A stretch of 64,000 bases of DNA from an uncultured Acidobacteriota bacterium (GTDB lineage: Bacteria; Acidobacteriota; Blastocatellia; RBC074): positions 960,001-1,024,000 of the forward strand of contig CAWCKY010000007.1 of NCBI GenBank assembly GCA_963796275.1, read 5' to 3'. Both the position numbers and the translations under genes were made by a program. Within the stretch, counting starts at the first letter, position 1; every line of letters begins with the position of its first letter. The notes beneath the pieces are model-generated. The model was not told where the DNA came from. It was given only the letters and a program-made list of their open reading frames with translations, and made no database searches. Shown in pieces: positions 1 through 64,000 of the stretch.

Positions 1-106
1 CGATAAACCCGACTTTGCTTTTAGCGTTAATGTACACCGAGTAAAGAAACCAGGTGAGCATCCCAGCAATTCCCCAAAAGACTATCCCTTTAAACAGGTC
101 GCCCAT
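1..106 (-). CDS. 5' end of a membrane protein gene, partial, continuing the injection-system operon off the left edge
   Basis: Read manually: ATG at 106 after GAGG, MGDLFKGIVFWGIAGMLTWFLYSVYINAKSKVGFI..., hydrophobic N-terminal segment, open to the edge. Confidence 0.6.
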   Translation of the reverse strand, partial: MGDLFKGIVFWGIAGMLTWFLYSVYINAKSKVGFI

Positions 107-140
107 AGATTCTAAATCGCCTCAGTTACTCAACCTAGAT

Positions 141-905
141 TCACCAGCGTAATATTTCAGATTCAGATTCAATATCCTGCTCTGGTAGTTCTGTTACCAT
201 ATTCTCAAGCGAACCTTTTAGATTCTCTCTACTAGCAATCACAATACCCTGGTCCTCTTTGCTCTCACCGATATACAGTTCAAAGGTTCCGAACCATGAC
301 GACAAATCATCTTCGGTCGCACTTTGAAAGGATTTAACTCCAAATAACGGAATGAAGCGAGGCATGCTGCGGAAGTGGCGATCGGTAACCCTGCTACCGA
401 ACAATTCCTTCCATTTCCGCTGGAGGTCATTGGTTTTCAATTTTGTAAGCATTATGCTCAAGGCGCCATGTCCCGACATGGCCTCAAAACACCTCTTTTT
501 GGCGGCTTCATCCGTTATTTGAAAAACAAACTCGGGAATATCGACAACCCCTTCAACTCCAAACTGATTTATCAGCCTCGGGTCTGCGCCTTCTATCTCA
601 GATCGACCGGGCATGTGCGGAGGCGGCTTATGAGGGATAACGGCTAAGCCTTGTTGCGGCATCCACTGGGGAGCATTGTCAACGAACTCGGCTAGCAAAC
701 CCGTTTGCAAACAACTTTGCCTGATCATGACTTCAAGCGACAGCTGGTTATCTGCCGATAGATACTCCTCGACAAGCGAGTCGATCAGCTTCTGCACGAG
801 AGTTAGTTCTGATCCAGCCAATGGAAATCGGCTAACCGACAATAAATGGAGATCGCCTTTTGCAATCCCTGAAAGACGCTCAATTGAGTGAGTCCGTGCG
901 GGCAT
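141..905 (-). CDS. Hypothetical protein, paralog of 921..1709 (candidate adaptor/immunity protein)
   Basis: 254 aa ORF with AGAGG RBS; shares WxPQ..AV.P..PPPH.P, KE.FG...TD..F..M and Y.GES..D.G.VI.S with its neighbour. Confidence 0.75.
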   Translation of the reverse strand: MPARTHSIERLSGIAKGDLHLLSVSRFPLAGSELTLVQKLIDSLVEEYLSADNQLSLEVMIRQSCLQTGLLAEFVDNAPQWMPQQGLAVIPHKPPPHMPGRSEIEGADPRLINQFGVEGVVDIPEFVFQITDEAAKKRCFEAMSGHGALSIMLTKLKTNDLQRKWKELFGSRVTDRHFRSMPRFIPLFGVKSFQSATEDDLSSWFGTFELYIGESKEDQGIVIASRENLKGSLENMVTELPEQDIESESEILRW

Positions 906-920
906 TTTTACCTCTTTCGA

Positions 921-1709
921 TCAAACCTCGCTCTGTCTCTTGCGTTTGTCTGACAGTATGTGAGCCAATTCAGAAATTTCTCTATCCAACCATTTGTCTG
1001 AGACTATAACCACTCCTTCATCGCGCATACTCTCGCCAACATAAAAACCCGCGAAGCTTGACAGCGCTCTGAATTGGGTACTGGTTGCATTGAGCAATGT
1101 GTCAATACCTAAAACCGGTAAACAGTCCATCATTTGAAAGGATTTGTCGGTTATCTTATATCCAAATACTTCTTTCGCTTTGGCCAACAGCTTCCGCTCA
1201 TCAAGAACAGTTGCATAGAATATCGTTCCACCGCAGCCAAACAACTCTTCGTATGCTTCCCCTACCGCGTTCTTCTTGGTAATGTAACTGATCATAGGCA
1301 TTACCTCATGTACCGGGAAACCTTCTTTCCATGACAGTGCTTCCTCCCGTGATGGCACATGCGGAGGAGGCTGATCAGGGAAGACAGCCATAGCCAGTTG
1401 CGGCTGCCAGTCGAAAACGTTCAGCCCTATCTTTTCGAGAACTTCAAATTCCAACACGTTACTGATTATTCCCAGACACCCCAGCAGATCTGTTTCAATC
1501 AGGCTGGCATAGCGTTTCTGTAACTCATCCAGGAAACGTTTGATGCTTTTTCGCTCCGCATCAGGTATGGGGAAATTCGAAACAGGTATGAAATAGACGT
1601 TCCCTCTATCTGCGACCTCCGCTTTACGTACAGGATATAGCTCTATCTGCTCACCCTGAGAGTGGAAGACTGATTCGCTGCGCTCCCTCTGTTTCTTCTG
1701 ATATTTCAT
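921..1709 (-). CDS. Hypothetical protein, paralog of 141..905
   Basis: 262 aa ORF with 15 nt gaps to both neighbours; same shared motifs. Confidence 0.75.
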   Translation of the reverse strand: MKYQKKQRERSESVFHSQGEQIELYPVRKAEVADRGNVYFIPVSNFPIPDAERKSIKRFLDELQKRYASLIETDLLGCLGIISNVLEFEVLEKIGLNVFDWQPQLAMAVFPDQPPPHVPSREEALSWKEGFPVHEVMPMISYITKKNAVGEAYEELFGCGGTIFYATVLDERKLLAKAKEVFGYKITDKSFQMMDCLPVLGIDTLLNATSTQFRALSSFAGFYVGESMRDEGVVIVSDKWLDREISELAHILSDKRKRQSEV

Positions 1710-1724
1710 GGACTGATTTTTGGT

Positions 1725-2414
1725 TTAGACCCCGACGTACCAGGCATGGGTGCTGACGCCGCCGATGTCAGGCTTAGCGACACCTATTTTTGGCCTCACT
1801 ACTGTTAAAGAAGCAGCTAAAAGACCGGTCGCCAGCCATAGAGCAATCGTTTCGTTTTTTATTAAGACAGCTTCCGTCTTGACTGCCGCCAAACCGGCCT
1901 TGAGACCGAGAAGTTCGGACTTGTTTCCATAAATCTGGATATTTACGCCTCCAAACTTGACTTTGAACCATCCTTCGTTGATGTACCACGATGACACTTC
2001 ATTGGACGTCTTGGGGCCGACACTGGTATCCAAATAGGGCCCTAGAATAGTCCTAACGTTACTGCCGGTAACCGTCATGACGCGTTCTCCATTAATCGTC
2101 ATGTTTTCATTGGGCGCTACGGTTGTGTTACGCCCCTGAAGAACGTTGCGATCCTCGCCCGAGATAATGGTGGTCGTCAAATGGCCGTTAACGTGAAGCT
2201 CCCTATTTCCCGTAGTCTGTGCTGTCTGATTGCCTTTGACAAGAAGCTGCTCCTGTCCTGGCTGGGGACCGGAGAGGAAACTGTCGCCGGTTATCCCACC
2301 CCAATTCGCCACGCTGCCTTTAATGTTTATGTGATTGTCTGTCCCCGCATCAGGATTCTTGGTTCTTGTTACAGTCAAAGTGTTCATATCGAACACGGAA
2401 GATATATCGGCCAT
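1725..2414 (-). CDS. Free-standing gp5/VgrG C-terminal-type beta-helix (spike needle-like) protein
   Basis: About ten 8-residue repeats (LLVKGNQT AQTTGNRE LHVNGHLT...MTINGERV MTVTGSNV) followed by 7-residue beta repeats; directly after vgrG; AGGAG RBS. Confidence 0.65.
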   Translation of the reverse strand: MADISSVFDMNTLTVTRTKNPDAGTDNHINIKGSVANWGGITGDSFLSGPQPGQEQLLVKGNQTAQTTGNRELHVNGHLTTTIISGEDRNVLQGRNTTVAPNENMTINGERVMTVTGSNVRTILGPYLDTSVGPKTSNEVSSWYINEGWFKVKFGGVNIQIYGNKSELLGLKAGLAAVKTEAVLIKNETIALWLATGLLAASLTVVRPKIGVAKPDIGGVSTHAWYVGV

Positions 2415-2487
2415 GCACTCTCCTTAAAAATTCGATTATTAGATTTTGCGGCTATTGTGTTCTTCTTTTCTGATTCTGCTCTCACTT

Positions 2488-4119
2488 TCATCCAGTCTCC
2501 CTCGAAAAGAACTTGCTCCGTATATGGACCCTTCCATCCGGCGCATTCAGGAAGATATCGCCGGGAGAATTGAGGCAGAGCATCTTCCGCCCTCCCGTTT
2601 CCGGACAGCTGTCTATCAACTGAATCGTCTGCCCGCCAGGAGTCGAGATGACTATCGATTCCTTGCCTCCCACATCGACCAGTTGAATGCGATTGCCGCT
2701 TTTGGTGACGATGCGCTTGATATCGTTGCGGGCCATGTCGGACGCTATCTGCGTCCCATTGCTCCCGACGGCCTGCATCCCTTCACCATCCCAGAAACCC
2801 TGACGCGGTGCGCTGTCTACGCCGTTCCACAAGCCTCCGACGATGTATGGGCGCTCGGCATCGCCGTGCTCGAATGCCACCAGCACCTCGTCGCCGATTT
2901 CGGGCATGAACATGAAGCCTCGCCCGCCTCCCGCGCTCGGCGTCGTCATTCGCGCCCAGGAGGTCATCGCGTCCTCCATCCAATCGTATTTGATCTGAAT
3001 TCTCCCCATCCCGCGCGGGTCGTTGTGATTGACGACGCGGGCGGAGACGACGCCGGACATCCGCTTCGGCTGCGGCTGCTCGGCGACTGTGTAATCCATC
3101 CAGGGCGTGGCGATGAACTCGTTCCGGTAGCCGTCGGTTTGATCGTAGTGGTGAACTACGTGGGTCAGGCCATACTCGCCCTCAGCCGCGAAGTTGGTTC
3201 CTTCGATTTTGACCTTGTCGCCTGGCTTGAGACGCACATTGCGGCTGATGCCGGTAGCGATGACCTTTGAGCCGATGGCCCGCTGGCTCTCTTTTTCGAG
3301 CAAAGTCCGATAGCTCTCGATCTTCGGCGCGCGGCCGTCGAAGACCAGACGGTCAGGCGGCAATTGTTTCGATTGCTCGATTACGGCTCCCACCATATCG
3401 GCGGCAGTATCAGGAAAGAACTGCGGATCTTTACTGACCTTGGTGAAACGCCTGCTCTCCATCGTGCGCGGATCGTAGCAAGTGCCGTCGAAGGCGGGCT
3501 GCCCCAAGCGACCCTTGATCGTAAAACTCGTCAGGCCGTGTTCGTCGTGCCAGCGCATCGTCAGCCCCGTATCCTCGAATCCTTGTCTGATCTCCACGCC
3601 TTTTTCGGTGGGACGGATGAAGCATCCCTGGTCATCGGCGATGCGGTGGATAAAATCGAAATCGCTCTCGCCCCATTGCACGTAGTTCATCCGCGTGGAT
3701 TCGCCGTTGGCGTTGTACTGCAACTCCAACCCATCTTCGCTGATGACCTGTTGAGCTACCTCCTTCAGATTCTTTTTGTAGAAGTAATCCTCCTCAGGCG
3801 TGAGTTGCAGTTTGTAAGATTGAGTAACTCCACGTAATCTCGCGATGTAATCTCCATGTAGTTCGTACGACAGTTCGGCCTCAAGCACGAGGCCGTTGAA
3901 AAGCGGTAACTCGGCTGTATACTCCTCGAAGGCGATGAACTCGATCGGCTTGCCGAGGTAGGTCGCGACAGGAGGTTGTTGCTGGTTGATCAGACGGAAC
4001 TCGATGTCGCACCAGTAGTGAGTGCCCAACTCCTGGCGAATTGCGAGGTTCGAGATCATCGCATCTTTTAAAATTTGGCCGTCGATCTTCAAATAAAAGG
4101 GCCAGTGTCCGTTTGCCAT
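2488..4119 (-). CDS. vgrG: VgrG/TssI-like spike hub protein
   Basis: YVQWGESDFDFIHR; OB-fold motifs ARVVNHNDPRGMGRIQ, WARMTTPSAGGGRGFMFMPEIGDEVLVAFEHGDAERPYIVGGLWNG; TKSGNRI. Confidence 0.9.
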   Translation of the reverse strand: MANGHWPFYLKIDGQILKDAMISNLAIRQELGTHYWCDIEFRLINQQQPPVATYLGKPIEFIAFEEYTAELPLFNGLVLEAELSYELHGDYIARLRGVTQSYKLQLTPEEDYFYKKNLKEVAQQVISEDGLELQYNANGESTRMNYVQWGESDFDFIHRIADDQGCFIRPTEKGVEIRQGFEDTGLTMRWHDEHGLTSFTIKGRLGQPAFDGTCYDPRTMESRRFTKVSKDPQFFPDTAADMVGAVIEQSKQLPPDRLVFDGRAPKIESYRTLLEKESQRAIGSKVIATGISRNVRLKPGDKVKIEGTNFAAEGEYGLTHVVHHYDQTDGYRNEFIATPWMDYTVAEQPQPKRMSGVVSARVVNHNDPRGMGRIQIKYDWMEDAMTSWARMTTPSAGGGRGFMFMPEIGDEVLVAFEHGDAERPYIVGGLWNGVDSAPRQGFWDGEGMQAVGSNGTQIASDMARNDIKRIVTKSGNRIQLVDVGGKESIVISTPGGQTIQLIDSCPETGGRKMLCLNSPGDIFLNAPDGRVHIRSKFFSRETG

Positions 4120-4173
4120 ATAAATTTATTCCTCTGATCGTTACTATCTGGTCATTCCAGGTCGTGCCGGGTC

Positions 4174-4488
4174 TTAGGGAAACGGCAAATGTAAAACTTG
4201 AATGAAATCGCGGTAGTGATTCCCCGTCACATATACCTCGCTGCCATCCCCCAGTACCACACGTAGCGTGCCCGATTCTGCGGAAGTTCCCAGATAGAAT
4301 TCCTTGTAGTAACCATGGGATCGATTCGGCAGATCATTATATTTGTTGACAAAGATGCTGTTTCCGCGCCACCCGAAGGGTAACCGGCCCAACCGGAAGT
4401 CTTTCACCAGGTGATACAGATTACGCAGACGCGGATCGCCGAGCGGGTTGCGATTGTCCGTCTTAACTGTCCATTTGATCGTTTTCAT
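4174..4488 (-). CDS. Barnase/RNase Sa (N1/T1 superfamily) guanyl-specific ribonuclease-like protein
   Basis: F.N....LP....GYYKEF...GTLRVVLG...EVYVTGNHYRDF matches the microbial RNase pattern (catalytic Glu, Arg, His); ATG 4488 preferred over the track start 4533; no signal peptide. Confidence 0.8.
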   Translation of the reverse strand: MKTIKWTVKTDNRNPLGDPRLRNLYHLVKDFRLGRLPFGWRGNSIFVNKYNDLPNRSHGYYKEFYLGTSAESGTLRVVLGDGSEVYVTGNHYRDFIQVLHLPFP

Positions 4489-4522
4489 ACGTTCCAGTAA
4501 TAGAGTGAATTCGCCACGTAGG

Positions 4523-4568
4523 CACAGAGGCACGGAGGGGAACGCGTTTCACTCTCCGTGTCTCTGTG
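4523..4568. repeat. Intergenic hairpin (REP-like)
   Basis: cacagaggcacggag ... ctccgtgtctctgtg inverted repeat between tssE and the RNase gene. Confidence 0.6.
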
Positions 4569-4583
4569 TCTCTATGGCAGGTT

Positions 4584-4937
4584 TCACTTGATCTGCAGGC
4601 GTTCTATGCCTTTGCCTTTGTAAAAGAGCGTGAATACATAAACCGGTTCGTAAGCATCGCTCGTAGGATCAACCTCGATCATCTTCACTTCGACCCAATC
4701 GATTCCCAGTTCACGCAGGCCCTCATTCATTCTCTTGACAGTCTCCTGCCGCAAGCTGAGTTTGAACGGAAGCTCCGCCAATGCGTCACGGATGCCGAAA
4801 TTCGGGGAACCGGGCCAGCCGCTTGCCGGCGTCGCGAGCATCACTTTCAGCAGGCGCAGAAGGTTCGCTTCCGCGCCGGTTGAACGCTCCATCCGACCGA
4901 TCGGATCGATCCGCAAAGGGAAAGCCAGGTAGTCCAT
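4584..4937 (-). CDS. tssE: TssE / gp25-like baseplate wedge protein
   Basis: 117 aa; YLAFPLRI...LLKVMLATPASGWPGSPNFG fits the gp25 pattern; position after the tube gene. Confidence 0.75.
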   Translation of the reverse strand: MDYLAFPLRIDPIGRMERSTGAEANLLRLLKVMLATPASGWPGSPNFGIRDALAELPFKLSLRQETVKRMNEGLRELGIDWVEVKMIEVDPTSDAYEPVYVFTLFYKGKGIERLQIK

Positions 4938-4942
4938 CAGGG

Positions 4943-5368
4943 TTAATTACCGAGAGTGATCTCCTGATAGTTCGCCTGGTTGTGTACCGGTGTGAACTCG
5001 ATGTCGAGCACGTGGTTATAAACGGTCCCGCCGGCATCGGCGCCAACGTTTGAAACGCGGAAGGAACTGATCCAGGCCTTGCATTTGAAGGAGCAGATGA
5101 CATCTTTCTTCGAGTCATCTTTCCAGCACTCGAGTTTCAACTCCTTGATCTTCTCGCGTGTCGCAACATTACTAAGGTCGAAAAATTTCTTAATGGTTGC
5201 GAATTTGGCATTCTGGTCGTCGTGCAGATCGAGACGAACATTCACCGCGGTGGTGAGGGTTTGCATCTGCGGCATCCCCGCAGGATCCTTCGCCGTGTTC
5301 ATGGCAAAAACGGCATCCACCACATCTACTTTCTCACCATCAAATGTTATGGTAGCTCTAACTGGCAT
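4943..5368 (-). CDS. tssD: TssD/Hcp tube protein, T6SS subtype iii-like
   Basis: 141 aa; MPVRATITFDGEKVDV...NTAKDPAGMP resembles the Bacteroidota TssD N-terminus; GGAGG RBS; ends EITLGN. Confidence 0.7.
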   Translation of the reverse strand: MPVRATITFDGEKVDVVDAVFAMNTAKDPAGMPQMQTLTTAVNVRLDLHDDQNAKFATIKKFFDLSNVATREKIKELKLECWKDDSKKDVICSFKCKAWISSFRVSNVGADAGGTVYNHVLDIEFTPVHNQANYQEITLGN

Positions 5369-5628
5369 AACAATCCTCCATTGAAAGGTAATCAGTTTCA
5401 GTTTTTAGACAGTACCGGCAGGATTCGCCGAGATCACCCGAGGTAAATCCTGTCAATCCTGTCTGAGTAACACTTCAGACTCACTGAGCGTTGATCACTG
5501 CCGAAGGAATAAGGAGAACTGTTCCCGCATCCATTCGAGCATCGATTTAAATTTCGCGCCGAGTCGCGCGCGAAAACTTGGCCTCGGCGACTTCCCTGCT
5601 TCAATCACCGATAGTGGCGTGTTCGGTG

Positions 5629-5664
5629 CGCTGCCGGTCATGACGCGTAACTTCACCGGCAGCG
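5629..5664 (-). other. Stem-loop immediately after the tssC stop (stability/attenuation element)
   Basis: cgctgccggt ... accggcagcg 10-bp inverted repeat; no clear U-tract on the minus strand. Confidence 0.4.
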
Positions 5665-5667
5665 TTT

Positions 5668-7026
5668 TCAGTTTCCCGCACTATCCGGCACATCGCCCAG
5701 AGGCTTGAATTCAGGGACGTCGATCTTGACGCGGAAGACCTCAGCCGGTCCCGTCGGCATCACTTCGAGATAGATGTCGCACACGCCCTGCATCCGTTTG
5801 TTGTAGTCTTTATCGACAAACAGGTTGTATTCGAGGATCGTGCCCTGCGACTTCTGATCTTCCAGCAACCGCTGGATCGGCTTCTCGACTTCTTCATCCA
5901 TAAAATCCCGGGTCAGCACCTGTCCGGCAATTTCACGCAGCCGAGCTGAGACGGAGCGTTCGAGATATGAGAGCACTCGGTAGGCTGTGAAGAATTTATA
6001 GACGCCATATTTGTCATCGGCCAGACTGCGGCAGCCGTAAAAACAGAGATGGTTATCGGCGTCGCGGATGATAGGAATCACCTGCATCTCTTGCGAAAGC
6101 AATTCCATCTGGCTGATCAAACATTCGATGCGCGCCTTTTCGACCCCTTTGATTCGGCCGAACTTGGTGCCGATCGGGCCCTGTACCACGCTGTCGCGCG
6201 CGCGGTCGGTGCGCGCCACCGCTCCGGCGAAGATCAGTGAAGCCGGCGCATAAAGATCATCGCCATACTCCTTTTCGAACCAATGAGCATCGCGAAGTTT
6301 GAGGGTGCCGACCATAACGACGTCGGAGGCCGCCTGATCGTCCGGGCGTTTGAGGAATTCGTATCGTCCGCCGGGTCGAAATTGGTCTACCACCTTCTTG
6401 TACGACCCTTCATCACCCAGATCGGTGATGAGCAGCATGCCCCACTTCCACGCCTCTTCTTCGAGCGCCTCGCGGATCATCATCGGGATTTCACCCGGCA
6501 CGACCACGTTGCAGATGTCGTCGCGAAAGTTGAAATTGTCGTTGCGGTTGGTGACGAACCGACGGATAGCTTCAAGGGTTGAGCTCTCGCGGTTGCGCAT
6601 CGACTGCGGGTCCGCATTGTAGATGAAGAATTCGACCGGTTTGCGCTGCTTACCATCGGGGACGATCGAATTTTCGAAGAAAAGCCAGATCTGCCGATAG
6701 GCCGACTCGAGCGGGCGAATCTCATCGAAGAGTTTCTCCATCACCTCATCGCGTACTTTTTCAGCGTGGTCGATCTGCCCCTGGAATTTTTGGAGAGTTT
6801 CATCGTAACTGTCCGCCTCAGAGAGCAACGATTCGAAGTCGGTCAGGCGCAATAAAAATTCGCTCGCCGTCTCTGGCGTGAAGATAGTCTCCACTGAGGT
6901 CTTCTGTTCACCCAGCCGCGGATGAATGGCGACGAAGATCTCGTCCAGCACTTTGCGCACCGGCGCTTCGGCATCGGCGAAGATATCAGCAATGGTTGCA
7001 GTCTTGACTTCCTGTTGGGCCATCAT
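5668..7026 (-). CDS. tssC: TssC contractile sheath large subunit, T6SS subtype iii (DUF5458-like)
   Basis: 452 aa; LESAYRQIWLFFEN, VVVPG, MLLITD, YAPASLIFAG, GPIGTKFG and a sheath-like C-terminus; overlaps the tssB stop (ATGA). Confidence 0.8.
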   Translation of the reverse strand: MMAQQEVKTATIADIFADAEAPVRKVLDEIFVAIHPRLGEQKTSVETIFTPETASEFLLRLTDFESLLSEADSYDETLQKFQGQIDHAEKVRDEVMEKLFDEIRPLESAYRQIWLFFENSIVPDGKQRKPVEFFIYNADPQSMRNRESSTLEAIRRFVTNRNDNFNFRDDICNVVVPGEIPMMIREALEEEAWKWGMLLITDLGDEGSYKKVVDQFRPGGRYEFLKRPDDQAASDVVMVGTLKLRDAHWFEKEYGDDLYAPASLIFAGAVARTDRARDSVVQGPIGTKFGRIKGVEKARIECLISQMELLSQEMQVIPIIRDADNHLCFYGCRSLADDKYGVYKFFTAYRVLSYLERSVSARLREIAGQVLTRDFMDEEVEKPIQRLLEDQKSQGTILEYNLFVDKDYNKRMQGVCDIYLEVMPTGPAEVFRVKIDVPEFKPLGDVPDSAGN

Positions 7027-7505
7027 TCACCACCTTTCCCGGCATGTGCGACCTTCTCCAGCTCAGCGTGCAGGCGGGCCAGGGCGGCGAGTATCTGCTT
7101 GCGTTGAGCCGGATTTGACCAGGCGCGTTTGACAGAGGGCAGCGCCCAACGATCCTTCATCCGATAGAGCAGATCGATGGCGCTCTTCAAATCAGCGATA
7201 TCGTTGCGTTGGCCCGGATTCCTTTTCTGGATATTTTCCGGGCTGAAATCTTTGAGGCTGCGGAACTCGAGATCTGCCACGAACTCTGTCGCCTCCTCAC
7301 CTGCCTGGGTTTCAAAATGGATTGAAGGTTTGAATTTCTCTAAGGCGTCATTGACGCTGTCCACGCGCACGGCCTCTTCATCTTCACTCTCGAGTTCCCT
7401 GCCCATGCGCTCTAACGTCACAGGAAGCACAGCCAAGGTCGTATCGGTAGGAACGGGACGTACCGCAGGGGTTATACCTTTACGGATGACTTCGATCTTA
7501 GGCAT
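7023..7505 (-). CDS. tssB: TssB contractile sheath small subunit, T6SS subtype iii-like
   Basis: 160 aa; ALEKFKPSIHFE...LEFRSLKDFSPENI; translationally coupled to tssC; GGAG RBS. Confidence 0.75.
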   Translation of the reverse strand: MPKIEVIRKGITPAVRPVPTDTTLAVLPVTLERMGRELESEDEEAVRVDSVNDALEKFKPSIHFETQAGEEATEFVADLEFRSLKDFSPENIQKRNPGQRNDIADLKSAIDLLYRMKDRWALPSVKRAWSNPAQRKQILAALARLHAELEKVAHAGKGGE

Positions 7506-7889
7506 ATCTTCTCCACTCCTAAATAGGAGGCGTTAATAGGTTAATAAAGAAGGGGCTATAGATTTATTGAGTTATTCGATGCCAACCGTCAGCGATTGTG
7601 GACCGCATATCTTTTTCCACGTATGAGGAAAGTGGTTGGTACTAAGATGTATGGCTTATCTGGGTAATCGCGGCAATGGGGGCTACTGGGGCAAAGGAGG
7701 ATTCGGTTCATAATTTTCACTGTGTCAATATGGCCGGACAGGCTGTAGGTCCGACAGCGAAAGAATTCGGGAGATTTCAAGAATTTCTGCTCGCCGGTTC
7801 CTTACTCAGCCCAACACGGCGAACTGAAATCTACAATTTTTTCCAGCAAAAGCAACCGGATGTTACCATTGATGGTTTACCGGGATCAA

Positions 7890-9632
7890 TCATAAAGCTT
7901 CTGCCGGTTCCATATTGACCACAACGCGAACCTCCAATCCCAATAGTGACCGCTCCTGCAGACTCGCCTCCAACTCACGTTTCAAGATTTCCGCTTCTTC
8001 CTCCGGGGCAGCAAAGGCATCACGATCGAGCGTGATAGTTACTCTCTGTACTCGGTGTAATCCGTCGGCCCCGCGTTCGAGCATCGGTACAGCTTCTACC
8101 GCGCGGATCTTCGGTTCGAACGATCTGGTCATCGCCTCCAGGTCGGGATACGTAACCGGACGTTCGCGCGAGAGCAGCAGCTCGGTGAACCTTCGCTTGG
8201 TCTCCATCAATCCCTCGCCATCATCGCCACCTGCCGCCCCCGTAACATTTCTGATATCCAATGTGCGCGGCGTCGCGCGATTGAGAAAAGTCTTAATCCC
8301 TCCGGCGGAGACATCGTTGCCCAGCGCTCCATTGCAAAGCAGTACCCGGACATTCGCATAAGCATCCGCCTCACCGCGCGGGGTGCGCGCCGGTTCGATT
8401 TCGAGCTTGTCCAGACGGATGCGGTAACGCCCTGCATCTTCATCGGCGCTCGGTTCGCTTTCGAGCAGGTACTTCGTGCCGCGCTCCCCCTTGACCGAAA
8501 GCAACTTGACCAGATGACGCACGCGCCCGCCTCCCGTCGTCAACGGCACCACCGCACCGTCTGCGGAAAACTTGATCGTTTGATTGAGCGTTTCAATATT
8601 CGATGCCGTAGTGCAATGTAAGACGACTCGAATCAAGTCTTCAGAGATAGTCGCTGTCTCCTTCGGCAATCCGATTCGCAGCCACGCGCGCGGACGATCG
8701 AACAAATCCTTCTGTCCCGTTTGCCCCGTTTGCCCCGAAGCCCGCTGAAATATTCTTCCGAGCGGCGTCTCCATTCTCCTCGGAATCCGAGTCAAGAACC
8801 GGCGTTCACTCGGGATGTGTGGAAAAACAAAGACGCGGCCGCCATAAAACCCCTCCGGCAACAAATCGGTCGCCACCGGCTCCCCATCTCCGACCAGCCA
8901 ATCAAGCTTGCGCACCCCGCCATTGCCCGTACACGGCCGCAGCAACCCTTCGGCTCGTATCCCGCCTTCATCATCGAGCAGGCACCATATCTCACGTTTC
9001 AAATAACCGGCCAGATCGCGCGCCTCAGGCAGTAATTCAAAATAGAATCCGTGCCGGCTCAGATGTTCCTCGTCGTCAACATCAATCGCAATGTAGATCG
9101 CGGGACTGCTCCCCAACTCCGCCGGCACGGCATCAAACGAAGGTCGCGCATCTTCCAGCTCTTTAACCAGCTCCGTCCCGTGATGCAGCCGCAACATCCC
9201 GTCCTGATAGATGGCGACGAAAGCTATCCTGGCGGTTGAGACGTCGATAGAGGTGTCGAGAGCGAAAGTAAGCTTCTCTCGCGGAACCGCCTCTCCCACC
9301 AATTCCGTCATCTCCTCAAAAGACTCGCGCCCATTCAACAAACTGAATCTGATGACGCTCTGCGCTGCGCGAGCATTCCGCTCGGGCATTCCCAATCCCG
9401 ACATCAATTCGTCGAGAATCGCCAGCGGTATACTCTCGGCCGCCTGCTCATAGACCTCGCCTATCTGTGCAGCAAATGAGCGGAGCAACACGGCCAGAAT
9501 AGGATCCGTCTCCTGCGTCGTGATGCCATATTCCTTGAGCAGACGGCGAAAGTCTTCGCGTAGTTTTTTATCTATTTCGGTGGGACGCGGTGGTAGCCAT
9601 TGTGGCATAGAATCTTTAGGAACCTCCTTCAC
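7890..9632 (-). CDS. tssF: TssF / baseplate J-like wedge protein
   Basis: 580 aa; N-terminal DPILAVLLRSFA and C-terminal GGDDGE...LLSRERPVTYPDLE baseplate motifs. Confidence 0.75.
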   Translation of the reverse strand: MKEVPKDSMPQWLPPRPTEIDKKLREDFRRLLKEYGITTQETDPILAVLLRSFAAQIGEVYEQAAESIPLAILDELMSGLGMPERNARAAQSVIRFSLLNGRESFEEMTELVGEAVPREKLTFALDTSIDVSTARIAFVAIYQDGMLRLHHGTELVKELEDARPSFDAVPAELGSSPAIYIAIDVDDEEHLSRHGFYFELLPEARDLAGYLKREIWCLLDDEGGIRAEGLLRPCTGNGGVRKLDWLVGDGEPVATDLLPEGFYGGRVFVFPHIPSERRFLTRIPRRMETPLGRIFQRASGQTGQTGQKDLFDRPRAWLRIGLPKETATISEDLIRVVLHCTTASNIETLNQTIKFSADGAVVPLTTGGGRVRHLVKLLSVKGERGTKYLLESEPSADEDAGRYRIRLDKLEIEPARTPRGEADAYANVRVLLCNGALGNDVSAGGIKTFLNRATPRTLDIRNVTGAAGGDDGEGLMETKRRFTELLLSRERPVTYPDLEAMTRSFEPKIRAVEAVPMLERGADGLHRVQRVTITLDRDAFAAPEEEAEILKRELEASLQERSLLGLEVRVVVNMEPAEAL

Positions 9633-9989
9633 TCCAATAAGTTCTCGAACTCTGAACGATAAGACAAATTATCTTCATCAAGCTTTTCAATCAAGGTCAA
9701 AGTCAATCATGGTTAAAGAAAATTAGTCGATCGTTCATTGCCACCGCCTCGACGAAGAAACATCAAATTCGTTTAGACAAAATCCCCTGAAATATTCCAC
9801 GATGCAAAGATTGTTCGTGATCCAAGCCTATTTGGATCGAGCGCAGCAGATCCCGAGGATATGGGTCTTCATTTGCCCGAACCCCTCTATTTTTACGGGT
9901 ATGCACGGGGCAACCAACTACGCATCCGAACTTCAATTGTTAGTGGGAAATCTTAGGACAAAATTTCATGAAAAAATTTCATTTCGATT

Positions 9990-10472
9990 TTACAAAACCT
10001 TTTTTCCGCGCCTTTGCGATTCCCTTTTCGTTTTCACCTGCCGACCTGGATCTTTCAAGCCGCGTCTGGCTGTAATCCAAAGCAAGCTGCCCAATAGTAT
10101 CGCCTGTATTCCGAAGAAGGCTGTGGTTAAGTAACTTATGAGTGGCGTTAACAATAAACCTTCGGACAATTCGTTTGCATGGAGATGACGGTTGATATTG
10201 CGAATCGTGAAGAAAACGATAAAGCCAACGACAATAACGCGGTTTCTCAGGGGGTTTCGCGCGGCAAGCAGAGCCAAAAGCCCCATGACAAAGGCGAATG
10301 CCCCGATGACGCGAAGTAGATATATGTTCGCAGCGGTCCAATCAAGACGAGCGCCATATAAGGTCGCGGAGATTTTTTGAAATCCGATTGAGGACATCAG
10401 TCCCAATCCTACTGCCAGGTGGGAGATGGCGATGAAGAACATCAGGCTGCGCAGCGCCTTCAAATAGGTCAT
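9990..10472 (-). CDS. Small 4-TM membrane protein of unknown function
   Basis: 160 aa with four hydrophobic segments; GGAGAG RBS. Confidence 0.7.
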   Translation of the reverse strand: MTYLKALRSLMFFIAISHLAVGLGLMSSIGFQKISATLYGARLDWTAANIYLLRVIGAFAFVMGLLALLAARNPLRNRVIVVGFIVFFTIRNINRHLHANELSEGLLLTPLISYLTTAFFGIQAILLGSLLWITARRGLKDPGRQVKTKRESQRRGKKVL

Positions 10473-10591
10473 TTATTACTCTCTCCTTGGAAGACTATAA
10501 GGCAAGTGCAACATAACCAACGACCTACCATCCGGACGCTTCTCAAAGTCTTAGAATTACAGATACCTGTGCTACTTGATGAAAACCGATT

Positions 10592-11606
10592 TTATCGTTT
10601 TGCGATTACCTGAAAGTAGCAGAATCTCGAGTTCCTCAAAATCTTTCCCTCCCTCTTTCGGGGCACTTAGCGTCAGCGTGAAGTCCTGCGTTTCAATCGC
10701 CCTGAATCTATCAGCCGGCACTCTGACGGCGACAATCTGGTTGGATCTGGTCTGCCTGACTCTGCTGGCCTCGCCTTTCCAAATCTCTCTGTTTCCATCA
10801 ACCGTCGTGACGACCGCTAGATAAGGCGGCTGTTTCTCTTGCCGTTCCATGGTCACTCGCAGCTCTACGAACGTTGTGTCGACGAAGATAACCGCTTTGT
10901 CCAGCCCTTTGATGTCTCTGACTCCCGGCGCCAGTGCCAGAAAAACGACTCGATTTTTCGATGCTTGAGACCCGTCTGAATCATTTACCAATCGGTCCAG
11001 CCGGCCAGTAACATTATCAAGATCATCACGCAGGGCGCTGCCCTGTTTGCGTTCCTCAGCCAGTAGCTGTCGTTCGCGGGCGAGTTGACGCTCTGCCTCC
11101 ATAGCTCTTTGCTCGATTGCGGCACGCTCTTCACCTGCCGCGGCGAGTCGCCCGCGCAGCCGGAGCAGTTCGATGCCCAAACTCAGAGCCAGAATTAACA
11201 GAAATGCCGCTGTCAAGCTGGAACCCAGAACCAGGTAGCGTTTCTCAAACAACCCTAGCCACGAAGACGAGTACAGCGAAGAAAACCAACTCCCACTGCG
11301 ACTATCCGAAGCAGAATGAATTGTCGATTGTGATGTGCAGGCATGGACTAGCTGCCTGGCCATCTCGATTCTAGCGCGGCGCTTCTCGGAAGCGAGATAG
11401 TGCTGCTCGAAAAGTTGACGCTCGGGGTCTGAAAGTTCACCTTTCGCATAATCCTCAATCAGTTCCTCTTCCAGAGCCAGTACCTGTTCAAACATATCCC
11501 CGTCCTCCAGATAAGCCTCTTCGAAGCGCGCCTCATCCTCTTCAGACAGCTGATTGAGGAGATACCGGATTATCGTCTGATCACTTATTGCGGTTGGTTG
11601 CTTCAC
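10592..11606 (-). CDS. Membrane-anchored anti-sigma factor-like protein (probable +1 error near 10624)
   Basis: Duplicated N-terminal YL..LS..E...FE..YL helices, one TM, a coiled coil and a C-terminal beta domain; removing one base at GAATC 10622-10626 gives the end EICYFQVIAKR* at 10592 (track ORF ends 10572). Confidence 0.7.
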
Positions 11607-11711
11607 AATAGCATACGACCTTTCATCGTATAGTGGTAAAAACCCTGGCTTAATTTCTCAATAATTTTCAGTGAGCAGGTTTCCCATGTACCCTCGGTCG
11701 ATCTTTTTGCA

Positions 11712-12263
11712 CTACCCTTTGTATACCTTTACGCACTTCTCATAACACCTATTAAGCCTCGCCCTGATACGGAATACCCTCAGCCTATAAGCATTTATTG
11801 TCAATCCCATACCTAGAGCTGCCTTTTCTCTGCCGTTCTTATTCAGCGTACAATTTTGAACAATCAGATTACGCTCTTCCGGCGATATCCCCTGCAAGCA
11901 TTTTTTCATGCAGTCCAATCGATGATCATCGAATTCCTGATCAATCAGGGGAGACGAAAAGCGATCGTCGAGTCGTTCCCACTCTCTTTTTGAATCGTCC
12001 CAGTGTTCCAGCAGCACCAAACGCGCCACGCCGAAGGAAAACTTGAAAACATCTTTGATCTCAAGGCCTTCTTCGATCTTACGAGCCATTCGATTGATCG
12101 TCTCGTCGCCCAGCTCGTCAGGTATCCGGCACCCTTTCCTTTCGAAGAAATAAATTAATCTCGTACGAAGTTTTTCATACTCTTCTCCGGCTAGTGCCGA
12201 ATCAGGATTTAGCCGCGCAAGTAACCGAATTAAACCTTCTTCACTCAACTCCCAGTTCTTCAT
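11712..12263 (-). CDS. ECF-type RNA polymerase sigma factor
   Basis: 183 aa; region 2-like YEKLRTRLIYFF..DELGDETINR and region 4 HTH AALGMGLTINAYRLRVFRIRARL; abuts the CHAT gene. Confidence 0.8.
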   Translation of the reverse strand: MKNWELSEEGLIRLLARLNPDSALAGEEYEKLRTRLIYFFERKGCRIPDELGDETINRMARKIEEGLEIKDVFKFSFGVARLVLLEHWDDSKREWERLDDRFSSPLIDQEFDDHRLDCMKKCLQGISPEERNLIVQNCTLNKNGREKAALGMGLTINAYRLRVFRIRARLNRCYEKCVKVYKG

Positions 12264-15200
12264 TCAATTCATCTTTTCCCTGGTTCGTTTGCCATCCAGG
12301 TTCGCCCATTCTCCTGATTGGATGAAGCTCGCCCAATAGTAGGGATGTTGCCGATTAGCCTTCTTGAGCATCTCCAATTGCACTTGCCTCAATGCCTCCC
12401 CGCGCCCCTCACCTTGCTGCAACAAATGGTAATAGGAGATCATCAATTCTCGCGTCCCTTTGTCTGAGACGGCCCAGAGACTCATGACCTGCGTTTCCGC
12501 GCCGGCCAGCACCAACGCGCGGCGCAGACCATGGACCCCATCTCCATTCTTCACGTCTCCAATTCCGGTATCACAAGCCGATAGCACCACCAGCTTCGTC
12601 CCCCACAGATTGAGTCCTGTCACCTCTAGTGCAGTCAGTATCCCATTGTCTTCCTGTTTATGTTCGTTGGCTCCGGCCAGCGCTAACCCGGACCGCAACA
12701 ATGGGTTCTCGATGCTGATGCCGCTCCTTTCCATCTGCCGTATCATACGGTCCGGATCGTCGCTACTTTCTTGATAGCCGCGCCCTCCGCCGGCGCTCAA
12801 CATTTGCGAATCTTCGAGAAAGAACCCGTGTGTAGCGATGTGCAATAATGCCGGACTGCTTATCTGGCTGAGCTCCGTCTTGGTCGCCTGCTCTCCGGTG
12901 AGCAGGATCGACCCGGGCATCAACTCGCGCAACACATCTCCTTCCTGCGCCGTGTAGGGCAACGGCGAGAAATAGAACTCTCTGAAAGCCGATGCAGCCG
13001 ATTCATCCTTCTTACTCGGTTGCGACCGGCGCCCCGCATCAACCTTCGCGCGTTTTCCGAAGGCGGGGTTTGCGACTACCAGCGGGCCGTTACGGCTTTC
13101 TCGGTCCACCTGCAAGCGTAGCAGATCGCGCCCGCTGGCGAGATAGCTGATCGAGTATCGCTCGATCGCATACCGGCCCCGCTCATCCAGAAGCGCTACG
13201 AAAGGGACGAGATTGAGATTGCCATCCGGCGAGATGAGCAACTGAGTAATCTTTCCGAGTAACGGGCGCAGAGGTTGAAATACCTTCTGATCCACGGCAC
13301 GAGCTCGGCGCTTCACATCACTGCGCTTCGGGTCGCGTAATGCATCGCGCAGTGCAGTGATGGCCTCGTCGATTATCTTTACCTCACCCAGTTCCTTCCA
13401 CTGAATCTTTCCGTGCTGGCGCAGGATATACGCAACATAACAAGGTTGGCCATATGCCTCCTCATTTCTACTGGATTTGGCATTGATTGGACGGTATGAG
13501 GCGAATTCGATCAATGCGACATCGGCGGGGATGGCCGATTGCACTGCCGCGATCGTGATCGGAAGAGCCTGGGCTCGAAATTCACTGCTTCTGTGACTTA
13601 TGTCGGCCTCATAGGCTTCTGCCCTATCTTCGAGCTTCTTGAGCCGCCCGTTATATTGCTCGGCGGTCATTCTTTGGGGACCGGCGAGGACGTGCCTGGC
13701 AAGCTGCGATCGGGTATCGGTCAACTCATCGAGCAAGACTCGATCTTTCGAGTCGAAGCGCGCGCGTAACGCGTTGAGATTTTCAGAAGTGGCGTCGAGC
13801 GCACGCCCCTTGCGTTGCAGGATCATGGCGGCAGCCAGGTTGAGCGCCGCTGGATTATCGGGAGCATAGCGGAGATGTAGCGATATTGTTTGATCGACTT
13901 GCCCCGAAAGAGTGGCAAGATATGCGAGTTTTTGCCTCTCTGAGCCCGTGACGAGATTGAACGCGAGATTGCGCTCGCTCAGAATGTTGCCCCGCGACTG
14001 TAATGCGATGGCCTGGGCTATATCGCCTTTGGCTGCGTTAAGTATGGCGAGATTGTTGAGAGAAGAAGCAATGTAGGGGTGTTCCGGGCCCAAAGCTTTC
14101 TCCAGGATGACCAGGGAACGTTTAACCAGCGGTTCTGCTTTTGCGTATTCGCCTCGGCTGTTGTAAAGGCCTGCGATGTCGTTGAGAGAACTACCGACAT
14201 CCGGATGTTCGGGACCAAGCGATTTCTCCCGGATATCCAGCGCGCGCCGGTAAAGCGATTCCGCGCGCGCATAGTCTCCCTTGTCCCAGTATAGATTTGC
14301 GATATTGTTGAGTGAAGTTGCGACATCCGGATGATCAGGGCCCAGCGTTTTCTCCCGAATAGCCAGTGCGCGACGATGCAGCGGCTCCGCCTTCTCATTG
14401 TCCCCCTTGTCGCGGTAGAGACTGGCAAGATTACTGAGAGACTGAGCAACGTCGGGGTGCTCGGGTCCCAGTACCTTCTCCCGAATCGCCAGCGAGCGTT
14501 GATAGAGCGGTTCTGCCTTCTCATAGTCGCCCTTATCGCGATATATGATAGCTAGATTGTTGAGGGAAAGAGCGACATCGCGGTGTTCCTGGCCAAGCGC
14601 TCTCTCACGTATATCGAGCGCGCGTTGGCGCATTGGCTCAGCTTTCTCATAGTCGCCTTTATCGCGGTAGAGATTGGCTAGATTATCGAGAGTGACGGCG
14701 ACATAAGGATGCTCCGGTCCCAAAACATTCTCGAAGATGGTTAACGCTCGCTGATAGAGCGGCTCTGCCTTAGCGAAGGCCCCCATGTCCCAACAAAGGA
14801 CCGCGAAATTGATGATAGGTATTGCGACATCAGGATGCTCCGGCCCTACCGCTTTCTCCCAAATCGCGATTGAGCGTTGAAATATAGGAACTGCTTTCGC
14901 ATAGTCGCCTTTGTCGCGGTAGAGAAGCGCTAGATTGTTGAGAGAAGCACCGACAGTCGGATGCTCGGCTCCCAGCCCTTTCTCACGGATGGCCAGCGCT
15001 CGCTGATACAACGATTCGGCTCTTTCATACTCGCCTTTGTCGCGATAGAGGACGCCCAGACTGTTGATAGCCGCGCCGGCATCCGGGTGATCCTTTCCCA
15101 GTATCTTTTCACGGATCGCCAGGACGCGCTCAATCAACGGAAGCGCCTCGTCATACCTGCCTGCGCGTTCCAATTCGAGATGCTTATCAAACAGTTCACG

Positions 15201-15743
15201 AGCCTCCTGCAGAGCGCGGTCATTCTCTGTTGCATCGCGCAGCTCCTCGACCCGAAGCTCATAGCTTCCAGCCTGAACATTTTTGATTCTTGAGCGAACA
15301 TCCAACCGGTACTCGCCTGCCGTTTTCGCAACCAGCGATACGATCTCTTTCCCGCTAGTCCTACGTTCGGAGTCGAGGTCTGCGATCTGCTTACCATCTA
15401 CCCCAGATACCCTCACCACTACATCAATGCCATACTGTTCGACCGCTACCTTCAAAAACTGATCTGCAATCAGCCTGATTTGATAGCTATGTTGTTGCCC
15501 GCCCGCCAGCTCCCGCCTGGCCGGCTTTCCCGCCTCGATCGGGCGAACTTCTTGCTCATCCGCATTTCCGCGCGACTCTTGTATTGGCTTTTCCCCTATC
15601 AGGTTTCCCGAAAAAATGCGCAATGGCGCCACTGCACCTGTCAGGCTGAATAGTAGGAAAAGAGCCAGGAAATTTGCCGGATTTTGATAAATGATCTGTC
15701 TCTGATGTTGGGCTGGAGCTGTGTGAGTTCGGCTCCTTATCAT
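12264..15743 (-). CDS. Exported TPR-repeat CHAT-domain (caspase-like) protease
   Basis: N-terminal hydrophobic segment, PPC-like domain, about 10 42-aa TPRs (LG.EHP.VA.SLNNLA..Y...G.Y..AE.L..RAL.I.EK), catalytic LHIATHG and VVLSACDTG, HPYYWASF; ATG 15743 after GGAGGAG. Confidence 0.92.
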   Translation of the reverse strand: MIRSRTHTAPAQHQRQIIYQNPANFLALFLLFSLTGAVAPLRIFSGNLIGEKPIQESRGNADEQEVRPIEAGKPARRELAGGQQHSYQIRLIADQFLKVAVEQYGIDVVVRVSGVDGKQIADLDSERRTSGKEIVSLVAKTAGEYRLDVRSRIKNVQAGSYELRVEELRDATENDRALQEARELFDKHLELERAGRYDEALPLIERVLAIREKILGKDHPDAGAAINSLGVLYRDKGEYERAESLYQRALAIREKGLGAEHPTVGASLNNLALLYRDKGDYAKAVPIFQRSIAIWEKAVGPEHPDVAIPIINFAVLCWDMGAFAKAEPLYQRALTIFENVLGPEHPYVAVTLDNLANLYRDKGDYEKAEPMRQRALDIRERALGQEHRDVALSLNNLAIIYRDKGDYEKAEPLYQRSLAIREKVLGPEHPDVAQSLSNLASLYRDKGDNEKAEPLHRRALAIREKTLGPDHPDVATSLNNIANLYWDKGDYARAESLYRRALDIREKSLGPEHPDVGSSLNDIAGLYNSRGEYAKAEPLVKRSLVILEKALGPEHPYIASSLNNLAILNAAKGDIAQAIALQSRGNILSERNLAFNLVTGSERQKLAYLATLSGQVDQTISLHLRYAPDNPAALNLAAAMILQRKGRALDATSENLNALRARFDSKDRVLLDELTDTRSQLARHVLAGPQRMTAEQYNGRLKKLEDRAEAYEADISHRSSEFRAQALPITIAAVQSAIPADVALIEFASYRPINAKSSRNEEAYGQPCYVAYILRQHGKIQWKELGEVKIIDEAITALRDALRDPKRSDVKRRARAVDQKVFQPLRPLLGKITQLLISPDGNLNLVPFVALLDERGRYAIERYSISYLASGRDLLRLQVDRESRNGPLVVANPAFGKRAKVDAGRRSQPSKKDESAASAFREFYFSPLPYTAQEGDVLRELMPGSILLTGEQATKTELSQISSPALLHIATHGFFLEDSQMLSAGGGRGYQESSDDPDRMIRQMERSGISIENPLLRSGLALAGANEHKQEDNGILTALEVTGLNLWGTKLVVLSACDTGIGDVKNGDGVHGLRRALVLAGAETQVMSLWAVSDKGTRELMISYYHLLQQGEGRGEALRQVQLEMLKKANRQHPYYWASFIQSGEWANLDGKRTREKMN

Positions 15744-16269
15744 CGCTTCTCCTCCCCCGATTTCACAATTTTGGGCATCGTCTTGGCGACAAGAATACCG
15801 CAAGTGCTATTAAGCGATGGGACACGGCGCAAAGTTTATCATATATATAGGATGGAGAACGCGGTTGAAAGCGTGGCATTTATGGAGAGAACTTGTATAA
15901 AGATGCAACTAAGTAACCACTGGAGGTGGTAAGCTTGATTGTCTCCTTATGTCCACTCTGTCGATTTGTTCGCGCGAGCCTTCCTGTTGCGGTCGCCATT
16001 CCATCGCCTCCATCACAGAAATCATCCCGATAATTCACCTTGTATCTCCGCTACCAATGAATGCCGGCGATAATTTTGGTTTGCTAGAAAGTAATAAAAA
16101 TAACTTCAGCGATCCACATCTGCAATTTTTAATTCTCAATTTCCAAATTCTAAATATATACAGCCACGCAGGTTATCCGGTCTAAGGCATCGCTTTGTCT
16201 GGCGGTATTAAAAATATTTTCCGGTCAGCACAGCCGATTCGTCATGTTTTTCCAAAATACTGTCACATA

Positions 16270-16317
16270 ATGATATGTAGATGATATGTAGATGATATGT
16301 AGATGATATGTAGATGA
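16270..16317. repeat. Tandem repeat (atgatatgtag)x4
   Basis: Four perfect 11-bp units plus atga in the divergent CHAT/caspase intergenic region. Confidence 0.9.
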
Positions 16318-16394
16318 AAAATACGGTCTAACATCAGATTGCCATGGACAGATCGATTTACAGCCCACACGAGTAAAAATTATTGAGAGATGCG

Positions 16395-18623
16395 ATGAGG
16401 AATAGATTCATCCAAAACCATTTAGATATTGCCGCAAAAGCGATGCTCGGGATTGTGTTACTGGCTTGCCAAAACGCCCGAGCCCAAAATACTGGCCATG
16501 TGCCCCAATCCCCCTCTAGGAGTTCAGTCTATCAGGACCTCACTGCAGTGCAGCGTCCTGGTAATCGCCTCCCTGCCCCTGTCAAACGCACCGTCAATCG
16601 GCGCTCCGCCCCTGTCAAACCTAGCAGCCAACATCCGCCTTCCCCTACCAATATCCCTACCACGATTACCGCCTCAGCCCCGACCAAAAGCCGACAATTG
16701 GATGTCAAAGAGATTCGCAGCGGCGGCGCGCTCGACGGGCGCGGTAAACTCTGGGCCGTCGTGATCGGCGTCTCGACTTACAAGAACCTCGCTCCCAAAG
16801 ATCAACTCGAATTCGCCCATCGCGACGCCTCTGATTTCGCGGATTTCCTCCGCAGCCCGAACGGCGGCGGCTTCCCCTCCAACCAGCTCATGCTGCTGAC
16901 CAATCAGACGGCGACTCTTTCAGCGATGCGCAGCGCGCTCGGAACAACTCTGCCACGAATGGTCGAGCCCGATGATATGGTCATCATATTCTTCGCTGGT
17001 CACGGCGTTGTCGAAGGTGCGATCGATGGATACCTGCTAGCCCACGATTCCGACCCGCAGAACCTCTACGCCACTGCATTGCAACTCTCCGAACTCAATC
17101 GCATCGTCACGGAGAGGGTGAAAGCACGCTCTGTCATCCTGATCACCGACGCGTGTCATTCCGGGCGCCTGGGATGGGCCGCGCGCAGCACAGGCGAATC
17201 GTCGATTCTCGTCAATCGGTACCTGGACGATGTTGGCAGAAACGGCAAGGGGATAATCCGTCTGCTCGCCTCCCGCGCCGATCAACTGAGTTATGAGGAC
17301 AAACGATTCGGCGGCGGCCATGGAGTCTTCACATGGTTTCTGCTGGAAGCGTTGAGAGGCAAGGGAGACGCCGACGCGGACGGGTTCGTTCGTATGGGCG
17401 AACTGCTAGACTATCTGTCGGAGACCGTGCCGAAGGCCACGCAGTCGCTCCAGCATCCGCGCGCCGTGGGAGATATCGACAGGCGGCTGCCGCTCTCGGT
17501 TCTTACCGCCAGCGCACCGAAGATCAGCGAAAACGTCTCCTCGCCTGAAAGGACGGTCGCGCTCGAAGTACGAGGCGCACCCGGGATTGAGGTTTATCTC
17601 GACAGCGCATTTCGCGGCCACATTCTGCCGAGCGGCGTCTTGATGATCGAACGGCTCAAACCGGGCGACTACGATCTCTCGTTCATCTCGCGCAGCATCG
17701 ATCCCATTTCTCAGAAAGTATCGCTGACCGCCGCGACGACTGTTTTCAACGTCGATAGGAGCGCCGCCTTCTCACCGCTGGTCTTGCAGATAAAGAAGAC
17801 GCTCAAAGAAGGCGACGTACGCGGTGCATTCGATCTTTATCAGAAGTTTATCAAGGCATATCCGGAGTCTCCGCAGCGCGCTTCGATCGAAATGGCGCTC
17901 ACCAACGTTTTTGAATCGGTCGGGCAGAAGGCGATCAACGCTTATGTGAAGACATCTAGCACAGAGCATAACCGCGTGATGTTCTATGAAGCCGCTGAAG
18001 CTTACAGGATGATGAAGACAATACAGCCTACTATAACCCGTGAGAACGAGGCTAAATACTCCTTCTGCATAGGCCAGTCCATGATAGAGGAACTGCGTTA
18101 CGAGAATGCGGTTACGCAGCTCAACCAAGCAGTTACCCTCGATCCACGAGCAGCCTATGCTCACTATGCTCTCGGGCAAGCCTATCATTGGCTTAAAGAG
18201 CAAGATATGGCCCTCGGCTCGTTAAAGCGCGCCGCACAACTCTCTCCCGCCTGGGCTTCGCCTCGGATTCAGCTGGGCGCGGTTTATCTCGATCAAGGAA
18301 TGATGGATGAAGCTATAGCGGCGTTGAACGAAGCGGCGCGTCTTGATCCGTTGAACTATGTGCCGCGGGAAGAACTGTCGCGCCTGTACCTAAAGGAGGG
18401 AAACATAGAGGAGGCAACACTGGAGGCAGAGAAGGCTATCAGCCTGGGTTCGAACACGGGAATCTCGCATCTGGTACAGGGGCAGGTTTATGAGAAGATG
18501 AAGGCCTGGAAGCCCGCGGCGGACTCATACGAGAAAGGATTGCGGCTGAACCCCAGTATTAGCAAGGATGAATGGAAGGATTTTGCGAAGCGGATGAAAA
18601 AGTGCCGCGAGAAACTGAACTGA
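16395..18623 (+). CDS. Exported caspase-family (peptidase C14) protein with PEGA-like domain and TPRs
   Basis: Signal peptide, Pro-rich linker, WAVVIGV, IIFFAGHG (His), LITDACHSG (Cys), GHGVFTWFLLEAL, C-terminal TPRs. Confidence 0.9.
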   Translation: MRNRFIQNHLDIAAKAMLGIVLLACQNARAQNTGHVPQSPSRSSVYQDLTAVQRPGNRLPAPVKRTVNRRSAPVKPSSQHPPSPTNIPTTITASAPTKSRQLDVKEIRSGGALDGRGKLWAVVIGVSTYKNLAPKDQLEFAHRDASDFADFLRSPNGGGFPSNQLMLLTNQTATLSAMRSALGTTLPRMVEPDDMVIIFFAGHGVVEGAIDGYLLAHDSDPQNLYATALQLSELNRIVTERVKARSVILITDACHSGRLGWAARSTGESSILVNRYLDDVGRNGKGIIRLLASRADQLSYEDKRFGGGHGVFTWFLLEALRGKGDADADGFVRMGELLDYLSETVPKATQSLQHPRAVGDIDRRLPLSVLTASAPKISENVSSPERTVALEVRGAPGIEVYLDSAFRGHILPSGVLMIERLKPGDYDLSFISRSIDPISQKVSLTAATTVFNVDRSAAFSPLVLQIKKTLKEGDVRGAFDLYQKFIKAYPESPQRASIEMALTNVFESVGQKAINAYVKTSSTEHNRVMFYEAAEAYRMMKTIQPTITRENEAKYSFCIGQSMIEELRYENAVTQLNQAVTLDPRAAYAHYALGQAYHWLKEQDMALGSLKRAAQLSPAWASPRIQLGAVYLDQGMMDEAIAALNEAARLDPLNYVPREELSRLYLKEGNIEEATLEAEKAISLGSNTGISHLVQGQVYEKMKAWKPAADSYEKGLRLNPSISKDEWKDFAKRMKKCREKLN

Positions 18624-18794
18624 CGCCCGGGATATAGCGAAATTGTCATGAACGAGTAGAAAAATAATGGGAAAATAATGGAGAGGGAGATGTAGACAAA
18701 AAGTACGCCACAATCTACGCTTGCATCACAGTTAACAATAGTGTATTTCTAAATCTCTTCACACCCCGTGATCATTACTTTGGAGGTTCATATT

Positions 18795-19199
18795 ATGCAT
18801 TCTGGTGCGCGGCAGACCCTTGGACTGCTGTTTTTTTCATTACTGCTTACTATTTTCGTATTCCCGTCATCTCTCCAGGCACAATCGCATGTAGTCAGCC
18901 CTACCGATATCCACACGGAACTGGTTAACGCTACCAAGACGAGGCAGAAGAATCTGGAAAAAGCGCAAAGTATCTTCTCTTCGAATAAGGCGAAAAATGC
19001 CCTGGAATCTGCTCATATGAATCCTGAGCAGATAACTGGGGCTGTTTCGACTCTGAGCGACGCCGAGCTGGCGCGACTGGCTTCCCGGGCGGACAAGCTC
19101 GAGCGAGACTTGGCGGCAGGCGCGCTGTCTGACCGAGACCTGCTGATCATTCTTCTTGGGATCGCCGCGCTCGTATTGATCATCGTCGCAGTGCGATAA
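18795..19199 (+). CDS. PA2779-family-like exported protein with C-terminal TM tail
   Basis: Signal peptide, V.TLSDAELARLA...LAAGA followed by a hydrophobic tail; GGAGG RBS; precedes a C39 peptidase. Confidence 0.75.
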   Translation: MHSGARQTLGLLFFSLLLTIFVFPSSLQAQSHVVSPTDIHTELVNATKTRQKNLEKAQSIFSSNKAKNALESAHMNPEQITGAVSTLSDAELARLASRADKLERDLAAGALSDRDLLIILLGIAALVLIIVAVR

Positions 19200-19209
19200 G
19201 AATGACTAA

Positions 19210-19770
19210 ATGATGTCCTGTCGATTCGCTATCTTGGTTGTCTCGTTCGTCTATTTCTGTTGTGTAATGCCAGCTGCAGGATCGGATGAGATATGGGTTG
19301 ACGTTCCGTACGTCAAGCAGGAGAAGAACGGCTGCGGAGCGGCGACCATCGCGATGGTGATGCAATATTGGCTGAACAAGCGGCTGGATCGCCCGGCGGA
19401 TGTTGGCGCAGTCGACGCGATCAAGATACATCGGGATATCTATGATCCCGATGCCAAAGGTATCTACGCATCGGCAATGGAACGTTATTTCCGGCAACAC
19501 GGATTCCGCACATTCTCGTTTCGCGGCGAGTGGAGCGATCTCCACCAACATCTCATAAAGGGACGTCCGTTGATTGTCGCCCTCAAACCGTCGGGAGCTG
19601 GCAGTCCCCTTCATTATGTCGTCGTATCCGGAATGGATAAGGAGCGTGGGTTTGTATTGTTGAATGACCCCGCAAGACGAAAGCTGCTCAAACAAGACCG
19701 GTCCGACTTTGAAAAACAATGGGCCGCTACCGACAACTGGACGTTGCTGGCTTTACCTCAGTCCAATTAG
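19210..19770 (+). CDS. Exported C39-like cysteine peptidase (PA2778-like)
   Basis: VPYVKQEKNGCGAATIAMV (Gln/Cys), HYVVV (His), LNDP (Asp). Confidence 0.85.
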   Translation: MMSCRFAILVVSFVYFCCVMPAAGSDEIWVDVPYVKQEKNGCGAATIAMVMQYWLNKRLDRPADVGAVDAIKIHRDIYDPDAKGIYASAMERYFRQHGFRTFSFRGEWSDLHQHLIKGRPLIVALKPSGAGSPLHYVVVSGMDKERGFVLLNDPARRKLLKQDRSDFEKQWAATDNWTLLALPQSN

Positions 19771-19775
19771 CGCTG

Positions 19776-21486
19776 ATGAAGATCGCTGTCGTCCTTCTTA
19801 TCCTTATAACTTCATTCCTTCCCCTCAGGGCTCAAAATTCGATCTCCGATCTTCAGCGTTATGCTGAGGTCAAAGGGCTCCTCACCGAAGAACGCTGGCT
19901 AGAGATCATCCAGCTTGCTGAGGCCGAATCTGAGCGTACCCCAGAATCTTATATTTTATTATGGTACAGCGTTGTTCCGCCTGGGACGCTGGGATGATGC
20001 CAGGCAAGCATTTCTGAAAGGTCACAGCCTGAACCCCGGCGATAAACGATTTCTTCTTGAGCTGGCCGGGATATCATTCAAGCAAAAGAATTATACTGAT
20101 GCGGCAGATTATTTGCGCCGGGCGCTGCGGCTAGACCCCTCGGATGGTTACGCTCACGATTTTCTGGCGAGCGTTTACTTCCTGCAGGGAAATCTCGAAG
20201 CTGCGGTGAAGAACTGGAATAACATCTCAAAGCCGCAAATCGAGGCGGTGCGGATCGAACCGGCCCAAAGTGTCGATCCGGTTCTGCTCGATCGCGCATT
20301 TGCCCTCGCCCCGGCTTCTATGCTGAGCCTTTCCCAGTTGCAAACCACCAAAGCGAGAGTCGATGGCCTTCATATCTTTACGCATTACCGAATCGATCTC
20401 GAAGCACGTCCGGATGGTAATTTCGATGCGGTATTCCGAGCTCGAGAGCGACACGGTTGGGGGAACTCAAAATGGGAAGGGCTTTTTTCCTTGCTTCGCG
20501 GTCTACCTTTTCAATCCATCAATCCGGAATACTTAAATATCGGGCATCGCGCCATTAGCTTTGAATCGATGTTCCGGTGGGATGCTGATAAGCGGCGTAT
20601 ACGCGCCAATTTGTCGGGTCCATTCAGAAATGATCCGAAGCGACGTTATCGGTTCGAATTTGATCTGCGCAATGAGAATTGGGATATACTCAGTTCATTG
20701 AACGATACTGCGCCGCTGCTCGGTCGTTTCAATATGCGGAGGCAGGCGGTTACCGCCGATATCACTTCGATCGAAAATGGCAGATTTAACTGGTCCACGG
20801 GGGTTGAACTATCCAACCGCGATTTTCGGGACGTTTATGCCGGGGCGACTCTGACCCCGCAACTTCTGGCGGGCGGTTTCCAACTTAAGCATCTGGGAGA
20901 ACTCAATTATAAGATGGTGAGTTTACCGGATCGGAAATTTAGTGTTCTTGCCACCGCTTCGACAGAAGTCGGAAGAATATTGTCACAGCCGTCACAGGCT
21001 TTTGCCAGACTCCAGTCATCCCTGCTGGCCGATTGGCAACCGCAAGCCAAGGGCGACGATTATGAAATGTATGCGAGGATATATTCGGGCAGGACTTTGG
21101 GGTATCCATCATTCGATGAACTGTTCATTCTCGGCGTCGAACGCGACAACAACCTTTGGCTGAGAGCGCACGTTGGAACTCGAGACGGCCGCAAAGGCAG
21201 CGCTCCGCTGGGCCGAAACTATATCCTCTCCAATTGGGAGATGGATAAAAATCTCTACAGCAATGAATTGTTAAACTTCAAGCTGGGTCCTTTCGTGGAC
21301 AGCGGCAAGGTCACGGGATCATCATTCGGGGTGGGATCGAAGACATGGCTGTGGGATGTGGGAGTTCAAACCAAGGTCCGAATGCTCGGCGTTGGAGTCG
21401 CTTTCTCCTATGGTAAGGACCTGCGCTCAGGTAATAATGCGTTCTATGTCTCGATGTTTCAATGGAACTCATCATCGTCAAACTAA
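19776..21486 (+). CDS. TPR + Omp85/BamA-like outer-membrane beta-barrel protein (+1 frameshift near 19945)
   Basis: Signal peptide MKIAVVLL...LRAQ joins ORF 19915..21486 if one A is removed at GAATC 19944-19948; TPRs then amphipathic strands, PFVDSG, WDVGV, FYVSMF. Confidence 0.7.
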
Positions 21487-21591
21487 ATCAAACTACGACG
21501 AACATTGGTGCAGTACCGGGACAGTAACCAATCATAAGCTCCACATCACATAACCTTGTCATCAAATTTCTAACGGATTTTGTGGCATCTG

Positions 21592-21670
21592 CCCGAAGGG
21601 CAGAGAGATGGTAGCCAGGGGTTGAGCGCGTAGCGCGAACCCCCTGGCTATCTTCTTAACTCCCTTCGGG
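21592..21670. repeat. REP-like palindromic element
   Basis: cccgaaggg..tagccagggg ... cccctggcta..cccttcggg nested inverted repeats. Confidence 0.6.
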
Positions 21671-21906
21671 ATTATGATCCTTAATTCAATACAATTCGGA
21701 TTGGGAATTCCCAAATACCAGACAGACTGTTATCCGGTGGATAGGAGAAATGTTTTCAATAAGTTTTCATCGCCAGTCTACTATTCAGCCTGACGCGATA
21801 AAACCCGGATGCTCATTACCGTCGAACGCAAAAAGTGCTACCATCTATAATCTACAATCTGCTGTATCAATAGTAATTTACACTTTTCTAACTGGTATTA
21901 TCTTCG

Positions 21907-23022
21907 ATGTCTAAGCGAATCGTTCTCTTCTTGCTACTGACATACATGAGTTTATCCTGCGGCACGCAGAAGAGTGCGGAGAATACTGAATCAGCAGCAA
22001 ATACAACCGGACTTCCGGTAGCGATCGACGCGCCGCTCGGGTTGCCGCAGGTCCCAATTCCGATCGATAACCGAACCACGACCGAATCAATCGCGCTCGG
22101 GCGCAAACTCTTCTACGATGTCAGGCTTTCCCGAAACAACTCGCTCTCCTGCGCCAGTTGTCACAACCCGGCCCTGCGCTTCGCCGATGGTCTGGCAGTG
22201 GCGAAAGGGATCGACGGTCAACTTGGCACGCGAAATACTCCAACTCTGCTCAATGCTGTTTATAACAACGGGCAATTCTGGGACGGGCGCGTAGATAGCC
22301 TTGAGCAACAGGCGGGTAATCCGATTGCCAGCCCGAGGGAGATGGATCAACCGCACGAGGTTTGCCTCACCAAACTCACCGCTGATCAGACTTATAAAGA
22401 GGCATTCGCGCAAGCGTTCGGACCGGGGTTGATTACAATGGACAAGGTCGTGAAAGCCATAGCAGGCTTTGAGCGAACTTTGCTCAGCGGGAATTCCCCT
22501 TTCGATCGATATGAGTACGGTGGTGATAAAACATCGCTCGACGCCGCAGCCATTCGCGGATTCGCGATCTTCACAGACAAGACCAGAGGGAATTGTTCGT
22601 CCTGTCACACTGTCGGAGAGAAGTTCGCTTTATTCACCGATGGTAAATTTCATAACATCGGCGCCGGGATGAACTCAGATGGCGAATTGACGGATATGGG
22701 TCGTTACACGCATACAGGTTCCGATACCGACCGCGGCGCGTTCCGTACTCCGAGCCTGCGAAACGTCGCGAAGACCGCACCTTACATGCACGATGGCAGT
22801 TTGAAGACGCTCAAAGACGTCGTAGATTTTTATGTGGGTGGCGGCAATTCCAATCCTCAATTGGATAGAGAGATAATTCCGCTCAAATTATCATCGCAGG
22901 ATCGTCGTGACCTTGTCATTTTTCTTGAAGCGCTAACAGGGGATATTCCCTCCAATGCGGGGCCCCCTGGAAGGGACGAACAGAATTTGGGACAAGGAGA
23001 TAATGGGATAAGGAGAGAGTAA
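21907..23022 (+). CDS. Di-haem cytochrome c peroxidase/MauG-family lipoprotein
   Basis: Lipobox LSC; CASCH and CSSCH; RNTPTLLN, QFWDGR, FRTPSLRNV..TAPYMHDG. Confidence 0.9.
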   Translation: MSKRIVLFLLLTYMSLSCGTQKSAENTESAANTTGLPVAIDAPLGLPQVPIPIDNRTTTESIALGRKLFYDVRLSRNNSLSCASCHNPALRFADGLAVAKGIDGQLGTRNTPTLLNAVYNNGQFWDGRVDSLEQQAGNPIASPREMDQPHEVCLTKLTADQTYKEAFAQAFGPGLITMDKVVKAIAGFERTLLSGNSPFDRYEYGGDKTSLDAAAIRGFAIFTDKTRGNCSSCHTVGEKFALFTDGKFHNIGAGMNSDGELTDMGRYTHTGSDTDRGAFRTPSLRNVAKTAPYMHDGSLKTLKDVVDFYVGGGNSNPQLDREIIPLKLSSQDRRDLVIFLEALTGDIPSNAGPPGRDEQNLGQGDNGIRRE

Positions 23023-23030
23023 AGGTTCTT

Positions 23031-23822
23031 ATGATAGGCCGCGCCAAACCGATAGCAGTCTTGATCTTTTTTACCTGTATGACCGCCCTCATTGCGGGGT
23101 CGGCGTGCAGGAGTTCAAACCAACCCGCACCAGCTGAAACAGCCTTGTTTAAAGTCGATCCGAATACCGCGGGAACTCTGAACGGCAAGGCGTTGTTTAA
23201 CGGAAAAAAGCCGCCGCAAAAACAGATCGATATGGACGAAGAGCCTTCATGCGCGAAGCTACATCAAAGCGCTGTTTTCGATGAGGTCATCAAAATCAAC
23301 AATAATGGAACGCTCGCCAATGTCTTCGTTTATATCAAGCAGGGACTGGAAGGTAAAAAGTTTGAGCCTCCCGCAGATCCTGTGTTGATCGACCAGCAGG
23401 GATGCTGGTTCAACCCGCGAGTTCTTGGTATTCAAGTGGGGCAGACATTAAGAGTATCGAACTCCGATCCGCTGACGCATAACATCCATCCGCTCGCACA
23501 GGTCAATCGTGACTGGAATCAAAGCCAGGCGCCGGGGGCGGCTCCACTCAATCGCAGGTTCGCGCAACCCGAAGTAATGATCCGCGTGAAGTGCAACATT
23601 CATTCCTGGATGCACGCGTGGATTGGTTCGGTCGCCCATCCCTATTTCGCCGTGACCGGGGAGGACGGTTCATTCCAACTCCGTAATGTCCCGCCGGGCA
23701 ATTACACGATCGAGGCCTGGCAGGAAGGGTTGGGCAGGCGGGAACAGCAGGTTACGCTCGAGCCTTCCGAGGTGAGAGAAATAGATTTCAAGTTCGAGGG
23801 GGAGAATGATTATCAGAAATAA
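23031..23822 (+). CDS. Cupredoxin-like / carboxypeptidase-regulatory-domain lipoprotein
   Basis: Lipobox SAC; IDQQGCWF, NSDPLTHNIH, CNIHSWM (type-1 Cu ligands), VPPGNYTIEAW. Confidence 0.8.
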   Translation: MIGRAKPIAVLIFFTCMTALIAGSACRSSNQPAPAETALFKVDPNTAGTLNGKALFNGKKPPQKQIDMDEEPSCAKLHQSAVFDEVIKINNNGTLANVFVYIKQGLEGKKFEPPADPVLIDQQGCWFNPRVLGIQVGQTLRVSNSDPLTHNIHPLAQVNRDWNQSQAPGAAPLNRRFAQPEVMIRVKCNIHSWMHAWIGSVAHPYFAVTGEDGSFQLRNVPPGNYTIEAWQEGLGRREQQVTLEPSEVREIDFKFEGENDYQK

Positions 23823-24897
23823 GCACACACATATTTTAACCGCCGTTTTCCTCACAATGTTCGTTGCGGCCTGCTCAACTGGTCCGTCGTCAAAAGATGG
23901 AGGCGCTACGCAGCCGGCGCCTGTAAGCGAATGGAAATCCGGATACCGTGTTTATATTACGAACGAGTCTTCTGGTGATCTCAGCATTATCGATGGTTCA
24001 ACGCTGGAGATCATTGCAACAGTCCCGCTCGGAAAACGACCGCGCGGCATTCACGCCAGTCCCGACAAGCGTACGATCTTCGTAGCCTTGAGCGGATCGC
24101 CGCCCGCCCCGCCGGGCGTGGACGAAAGCACACTACCGCCTCCTGATAAGAGTGCGGATGGTATCGGAGTCTTCGACGTCGATCAGAATAATCTGGTGCG
24201 TGTGATCGAGGGCGGCTCGGACCCTGAGAATTTCGATGTGAGCCGCGACGGAGCCACAATCTTCGTTTCCAACGAGGATATTTCCGCCGTCAGTTTCATT
24301 GAAGTAGCCACGGGAAAACTTATTAAGACTATAACAGGGCTGGGCGGCGAACCCGAAGGCGTCACGCTCGCTCCGGACGGTAAGCTGGTCTATGTCACGA
24401 CGGAAGCCGATGGTGCTATCTCCGTCATAGACGTGAACGAAGCTAAACTAATCAAAAGTTTTAAAGTCGGCCGCCGCCCGCGCAATATCGTTTTTCTTCC
24501 CGATGGGAAGAGAGCTTATGTCAACGCGGAAAATGATGGCGGCATTGTCCTTCTCGATACACAGAAGAACGAGAAGATGCAGGCGATTCCGCTCGGCCCT
24601 CCTGGCGAGATCAAACCGATGGGGTTGGCGCTATCCCCTGATTCCGGGAAACTCTATGTTAGCTCGGGCCGCGGACGTAAGGTGTTTGTAGTCGATACGG
24701 CAACGAATCAACCGCTCTCTTCATTTGAAGTCGGACTGCGACCGTGGGGCATCGCGGTCTCGCCCGATGGAAAGACGCTCTTCACAGCCAACGGGCCTTC
24801 GAACGACGTTTCTGTGGTAGATCTGAATAATCAGACGGTGACTAAAAAGATACCGGTGACGGGAAGTCCCTGGGGCGTCCTGATTATTGGGAGGTAG
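23806..24897 (+). CDS. YVTN-type beta-propeller lipoprotein
   Basis: Lipobox AAC; repeated YITNE..G.LSIID / SPDGK..YV blades. Confidence 0.85.
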   Translation: MIIRNKHTHILTAVFLTMFVAACSTGPSSKDGGATQPAPVSEWKSGYRVYITNESSGDLSIIDGSTLEIIATVPLGKRPRGIHASPDKRTIFVALSGSPPAPPGVDESTLPPPDKSADGIGVFDVDQNNLVRVIEGGSDPENFDVSRDGATIFVSNEDISAVSFIEVATGKLIKTITGLGGEPEGVTLAPDGKLVYVTTEADGAISVIDVNEAKLIKSFKVGRRPRNIVFLPDGKRAYVNAENDGGIVLLDTQKNEKMQAIPLGPPGEIKPMGLALSPDSGKLYVSSGRGRKVFVVDTATNQPLSSFEVGLRPWGIAVSPDGKTLFTANGPSNDVSVVDLNNQTVTKKIPVTGSPWGVLIIGR

Positions 24898-24900
24898 AGC

Positions 24901-27183
24901 CTATTGGGTGATGACAATTTCTCGTGCCGTCGTCTCTCGCCCTTGCGCGTCGACAACGTAGATAACGGTGCGGCCGGTTGAAAGCCCAGGTGGTAATTGG
25001 AAGCTGATCCGGTTTGACCCTTCCCACCAATGATCAGGTGGCGTAGAACCACCAGTGATCGTGTACGTCTTTACAAGCGTGCCGGTGGGAGAACCGGCAT
25101 ATTGCTCCACAATTACCTTATTTCCGCTATTCGTATGATTCCCACTATCTGAGAATCTGGTACCAGAGATAACTGCAACATCATTCTTACTGAACACGGT
25201 AGTGTTGGATACGGCATTCACGATGCCGTTCTTTGCTTTAAGGATTGGTGGGGGTGGATAGCCGCAGTTCTGCATTTGGCAGTTTTGCGATATTCCGATA
25301 GGCCAGTCGTTGGACTGTACATTTTGTGAGTCGGTGACATAAACGAGCGCCATACGATTGATCAAAATGTCGGTTGGCAATGTAACCTTGATCTGATTCG
25401 GCGATTGGAATGTCGGAGTGAGCACGTATGATTGCAGTGTGTTCCGGCCATCGATCTGTTCAATAAATATGGTATTTCCGGTGGCAGAAAATAGTTCGCC
25501 ATTTATCGTGATCTCATCTCCTGGATAATATTCGGTCAACTGATAAGGCCCCGCTTCAATAGAAGAAATCTTGGGACAAGTCGAGCACGTCAAATTGATA
25601 AGGATGCTGTTCGAGTCGATCGAGTTCGCGTCGGAGACGTATACGAGAGCAAGGCCGGGGCGTCGTGCGGGATTTATCGCCGCCCTGATTCGTGACGACG
25701 ATTGGCTGAGTATTCTACCAGTCAATCTCCTATTGCCCTGATCTAAATGTACGGTGTTGCCAGAGGGAGAGAAGGGATTGGCGGAACTCTGGCAGCAATC
25801 CGGACCGTAGATAGATAGTAGGCTGTCTGGATTGAGGTGAACTGGCCCGCCTCCTTGTTTGGAGTCGACCACGCCCGGAATTGATTCCGGCGGCGATGTA
25901 CGTAAGGCCGGACAGTTCGCGTGGACAGTTGCCTTTTGGTTATTTATGCGTTGCTGAAAAGTCGTAAAAGCCCTGGTTTGATTGAGCGACCCGTTGCGGA
26001 ATTTATAGAGACCAAATCCACCCCGGTCAGTAATGAATATCGGTGCATTATCGAGTATCTGCCACAAGATGACAAAGGAAGGGTGAAATGTTTCAGGGTC
26101 GAGTGGGTTCACTGCATCGAATATCTCATTGATGTAATTAGCGGTATTGCATTCGCCGTATATCTCCCGTGAAAAACCGAATTCGCCGATGATGAAGTTG
26201 GGTTGAGCTATCGTCGGACGAATAGATTTCACCTGGCTAAGCGCTATGTCGAGAGCCTTTTTTAGGACCATCTTGAGGCTGGCAGACGGATTATCAACTT
26301 TGACTGCCATGCTTCCCCAAGCGGAGTATGAGTAGTAATCGACGGTTACGTTTGGCGCAACATAATCAATCACACAGCGGTACTTATAGGGATCAGTAGT
26401 TAGCGGGTCTTCACCGGTTTGGGCTAATGTAGTTCCGCAAATCCGGCCATTCATCTCCACGGCATTGAATTCCAAACCGGAATAGAGCCTGGTTGTGCTG
26501 CTTGAATAGTCGGATCTGGCTAGAGCAACGCCGTCCGCTCTGGACTGAATCCAATCTCTATATGCGTCCCATGCGATTCTCTTATTCCTTACATGATCGA
26601 TCGCATTGTCTCCCTCCCAATTGAGAATTATGAAGGTCTTTCCAGCGAGGTTTGCATTGCTGAGCAAGTAAGCGCCCAATGCCCTGACTTCTTCTCTTTC
26701 GGCAGCATATTCGGCCGTTGTGAAGCCGTCAGCCCAGGCGTGGGCGTCATCGGCATTGGAATATGTCGTCAATAAATAATAATCGAAAGCTGGATTGGTA
26801 AATAGCGTATTGTAGGCAGCGTGTTGCGCGATCTGCGCCAGGGTGGCTCCCGACGGGAAATTTAGTTGATAGGATGTAGCCTGGCTCGGTCCCAGATAGA
26901 CGCGAATTGTGCGGCTCCCTGTTGCCTCGACTTTATCTGCACCATAGTTGAGTCGATCGCAGGGTGGAATGCAGGAAGGGGAGTCTATATTCCAATTATA
27001 GACTCCGAACCGCTGTGTCGTTGCGGTAGGAATAACAATTCCCTTCTCTACCGGAACAGTTCGGAATCGATTTTTTATTAAGTTGTAGTTGAGCAGGATC
27101 GCACACGCGAGGACAATCAGGAGGACGGCGATAGATATTGTTATTTTTTTTATCGAAATCCTGATGTCCTTTCTCGTTTGCAA
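24901..27183 (-). CDS. Anchored/secreted TIM-barrel (clan GH-A-like) protein with C-terminal IPT/TIG-like domains
   Basis: N-terminal TM; LNWEGDN and IIGEFG Glu motifs; repeated I.G..FS..GN.V and QS..QI...LP Ig-like units. Confidence 0.55.
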   Translation of the reverse strand: MQTRKDIRISIKKITISIAVLLIVLACAILLNYNLIKNRFRTVPVEKGIVIPTATTQRFGVYNWNIDSPSCIPPCDRLNYGADKVEATGSRTIRVYLGPSQATSYQLNFPSGATLAQIAQHAAYNTLFTNPAFDYYLLTTYSNADDAHAWADGFTTAEYAAEREEVRALGAYLLSNANLAGKTFIILNWEGDNAIDHVRNKRIAWDAYRDWIQSRADGVALARSDYSSSTTRLYSGLEFNAVEMNGRICGTTLAQTGEDPLTTDPYKYRCVIDYVAPNVTVDYYSYSAWGSMAVKVDNPSASLKMVLKKALDIALSQVKSIRPTIAQPNFIIGEFGFSREIYGECNTANYINEIFDAVNPLDPETFHPSFVILWQILDNAPIFITDRGGFGLYKFRNGSLNQTRAFTTFQQRINNQKATVHANCPALRTSPPESIPGVVDSKQGGGPVHLNPDSLLSIYGPDCCQSSANPFSPSGNTVHLDQGNRRLTGRILSQSSSRIRAAINPARRPGLALVYVSDANSIDSNSILINLTCSTCPKISSIEAGPYQLTEYYPGDEITINGELFSATGNTIFIEQIDGRNTLQSYVLTPTFQSPNQIKVTLPTDILINRMALVYVTDSQNVQSNDWPIGISQNCQMQNCGYPPPPILKAKNGIVNAVSNTTVFSKNDVAVISGTRFSDSGNHTNSGNKVIVEQYAGSPTGTLVKTYTITGGSTPPDHWWEGSNRISFQLPPGLSTGRTVIYVVDAQGRETTAREIVITQ

Positions 27184-27190
27184 ATAAGGG

Positions 27191-27970
27191 CTACAGGTTC
27201 TTCAGCCAAATATTGCGAAATTCTACCTTCATGGGAGGCCCGACGTGCATCTGAAACCCGAGCAATCCGCTCATCGCGCGACCAGCCGCATCGTCATCAA
27301 TCGCTTCAGCCATGAGGTGGCCGTTCAGAATGTGCGTCAGCACATTCCCGCGCGCGATGATGTGAAAATGATTCCAATCGTTGGCCTTGATCAGGCCTTT
27401 CAGTTCATCGCCCCCCAGTTTGGCGATCTGGCTCTTTTTGCTCGGCTGCAGACGTGTCATCTGGCCGCGGAGGGCGAGGAATCCGCGCCCCCGCTCTTCA
27501 TAAAGCTGTCCCGTATAAGTATTCTGAAAATCAATGTCCGCCTGGTAGCCTTTGAGTACCCACTTCCCGACATCTGGAAGCTCGATGCTGCGGTATTGTA
27601 TGCCGCTATTGGTCGAGTTAATGCGATACTCCAGTTTCAGTTCGAAATCCTTGGGTTGACCGGCTCGCCATATGAGAAAGGTATTGGATTTGAGAGGCTT
27701 TTCAGTTGTGCTCTCGCCGACGATCTCGCCGTTTTCGACACGCCAGTAAGCCGTATCTCCATCCCATCCCTCGAGCGATTTCCCATCGAAGATGGCTTCG
27801 AAACCGTTGTGATCATCCAAAGCCAGAGCCTCGATGCCCGGCCCGCGTCCGCCACCACGCGGTGGGCCCTGCGGAGAATTGGGAGTCAGCAAGGAGCGAC
27901 TGGAAACTATCGGAAAAGTCAGAAGCGTTATTGCGAGCAAAGTGGCGATAACCAAGATAGGATTTTTCAT
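27191..27970 (-). CDS. DUF1080 / 3-keto-disaccharide hydrolase family protein
   Basis: [35 protein letters not shown]; signal peptide from ATG 27970. Confidence 0.9.
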
Positions 27971-28002
27971 GACATTATTCTCGGAAAATGGTTTATCTGA
28001 AA

Positions 28003-29146
28003 CTATGACCTGACTTGCTCCCACTGGCGAGTCCTGGCTGACTTCAAGACAGCATCGGTTACGTGATCCGTCGCTAAAGCATCCCTGAATGTCGGAGACG
28101 CTGCTTTTCCTGATCCAATAGCTTCCAGGAAATCCGCGAATTGATGGATAAACGTGTGCTCATATCCGATCTGCAAGCCCGGCACCCACCAACGATTCAT
28201 GTATGGATGGTCTCCATCGGTCACATGGACGTTTCTCCATCCGCGCAATTTTCCTTCATCGCGGTGATCGAAGAATTGGATGCGGTGCAGATCGTGCAGG
28301 TCCCAGCTCGCCGAAGCATGCTCACCGTTGATTTCGAGAGTGTAGAGCGCCTTATGACCGCGCGCATAACGCGTAGCTTCGAACGTCGCGAGCGATCCAT
28401 TATCGAACCGGCAGAGAAAAGCGCTGGCATCATCGATCCCGACAGGCTCGACCTTGCCGGTCAAATTATGTTTTCTTTCTTTGATGAAGGTCTCGGTCAT
28501 GGCAACGACCTCCGAGATCGGCCCATTAAGCCACATTGCGGTATCGATGTTATGGGCCAGCAAATCACCGGTGACGCCGCTGCCGGCAACCCCCACATCG
28601 AGACGCCACAGCCCTTCGCCGCCTTGCGGCAATTCCTGCGAGATCGTCCAGTCCTGCAGAAATTTGGCCCGATAATGAAAAATCCTTCCGAAGCGTCCCT
28701 CATCGATCAGGTTTTTCAATAGCACCACAGCCGGCACACGGCGATAGTTGTACCAGACCATGTTGGCAACTTTGGCAGATTCGACCGCCTCCGTCATCGC
28801 AATGGCTTCTGCGGCGCTACGCCCCAACGGCTTTTCACACATAACCATCTTGCCGGCCTGCGCGGCGGCGACGGCTATTTCAGCATGTCGTATCGTTCGG
28901 ACTGGCGATATCTATCAAATCGATATCTTTGCGGTCGATCAGCTTACGCCAATCCGTCTCGATGGATTCATATCCCCAGTTAGCTGCAAAGGATTGCACG
29001 CGTTCGGGATTGCGAGCGCAAACGGCTTTCAACACGGCTTGATAAGGCAGATCGAAATACCGATTCCCCTGCAGGAACGCATTCGAGTGGGTACGCCCCA
29101 TGAATCCATAACCGACTAAACCGACGTTCAGATGTTTTTTGCTCAT
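28003..29146 (-). CDS. Gfo/Idh/MocA oxidoreductase (+1 frameshift near 28891)
   Basis: [10 protein letters not shown] Rossmann motif in ORF 28880..29290 joins the CEKP-containing ORF 28003..28848 after removing one base ([25 protein letters not shown]). Confidence 0.85.
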
Positions 29147-29232
29147 TACTCGCTCTAGTAGTAAGGGAGGATTCACCGCAAAATTAATAGATCGTTGCGG
29201 GGAATGCCTGGCTGTTCGTTTACTATCACGCT

Positions 29233-30288
29233 TCAGTTCCAACCGTGGGCATTTCTCACGGCAATCATCGTATTCAGGATGTTCCGCCACGTTTGCGGAT
29301 CCAACATCACTTCATTGGGGAACATACAGCCATCCCAGTTGATGTGCTGGTACTCTTTTGTAGGTTGGCCGCTCGCATCTCGCATCCACAGCCCGGCCGC
29401 GCGCACAATATCCATCTTGCCGTTCGGATCGTTCGGCAGACAGTGCCGTCCGGTCTTATCGTGTGAACCCGATCCTTTTACCGTGGCATCGTTCTGCGCT
29501 ACGTGAAAATCTTTCACCCACGGGCGGAGCCGGCTCGTCATCTGGCCCAGCGCTTCATAAAGCGTCCCATCATCGGACCAATCGTGGTTTTCCGGGAGAA
29601 TGCGATCAGCCGGCGCGTTGTAACCGAGAGTGAAGAGGAGCGTGTGCGCCATATCAGCCTGCATACCCAGCGTCTGCGGGCGGTCTACCATCTCGAGCAG
29701 TTCGGCCATCCGTTTCCAGCTGTGCATCCCGCCCCAGCAGATTTCGCCCTCCGCCGCAAGCTTCTCGCCATAACTCTCCGCTATATTGCAGGCTTCGCGG
29801 AAAGTGTCGGCTATCAACCTGGTATTTCCTTCCGGATCCGCAGCCCAATCGGCCGGGCTGCACGCCGAATCGATCCGCACTATACCGTAGCGGCGGATGC
29901 CCATCTCGCGGAGCTTCCTGCCGATCGCGCAGGATTTACGAACCTGTGTGAGAAAGCTTTTGCGCTCATCGGTTGATCCCATCGCCGAACCTCCGCCTGT
30001 GGGAGGCCATACCGGTGCGACGAGCGAGCCGATGACCAGGTTTCGCGCCGCAACCTGATCAGCCAGCAGTTTCAAATCGTCATCGGTAGAATCGATGTCC
30101 GTGTGCGGCAAGGAGAGGAAAATGTCTACGCCGTCAAAACGGATGCCGTCCACTTCCGCGGCCGCTGTGAGGTCGAGCATCGTCTCCAATTCGATAAAGG
30201 GTTCAGCACCCGGGCCGCCTTTTCCGACGAGTCCCGGCCAGGTTGCATTATGTAATTTAGGATATGCGTATTTGTTTTCAGTGCTCAT
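29233..30288 (-). CDS. Sugar phosphate isomerase/epimerase (xylose isomerase-like TIM barrel)
   Basis: [27 protein letters not shown] metal-ligand pattern. Confidence 0.85.
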
Positions 30289-30367
30289 TGATATGTTCCT
30301 GATAATAGTTTTCAGTTTTTATACTTCAATAAATATCGGCGTCTGATTACTAAAACGGGAATCTTTG

Positions 30368-31120
30368 TCACTTCTCACCCAGGGCCTGGGCGATCGCCTT
30401 TTCCGCGAGTGGAGCCATAACAGCATAGCCGGCAGCATTCGGCAGCACTCCATCACTGGTAAGCTCCCTCTTCAGATTTCGTCCGTCTGCCATGGCCGAA
30501 TAGTAATCGAGATATACTGAGTCGCTCTGCGCTGCATACTCTTTCAACCATCCGTTGATCCCGATAATTTTTCCCTGCGGCCGGAGGGCCGTCTGTTTTG
30601 AAAAGCAGTCGCAGACCGGAGTGAGAGATGACAGGATAACTTTGATACCGTTCGCTTTTGCGAGTTCAACTATCGACATAAAGTTTTCCGCCATCATCCC
30701 CTGTGTGATCGGGCCGGTGACGCTCGCCAGATCGTTTGTGCCCGCCAGGATCACCACCACCTTAGGTTTCAATGCAATCACGTCCTGGCGGAAGCGTACG
30801 AGCAGCTGTGGAGTGGTCTGGCCCTGGATGCCGCGGTTAAAATAAGGCTTTCCCGGAAAGAACTTTGCGTCGCCGCGCCCCCAAAATTCCGTGATCTCGT
30901 CTCCTAAAAATACCACCCTTGCTTCTCCGCTCGCCGGCGAGGGAAGCTCAGTATTCTCGCTGCCGTACCGAATCAAGCCGGCCCAATCGACCAACAAATG
31001 CCTTTGTGCGGCCATCCGCTGTTCTAGCGCTGTGATGGTTGAAGTGCAGTCCGAAGCGGATTGCGAGGAAGTGAAAATAACCCCCAGACCGAGCAGGAGA
31101 TTGATAACCCGTATCTTCAT
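30368..31120 (-). CDS. SGNH/GDSL hydrolase-like exported protein (canonical Ser and His apparently replaced)
   Basis: VVFLGDEIT (GDS->GDE), NRGIQGQTT, LAGTND, DGVLPN (DxxH->DGVL). Confidence 0.8.
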   Translation of the reverse strand: MKIRVINLLLGLGVIFTSSQSASDCTSTITALEQRMAAQRHLLVDWAGLIRYGSENTELPSPASGEARVVFLGDEITEFWGRGDAKFFPGKPYFNRGIQGQTTPQLLVRFRQDVIALKPKVVVILAGTNDLASVTGPITQGMMAENFMSIVELAKANGIKVILSSLTPVCDCFSKQTALRPQGKIIGINGWLKEYAAQSDSVYLDYYSAMADGRNLKRELTSDGVLPNAAGYAVMAPLAEKAIAQALGEK

Positions 31121-31121
31121 T

Positions 31122-31634
31122 TTAAAAAGTGATGCGATCCTTCTTCGCCTCGATCTTTGCCGTGTCGACGCCGGGGACCTTTTTTAAATCTTCGATCGAT
31201 TGGAAATCACCGTGTTTTTTGCGGTACTGAATGATCATCGCAGCTTGTGAGCGCTTGAGCGACAATCCGCTCTCGAGGTCGATAGCATCCGCTTTGTTTA
31301 CGTTGATCTTCGGAACGTCATCAGCTGGGAAGTTCTTTACCAGATACTCGATGACTGCATTCAATTCCTCATCGGTGCCTTTCGCGCCAAGGGCCACCAT
31401 CTTGTCCACGGTCCGCTGCCAGCCTACCCGATCCTGATTAACGGAGAAAGACTTTTCCAGCTCGTGGCATCTAGCGCAGATTTTCTGCGTCGCTTCCTTA
31501 CCGGGACCGTCCGGTATAGGCCTACCCTGCCATGCCGCAGAAGGCGTCCACGCCGCGACCGTGAAAAACGTGATGACCGCAAGAAACAGAGCTCTACCTA
31601 AATTTCCTTTGAGAGAAGTAGTAAGTGAATACAT
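31122..31634 (-). CDS. Cytochrome c + helix-hairpin-helix (ComEA-like) fusion protein
   Basis: Signal peptide, CARCH with W..TVDKM, then INVNKA...[23 protein letters not shown]. Confidence 0.8.
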
Positions 31635-31682
31635 AATCTGAGTTACACGTTTGCTTTATATATGCCTGGTGAAAATCTTTCC

Positions 31683-33401
31683 TCAGTGTTCCATGGGAAA
31701 CCCGAAAGCATACAGAGTGCCGTCGTACGTCCCCACATAAAGCTGCCCGCCGCCGCCTGACAACGCACTGCCGCGCACGAATGATGTTATCGTCCTGCCG
31801 CTGCTCCACAACTGTTTACCCGTCATACCGTCCAGGGCGTATAAAACCGCGGGCGTCGACCGCCTCGCGCGCTGTGCCGCTGTTATTTTGCTGTCGTTGG
31901 GACGGAACTCGCCGCTGGAGACCGCGAATACAATACCGTTGATTATCGTCGGAGGCAGAGGCGATGTAAGATCGCGCGATACCCATCCGGGCTGCAACGT
32001 CGGGGCGCCATCCTGCTCCACTACCTTCCAGGTCAGAATCGCACCATTCGTAACGGTGCCGTTAGCCGGCGAGAAACCCGCATCAGCGGCCACCGGGCCC
32101 GCTATCGGCGCAAGCAGCCAACGAGTACCGTCGGAAGACTGCCAGCTTGAAAGTGCGCGTGGGGCGACGTCAGCACCCTTCGGAGCCGCCGGCGACGCCG
32201 GCGAATAAGCCGGCGTTTGGTAGAGTGGCGTCTTCAGATCGGCGCCATCCTCCAGGGTCGAACTATCCAGCAGATGGACACGACCATCTTTGGTGGTCGC
32301 GGCGATCAGGACTCTTCCTTTATATGCGAAGATTACCGGCGTGGAGGTGAATTCATCAGAACCCGGACTGTATTTCCCCTTCACCTTGAGCGTCCCCGGT
32401 TCAAGCGCTACCAGCGATACGGGCGACTCTTCACCGGCTCCCGTCGTTACGTAGATCGTTCCATCGGCGCCGAATGCGGGACCAGCTGAACCGGATACGT
32501 CGGCTTTCCAGGAGGTAACCTCCTTCGTAGCGAGGTCGAGCGACCACACGCCGTTCGGTACGCCACCGCAGTTCTGGCTGGTTACGACGTAAGCGAAATT
32601 ATCGATGACCGTAAGGCCATAAGCGTTGGCATTGGGCGGGAGGAATTTCACCGGCGGTTGGTAATTTGCGCCATTCGACAGATGCATTGCGTGCAGCATC
32701 CCATCGCTCGACAGAGCGTAGATTAGAAAAGGTCCTGCCCCTAAAGGGTTACTACTCGGCGCCGGTGGTGTTGTGCGTGTCCGCGGGGGTGTTGGGGGCC
32801 GCTGTGGTGTGGGTGGCCGTGGTGCTGGAGGTGGAACGAGTGCAAGAGTTACCGCTCCCTGACCCGCTTCACCGACGGCGCTGCGCGCAGGATTTCTACG
32901 CCCGCCTTGTCCTCCACCTCCGGCAGGCATGGATAGAATAGCGGTACCGGTGGGTCGCGTTACATTGGCAGTCATACCCCCGGGACAACCCGGAGTGCCG
33001 ACTTGCGACGGGACGCCTTGCCCGCCACCCGAAGATAAAAGCTTCTGCCACTCCAACCGTCCGAGATCGCTATCTATTACAAAGATGCCATCGGCACTGC
33101 CTCCGACGAATGCCAGGGCCCGAAATCCGCGATATCCGATCAGAAGATCGAGAAGTGCAGGGGGCGTCAGCGAGTTCAACTGTTTCGAGTCGTTTTTTAG
33201 CTTGAGCTTCCAAAGAAACTTGAAACCCGGTTTCTGCATGCTCTCTCTTGAAATCTTCGCGTCCGCCCTGACCCAGGAAGAACGCTGCGCATCGCCATTG
33301 CTCGTCATCCAGTCGGTGGGACCACGTCCCTGCGCTTTTGCATCACTCGTCCCTGCAATTACACAGACGGCACAGATAATGATTTCAGTAAGTCTCCTCA
33401 T
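31683..33401 (-). CDS. PQQ-type beta-propeller exported protein
   Basis: DWMTSNGDAQRS, LYALDGMTGKQLW, LYVGTYDGTLYAF; Pro-rich insert; paralog of 33585..35201. Confidence 0.8.
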   Translation of the reverse strand: MRRLTEIIICAVCVIAGTSDAKAQGRGPTDWMTSNGDAQRSSWVRADAKISRESMQKPGFKFLWKLKLKNDSKQLNSLTPPALLDLLIGYRGFRALAFVGGSADGIFVIDSDLGRLEWQKLLSSGGGQGVPSQVGTPGCPGGMTANVTRPTGTAILSMPAGGGGQGGRRNPARSAVGEAGQGAVTLALVPPPAPRPPTPQRPPTPPRTRTTPPAPSSNPLGAGPFLIYALSSDGMLHAMHLSNGANYQPPVKFLPPNANAYGLTVIDNFAYVVTSQNCGGVPNGVWSLDLATKEVTSWKADVSGSAGPAFGADGTIYVTTGAGEESPVSLVALEPGTLKVKGKYSPGSDEFTSTPVIFAYKGRVLIAATTKDGRVHLLDSSTLEDGADLKTPLYQTPAYSPASPAAPKGADVAPRALSSWQSSDGTRWLLAPIAGPVAADAGFSPANGTVTNGAILTWKVVEQDGAPTLQPGWVSRDLTSPLPPTIINGIVFAVSSGEFRPNDSKITAAQRARRSTPAVLYALDGMTGKQLWSSGRTITSFVRGSALSGGGGQLYVGTYDGTLYAFGFPMEH

Positions 33402-33584
33402 CTCAAGGAACTCCTTCGGTATAATTTCTATCCAACGTTGTTTAATCGTTTGTTGTGATTTCACGCTCCAGCGCATCCAGGCGATTGTTGAGATCGTTCA
33501 GCGAAGACCTCGCTGCATCCAGGTCCGCCTAGTTTCCAGTTTAGGGTGAGCTTGACTGGAAACTGAGGGCTAGCATTTTAACTG

Positions 33585-35201
33585 CTACTGGGCTGAACTA
33601 TCGGCGGCGCTCTTTATGCCGAAACAATACTGCATCCCGTCGAACGTGTTGAGGTAGACCTTACCGTTTGCCATAGAGAGTCCACCCCAGTGACTCCAGG
33701 ACGCGATGTCATCGCCGCTCGACCACAGCTCCTTGCCGGTCTGGGCATCCAGCGCATACAAAATCGCGTGAGACGAGTTCTTGATGCGGTTTTCCGCGGA
33801 GTTGTAGGCGAGTCCGATGTCGAAAGCGGCCTGATCCGTGTCTTCCCCATTGCCGTAGGCAAACACGATTCCATTGGCGATCACCGGCGGCTCAGCATGA
33901 TTCATGTCGCGCGAGAGCCACGCCGGAGCCAGATTCAACTTGCCGTTCTTCTCGTCGACTTTGAAGGCGGCTATCGCACCATACTTGATCGGACCGTGTT
34001 CGATCGGGGCCTTGAACTTCGAATGCTTCGGCCCCCAGAATGGCGTCAGCACCCAGCGCGTCCCTCTCGCATCTTCCCAGGTCGCCATCGATCCCCAGAT
34101 GCCCGCCGACGCGAAGTTGACCTCCTCATTGCAGATCAGCGGCGTGCGGTGCAGAGGCGAGCGGTGGTCATCTCCTCCGATCGATTCCGTATCCATCAGA
34201 TAGACCACGCACTCCTTGCCCGCATCAACCATCAGTTCCCTACCCTTGTAATTGAATATCGCAGGCGTGACTTGCATATCCAGATCGCGCTTGAAGAGCC
34301 ACTCGGCATTGGAAGGCCCATAATAATCGACCAGTTTCGCTGCTTTCGTCTCGGAATCCTGTTTTACCCCGATGATTCCATTTCCGAAAATCCCGTTCTC
34401 GGGATCCCACCGCCCATCGCCTGTGCCTGTGTACATTACGCCCTGGCTGCTGATCGCGGGGCCTGTCCGTCCCCACATCCCCCCGCCCGCCGGTCCCCAG
34501 GAACCGACCTTATCCGTGGCCAGATCGTAGATGTAGACCATGTTCGGATTCCCGCCGCAGCCCTGCGCGGTGTGCGTATAGATCACGTTGTTGAGCAGAT
34601 TCAGCGCGTATGGCTTCCCATTCGGCGGCATGAATTTCGCGGGCGGCGCGATCTCTTCTCCGTCGGCGATGTTCAACCGTCGCAAGGTCCCGTCCCATGC
34701 GGCAGCGTAGATCGTATATTTGCCCGGTGTGCCCGCAGGGCCAATTACAGGCGTCGCGGTGATGCCGCCTGGACACAGCACATACGGAGCCCTGCCGCCA
34801 ACCGGTGGAGTCCAGGTACTCTCGAAATGCTTTTTCCAGAGAAGCTGGCCGGTATCGGCATCTATCGCGTAAATGTTGTCCGAGACGCCCGTCACGATGG
34901 CGATCTGTTTCGGGCCATCTTTGGTTTCGACGCGGCCGGCAATGAGCACCGGCAACAAGTTGTGCATTTGTCGAGGCTCGTTGTCCAGCTTGAGCTTCCA
35001 TAGCAACTTCATGCTTTTGACATTGGCTGTGGTCAGGATCTTTTCCTCCTTTTGCCAGGCGGTCCGCTGCGTGTCTCCGCCGTCGGTGAGCCAATCAGCG
35101 ATTTTTCCGCCTTGCGCCAGATGAGGTTGGTTCCAGACCGCTATGCATCCTAGTAACAACAGCAACAGTCCGATGACTTTAGCTGATATTCGATAGTTCA
35201 C
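33585..35201 (-). CDS. PQQ-type beta-propeller exported protein
   Basis: [36 protein letters not shown]. Confidence 0.85.
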
Positions 35202-35461
35202 TTGGGGACTCCCTTCAGATTACACGGAGGCACTCGCTTTTACGCCGGTCAACGTGTCCAGAGTTACAGCAATTGAAGCTATATTTTAAATTGAGTACCT
35301 ATTTGTTTCTTGTGCTGGCGTGAATTTATCCACCCATCGGTATGAAGTCAATGGGAAGAAAGGCAAATGACGAAGAGAAAGCACGCCTCGGAATTCAACA
35401 AAAAATTCCCGAAGAACAATAATGCCCGTTTTCCGGCATTATGCGGTTAGTATTTTCTTGA

Positions 35462-36895
35462 TTACTCGTCTCGATTGCGCAATTTACTGTTTTTATTTTC
35501 GTAGATGCGCGTCTCTTCGAATCCCTGCCTGGGCTTTGAGCCGCTACCGGCTCTTCCCGCTTCGCGCGATTCTCCCGACGCTGCTGGTGAAAATCGCGAC
35601 TTTTGATTGCTGCGCGATGGCGGCAGCTTTATCCCTTTTCGATTGGGAATCTGTGGCAACGGCGTCACCGGCCAGACTATTTTCGGGATGCCCCACCAAA
35701 GCCCTGCCAGTATCGCAAGCGCTATAGCAAACCGGGCCATCAGCCACAACAACTCTTTCCATTGCGCGCTTGGCGGCTGTGGGGCATCCGCGCGTTCCGT
35801 CACCAGCCTCATCTCCTCTCTCGCCATGGGCTTGTCCGGGGCGCAACCGGCCGCGGCGCGGCAATTCCAGGGAATGATGCCTTGCAGGAGTTTCCCGTCG
35901 AGCGTCTCGATCTGGACCTTGAAATTGAGCGATTTCAGCTCGCGATAGTCGCGGCGCCGGGTGAAGAACATGATGCCAATCTGTTCGGTCAGCGACTGCT
36001 TCGCTCCCGCCAGAAATTTGACCAGCGACTGAGTATCATCGGTACTCGAATACTGCTCTTTGTTCTCTCGCGGAAAGACCATTTCCCTCAGCGCGCTGGC
36101 GTCTATCCCGTCGCCTACGCCGATAGTGAATGTCTGAATGTTGGTCTCGTTGAGTTTCTCGATGACGTCATCCAGCTCATCTTTCCTCTGCAACACTTCG
36201 GGGTCATCTCCCGGTTTGACTTCATTCTTCCCATCGGTCAGAACGACGAGCATGTATTGCCGATCCGTATTTTTCAGCCTTTGCAGCCGGTTCAGCGCGA
36301 AAATGGTTGCGCTGTAGAGCGCCGTATTTCCGTCGCGCCGAGCCTGGAGCCGGTCGATCTGAGCCTCCACCTCTTCGCGCGTCTCCGCGAAAGTCGCGCC
36401 ATCGATCTTCGCTTTAACATCGTGGCTTTCGAACGGAGCGATAGCGATTCGGTCGCCGGGACGGAACCTGTCAACCAGAACGCGCGCGGCCTCCTTTGCC
36501 GCATCGAGACGGGTTCGTCCTCCCAGGTTGTTGGAAATCATGCTGCCGCTGAGATCGAACACCATCATTACATCCAGCTTGCCCTCAGTCGCACGGTTTG
36601 AAACTTTGAACGGAATGAAGTCTCTGCCTTCGCGGATGAAAAGCGAGCTGGCTTCGCGAACTTTGATCCTTTGCTGAAGCTCCGCGGCACTGCCGGGCAG
36701 TCTGATCTGGTCGGCGTTCGCAAACTTGAGTTCCGCGTGAAAGTACGGCCGTGGATCGTTCTCATCCTGCACGAGCAGTTCGACCCTTTCAGCCGGTCGA
36801 ATGTCCTGCGCTTTTTCGGTTCGACACCCAAAAGAACAGAGGGCGATGAGGCAAATGTGGAAGATCAGCAATTTTCTCGTATATTTGTCAAACAT
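35462..36895 (-). CDS. vWA-domain lipoprotein-like protein with C-terminal TM helix and basic tail
   Basis: Signal ending FGC; MIDAS DLSGS, GNTALY, VLTDG, FTIGVG; C-terminal TM. Confidence 0.85.
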   Translation of the reverse strand: MFDKYTRKLLIFHICLIALCSFGCRTEKAQDIRPAERVELLVQDENDPRPYFHAELKFANADQIRLPGSAAELQQRIKVREASSLFIREGRDFIPFKVSNRATEGKLDVMMVFDLSGSMISNNLGGRTRLDAAKEAARVLVDRFRPGDRIAIAPFESHDVKAKIDGATFAETREEVEAQIDRLQARRDGNTALYSATIFALNRLQRLKNTDRQYMLVVLTDGKNEVKPGDDPEVLQRKDELDDVIEKLNETNIQTFTIGVGDGIDASALREMVFPRENKEQYSSTDDTQSLVKFLAGAKQSLTEQIGIMFFTRRRDYRELKSLNFKVQIETLDGKLLQGIIPWNCRAAAGCAPDKPMAREEMRLVTERADAPQPPSAQWKELLWLMARFAIALAILAGLWWGIPKIVWPVTPLPQIPNRKGIKLPPSRSNQKSRFSPAASGESREAGRAGSGSKPRQGFEETRIYENKNSKLRNRDE

Positions 36896-38166
36896 CAGGG
36901 TCTGCCTCCTTTCCCACCGGAGAACATTATTGATGGGTGCGGTTCAATGTAGAAACGGCGGTCTCTCGATATAAGTATGGCGTGCCGTTGCTCGACCAGG
37001 CTGTCGGGGATGTATATCTGGAGTTCGGGAGAGAGCATCGTCGTCGATTGGCTGGCGCTCAACCGGCCGATCACATATTTCTCACCACTATGTATCTCCC
37101 ATTGTTTGTGGCTTTGCTTGTACCTCTTCTGCGTCGCCGGGTCGCTACTGTTGATGAACTCTAGCACTCCCTGACGGGTGAGTATCGGCGCGAGGCTGAT
37201 GAAGGTCGTAATGCCGAGTCCGGCCAGCGCCATCCCAATCGCCTGTGAATTGCTGCCGCCGATGAGATTTGCCAGCATGAGGTAGGCCAGGCCGCCCGTC
37301 ACCCCGCCGGCCATCCCGCCCAGCAAACCATTGAAGACGCGCGAGCGGTTGACCTGCCACCAGCGCAGGCTGATGCCGAATCCGATGAGCGCACCCGTGA
37401 TCAACCAGGAGAGCACATCGGCGATGAACTGGGCGTCGAGCATCGCTTCCCTGATGAACCGTGCGATCCACCCACCGGCCGCACCCGCAACGGCGCCTCC
37501 AACCGCGCCGATCAAGATCCAGAGAGGAACGATTGCGTCTCCGAGCCGACGATCATTGATGCCGACACTCAATCCGCCGATCAAGGCCCCGAGCAGAGTG
37601 AAGGCGATCATATCGTAGTATTCCACATCTACGGCGAGCGGTATCTGTATCAGCGACCAGATGAACCAGCAGATGACTCCGGCCAGCGCGCCGATCAGCG
37701 CCATCTCCCATATCGTTTGCTGAAAGCTGCGCCCCTGCTGTACGCGCTCGATGAAGGTCTTGCTCTGGTCGACCCGGCGCTGCTGATTTTTGATATTGAA
37801 GCGCAGCGTTGTCCGGCCGACGAGGATGTCATCGCCGCTGCGCAACTCAGTTCTCTCGGTTACCTCGTAGAGCTCGCCATCGCGGTTCAATTCGAGCGAT
37901 GGACGTTTGATCGACACCCGAATGACATCATTCGGTCTGACGCCTTGTTCGGGCAAGGTCCGCGAGCCGTTCAGCTCTTTCCCCTCCCACCGGCAGGCGG
38001 GATTTCCCAATCCTTCGCGCCACCCCCTCAGAACAAAGCCATCCCGCTCCTCGAACTCCGCCAGGATATCTCCCAATAGATCATCCAAAACTTCGTTCTC
38101 ATCGATCGTGACCGTGCGATGAATTTCGCCTTCCTGGGTATCGAAATAAATCTGGTATTTTGGCAT
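36895..38166 (-). CDS. Ubiquitin-like (YukD/EsaB-type) + split/permuted FHA + 6-TM Gly-rich membrane protein
   Basis: Ubl end LNGSRTLPEQGVRPNDVIRV; FHA C-half ELRSGDDILVGRTTLRF before the TMs; FHA N-half YVIGR...IYIPDSLVEQRHAIL...FYI after the TMs. Confidence 0.7.
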   Translation of the reverse strand: MPKYQIYFDTQEGEIHRTVTIDENEVLDDLLGDILAEFEERDGFVLRGWREGLGNPACRWEGKELNGSRTLPEQGVRPNDVIRVSIKRPSLELNRDGELYEVTERTELRSGDDILVGRTTLRFNIKNQQRRVDQSKTFIERVQQGRSFQQTIWEMALIGALAGVICWFIWSLIQIPLAVDVEYYDMIAFTLLGALIGGLSVGINDRRLGDAIVPLWILIGAVGGAVAGAAGGWIARFIREAMLDAQFIADVLSWLITGALIGFGISLRWWQVNRSRVFNGLLGGMAGGVTGGLAYLMLANLIGGSNSQAIGMALAGLGITTFISLAPILTRQGVLEFINSSDPATQKRYKQSHKQWEIHSGEKYVIGRLSASQSTTMLSPELQIYIPDSLVEQRHAILISRDRRFYIEPHPSIMFSGGKGGRP

Positions 38167-38264
38167 TTTGAGAATTGGTTGATAGTTGAGACTTGATAAT
38201 AAATAGTAAAAAATCGGTCGTTAGGGCAGCCTCTTACCTTCAATTGCCAACTATCAACTATCAA

Positions 38265-39023
38265 TTACCCTTCTTCCAATATCCGGGCTTGAGACAAGTG
38301 ATAAATTTCCAAAGGTTGAGGCAAGTGAGGGATCACCCAGGCACAACCGATACAACGGCCGTTCTCCATGTCCCAGCAATGAGTGCACATAGCGCGCGGG
38401 CAGTTTCCGCATTTCCGCAGATCCCTCTCGTCAGCTTCGCGGCGGCAGCGAACGCAGCGGCCGACCGATTGCCGACTGCCCAATCGCTGCTCCCACCAAT
38501 CATCTTCTTCGATCGAGAGCAGAGGCATTCGGGTGCTTACGCAGCCGGCGCAACGAAATGAATCATCATTCCAGCAATTCAGGCAAACCGAATTGCCGCA
38601 GCGCGGGCAGTCTTGCTGCGATGAACTCCTCAGTATCCTTCGGCAGAGCTGACAGCGCGACGCGCGACTGCGCAAACGCCAGAGAATCACGGCGCCGCCG
38701 ACAGCCACCCCCAACACGACGGACCAGGTCTCTATCATTCCCGAGTCACCCGCGCTGATCGGCACTGAGTTGCCCGACAGCCGCATATATCTGCTCAGGA
38801 TGCCCCCTGTCGCGATCCCGATTCCCGCGGCGCAAACAGGAAGATAGAGGTCCAGCGACGAGTAGCCCGTAGTGCCGCGCAGCCCCCACAACCCATACGC
38901 CAGCAATCCCATCAAACCTCCGCACACAAGGATCGCCCCACCGTTCGTCGTCAATCCGACTACGAACTGGATCACTCCGATAACTAATGACGCGATGATT
39001 GTGAGTAGAATCCGCGATCCCAT
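38265..39023 (-). CDS. 4-TM membrane protein with two tandem C8 zinc fingers
   Basis: Two CxxC-x11-CxxC-x4-CxxC-x7-CxxC units with identical spacing. Confidence 0.8.
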   Translation of the reverse strand: MGSRILLTIIASLVIGVIQFVVGLTTNGGAILVCGGLMGLLAYGLWGLRGTTGYSSLDLYLPVCAAGIGIATGGILSRYMRLSGNSVPISAGDSGMIETWSVVLGVAVGGAVILWRLRSRASRCQLCRRILRSSSQQDCPRCGNSVCLNCWNDDSFRCAGCVSTRMPLLSIEEDDWWEQRLGSRQSVGRCVRCRREADERDLRKCGNCPRAMCTHCWDMENGRCIGCAWVIPHLPQPLEIYHLSQARILEEG

Positions 39024-39164
39024 ACTGAGAATTTAACGCAAAGACAAGGCTTGAGGGAAGAGGCCCGGAGTCCGGGTCTGTGTTCTCGCGCGGGTCTTAT
39101 TTAATCGCAGAAGGTCAGAAACAGTCGTGGATCAAGAACACAGATTCCGGAATCCGGCATTTTC

Positions 39165-40442
<1,278 letters not shown>

Positions 40443-40540
40443 TTATTTACCTCGTTGTTGGATGGTTGCCGGTAATCGGGAGCCGGTGACCCTTTGCCGG
40501 TAACTATCTCGGTATGCCAGCCGTATACCGGCTACCGACT

Positions 40541-41692
40541 TTAACTCAATCCTGCTTCCTGGCGCAGACGCTCGGCACGATTGGTTTGCTCCCAGGTGAA
40601 CCCTTCTTCATTGCGTCCGAAATGCCCGAAGGCGGCGGTACGCCTGTAGATCGGGCGGCGCAGATCGAGCGATTCGATGATTCCCTTAGGCGTGAGTTGA
40701 AAATTGGCGCGGATCAGATCCGAGAGCTTCTCTTCGTCGATCTTCGATGTTCCGCCGCAATCGACGTAAACGGAGACCGGCTCGGCGATCCCGATGGCAT
40801 AGGCAAGCTGCACCTGACAAAGATCGGCGATGCCGGCAGCCACGACGTTTTTGGCGATGTATCGCGCCATATAGCACGCCGAACGGTCCACTTTCGTCGG
40901 ATCTTTACCGGAGAACGCGCCGCCTCCGTGGGGAGCCGCTCCGCCGTACGTATCGACTATGATCTTGCGCCCGGTCAAACCCGTGTCGCCTTGCGGTCCG
41001 CCCACCACGAAACGCCCGGTCGGATTGACATAGAATTTGGTGTTCTCCAGAAATTGAGCGGGGACCGTCGGCTTGATGACGAGGTCGATGATATCTTCAC
41101 GAATTTGATCGGCGCCGACCTCCGGACCATGCTGGGTCGAGATGACAACTGCATCGACTCGCACCGGTTTCCCATTCTCGTATTCGACGGTCACCTGTGA
41201 TTTCCCGTCGGGTCGAAGATAGGTCAGCTTCTGATCGCGCCGTACTCTGCTCAGCCGGTGAACGAGTTGATGCGCGAGCTGTATCGGCAGCGGCATCAAC
41301 TCAGGCGTCTCATTACAGGCGTAGCCGAACATGAGGCCCTGGTCACCCGCTCCTCCCGTATCGACGCCCATGGCGATATCAGGTGATTGCGTGTTGATCG
41401 CGGATATTACCGAGCAGGTCTCCGCATCGAACCCGAATTTAGCCCTCGTGTATCCGATCTCCTTCACCGTTTCGCGAGCGACTCGTGAATAGTCGATCTG
41501 CGCTTTGGTCGTGATCTCTCCGCCGACGATGATGAGGCCGGTCATTGCCATCGTTTCGCAGGCAACCCTTCCCGTCGGGTCTTGCCGCATTACCTCGTCG
41601 AGAATCGCATCTGAAACCTGATCGCATATCTTATCCGGATGTCCTTCCGTCACGGATTCAGAGGTGAACAGGAACTTACCATGTTGTTTCAC
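40541..41692 (-). CDS. metK: S-adenosylmethionine synthetase
   Basis: [35 protein letters not shown]. Confidence 0.98.
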
Positions 41693-41933
41693 TTAGCCCT
41701 CCTTGGCTCATATGATTGCACGTAGATGATAGGCATCAAAGCGGGAAAGAATGTCATCACTTTATACCAGAGTCAAGCAAAGTAAGATTTGAATTTCGTC
41801 AGAATTCTCACATACAGGGCTCTGATAATAAACGCGGCGGCGCAGTGAAACCGATTTTATAGATTACACCTTGGTTTTGCCGACTCGCACGTTTATTATT
41901 TGGCCGCGTTATCATCACTGTACGGAGGAAGAA

Positions 41934-43884
41934 ATGTCGCAACCTGACATCAATTCATTACTCAGAGAAGAACGCGCCTTCGCGCCACCAGCTTCATTCT
42001 CCGCCGCCGCTCATATCAAGAGCCGCGCGGATTACGATCGAGTTTACCAACGTTCCATAGAAGATACCGGATGGATTTTGGTCTGAGATAGCGAGTGATC
42101 TGCACTGGTTCAAAAAATGGGACAAAGTATTGGAATGGAATGAACCGTTTTCCAAATGGTTCACGGGCGGACGAATCAACATCTCGTACAATTGCCTGGA
42201 CCGCCATCTCTCGAGCTGGCGCAAGAACAAAGCTGCCATCATCTGGGAAGGGGAGCCCGGTGATACGCGGACGCTGACCTATCAACAGCTGCATAGCGAG
42301 GTCTGCCGGTTCGCAAATGTGCTCAAATCGCTTGGAATACAGCAGGGTGACCGTGTTGCGATCTATATGCCGATGATACCGGAATTGCCGGTCGCGATGC
42401 TGGCCTGCGCGCGCATAGGTGCGGCTCACTCGGTGATTTTCGGGGGATTTTCCGCGGAAGCGCTGAAAGACAGGATTAATGACGCACAGGCCAAGGCCGT
42501 CGTCACGGCGGATGGAGGGTTTCGTCGCGGCGGGGTAGTGCAACTGAAACCGGCCGTCGACGAAGCGCTCAATTCCTGCCCGAGCGTGACTCAGGTCGTC
42601 GTAGTGCAGCGTTGTAAAAACGAGATAGCGATGAAGGAGGGACGCGACCACTGGTATCACAAGTTGATGGAGAACGCTTCGGATAAATGCGATGCCGAAC
42701 CGTTGGATTCCGAACATCTGCTCTATACCCTCTATACCTCGGGGACGACCGGTAAACCCAAAGGGATCGTCCACACCACTGGCGGTTACTCAGTTCAGAC
42801 TTACATTACCACGAAGTGGGTCTTCGATCTGCACGACGACGACACGTACTGGTGCACGGCGGACATCGGCTGGGTTACCGGCCACAGCTACATTGTTTAC
42901 GGACCACTGCAGAACGGCGCGACGACGGTTATGTACGAAGGGGCTCCAAACAGCCCCGACTTCGGCCGCTTCTGGTCGATCGTCGAACGCCATAAGGTCA
43001 ATATCTTATACACGGCTCCGACAGCAATCCGCACATTCGTTAAGTGGGGCGAGGAGTGGCCGCTGAAATACGATCTTTCTTCACTGCGATTGCTCGGCAC
43101 CGTGGGAGAACCGATCAATCCGGAGGCGTGGATCTGGTACCACAGGGTGATCGGGAAAGAGCGCTGCCCGATAGTCGATACGTGGTGGCAGACCGAGACC
43201 GGCGCAATTATGATCGCACCGATTCCGGGCGCGGTCACGACCAAACCCGGATCTGCGACATTTCCCTTCCCCGGCATAGTCCCCGATATTCAGACGAGAG
43301 ACGGAAAGTCTGTCGGACCTAATCAGGGCGGTTATCTGGTGATCACCAGACCCTGGCCGGGAATGCTGAGAACGATCTACGGCGACCCGGAGCGCTATAA
43401 AAAACAGTACTGGACCGACATTCCCGGGCGCTATTTCACGGGGGACGGCGCACGGCGCGATGAGGAAGGATATTACTGGCTGATGGGCCGCGTCGACGAT
43501 GTCATCAATGTGAGCGGTCACCGGCTAGGAACGATGGAGATCGAAAGCGCACTCGTATCGCACCCGATGGTAGCTGAAGCGGCCGTCGTGGGGCGTCCCG
43601 ATGAGCTCAAAGGTCAGGCCGTTTCGGCATTCGTGACCCTCGAGTCGGGCCATAATCCCACCGCCGAGTTAAAAGATGAGTTGCGGCGGCATGTGCAGAA
43701 GGAGATAGGCGCGATGGCTAAACCGGATGATATCCGCTTCACGGACGCGCTGCCGAAGACGCGTTCCGGGAAGATCATGCGCCGTCTCCTGCGTGACATA
43801 GCTTCCGGCGCGCAAACCGTGGGCGACACGACGACTCTGGAAGACTATACGGTGCTCGCCAAACTACGTGATGAAGAGGAGTAA
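41934..43884 (+). CDS. acs: Acetyl-CoA synthetase (+1 frameshift near 42066)
   Basis: [14 protein letters not shown]...SIEDPDGFWSE after removing one A; [32 protein letters not shown]. Confidence 0.93.
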
Positions 43885-43962
43885 TCCGAGAAGCGAAAGG
43901 CGGAAGGTGGCAAACAATATTTGCTGCTTTCTCCTTTTGCTTCCTTATCGAAAGAAAATCCT

Positions 43963-44472
43963 ATGTATACGAGAATCGCATTTTTATTACTGATTTTATG
44001 TTCGGCCTCAATTGCGCAGGATGTTCCGCCGATCAGAAATTTTTTGCAGGTCAATGAACAATTCTGCACGGGCGGTCAACCTCGTCCTGAACATCTGACC
44101 AAACTCAAGGCCGATGGGGTAAAGGCGATTATCAATCTGAGGCAGCCCAGCGAACACAGGGCTGAAGAAGAAGAGGCTGAGGCGAAAAAAGTCGGATTGA
44201 AGTATTTCAATATCCCGGTCGTCTTCGGGAGCCCGAAAACCGAGCAGGTCGACGAGTTTCTCAAGATTACGGATGATCCGGCGAATCGGCCCGCTTTTAT
44301 TCATTGCACGGCGGCGATCCGAGTGGGTGCATTCTGGATGATCCGCCGCGTCCTGCGCGACGGCTGGACCTTTGAAAAAGCCGAAGAAGAGGCGAAGAAA
44401 ATTGGTCTGGTCAATGCTCCACACCTTAACGAATTCGCGCGCACCTACGTCGATCAGCACAAAAAGAAGTGA
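43963..44472 (+). CDS. Exported DUF442/PTP-like (Cx4R) protein
   Basis: Signal peptide; GGQP, INLR, FIHCTAAIRVG. Confidence 0.75.
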   Translation: MYTRIAFLLLILCSASIAQDVPPIRNFLQVNEQFCTGGQPRPEHLTKLKADGVKAIINLRQPSEHRAEEEEAEAKKVGLKYFNIPVVFGSPKTEQVDEFLKITDDPANRPAFIHCTAAIRVGAFWMIRRVLRDGWTFEKAEEEAKKIGLVNAPHLNEFARTYVDQHKKK

Positions 44473-44654
44473 ATCAGCCGGCGATGGGTAGGAGGGGTGT
44501 AACTTCCTACCCACCCTCTTTGATTTTTCTTCCCTCTCCTCGATGCCGCGTTTGACAACATACTGATGCCACCGTATAGTGTGCATTCGTAATTAAACAA
44601 CGCAATAAATTGTGGTTACCCGGTGATCCCCCCCTAGATTACCAAGTATTTTAA

Positions 44655-47600
44655 ATGCTCAGAATCGAGAAACTCTTTCTTCAAGGATTTAAGTCTTTCT
44701 GTGATCCTACCGAGGTCATATTCGATAACGAAGGCATTACCGCGGTGGTCGGCCCCAATGGATGCGGTAAGTCGAATGTCGCGGATGGGCTGAGTTGGGT
44801 GATCGGCGAACAGCGCGCGAAGGCGCTGCGCGGCGGTAAGATGGAAGATGTGATCTTCCAGGGCAGCCGAAACCGCCAACCCTCCGGACTGGCCGAGGTC
44901 ATTCTGACTCTCGTCGTTCACCAGTCCTTTGAGATTCAGGGGGAAGCCAGCCAGCCTGAAACAGAGGCGCTGAGGCAGGCAGAAGAATCGCTCGAACAGG
45001 CTGATGCTGCGATTGAAGCATCAACCGCGGTAGTTGAAGGCGCCGGTGATATCACACCGCTCGAAGGCGCCGCCGTTCCGGAAGGAGCGGGAGCAGAGCA
45101 ATCCGAGAAACAAGCCAATCCGCAATCTACCCAGGCGGCCAAGAAGCGCCGCAGACACGCGATCCCGGGAACCACCAGGGTTTTTCACGAAGGCGAGCGC
45201 ATAACCATTGGCCGCAGGCTGTACCGCACCGGAGAGAGCGAGTATGAGATGGACGGGCGCGCCTGTCGCCTGCGTGACATTCAGGACCTGTTCGCGGGAA
45301 CCGGCCTGGGCGGCGCGCATTACGCGATCATCGAGCAGGGACGGATCGGCCAGGTGCTCTCGGCCAAACCGATGGACCGCAGGGCGCTGATCGAAGAAGC
45401 GGCGGGCATTTCGAAGTTCAAGATGCGCCAGCACACGGCCGAAGTTAAACTCGACGCGTCCAAACAGAATCTCTCGCGCGTCTCCGATATCCTGGCGGAG
45501 ATCGAACGCCAGCAGAATAGCCTCAAACGCCAGGCCGCCCGCGCGCGTCGCTACCAGCGATTGAAACAGGAGTCGCGCGACCTGATGCGCGCCGTCTATC
45601 TTCTGGATTACCGCGCGACCAGGACTACGCTCTCAGACCTGGAATCAACGCTAGGCCAGATATCGACGCGCGAGTCCGATGTAGCCGCATCGATAGCAAC
45701 GCTCGAGGAGGATCATAGTAAGGCGGCGCAGGATGCCCGAGCTACCGAAAGCGCCTTGAACGATACCAGGCAGATTTCCACAAAGACTGACCTGGAGACC
45801 GATCGCGCACGCCAGCAACACACCTATCTAAGCGAGCAATTACATGCGCTCGGCCGCCGGTCCGCGCAGTTTGCACAGGATCAGTCATCGATCACCGAGA
45901 GGCGGCATTTGATCGAGCAGGAGACGGCGCGACTTCGAGAGGAGCAGCACAGGCTCGAATCTGAGATCAATAGTGAGAGCAAGACGCTCGCCGACGCCGA
46001 GGACGAATATCGGCTCAGGCTGGAGAAGGATGCCGAATCGGAGGGCCGGCTCGAGGTGGCGCGGAAGAAGGTTTATGAGAGCGTTACCCATCTCGAACGA
46101 TGGCGACAGCTCAAGCGACAATTTACAGACTCGGTCGATCGCAGCCAATCCAGATTGGCCGGATTGAGCTCAGAGGGCCAGCGTGCGATGGCGCAAGCGC
46201 TCGCCGCCCGGGAACAACACGCCGGACAAACCGAGGAACTGGAGGAGACGACACACAGGCAAGGGCGAATTAACGCCGAACTCTCAGAGGTTACGGACGG
46301 CCTCGCAGAATTGCGCCAGACCCGCGATGAGCGCGAACAAAAGTTGTCCGCGCTTCAGCACGACCTCACCGCTACTGAGCACCGCCTGATGTCTCTTAAC
46401 GAACTGGACCAGAGACACGCCTATTTTTCAGAGGCCGTTCAGGCGTTGATGAATCTGCCCAACTTGCCCCATTCGTCATTAAATGGATTTAAGACGCTCG
46501 GGACACTAGCCGATTTCGTGCAAGTCGCCCCTGAGCACGAGACGATGATCGAGACGGCAATGCGCGACGAACTCCAGTACGTCGTCGTGCCGACATTCGA
46601 TGATGCATTGGGAGCCATTGATTTTCTTAAATCTGAAGGCGCGGGAAGAGCCACTTTCCTCGTTCTTGGGCTCCATGGCAGTGAGCCTATTGAGTTTACT
46701 CAAAATGGCGATGGTCACACATTCCGTTATCAGACGCTGGGAGCGGCACTTGGGCTTCGAACGGAGTTTGCCGATGCGTTCAGGCTGGCGTTGCCTGGGT
46801 TAGCGGGTGCGCGGATAGTCGAGGATGCGGCATTAGCGATTGACGCTTCCATCGTTACTAACGGAGGCAACGGGGGCAACGGTGTAAATTTAAGCAATGG
46901 GTTTAGTTTGGATGATAGTGATGGTCGTGATGATCGTGACGATAAGAAGGATTGGAGCAATGATGGACCCCGGGGTCATGGGGGTAATGGTGATAATAAT
47001 GGGGGCAACGGCGCCGGATGGCCGGTGAGTAATATTGCGCTCACTCTTTCGGGTGAGCGTGTCGTTGCGGGGCGGCTAATTACAGGCGGGAGCGTATCGG
47101 AGAAAGGTGTAGGGGTGCTGGCGCTCAAGCGCGAGATTGGGGAATTGTCCGATCGTCTTGAATCGCTGGCGGCCGATCGGGCTGCAGCCGAGGCGGCATT
47201 AACTTCGGTGAAATCCCAGATCGTCGAGTTCGAGGAAAACGAGCGGCAGTTGAATGAAGAGGGGCGCCGCATCGACAAAAGGATCGCAGTCCTCCGGGAA
47301 CAATTGCAGCAATGCGATCGTGAGATCGAGCGGACTTCGACTCACATTCGTGTAGTCGAGGGGGAGACGCTGCAGGCTGAAGAAGAGTTGCTGGAATCCG
47401 AAACGAAGCTGCAACAGGCAGCCTCCCAGACCGATGAAGCCGAGCAGTCGCGAGCCGATGCTGAAAAGGTCGTCGAAGTCGCTCAGGCGGAGATCGCTGA
47501 ACTTCGCCGGGATGCCGAGCAACGCTTACAGGAACTATCGCGGCGCCGCGCTGAATTTGCCGCGAAAACCGAGCGCCGTAGAGGCGTCCAGAACGACATC

Positions 47601-48753
47601 CGCAGGCTCGAGTCCGAGGCGAACGATCTGGAAAATCGATTGGCGCGTTCGCGCATGGAGGCCGTCGAGGCTGACGATCAAACGAACGCGATACAGTCGT
47701 CTATTCACAACATGGCCGAGCAGATGCAGAAGCTGATGGCTGATCAGCAGCTCCAGGCCGCAGAGCTGGAACAGCGCGGCGCGGCTTTGGCCGCGGCTCG
47801 CGAAAGCCTCGAATCGATCGATCTCGCCTTGCGCTCCGCCCGCGAGGCTGCAACTCAATCCCGCGAGGAGCGCGCGCAGAGGGAGATCGAGATGACTCGC
47901 TTGTCCAGCAATCTCGAGCACCTCATGCATTCCTGCCAGATGGAATTGGGCGAGAATATCGCCGAGGTATCTGAACGACTGGAAGCAGGTACTGACGAGC
48001 AGATGCCCGAGACGGCTCAATTCCCTGCCGGCGATGCAGATCAGGAAGACCAGGAAGATGTGGGAGAGATATCGGTCTCTTTCTGGAACGTTCCGGAAGA
48101 CTTCAACCTCGAGGAAGCAAAGGCGCGGCTTGATGAGTTGCGTTCAAAGATCGATGGACTGGGACCAGTCAATATGATGGCTCTCGAGGAACTGACTGAG
48201 GTCGAAGAGCGCTACCTTTTCCTCATCACACAAAAAGAGGACATAGAGAAAGCGATTTCCGACACACAAGCTGCCATTGCGGAGATCAAACGCCGGTCGC
48301 GGGAAAAATTTGTGGAGGCCTTCCACGCGATCAATGAGTACTTCAAACGAATGTTTGAGGAACTATTCGGCGGCGGGCATGGCGAGATGCGACTGATCGA
48401 CGAGACCGATGTCCTCGAAAGCGGGATCGAGATAATCGCGCAGCCGCCCGGGAAGCGGCTGCAGAATGTCCTTCTGCTATCCGGCGGAGAAAAAGCGATG
48501 GCCGCGCTCTCACTGGTGATGGCGATTTTCAAGTATCGCCCTAGCCCGTTCTGCCTGCTCGATGAGGTCGATGCGCCACTCGATGACATGAATATTGGGC
48601 GGTTCGCCGACAAGATACTCGAGATGAGCACAAATACTCAGTTTATGGTCATCACCCACAGCAAGAGGACTATGGAAGCGGCGAAGGTTCTTTATGGCGT
48701 AACGATGGAAGATACCTGGTGTGTCAAAACTGATATCGGTAAAGTTGACTTGA
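44655..48753 (+). CDS. smc: Chromosome segregation protein SMC (+1 error near 48714)
   Basis: GPNGCGKSN, hinge GRATF, LSGGEK, LLDEVDAPLD; corrected C-terminus MEDPGVSKLISVKLT*. Confidence 0.95.
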
Positions 48754-50020
48754 GGTCGATCTTGTTTGAGAAGGAAGATCGATCTTCTACCACGTTCTCC
48801 AGAATCAGGACCTTGTACAGCAGCCTGCCGAATTCCTTAGCGACGATCGAACGCAGGTGAACGCCGCGCAGCAGCTCGGCTCCCGGTTTCGCCGGTATAC
48901 GGCCGATCAGATGCTTCCGATACCTGAGCCGGACGCTCTCCGGCCGATTCTCGTCGAGTAATCTTTCAGCAGCCTCCAACCCATCGTATAGGTCTATTTC
49001 AACTTCGCCCCTTCCCGCATTCGCCTTTGTCGATCCGCGCGCCTGAAATCCACTCAACTCCTGTTTCGTCTTCAATTCGCTGGCCACACCGACCCAATAA
49101 AAATAATCGAGCACGATGTCTACCAACGATCGCCAGCGATATCGCCGGCGCGCCAGTTTTAGCAATCTCAGATGCAGACGGAGGATGAAGACGATGGTAC
49201 GGGCGGCTCTGGGGCTCTGGAATACTAAGGGCCGCAGGATGCGCGTCAGATTTGAGAAAGGCAGGTTGTAATGGATCAAGGGGAGTGCGGGGATAATTTC
49301 GGGGTGGCGGATGCCGAGCAGGACGTCCCCTCTTCCCTCGTCCTGTTTACGCCTGAATGAGCCATTGAGGTCACGGCATTCGTAATGGTCGGCCATAGCA
49401 TCGGCGGCGAATATTAACTCGGCGCCCGCTTTGATGAGGCGCACGCCCAATTCGTAATCTTCATGCGCGTGGCTTGCGGAGAATCCTGTGTCAAATCCGC
49501 CGGTGCTTGCAAAGAGTTCGGCCCGGATTGAGAAGTTGCCGCTCAGAAAGTCGCGAAATGTGAAGCGATGGCCCTGTTCGCACATACGATAGAACATGCC
49601 CATCCACCATCTCCGCAGCTCTATCCAATATAAATCAGTGTGATCAGGGATAACCGGACGTGAGTATCCAACCACAACTCGATCCGGTTTCTGAAGACGC
49701 TCGTGAGCTCTTATGAAACCGGGCGCGGGCACGATATCGTCATCGATGAAGATGAGCAGTCGGCCTTCAGCTCCGGCTGCTCCAAAGTTGCGTGCGTCGG
49801 CCGCCCCCCTCCCAGGCACCTCAAAAACTTTCATCTTGAATGGAGCTGTGTAGTCCTGAGCCATAGCGATGGTATCATCGATACAACGGTCAGCCGCTAC
49901 AATAACTTCCAGCTGATGCATCGGATAGTCTTGAGAGCATAAGGCGTCGAGCGTGCGCTTCAAGGCATCGCTCCGGTTATGGGTGGGAATGATGATGCTG
50001 ATTTTTGGACTGTGTGTCAT
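48692..50020 (-). CDS. Glycosyltransferase family 2
   Basis: ISIIIPTHNR, ARNFG, FIDDD, GGFD, EDYELG; 3' end overlaps smc. Confidence 0.9.
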   Translation of the reverse strand: MTHSPKISIIIPTHNRSDALKRTLDALCSQDYPMHQLEVIVAADRCIDDTIAMAQDYTAPFKMKVFEVPGRGAADARNFGAAGAEGRLLIFIDDDIVPAPGFIRAHERLQKPDRVVVGYSRPVIPDHTDLYWIELRRWWMGMFYRMCEQGHRFTFRDFLSGNFSIRAELFASTGGFDTGFSASHAHEDYELGVRLIKAGAELIFAADAMADHYECRDLNGSFRRKQDEGRGDVLLGIRHPEIIPALPLIHYNLPFSNLTRILRPLVFQSPRAARTIVFILRLHLRLLKLARRRYRWRSLVDIVLDYFYWVGVASELKTKQELSGFQARGSTKANAGRGEVEIDLYDGLEAAERLLDENRPESVRLRYRKHLIGRIPAKPGAELLRGVHLRSIVAKEFGRLLYKVLILENVVEDRSSFSNKIDLKSTLPISVLTHQVSSIVTP

Positions 50021-50039
50021 AAGAATATAGAGGAAATCG

Positions 50040-51248
50040 TTATTTCCTCCGCCTTTCTTCTCTCGAGCGGCGGATCCGCGATATGAAATAAGCCCATGGA
50101 CCGAAGAGACAACCGCGCAACTCGGCCAGAATCAGATCGGGCGGCAATCCCCCGGGGCGTCCCAGCAGCGAGCGAATGAGGGTCGCAAGCTGTTGGTGGC
50201 GAAACCATGCCCACGGCCCCTTCATCACATCTATTTCACCCTCGCGCATTATGCTGCGCGTCCAGGCTGCATATGCTCCGACTCCGTATCCGTAATATGT
50301 TCTGCGCAGTTCTTCCAAGGTTCGGCGGTGGCGATGCCAGCTCAGGGCGGCAGGTTCGTATACGATACGAAACCCCCGGCCAAGGATGCGCGCAATGTAT
50401 TCGGTGTCTCCTCCCGAACAGGTCAGTGTCCCGGCGTCTAGCGCCTCGTCAAAGTCCCCGATATGCTCCAGCGCGCTTCGCCGCAGCGACATATTGGCTC
50501 CGGCGCCTGCTCGGCCTGCCTCCCACGGGCAAAGATTGCAATTGTCAAAAACCACTCGCTTGAATCCTCGACCGAATGGGCTGTAGCGCTCGAATATTTC
50601 CTGAGCCTCGGTCTCCAACTCGAGCGGCATGGTCAAACCGGTAACGCACATCACCATGGGATCGTCGAAATTCCTGAGATGCGCTCTGAGCCAATACCGA
50701 TCAGGGGAGGCGTCGTCATCGCAGAAGACAACGATTTCACCGTTGGCTTCGCGCAGCGCTCGGTTGCGAGCGATGTTCAGACCCGGGCGCTCCTCGTAGA
50801 TGTAGCGTATCCGCCTGTGTAACTTCACCAGATCGAATGTATCGGTAGTGGAGGGACAGTTATCGATGATGAGTATCTCCTGCTGGTCATCCGGAAGCTC
50901 GCGGATAGCTTGAATGCATCGTCGCAGATCCTCTGTACGATCGCGCGTGCAAATTGCAATGGTTGATGTGCTCGACGGCTTGTCATCCAACGATGGCAGT
51001 TCATCCCATCCCAAATAATCTTTTATCCAGTTATCCCACAGATGCTGTTCGGAGACGGTTCTGAGGACCGCGCTATGGAGCATCACGGGGTCCAGGTGGC
51101 CGTCGATGACCGGCAACGTGAATTTGTCTATCGGTTGCCGGCGCCAGCGAATCAGAATGAGAGCCTTGTCGTAATTGTCGAGCCCGTTGATCTCATAAGG
51201 TAGCTGCTGAAGATCAAAGTCTAAAACCGCAGTGGCCATATGATCCAC
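50040..51248 (-). CDS. Glycosyltransferase family 2
   Basis: IAICTRDR, ARNRAL, FCDDD, GANM, GGDTE. Confidence 0.9.
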   Translation of the reverse strand: MDHMATAVLDFDLQQLPYEINGLDNYDKALILIRWRRQPIDKFTLPVIDGHLDPVMLHSAVLRTVSEQHLWDNWIKDYLGWDELPSLDDKPSSTSTIAICTRDRTEDLRRCIQAIRELPDDQQEILIIDNCPSTTDTFDLVKLHRRIRYIYEERPGLNIARNRALREANGEIVVFCDDDASPDRYWLRAHLRNFDDPMVMCVTGLTMPLELETEAQEIFERYSPFGRGFKRVVFDNCNLCPWEAGRAGAGANMSLRRSALEHIGDFDEALDAGTLTCSGGDTEYIARILGRGFRIVYEPAALSWHRHRRTLEELRRTYYGYGVGAYAAWTRSIMREGEIDVMKGPWAWFRHQQLATLIRSLLGRPGGLPPDLILAELRGCLFGPWAYFISRIRRSREERRRK

Positions 51249-51342
51249 TTCTCTGCCCTTCAGAGGAGATGGAGGTTATGTTTGGAATGGAGTTGGATTC
51301 TCGATCCGGTTGGGGTTATATTCTAGCTGAAAATCCTCCAAT

Positions 51343-52290
51343 ATGAAATTTTCAATGATCGAGAGGCGAGAAAATCCATATAATTCCGCATTGGTATCGA
51401 TTGTAATCCCCTGTTATAAGCAAGGGCATTTTCTAGCCGAATCGATCGAGAGCATCCTCTCGCAGACATACCAGAACTACGAAATCATAGTCATCGACGA
51501 CGGCTCTCCGGACAATACCGCGCAAGTCGCATCACGCTATGCCGAGGTGAGGGTCATACGCCAGGAGAACCAAGGCCTTTCTGCCGCGCGCAATAAAGGA
51601 ATCAGTGAGAGTCATGGGGAGTTTCTGGTCTGTCTGGACGCGGATGATCGTCTGTTGCCGGGAGCGCTTGAATCGGGTTTGGTCTGTATGGCACGGAGCC
51701 CTGAATCGGAATTCGTCTTTGGCCGCTACCGGGGGATCAAAATAGATGGTGCACCGACAGGTGTAATTTCGAAATTGAGCGACGAGAACATCTATTTGGG
51801 GCTTCTGGCCAGAAACTGTATTGGCCCTTTGGCCCCGGTGATGTTCCGTCGACGCGTCTTCGACAAAGTAGGAGGGTTCGATACGAGCATAAATTCTGCA
51901 TCGGACTATGACATATATCTGCGGATATCGAGCAGCTTTCCTACTCACAGATATGATGAAATTGTTGCCGAATACCGCGTATATGATTCGAGTATGTCCG
52001 CGGATATGGGATTGATGCTGCGTTCTGTCATCATTTCATTGCGATTGCAACAAAGATACGTGAAGGGTGAAGTTGAGCGCGAACGAGCATATAAGATGGG
52101 TTTGAAGTTCTGGCGGGAATTATATGGCGAGCCTCTTTATAATCAAACATCGAGAAGACTGCGGGATATCGGGAACTGGAGACGAACAATCCGCGATTTG
52201 TGCTATCTGATTCGTTATTATCCACAATCGATCACACTGCACGGTTCCAGTAGAATCTCAAAACTAATTGCCCACCTGAAGGGAGCTTGA
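51343..52290 (+). CDS. Glycosyltransferase family 2
   Basis: VSIVIPCY, IDDGSPD, ARNKG, LDADD, SDYD. Confidence 0.92.
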   Translation: MKFSMIERRENPYNSALVSIVIPCYKQGHFLAESIESILSQTYQNYEIIVIDDGSPDNTAQVASRYAEVRVIRQENQGLSAARNKGISESHGEFLVCLDADDRLLPGALESGLVCMARSPESEFVFGRYRGIKIDGAPTGVISKLSDENIYLGLLARNCIGPLAPVMFRRRVFDKVGGFDTSINSASDYDIYLRISSSFPTHRYDEIVAEYRVYDSSMSADMGLMLRSVIISLRLQQRYVKGEVERERAYKMGLKFWRELYGEPLYNQTSRRLRDIGNWRRTIRDLCYLIRYYPQSITLHGSSRISKLIAHLKGA

Positions 52291-52326
52291 CAGATTTACG
52301 GCTGGTTCATATAGTGGGACAACTTT

Positions 52327-52368
52327 TGGGAGGTCGTCTAAGGTAAGACTGCGGACTCTGGATCCGCC
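52327..52368 (+). pseudogene. 5' half of a tRNA-Gln(CTG) (att-site-like remnant)
   Basis: TGGGAGG, D-arm GTC/GAC, anticodon arm GCGGA-CTCTGGA-TCCGC, then no T-arm or acceptor 3' strand. Confidence 0.7.
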
Positions 52369-52539
52369 TGATAAGGCCGCAGGCATGGCTGCAAGTTGAA
52401 TTTGAAGGACTTACAGGTGTAGTGGTGATAACGACAACTCAAATAGAGTGCATTCTGTGTGTAAGTGATGTAGGAGTGATGTAGGATGTGTGCAAATGAT
52501 GTAGAATGCCGCAGTAATTTTGAGTGGGATTTTTGATAT

Positions 52540-52612
52540 TCCGGGATGGTGTAATTGGCAACACGCTCGGCTCTGAACCGAGAGAGTCTAGGTTCGACCC
52601 CTAGTCCCGGAG
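52540..52612 (+). tRNA. tRNA-Gln (anticodon CTG)
   Basis: Acceptor TCCGGGA/TCCCGGA, anticodon arm CTCGG-CTCTGAA-CCGAG, T-arm CTAGG-TTCGACC-CCTAG; CCA not encoded. Confidence 0.92.
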
Positions 52613-52617
52613 CTGAT

Positions 52618-52667
52618 AAAAAGAGGCGCTTTGGTAAATTAACTACCTGAGCGCCTCTTTTGTTTTA
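52618..52667 (+). terminator. Intrinsic terminator after the tRNA (possibly bidirectional)
   Basis: aaaagaggcgct ... agcgcctctttt followed by T-rich sequence. Confidence 0.75.
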
Positions 52668-52684
52668 GTGACTGCCATCGTGTT

Positions 52685-52963
52685 CTACTCTGTGATGCTG
52701 TCGGCACTGGAAAGTGCTTTTCCAGAACTCCTCTTTAGCCCCCAACTCTTCTTCAGCCTGCTGACCTTTGCAAGCATATCTGTAGCAGAAATAACAAATG
52801 GATCGAGATATTGAATCCGTTTCTTTTCACGCTCCCGCTCTCTTTCGGCGAGTTGTTCGTACTCCAAACGTTTGATTTGAGAACGCGTTGTGATCAATGC
52901 GGTTACAAGAGCCACCGATGCAGCTATTCCGGCAGATATAACAACTCCAACCGATTGTTCCAT
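52685..52963 (-). CDS. Small TM + coiled-coil protein, cassette-like, probably truncated
   Basis: 92 aa with an N-terminal TM; starts 30 nt after the GTTATGC box of an attC-like site. Confidence 0.5.
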   Translation of the reverse strand: MEQSVGVVISAGIAASVALVTALITTRSQIKRLEYEQLAEREREREKKRIQYLDPFVISATDMLAKVSRLKKSWGLKRSSGKALSSADSITE

Positions 52964-52993
52964 TGGACGGTATCCTATAGTGGATGTTTTGCA

Positions 52994-53054
52994 GCATAAC
53001 GGTTCGCGTCAGCGGCGCCCGCAAGCGGGCTTCTGCTGCACGCGAATGTTTGGC
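52994..53054 (-). mobile_element. attC-like integron cassette recombination site
   Basis: Minus strand GCCAAAC attcgcgtgcagcag gcccgcttgcgggc gccgctgacgcgaacc GTTATGC: imperfect 61-bp palindrome with R''/R'-like boxes. Confidence 0.65.
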
Positions 53055-53259
53055 AAAGACTACTCAACTGTCTGGAACCAGTTACAATTAGGGGATGTTT
53101 GCCAACGTGTCCAGATTGCGTTGTCGGTGCCCCGAGCGAAGACGTTAATCGGATAGCGCCGAGCCAGCCGATTGACCCACGTCTCAACATTGCTGGCTGA
53201 TGTCCCAACTCCTGCCGGACCACCCCCACGAGAAATTGAAGTCTGCGACCACCATCTGA

Positions 53260-53733
53260 TTACAACAAACGAATCACCGTGAAGCCTTCGGCTTCCGCGG
53301 CATCCGAGAGATTTCCATCAGCGCCAATGAAATGGCGTCCGCGCGGTCGGTCAGAACACCAAATCAATGCCGCAGCCAATTGAAGCGCATCCGCGGCCCG
53401 TAGTTTATGTCTCCCCAACAGTCGCTCCGCCTTCTCTCGCACTTCTTCCGACGGTTGGACTTCATTCCAGCGACGGCGCAGGTGATCCAGCCGAGCGCAG
53501 GCCTGTTTGCCGTCTCGGCCTGTGATATAACCTTCACGAATCAGCCGATTGAAAGAACTGATCGCTTCGATCGGGGCTGCCCACCAAACTACTTGCCGAG
53601 CATAAAGGCGAGCAGCTTGTCTAGCCTGCGTAGTTTGCGACTGAAAACAACACAAAGGTGTAATCCCGCTCGTATCCCAGAAAGCCGTTAGAATGGCCAC
53701 AGAAGCAGATTGTCGTTTCTTTTTAGTCTTCAT
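53260..53733 (-). CDS. vapC: PIN-domain (VapC-like) toxin
   Basis: FWDTS, IEAISS, LRAADALQLAAA, FIGADGNL..AAEAEGF. Confidence 0.88.
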   Translation of the reverse strand: MKTKKKRQSASVAILTAFWDTSGITPLCCFQSQTTQARQAARLYARQVVWWAAPIEAISSFNRLIREGYITGRDGKQACARLDHLRRRWNEVQPSEEVREKAERLLGRHKLRAADALQLAAALIWCSDRPRGRHFIGADGNLSDAAEAEGFTVIRLL

Positions 53734-54010
53734 CGCGCTCTTGTTCTATGGTCCGGTGTAGAGCTTCAGATGAGATGCGCGGTGCAGGCAAGTCCCAGAA
53801 TGATTCATCGAGTTCCCCTTCACCAAGGCGCAACTTTCCTTGTGCTGCCAATGCGAGCAGCTCTGCGTCTTGATCATGAACGAGTTGCAGAGGCACGATG
53901 CGAGCAATAGGCAGATTGCGATCACGGACCAAGATTTCCTCTCCGGCCCTGACCTCATTGAGATACCAACTCAGGCGATTTTTGAGTTCAGCAATGTTTA
54001 CGCTCTTCAT
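53723..54010 (-). CDS. Phd/YefM-family antitoxin
   Basis: MKSVNIAELKNRLSWYLNEVRAGEEILVRDRNLPIARIVP; overlaps the toxin start. Confidence 0.88.
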   Translation of the reverse strand: MKSVNIAELKNRLSWYLNEVRAGEEILVRDRNLPIARIVPLQLVHDQDAELLALAAQGKLRLGEGELDESFWDLPAPRISSEALHRTIEQERDED

Positions 54011-54504
54011 CAGAAACCTCAAAAGGATACCCCATCCATAGCAGCCATCCTGGGCGGCTTGGATGGGGAGGAATTTTGAGATCGTGCGCTAGCACAATTA
54101 ATTCCATAGCCATCAGCCTTATGAATCACCCGGCAGTATCGATGGCTGATCCCCTGGATCAGGCCCGCAGCGCCAGAGGTTTTTTGTTTTTATCGATGAC
54201 TGCTACTTGCATTGTGAGAATGGCCCTTTCGAGCCGCTGGCATTGCTGCCGTTAAGTTAGCCTCGACAATGATGTCTGAGCTTCTTAGTTCAACGCACTG
54301 GCGATTACCCGTAACCGCTGTTTAACGCTAAACGACAGTGGCCACGAACTGGCTATCGCATCCGTGGGTGTCTCGGTTTAAACCTAACTCAAACATCGTA
54401 GCTGCAAGCCTTTTGCCCCCAGCTTAGTCTGGTCAACCGGGCTCATCGGTTACCCGACAAGCCCCCACTATAGTTGCAAAGCAACTTAGTGGCGGGTGAG
54501 TGAC
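54011..54504 (-). mobile_element. Internally deleted IscB (IS200/IS605-family OMEGA) element
   Basis: Left end GTCA..CCC..GGGGCTTG..CCGGTTGACCAGACT; IscB start MQVAVIDKNKKPLA fused to C-terminal GISHRYCRVIHKADGY; right-end hairpin ccccatcc..ggatgggg. Confidence 0.8.
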
Positions 54505-54525
54505 AACCTCTTTATCCAAGCATCC
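54213..54525 (-). ncRNA. omega-RNA (HEARO-like) scaffold with 5' flank-derived guide
   Basis: GTTGACCAGACT, CTACG, GGATGC..CCAGT, GTTAAACAG, ATTGTCGAGG motifs typical of IscB-upstream RNAs; boundaries approximate. Confidence 0.7.
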
Positions 54526-54536
54526 ATAATCTTTGC

Positions 54537-54591
54537 GGCTATCATAGTCATACATACATAGCTATTATAGCCATATCTTCTTAAGATTCAA
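54537..54591 (-). promoter_or_regulatory. sigma70 promoter and palindromic operator of the vapBC operon
   Basis: TTGAAT-16 nt-TATAAT (54591-54564) overlapped by two near-palindromes ggctataatagc and gactatgatagcc. Confidence 0.65.
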
Positions 54592-54699
54592 GTGTTGATT
54601 GACCGGCGTGATCTCGTAGCAAGAGACTTTCGGAGATATCCAGTTCATAGATAAAAGACTAGGGTTCTGCGCGCCATCTCAGCCAAACGCTGCCAGAGG

Positions 54700-54809
54700 T
54701 AATTATCGCCGTCACGAATTGACGTGCTGCCTTTTTGGGTGTACTCATCGAAGCTCGACATAATCAGGCATCTTTTGACTTCACGATAGGGGTGAGGCTT
54801 AAGCGGCAC
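54700..54809 (-). pseudogene. hicA: HicA toxin remnant
   Basis: VPLKPHPYREVKRCL...QKGS(H)VKF, frameshifted and truncated; overlaps the hicB stop. Confidence 0.6.
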
Positions 54810-55009
54810 GCACTTCAATCTCTAGTTTGTGAATCGTCGGTGTGACGGTAGCGACAGGTGGTTCGAAATGCAATATTCAAGTGCTTCACGTAAATTGTTT
54901 AATGCCTCTTCTTCACTATGTCCCTGACTGGCTATATCTACTTCGAGACATTGGCAACAAACCAATCACCTTCCAGTGAGACACTAGCTGTAAATTCTAA
55001 TCGGTTCAT
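54799..55009 (-). pseudogene. hicB: HicB antitoxin remnant
   Basis: MNRLEFTASVSLEGDWFVA/CLEVDIASQGHSEEEALNNLREALE/HFEPP with two frameshifts; GGAGG RBS. Confidence 0.7.
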
Positions 55010-55413
55010 AATCCTCCAACTGACCGAACTCTACAAAAGAAAGTATACAGTTTAGAGTATACTCGTCAAAATATGCTAAGGTCAGGCCAGAGTATTTATG
55101 GGTTCAATAATCTTCAGGCCGGGCGTACCAATTATTTCCTTCGGTAAGCGAGATAATAGGTTGTAAGTCCGGTTTGGCGCTTACTCGGGAACAAAGTTTC
55201 ATTAGCTCCAAGATACAGTACACTTAGGAACGCTATAGGGGTTGGCCGTACTTGCATTTTGGTAACATCCTCTATGTTTTGCTGCAAGAATAAGCGGTAT
55301 CCGGCGCTTCCTCAGGTGGCAATCCGGTGCCGTCGCGCGGGCTCATTGGACCTGGCGTTCGGCAGCAGCGGTGGAGAATTTGGATACCGGCAGCGTAGTA
55401 AGAGGGAAACCAC

Positions 55414-55794
55414 ATGGGCCGTATCTTATGTTCCAAGCATGGCGAATCAGGCATTGCCTTCGTATGTTCGCACGTAAGAAGAGCCGTGATCTCCAATGAG
55501 GCAATCTCGGAAATTCAATATTGGCACTTCGAATTTACGGGTGGGATTGGAATTGAACTATATTTCTGCCCGAATTGCACTAATGAACTCCAAATGCATG
55601 ACCTACCGCGCTCGGGAGAAAAGTCATCAAGTGAACAAGAGGACGATCGCGTTGAGGCGATCATCGCAAAGGTCTGGGATGGTTCCGATGTGGTATGCTC
55701 CAGCTGCCTCTATGACGCAGCTGGAGTTCCGATTCAGACGGCAAGCATATCCGACGTGGAGCAAGGTAACGAACTCTACGGTGCTCGGAAGTAA
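55414..55794 (+). CDS. Cys/His-rich hypothetical protein whose 3' end runs into the group II intron
   Basis: CSKH, CSH, CPNC, CSSC motifs; GAGGG RBS. Confidence 0.6.
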   Translation: MGRILCSKHGESGIAFVCSHVRRAVISNEAISEIQYWHFEFTGGIGIELYFCPNCTNELQMHDLPRSGEKSSSEQEDDRVEAIIAKVWDGSDVVCSSCLYDAAGVPIQTASISDVEQGNELYGARK

Positions 55795-56556
55795 ACGCCA
55801 CAGCTGCCATAACGACATAGAGCGTTATCGGTGGGAGCGACCTGGGTGGCAAGCAAACCTGGAGGCCTGAACATCAAGAAATGTCTGCCGCTCCGAAATA
55901 GAGTTCCCGTGCTGAAGTCGCCGCATGGATAGTGGTTGGGAAAGCCGACATAGCCTAACGTAGGGAAGGCCGATGACTGGCGGGAAGAAACGGGTAAGTG
56001 CACCGCCAGACCCGCCGGGGTAGAAGACCAAGCATCCGGGGAAGGATTCGCAGAGATAAGGTCGGGAAGGTCCTGGTGACCAGCCGCGGGTGGTCCAAGC
56101 GGCAAAGACTTGATCAATAGCCGAAAAGCGAAGTGATCGAGAGGCAACAGGACTGGCACATGAGGCCGTAGTAGCGATGAAGGGAAGGCAACGCTTCCTG
56201 AGCGAAGGGCCTCTGGGTACGTAGCTACTACTTTAACGAACCAGAGACTGGACACAGAGCCAGACAATCTCAGGGAGACGGAAGTTAGAAAGGCTGTGAG
56301 CAAACCTCACAGGGAAGAGGGAATGTTGACCACAACTAAAGCTCAACTCGATGGGGGAAGGCTCACAGGTGAAGGGGGAATAGGGTACCTCGGCTGCGAC
56401 TTGAAACTGGACTCGGGAAAACCGACCGTCCGGGATTATAGGGGGGCTCTGGGAAACATAGACTATGGAGGAATTAGGTTCCCGTTCCACAGATCGAAAG
56501 AGTGGAGATCGGTCACTCCCCTCCTAAGGTGCTATGCGCCCAGTTTCTATCCCAAT
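55781..56556 (+). mobile_element. ORF-less group II intron
   Basis: 5' GTGCTC; DIII gaggccgtagtagcgatgaag..gagcgaagggcctc; DV-like ggactcgggaaaaccgaccgtccggg then aggggggc; 3' end CTATCCCAAT; EBS1-like loop cgtagg (55959-55964) pairs with 5' exon tctacg; no RT ORF. Confidence 0.8.
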
Positions 56557-57034
56557 CGTCATACCGTATTTCCACTGTTGCGCCCGCCTCACGCAACGCT
56601 TTTTCTAACGCAGCAAATTGCATTGGCCAACCTTGAGCTATTTGAAACACGTTTTGATTTAACAAATCTTGAACGGCACTTGGGGCCGCATTAGTTGAAG
56701 CCCGTATAACCGCAAACACTTTTGCTCTATTGGGGCCCACATTTGTAACCCAGAGCGTTGGATCTGTGACGAGACCATACTCACGGTGCGACAGAACTAC
56801 ATTCAGTTTCGTACGAAGAGCCCCTACAGCCTGATCGAGTGTCATGCCTTTACATAATTTGGCTTCCTTAGCGTGCTGAGCGCAGAACCACCCAGCCCCC
56901 CGAGGATGACCACCTACCATATTCTCCGGCAGTGGCTCGTAGTCCGAAAATAAAATGAGTTCCCCACCCTTGTTGGTATGGAAGTGCTCCGACCTGAAGT
57001 CTTTCCCGCAAAGTTCGCAAATTGGTGGTTTCAT
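56513..57034 (-). CDS. Zinc-finger + ribosomal L7/L12 C-terminal-domain-like protein
   Basis: CELC...FCAQH, then VTNVGPNRAKVFAVIR..LREAGATVEIR; the last 13 codons derive from the intron; GTTAGGC box at 57046-57052 upstream. Confidence 0.7.
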   Translation of the reverse strand: MKPPICELCGKDFRSEHFHTNKGGELILFSDYEPLPENMVGGHPRGAGWFCAQHAKEAKLCKGMTLDQAVGALRTKLNVVLSHREYGLVTDPTLWVTNVGPNRAKVFAVIRASTNAAPSAVQDLLNQNVFQIAQGWPMQFAALEKALREAGATVEIRYDDWDRNWAHSTLGGE

Positions 57035-57111
57035 ATTTTCTTAGCGCCTAACTCACAATACTGTTAACACCTTTTGACTTGGCATTGCAATAAAACGGGC
57101 CGTTTAGCAGG

Positions 57112-57400
57112 ATGGGGTTGTGGCAACAACTCCGTTTTCTAACCGCACGACCCGTGACGATTGTCACGGCAACCTTAAATCAGCTGTCGGCGATCTCCAA
57201 GCCGCAACGCAAATTCGTCGCCGCGCTGTTGGCCACGATTCTGGCCCTGAGTGAGCGCTTCAATTATCGTAATCTGGCGCGTTACGGTAGCTATTCAGAG
57301 CGCACTCTGGTATGCCAACTACAAATACATTGACGTTGTTCTCAGGGGCGGCTTCCACGTGGTTTCCAAATTGAGATCAGACGCCAATTCATTATCTATC
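57112..57400 (+). pseudogene. Internally deleted DDE transposase remnant (IS4/IS701-like)
   Basis: ISKPQRKF..RFNYRNLARYGSYSERT and HVVSKLRSDAN fragments. Confidence 0.6.
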
Positions 57401-57538
57401 TTCAGCAAGTCGTCAAGCGTTTCCTGGCGGTTGAGCTGGTCACGCGCTAGAATCGGCCTTCACATTTGCCCACTGTTGTTGCGTTTTCTTGAAGGGGCGA
57501 ATCCTCTGGCACCTCCTCAAACCGGGCATCTCACGCGA

Positions 57539-58738
57539 CTATTCTTTGAAAGTCGGGGACAACCGGAGCCGCAACAACAACACGGCGGCTACCAGCATGA
57601 CCACAAGAAAAAGAGAGAATGCCAGTCGATAGGAATGAGTTCGACCAAGCCACAACAGCACTGGGGCGAGCACGCTACCTAATCGCGTAGTGAAGAATAG
57701 ATAGCCATAAATCTCTCCGAAAGAGCGTATACCAAAAAAGAGGCATATGAGATATGGCACCGCGCTCATAATGGCGCCGTAACTGAAACCGATCAGCGCG
57801 GCAGCAAGGCAGGCGCTCACGCTGGTCACACCAACGAGAAGTAGGGCAACCCCCAGTGTTACCGCAGCGAATGTGAGGCCCACCACGCGAATCGCTGGAA
57901 ATAGGTCTAGCAACCACCCCGTAACTAAACACCCGATCAGGCCCGCTGGCACCAGCAAGGAGAGAGCAAATTCAGCGGTCTGAGCCGAGATACCATGATC
58001 CGTCATTAAGTATTCCAGGTAGAACATGCAGGACCGTATTATGGCTGAAACCAGGATAAAGGCGAACATCATAAGCCAAAAGGTCCCACTAAGAAGGGCT
58101 TCGCGGCGGCCGATTCCTGAGGTTCGGTCCTTTATCGATGAGGCTTCCTGCGGAGGGGGCTCTTTGAGAAAGTACAGCAAGACCGGTATTGCAACCAGCA
58201 GCACAGCGCCGCCGAGCAGCGCATATGAGATTCGCCAGTCGAATCTGTCGATCAGGCCGTGCACTACTATCGGCCAGACAATTCCTCCGATTCCCGTAGC
58301 GCATAATATGACACCAAGTGCTAGCCCGCGCCGTGTAGTAAACCAGCGGGATATCAGGCTGGCATGCGGCACAGCTGAAGTTCCCGCGCCGAGCAACCCG
58401 AGAATGACGAGGAGAAGATAAAGAACCCAGAGATGGTGTGTGAACAATGAAAGCGCCGCGAAGAGCGTGCCGTAAAGCGACATAGAGATAATGATCAGCC
58501 GCTGCGCTCCGAAGTGATCGGTTAACCGGCCAACCACCAGCATGCCGCAGATCGTCCCCAGGCTGCCCATCGAGAATGCCAGTGTGACTTGTATATTTGT
58601 CCAACTGAATTGCTCACTCAGCGGCACGATAAACATGCGGTTGGTAACTACCAGCAACGATCCATAACTGAAAAACAGTCCAATAACCGAGGCCGCCACT
58701 ACAGGCCAGGCCTTTCTATTTAGATGGGTACTTTCCAT
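57539..58738 (-). CDS. MFS transporter
   Basis: About 12 TM; GRLTDHFGAQR motif A; WFTTRRGLALG. Confidence 0.9.
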   Translation of the reverse strand: MESTHLNRKAWPVVAASVIGLFFSYGSLLVVTNRMFIVPLSEQFSWTNIQVTLAFSMGSLGTICGMLVVGRLTDHFGAQRLIIISMSLYGTLFAALSLFTHHLWVLYLLLVILGLLGAGTSAVPHASLISRWFTTRRGLALGVILCATGIGGIVWPIVVHGLIDRFDWRISYALLGGAVLLVAIPVLLYFLKEPPPQEASSIKDRTSGIGRREALLSGTFWLMMFAFILVSAIIRSCMFYLEYLMTDHGISAQTAEFALSLLVPAGLIGCLVTGWLLDLFPAIRVVGLTFAAVTLGVALLLVGVTSVSACLAAALIGFSYGAIMSAVPYLICLFFGIRSFGEIYGYLFFTTRLGSVLAPVLLWLGRTHSYRLAFSLFLVVMLVAAVLLLRLRLSPTFKE

Positions 58739-58892
58739 TTCGGATTATTGCATCCTTCGAATCTAAATCGTACTGCGATCTGGAATGCATGCGGAGCATC
58801 GTGTCCCTGCTGTGAAGAAGCTTGTCTCGGCACTTCGGTATCTTGATTGCTCTCTGGTTGGGAGCCTCACCTACGCCCCTTTCGGAGGCTGT

Positions 58893-58944
58893 GTGAGCCT
58901 TCGGTGCGCTGGTACCTTGTCGTACCAACGCACCGAAAGCTCAC
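58893..58944. repeat. Long imperfect hairpin
   Basis: gtgagccttcggtgcgctggtac ... gtaccaacgcaccgaaagctcac. Confidence 0.6.
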
Positions 58945-59425
58945 GATTGATCTGCGGCACCTATAACCATGGCAACACTACCTACAGTACCGGAGCTTGT
59001 TCCGCTATCACTCTCCCGCATGCAGCGAAAGCCGTAGATATCGAATCGTCAACCGCCACCTGTAAGCCGTAACGCATGGACGCTATTCTCGGGTCATTCG
59101 CCACACGATCGAAAGGGTGAGCGCGGGTTGGACGTACCTCAAATTTCGCGCTTCAATCCACCGCGCGGAGGAATATTCGATCACCCACTTTTCTTGCATG
59201 CAGAACATCAACCCTTCAGCCTCCCTAAGAATGAATATGGCGAACTTCGGAACAGGCTCATGTCCGCGTTCGGCGGCCCCCGCTACTATGAAATCCAGTC
59301 AGCTAGCCGTTGCGGGAGAGACGAGCGGTCGAACGCGACGGCTGACCGCAGGATATCGCACTGCACTTCGTATCGCGTAGCGTGTTTTCGATAAGATTTA
59401 CTCGTCGCATATCGCGGCATTCTTT

Positions 59426-64000: not shown

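Follow-up and report, generated by a model that had tools for sequence, protein, structure and literature searches.

Type VI secretion systems (T6SSs) of subtype iii are assigned in review excerpts to hosts of the phylum Bacteroidota and are described there as comprising TssB, TssC (DUF5458), TssD, TssE to TssG, TssK and ClpV together with a TssNOPQR membrane complex, and as lacking TssA and TssJLM. In the same excerpts, TssN has five transmembrane (TM) helices and a cytoplasmic domain, and TssR has a vWA domain. In type VII secretion systems, the excerpted account describes a ubiquitin-like domain that alternates between a free form (EsaB/YukD) and a fusion to the polytopic EccD (PMC11217815).

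The window, a stretch of DNA of 64,000 nucleotides, comes from a soil acidobacterium assigned to the class Blastocatellia by its MetK, the nearest named matches of which are Blastocatellia MAGs at 93-94% identity. This bears out the original prediction that the window is acidobacterial, and the nearest named matches of TssC are Acidobacteria MAGs. T6SS genes occupy positions 1-9632, where all open reading frames (ORFs) are read from the minus strand, their order being tssF, tssB, tssC, tssD, tssE, an RNase gene, vgrG, a needle gene, two paralogs and a TM protein gene. The co-oriented cluster that had been read earlier from the letters was recovered from the ORFs in this same order, and its supposed continuation past the left edge proved to be about 20 kb of further locus in L001. 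The same genes were found with their order kept in six other genomes, so the cluster is not a chance arrangement. The order tssB-tssC-tssD-tssE-tssF-tssG-tssK-clpV-FHA is kept in G199, G289 and G123 and the order tssB-tssC-tssD-tssE-tssF-tssG-tssK, up to clpV, in G045; G269, G482 and G575 are variants.

At the left edge of the window, positions 1..106 (minus strand) hold the start of a two-TM protein of 139 aa. Beyond it, in L001 coordinates, were observed a second needle gene (19080-19643), a TPR protein (17819-19042), a PAAR-Rhs gene (13293-17801; PAAR_motif at 28.1 bits on the Rhs protein, cut-off 27), Imm49 (12474-13256), DUF7691 (12020-12484), TssG (11028-11939; PF06996 at 25.6 bits, cut-off 24.6), a frameshifted TssK (9311-11004; TIGR03353, E 1e-12) and ClpV (6603-9200), the latter followed by an FHA-TM protein (5025-6566) and two Ser/Thr kinases (2759-4996 and 241-2586). 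TssG, TssK, ClpV and PAAR had all been listed as missing; the four are found 2-13 kb left of the window, and they seemed absent because the window edge cuts the locus. Their presence therefore points to a full T6SS and not to a stripped-down injection system, and what had been suggested as an undescribed branch of contractile injection systems is better seen as a T6SS that is complete and belongs to a lineage apart.

The large sheath subunit TssC (452 aa, 5668..7026, minus strand) matches PF17541 with an E-value of 3.6e-20 and 72.7 bits (cut-off 25), against 370-757 bits for core members of the family. Its profile aligned with that of the PF17541 core over 394 columns (probability 100, E 1e-40), as compared with a probability of 0.1 for VipB, which upholds the predicted Bacteroidota-pattern sheath (PF17541/DUF5458 and not VipB). 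Named DUF5458 proteins of Bacteroidota share only 21-23% identity with it. In a tree of 72 rows, which also include metagenomic clade members and intermediate clades, 12 acidobacterial and 6 named Bacteroidota sequences were parted by a branch supported at 99% (SH-aLRT); as VipB gave no meaningful alignment, the tree has no root. The TssC phylogeny that had been proposed as a check thus leaves TssC outside the six named Bacteroidota sequences. These comparisons place TssC in the PF17541 superfamily as a separate deep clade, a distant cousin of the Bacteroidota sheath. The small subunit TssB (160 aa, 7023..7505, minus strand; PF05591, E 5.2e-7; TIGR03358, E 3.7e-6) is encoded by a gene that adjoins and overlaps tssC (7023-7505 and 5668-7026), and by hhalign it is about equidistant from Bacteroidota TssB (probability 91, E 9e-7) and T6SS-i TssB (probability 86, E 5e-6). 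TssB and TssC together provide the two-subunit contractile sheath of a T6SS.

Downstream of the sheath genes, a protein of 141 aa (4943..5368, minus strand) would be the Hcp-like tube, judging from its position, its size and a weak similarity to TssD. Its best PDB match is a Bacteroidales TssD, with weak E-values of 0.09 (single sequence) and 0.026 (profile); hhalign gave a probability of 9.8 against two Bacteroidota TssD (Hymenobacter and Runella) and of 1.6 against Hymenobacter alone. The nearest Atlas clusters carry the automatic name Hcp, and the tube gene is doubled in three relatives. Sequence-family searches gave no match for the next protein (117 aa, 4584..4937, minus strand), but its AlphaFold model (pLDDT 77) has as best Foldseek matches 9gtp_S (E 9e-4), 6rao_H, the T4 chains 5iv5_BD and 5iw9_B (gp25) and the T6SS-baseplate chain 6gj1_D, and on this predicted gp25 fold it is TssE, a baseplate wedge. 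The only HMM match of the 580-aa protein at 7890..9632 (minus strand) is to the baseplate family TIGR02243 (E 6.4e-8), far below the cut-off. In six relatives, the gene immediately upstream of tssG encodes a protein with 38-72% identity to this one. Together with its position, its size and the sub-threshold match, this kept adjacency to tssG suggests that the 580-aa protein is TssF. TssG and TssK are recognised by models derived from T6SS-i, and PF05936 matches TssK in G199. The baseplate set of a T6SS (TssE, TssF, TssG and TssK) was therefore recovered, TssF through a sub-threshold match and synteny. A ClpV-class unfoldase is kept in 7/7 loci compared, and ClpV, VgrG and PAAR are all present, although the ATPase, with 685 bits for the ClpV1 model and 924 bits for the ClpB model, scores below the curated cut-offs of both.

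The spike protein VgrG (543 aa, 2488..4119, minus strand) is supported by NF033848 (E 1.5e-48), PF04717 (E 1.7e-26) and PF05954 (E 2.7e-11). It is followed by a putative gp5-C-like beta-helix needle (229 aa, 1725..2414, minus strand), with weak matches to PF22178 (22.1 bits, below the cut-off) and phrog_430 (E 9e-5) and 42% identity over 114 aa to the second needle copy in L001. Two VgrG-linked accessory proteins, A (262 aa, 921..1709, minus strand), which has no family match, and B (254 aa, 141..905, minus strand), are genuine paralogs of each other, with an identity of 30% across 215 aa (E 7e-28). In G482, G269, G289 and G123, four of the six relatives in the comparison, homologs of this pair sit next to vgrG or close to it. 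Between tssE and vgrG, a small ribonuclease of the barnase/N1-T1 type (4174..4533, minus strand; PF00545 at 27.9 bits, cut-off 24) is likely a cargo toxin. Of the seven loci in the comparison, only those of this genome and G482 have it, and a search of this genome for Barstar (PF01337) found none. Left of the window, the PAAR-Rhs toxin is accompanied by an Imm49-type immunity gene.

The accessory set given in the original prediction was incomplete, since three linked membrane genes at 35462-39023 had been overlooked. The first encodes a 4-TM protein (fam20, 252 aa, 38265..39023, minus strand) with no Pfam, NCBIfam or PHROG match, homologs of which adjoin T6SS genes in G482, G199, G289 and G123. 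The second (fam12, 423 aa, 36895..38166, minus strand) is a candidate membrane anchor. In its AlphaFold model (pLDDT 67.6), residues 1-86 form a beta-grasp matching ubiquitin/SUMO (TM 0.6-0.72) and residues 134-338 are spanned by helices; the protein has six TM helices in all, as well as FHA-like strands. Such an architecture, a predicted ubiquitin-like fold joined to a polytopic membrane domain, is that of a secretion-system scaffold. The third protein (fam11, 477 aa, 35462..36895, minus strand) has a VWA domain (PF00092, E 8.6e-17) and a C-terminal TM helix. Its gene immediately precedes tssB in G199, G289, G123, G045, G269 and G482, and tssF-tssB in G575. The 4-TM, 6-TM and VWA-TM genes co-occur strictly with tssC, the genome counts being those of the 6-TM protein, and adjoin tssB in the relatives examined; fam12 in particular adjoins tssB/tssC in the remaining seven carriers of the phylum sample as well as in G482 and G575. 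This TssC and fam12 were found in exactly the same genomes, 8/401 in the phylum sample and 6/87 in the family sample, and the distribution of this T6SS lineage within Acidobacteriota is patchy.

The locus is thus a T6SS variant without counterpart in the literature searched, to which a candidate membrane anchor can be ascribed. Sequence or fold supports the TssB/TssC sheath, TssE, TssG, TssK, the ClpB/ClpV-class ATPase, VgrG and PAAR-Rhs with Imm49, and the locus quite probably represents a complete T6SS of a distinct lineage with scattered occurrence in the phylum. The machine would fire like other T6SSs. The baseplate (TssEFGK with VgrG and the needle) would nucleate tube and sheath, contraction would drive the spike out with the Rhs toxin, and probably the RNase too, into neighbouring cells, and ClpV would recycle the sheath after contraction. 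Instead of TssJLM or TssNOPQR, lineage-specific membrane proteins, unlike the anchors described so far for T6SSs, would tie the machine to the envelope, namely the 4-TM, the ubiquitin-like/6-TM/FHA-like and the VWA-TM proteins along with the FHA-TM protein encoded after clpV; no outer-membrane component was identified for this T6SS. Ser/Thr phosphorylation may control firing, kinases and FHA domains being encoded at this locus and a PP2C phosphatase in relatives.

In its FHA, kinase and phosphatase accessory genes, the system resembles the Pseudomonas H1-T6SS, whose threonine-phosphorylation pathway has a domain set that likewise comprises VWA, FHA, kinase and PP2C. Because of this shared set, the membrane module may, by analogy, be regulatory rather than structural. 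A further reading, somewhat short of an even chance, is that of a fifth T6SS class native to Acidobacteriota with an independently built envelope anchor, which would consist of the ubiquitin-like/6-TM/FHA-like scaffold and the VWA-TM, 4-TM and FHA-TM proteins. If true, this would be a third non-homologous way to anchor a T6SS, after TssJLM and TssNOPQR.

The frameshift in TssK and the 26-kb split of the locus suggest that the copy in this genome may be impaired. An intervening block (9633..35461, unstranded) parts the membrane module from tssF and divides the locus in this genome only; it encodes an anti-sigma zf-HC2 protein, CHAT-TPR, caspase-TPR, a C39-like peptidase, cytochrome c peroxidase, beta-propellers and oxidoreductases, and no tRNA was found in it. 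In G575, fam20-fam12-fam11-tssF-tssB-tssC are contiguous with no split. The tssK frame switches by one base at a site where the G482 protein aligns continuously, and contigs of related populations from three metagenome runs carry one extra base there. Together with the canonical T6SS-i on contig C3 of the same genome, these features would fit a decaying relic that no longer fires, a reading that is compatible with a complete T6SS. It is nonetheless rather unlikely: the other genes of the locus examined are all open and of expected length, both halves have the same orientation and could each have their own promoter, and the one-base difference could be no more than a sequencing error of the 7-contig assembly, no near-identical reads having been found for comparison.

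It is less probable still, though conceivable, that the system is a very divergent T6SS-iii, with a TssNOPQR-homologous membrane complex that has diverged beyond the reach of the Pfam models. TssC scores above the PF17541 cut-off, the tube protein shows weak hints of TssD affinity, ClpV is present, and TssA, TssL and TssM were not found in the stand-alone carriers; TssJ, TssL, TssM and TssA were likewise not seen in the T6SS locus, which agrees with the missing TssA and TssJLM of the T6SS-iii review excerpts. In architecture only, the 6-TM protein with its cytoplasmic domains recalls TssN, and the VWA protein is reminiscent of TssR, for which the excerpts give a vWA domain. However, models of TssN, TssO and TssR (PF17555, PF17561 and PF17643) matched in 0/5 carriers, in keeping with the earlier remark that TssN-R were not visible in the window, with a positive control for the TssN model alone (a Hymenobacter plasmid, 166 bits), and Pfam and NCBIfam gave no TssN-R match on the three membrane proteins. 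For this system, searches for TssM, TssL, TssN, TssO and TssR revealed no envelope complex of a known family. The TssE, TssF and TssG profiles had no significant similarity to Hymenobacter proteins by hhalign, TssG and TssK answering instead to the T6SS-i-derived models, and the low identity of TssC and the branch that parts its clade likewise separate it from T6SS-iii. The host is not of Bacteroidota but of Acidobacteriota, and the locus has FHA-TM and Ser/Thr kinase genes, PP2C in relatives and a ubiquitin-like domain; FHA, kinase and PP2C partners are absent from the T6SS-iii component sets in the excerpts of the literature searched. The T6SS-type contractile machine of the original prediction therefore stands but its subtype iii label does not, because the defining membrane complex was sought (TssN, TssO and TssR) and not found.

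T6SS-i, which is found in Pseudomonadota and others and has VipA/VipB, Hcp, TssA and TssJLM, shares with this locus TssG and TssK that are caught by the same models, VgrG, PAAR-Rhs and ClpV. It is the commoner type in the phylum sample (43/401 genomes against 8/401), and a canonical T6SS-i occupies a separate locus on contig C3 of this genome (G000), which was the only match there in each of the searches for TssM, DotU, ImpA_N and VipB. Unlike T6SS-i, the present system lacks a VipB-type sheath (PF05943), its TssC having no VipB match. TssM, DotU/TssL, ImpA_N/TssA and VipB were found in 0/4 of the stand-alone carriers (G199, G289, G123 and G269, all 99-100% complete), and VipB is absent in 7/7 other carriers of the phylum sample; membership of T6SS-i was rejected on these grounds.

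The T6SS-iv of Amoebophilus has an Afp-like gene set without ClpV, and a ClpV gene, as found in this locus, speaks against placing the system in that subtype. That the machine is a contractile injection system of the Afp/PVC/CIS kind, whether extracellular or cytoplasmic, is a very improbable reading. Systems of the Afp/PVC type have a single-chain sheath, a tape measure, a cap and tail fibres, and neither ClpV nor TssK. In favour of this reading, TssE is structurally closest to baseplate chains of Streptomyces CIS and Afp, the only HMM match of TssF is to a generic baseplate-assembly family, the sole match of TssC among PDB sequences is a pyocin sheath (E 1.3e-3) and a known membrane complex is absent. 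Against it, the sheath is made of separate TssB and TssC subunits, TssG, TssK and the conserved ClpV-class unfoldase are present along with VgrG and PAAR-Rhs, and the Pfam matches of the locus include no gene for a tape measure, tail fibre, cap or lysis function.

The fam12 protein also recalls type VII systems, in that its ubiquitin-like fold is free in families f15, f31 and f83 and fused to a polytopic protein in the window's own family, the same alternation as between EsaB/YukD and EccD. Type VII membrane components further include FHA domains, kinases and phosphatases. Unlike in type VII, EccC/EssC-type ATPase and WXG100 genes were not seen in the locus, and there is no sequence-family match; over its whole length, Foldseek matched the protein weakly to core chains of ESX type VII systems, with a TM-score of about 0.17. 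The resemblance is architectural and offers a lead, not evidence of homology. In the acidobacterial family f31, the free ubiquitin-like protein is encoded beside E1-like and E2-like genes, and ubiquitin-like conjugation might there control T6SS assembly.

The uncultured acidobacterial genome carrying the locus measures 9.46 Mb in 7 contigs, with ~54% G+C, and ORF calling in the window placed every gene of the T6SS cluster on the minus strand. Family scans named TssB, TssC, an RNase, VgrG and a gp5-C-like needle protein, and gave a weak baseplate match for a 580-aa protein, while two proteins of 262 and 254 aa were recognized as paralogs of each other. A protein of 117 aa had no match in sequence-family scans or in a PDB profile search. 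It is TssE by fold: the closest structural matches of its AlphaFold model (pLDDT 77) are gp25-type proteins from the baseplates of Streptomyces CIS, Afp, phage T4 and T6SS. Position and size, together with a weak signal in the sequence, suggest that the 141-aa protein may form the tube. The PHROG library returned one needle match and no other.

Genes co-oriented with the cluster were also found in L001, the 20 kb to the left of the window. They comprise, in this order, a two-TM protein straddling the left window edge, a second needle paralog and a TPR protein, a PAAR-Rhs protein of 1502 aa, an Imm49-type immunity gene, a DUF7691 protein, TssG, TssK, a ClpB/ClpV-class ATPase, a membrane protein with a C-terminal FHA domain and two membrane Ser/Thr kinases, one of which is fused to an FGE-sulfatase-like domain. 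The original prediction had reported TssG, TssK, ClpV and PAAR as missing; since all four are present in L001, their lack was an effect of the window edge. The core of the locus is a bona fide T6SS, and a role in interbacterial antagonism is suggested by its RNase and its Rhs-immunity pair. The RNase gene, of barnase/N1-T1 type (window 4174-4533), lies between tssE and vgrG and is common to only one other (G482) among the seven loci compared. It has no adjacent immunity gene, and the Barstar family gave 0 matches across the whole genome. At the downstream end of the locus (L001 241-2586), the Ser/Thr kinase with the FGE-sulfatase-like domain is also fused to PEGA/CarboxypepD_reg repeats. FGE-like proteins are reportedly T6SS immunity proteins, judging from the title of a preprint.

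TssK is broken into two frames of 418 aa and 146 aa in this genome, and the 595-aa TssK of the related genome G482 aligns continuously across the frame change near L001 9860. One extra base at this site was observed in related-population contigs from three metagenome runs, among which no near-identical contig spanning the site was found. No sequencing run shared at least half of the words of the tssK stretch, small shares being observed in soil and plant metagenomes. The one RNA contig that matched is identical over 151 nt, which is not proof of transcription. The frame change may be a real mutation or an error of the assembly.

The acidobacterial origin proposed for the genome was supported by the MetK of the window, which shares 93-94% identity with proteins named 'Blastocatellia bacterium'. 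The named matches among the 120 matches listed are all acidobacterial, and the closest TssC homologs bear the same type of names. In a phylum-wide sample of 401 genomes, TssC was found in 8, this one counted, and the seven other carriers, from three other coded families (f15, f31 and f83), are 56-60% identical. Across the class, it was present in 6 of 301 sampled genomes, all from the window's own family (5/86 without the genome under study), and in 0 of 214 genomes from the other families. Canonical VipB was found in 43 of the same 401 genomes of the phylum sample; among the eight TssC carriers, only the genome under study has it as well. It stands there in a canonical T6SS-i locus on contig C3 (~1489950-1497758) with DotU, TssM, ImpA_N and VipB (452 bits).

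Among 1.84 billion cluster representatives, TssC had 151 matches at E ≤ 0.001 and 27 at E ≤ 1e-30. In a first tree of 78 rows (76 representatives of 380-700 aa, the window TssC and the genome's own VipB), the window TssC fell inside a 21-row clade, apart from a 51-row group. Pfam scoring of ten sampled representatives gave 370 and 757 bits for the core of this group, which is the classical family, 133-227 bits for its three outlying members, 64-86 bits for a five-row side clade and 30-73 bits for the window's clade. VipB was ruled out as root of the tree because it has no profile similarity to the window's clade, and it sits on a branch of 3.3 changes per site. Four metagenomic members of this clade (P0122, P0124, P0131 and P0134) carry an N-terminal extension of ~100-130 residues, for a total of 555-584 aa, and a profile search from its distant members returned only 3 proteins.

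Six named Bacteroidota TssC, all plasmid-borne, were used for comparison (Hymenobacter, Bacteroides, Tenacibaculum, Bernardetia, Capnocytophaga and Runella); TssN is annotated near TssC in 3/3 of these loci whose surroundings were examined (Hymenobacter, Capnocytophaga and Runella). The final IQ-TREE tree contained 72 rows, namely 54 of 77 full-length representatives, the six named sequences, 11 sequences from acidobacterial genomes and the window. A branch with 99% SH-aLRT parts the 12 acidobacterial from the six Bacteroidota TssC, so that the nesting inside T6SS-iii that the original prediction had set against a separate branch was not seen with these six sequences. In profile comparisons, the window clade (18 rows) matched the core clade (41 rows) with probability 100 (E 1e-40), as against a probability of 0.1 with 15 acidobacterial VipB. 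The earlier view that the sheath follows the T6SS-iii pattern and not VipB therefore stands, with the sheath linking the locus to the Bacteroidota type at superfamily level only. A tblastn search of TssC against 72,556 plasmids returned only Bacteroidota DUF5458 genes, at 21-23% identity. TssB is at about equal distance to Bacteroidota TssB and T6SS-i TssB, and the TssE, TssF and TssG profiles had no significant similarity to Hymenobacter proteins. Tree and profiles show in Acidobacteriota what is probably a deep sister lineage of the DUF5458 sheath family.

Reviews up to August 2026 describe four classes of T6SS, the DUF5458-sheath class being confined to Bacteroidota, and T6SS-iii is given as restricted to this phylum in PMC4793230, PMC9113992, PMC13098142 and PMC13584744. 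Where these four papers subtype an acidobacterial T6SS, it is of type i (i4b in PMC9113992). According to their published descriptions, TXSScan and like tools have models for subtypes i-iii only. A full-text literature search did not turn up any DUF5458-type T6SS described from another phylum, and supplements, such as the table of 293 chromosomal T6SS-iii clusters in PMC13098142, may hold exceptions. Public metagenome annotations already call these proteins 'TssC'; the family is thus visible in databases and uncharacterised in the literature searched.

TssM, DotU (TssL), ImpA_N (TssA) and VipB had no match (0/4) in four stand-alone carriers that are 99-100% complete, the closed genome G199 together with G289, G123 and G269. 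In the genome under study, each of them matches one place, the separate T6SS-i locus on contig C3. In parallel, models were searched for TssN, TssO and TssR of the TssNOPQR set described in PMC10781749. They had matches in 0/5 carriers, with a positive control for TssN alone, whose model finds its target on the Hymenobacter plasmid. The lack of TssN-R in the original prediction is in line with these results for TssN, TssO and TssR, and by these models the membrane complex that defines T6SS-iii was not found. The locus differs in this respect from both T6SS-i and T6SS-iii, since the searched components of the two described membrane complexes were not found, although it has the complete baseplate, ClpV and an Rhs toxin.

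A synteny comparison across Acidobacteriota revealed a conserved gene order in relatives, as well as three linked membrane genes that had been overlooked in the window. The order tssB-tssC-tssD(x1-2)-tssE-tssF-tssG-tssK-clpV-FHA protein is shared by G199, G289 and G123, the series extends up to clpV in G045, and a vgrG-needle-paralog-paralog module is inserted within it in G269 and G482. In 6/6 loci, the genes directly upstream of tssB encode a polytopic membrane protein and a protein that joins a VWA domain to a C-terminal TM helix, and a 4-TM protein is encoded nearby in at least four of the six. An apparent fusion of the 6-TM and VWA proteins in G045 and G269 was ruled out, the frames being separate and the joint an out-of-frame Arg/Pro-rich extension. 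By tblastn, the 4-TM, 6-TM and VWA genes of the window lie on its minus strand at 35462-39023. The series 4TM-6TM-VWA-tssF-tssB-tssC-tssD-tssE is uninterrupted in G575, which has a TssC of ~92-93% identity, and in the genome under study ~26 kb of unrelated genes now lie between the VWA gene and tssF. This block has no tRNA; at window 12264-19770 it holds a 1179-aa TPR-CHAT protein, a 746-aa caspase-TPR protein and a C39/C70-like cysteine peptidase, which look like conflict-system genes unrelated to the T6SS.

The polytopic protein occurs in exactly the same genomes as TssC (8/401 in the phylum sample and 6/87 in the family sample). Strict co-occurrence and operon linkage make the membrane proteins the strongest candidates for an anchor. 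The VWA, FHA, kinase and PP2C domains could equally constitute a regulatory phosphorylation module and not an anchor, and the set resembles the regulatory phosphorylation module of the Pseudomonas H1-T6SS. Should these co-occurring proteins prove to be the anchor, anchoring of T6SSs would have evolved three times or more. Acidobacteriota are a major soil phylum, and the locus probably represents a second, overlooked contact-dependent weapon for its soil members. Closed genomes with this system alone exist, G199 among them, which makes the claim open to direct testing.

The model of the 6-TM protein (pLDDT 67.6) displays an N-terminal beta-grasp matching ubiquitin/SUMO (TM 0.6-0.72 on the target), followed by six long helices, and its terminal beta-strands give a weak FHA signal. 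The other acidobacterial families encode the beta-grasp on its own, as a protein of ~87 aa. Foldseek with the whole-length model gave weak matches to ESX type VII core chains. The ubiquitin-like unit of type VII secretion is described in PMC11217815 as free or fused to the polytopic EccD, the same alternation as in the acidobacterial carrier families. A complex prediction that paired TssK(1-530) with residues 1-135 of the 6-TM protein returned no verdict (score 0.00). The FHA-like strands (window 36895-38166) look circularly permuted between families: family f31 has a complete FHA-like domain after the TM helices of the polytopic protein, and in the genome under study and G482 the last strands stand before the TM helices, behind the ubiquitin-like domain.

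Three extra genes were observed on the divergent side of the f31 locus (L020 4476-7155 in G199; also in G289 and G123). They encode a ThiF/E1-like protein (65.8 bits), a weak UQ_con/E2-like protein (16.7 bits, below cut-off) and a free beta-grasp protein of ~87 aa with a C-terminal Gly; neither the E1-like nor the E2-like gene was detected by tblastn in the genome under study. Together, the three genes may form a ubiquitin-like conjugation module tied to the T6SS. A kinase and a PP2C phosphatase are encoded nearby.
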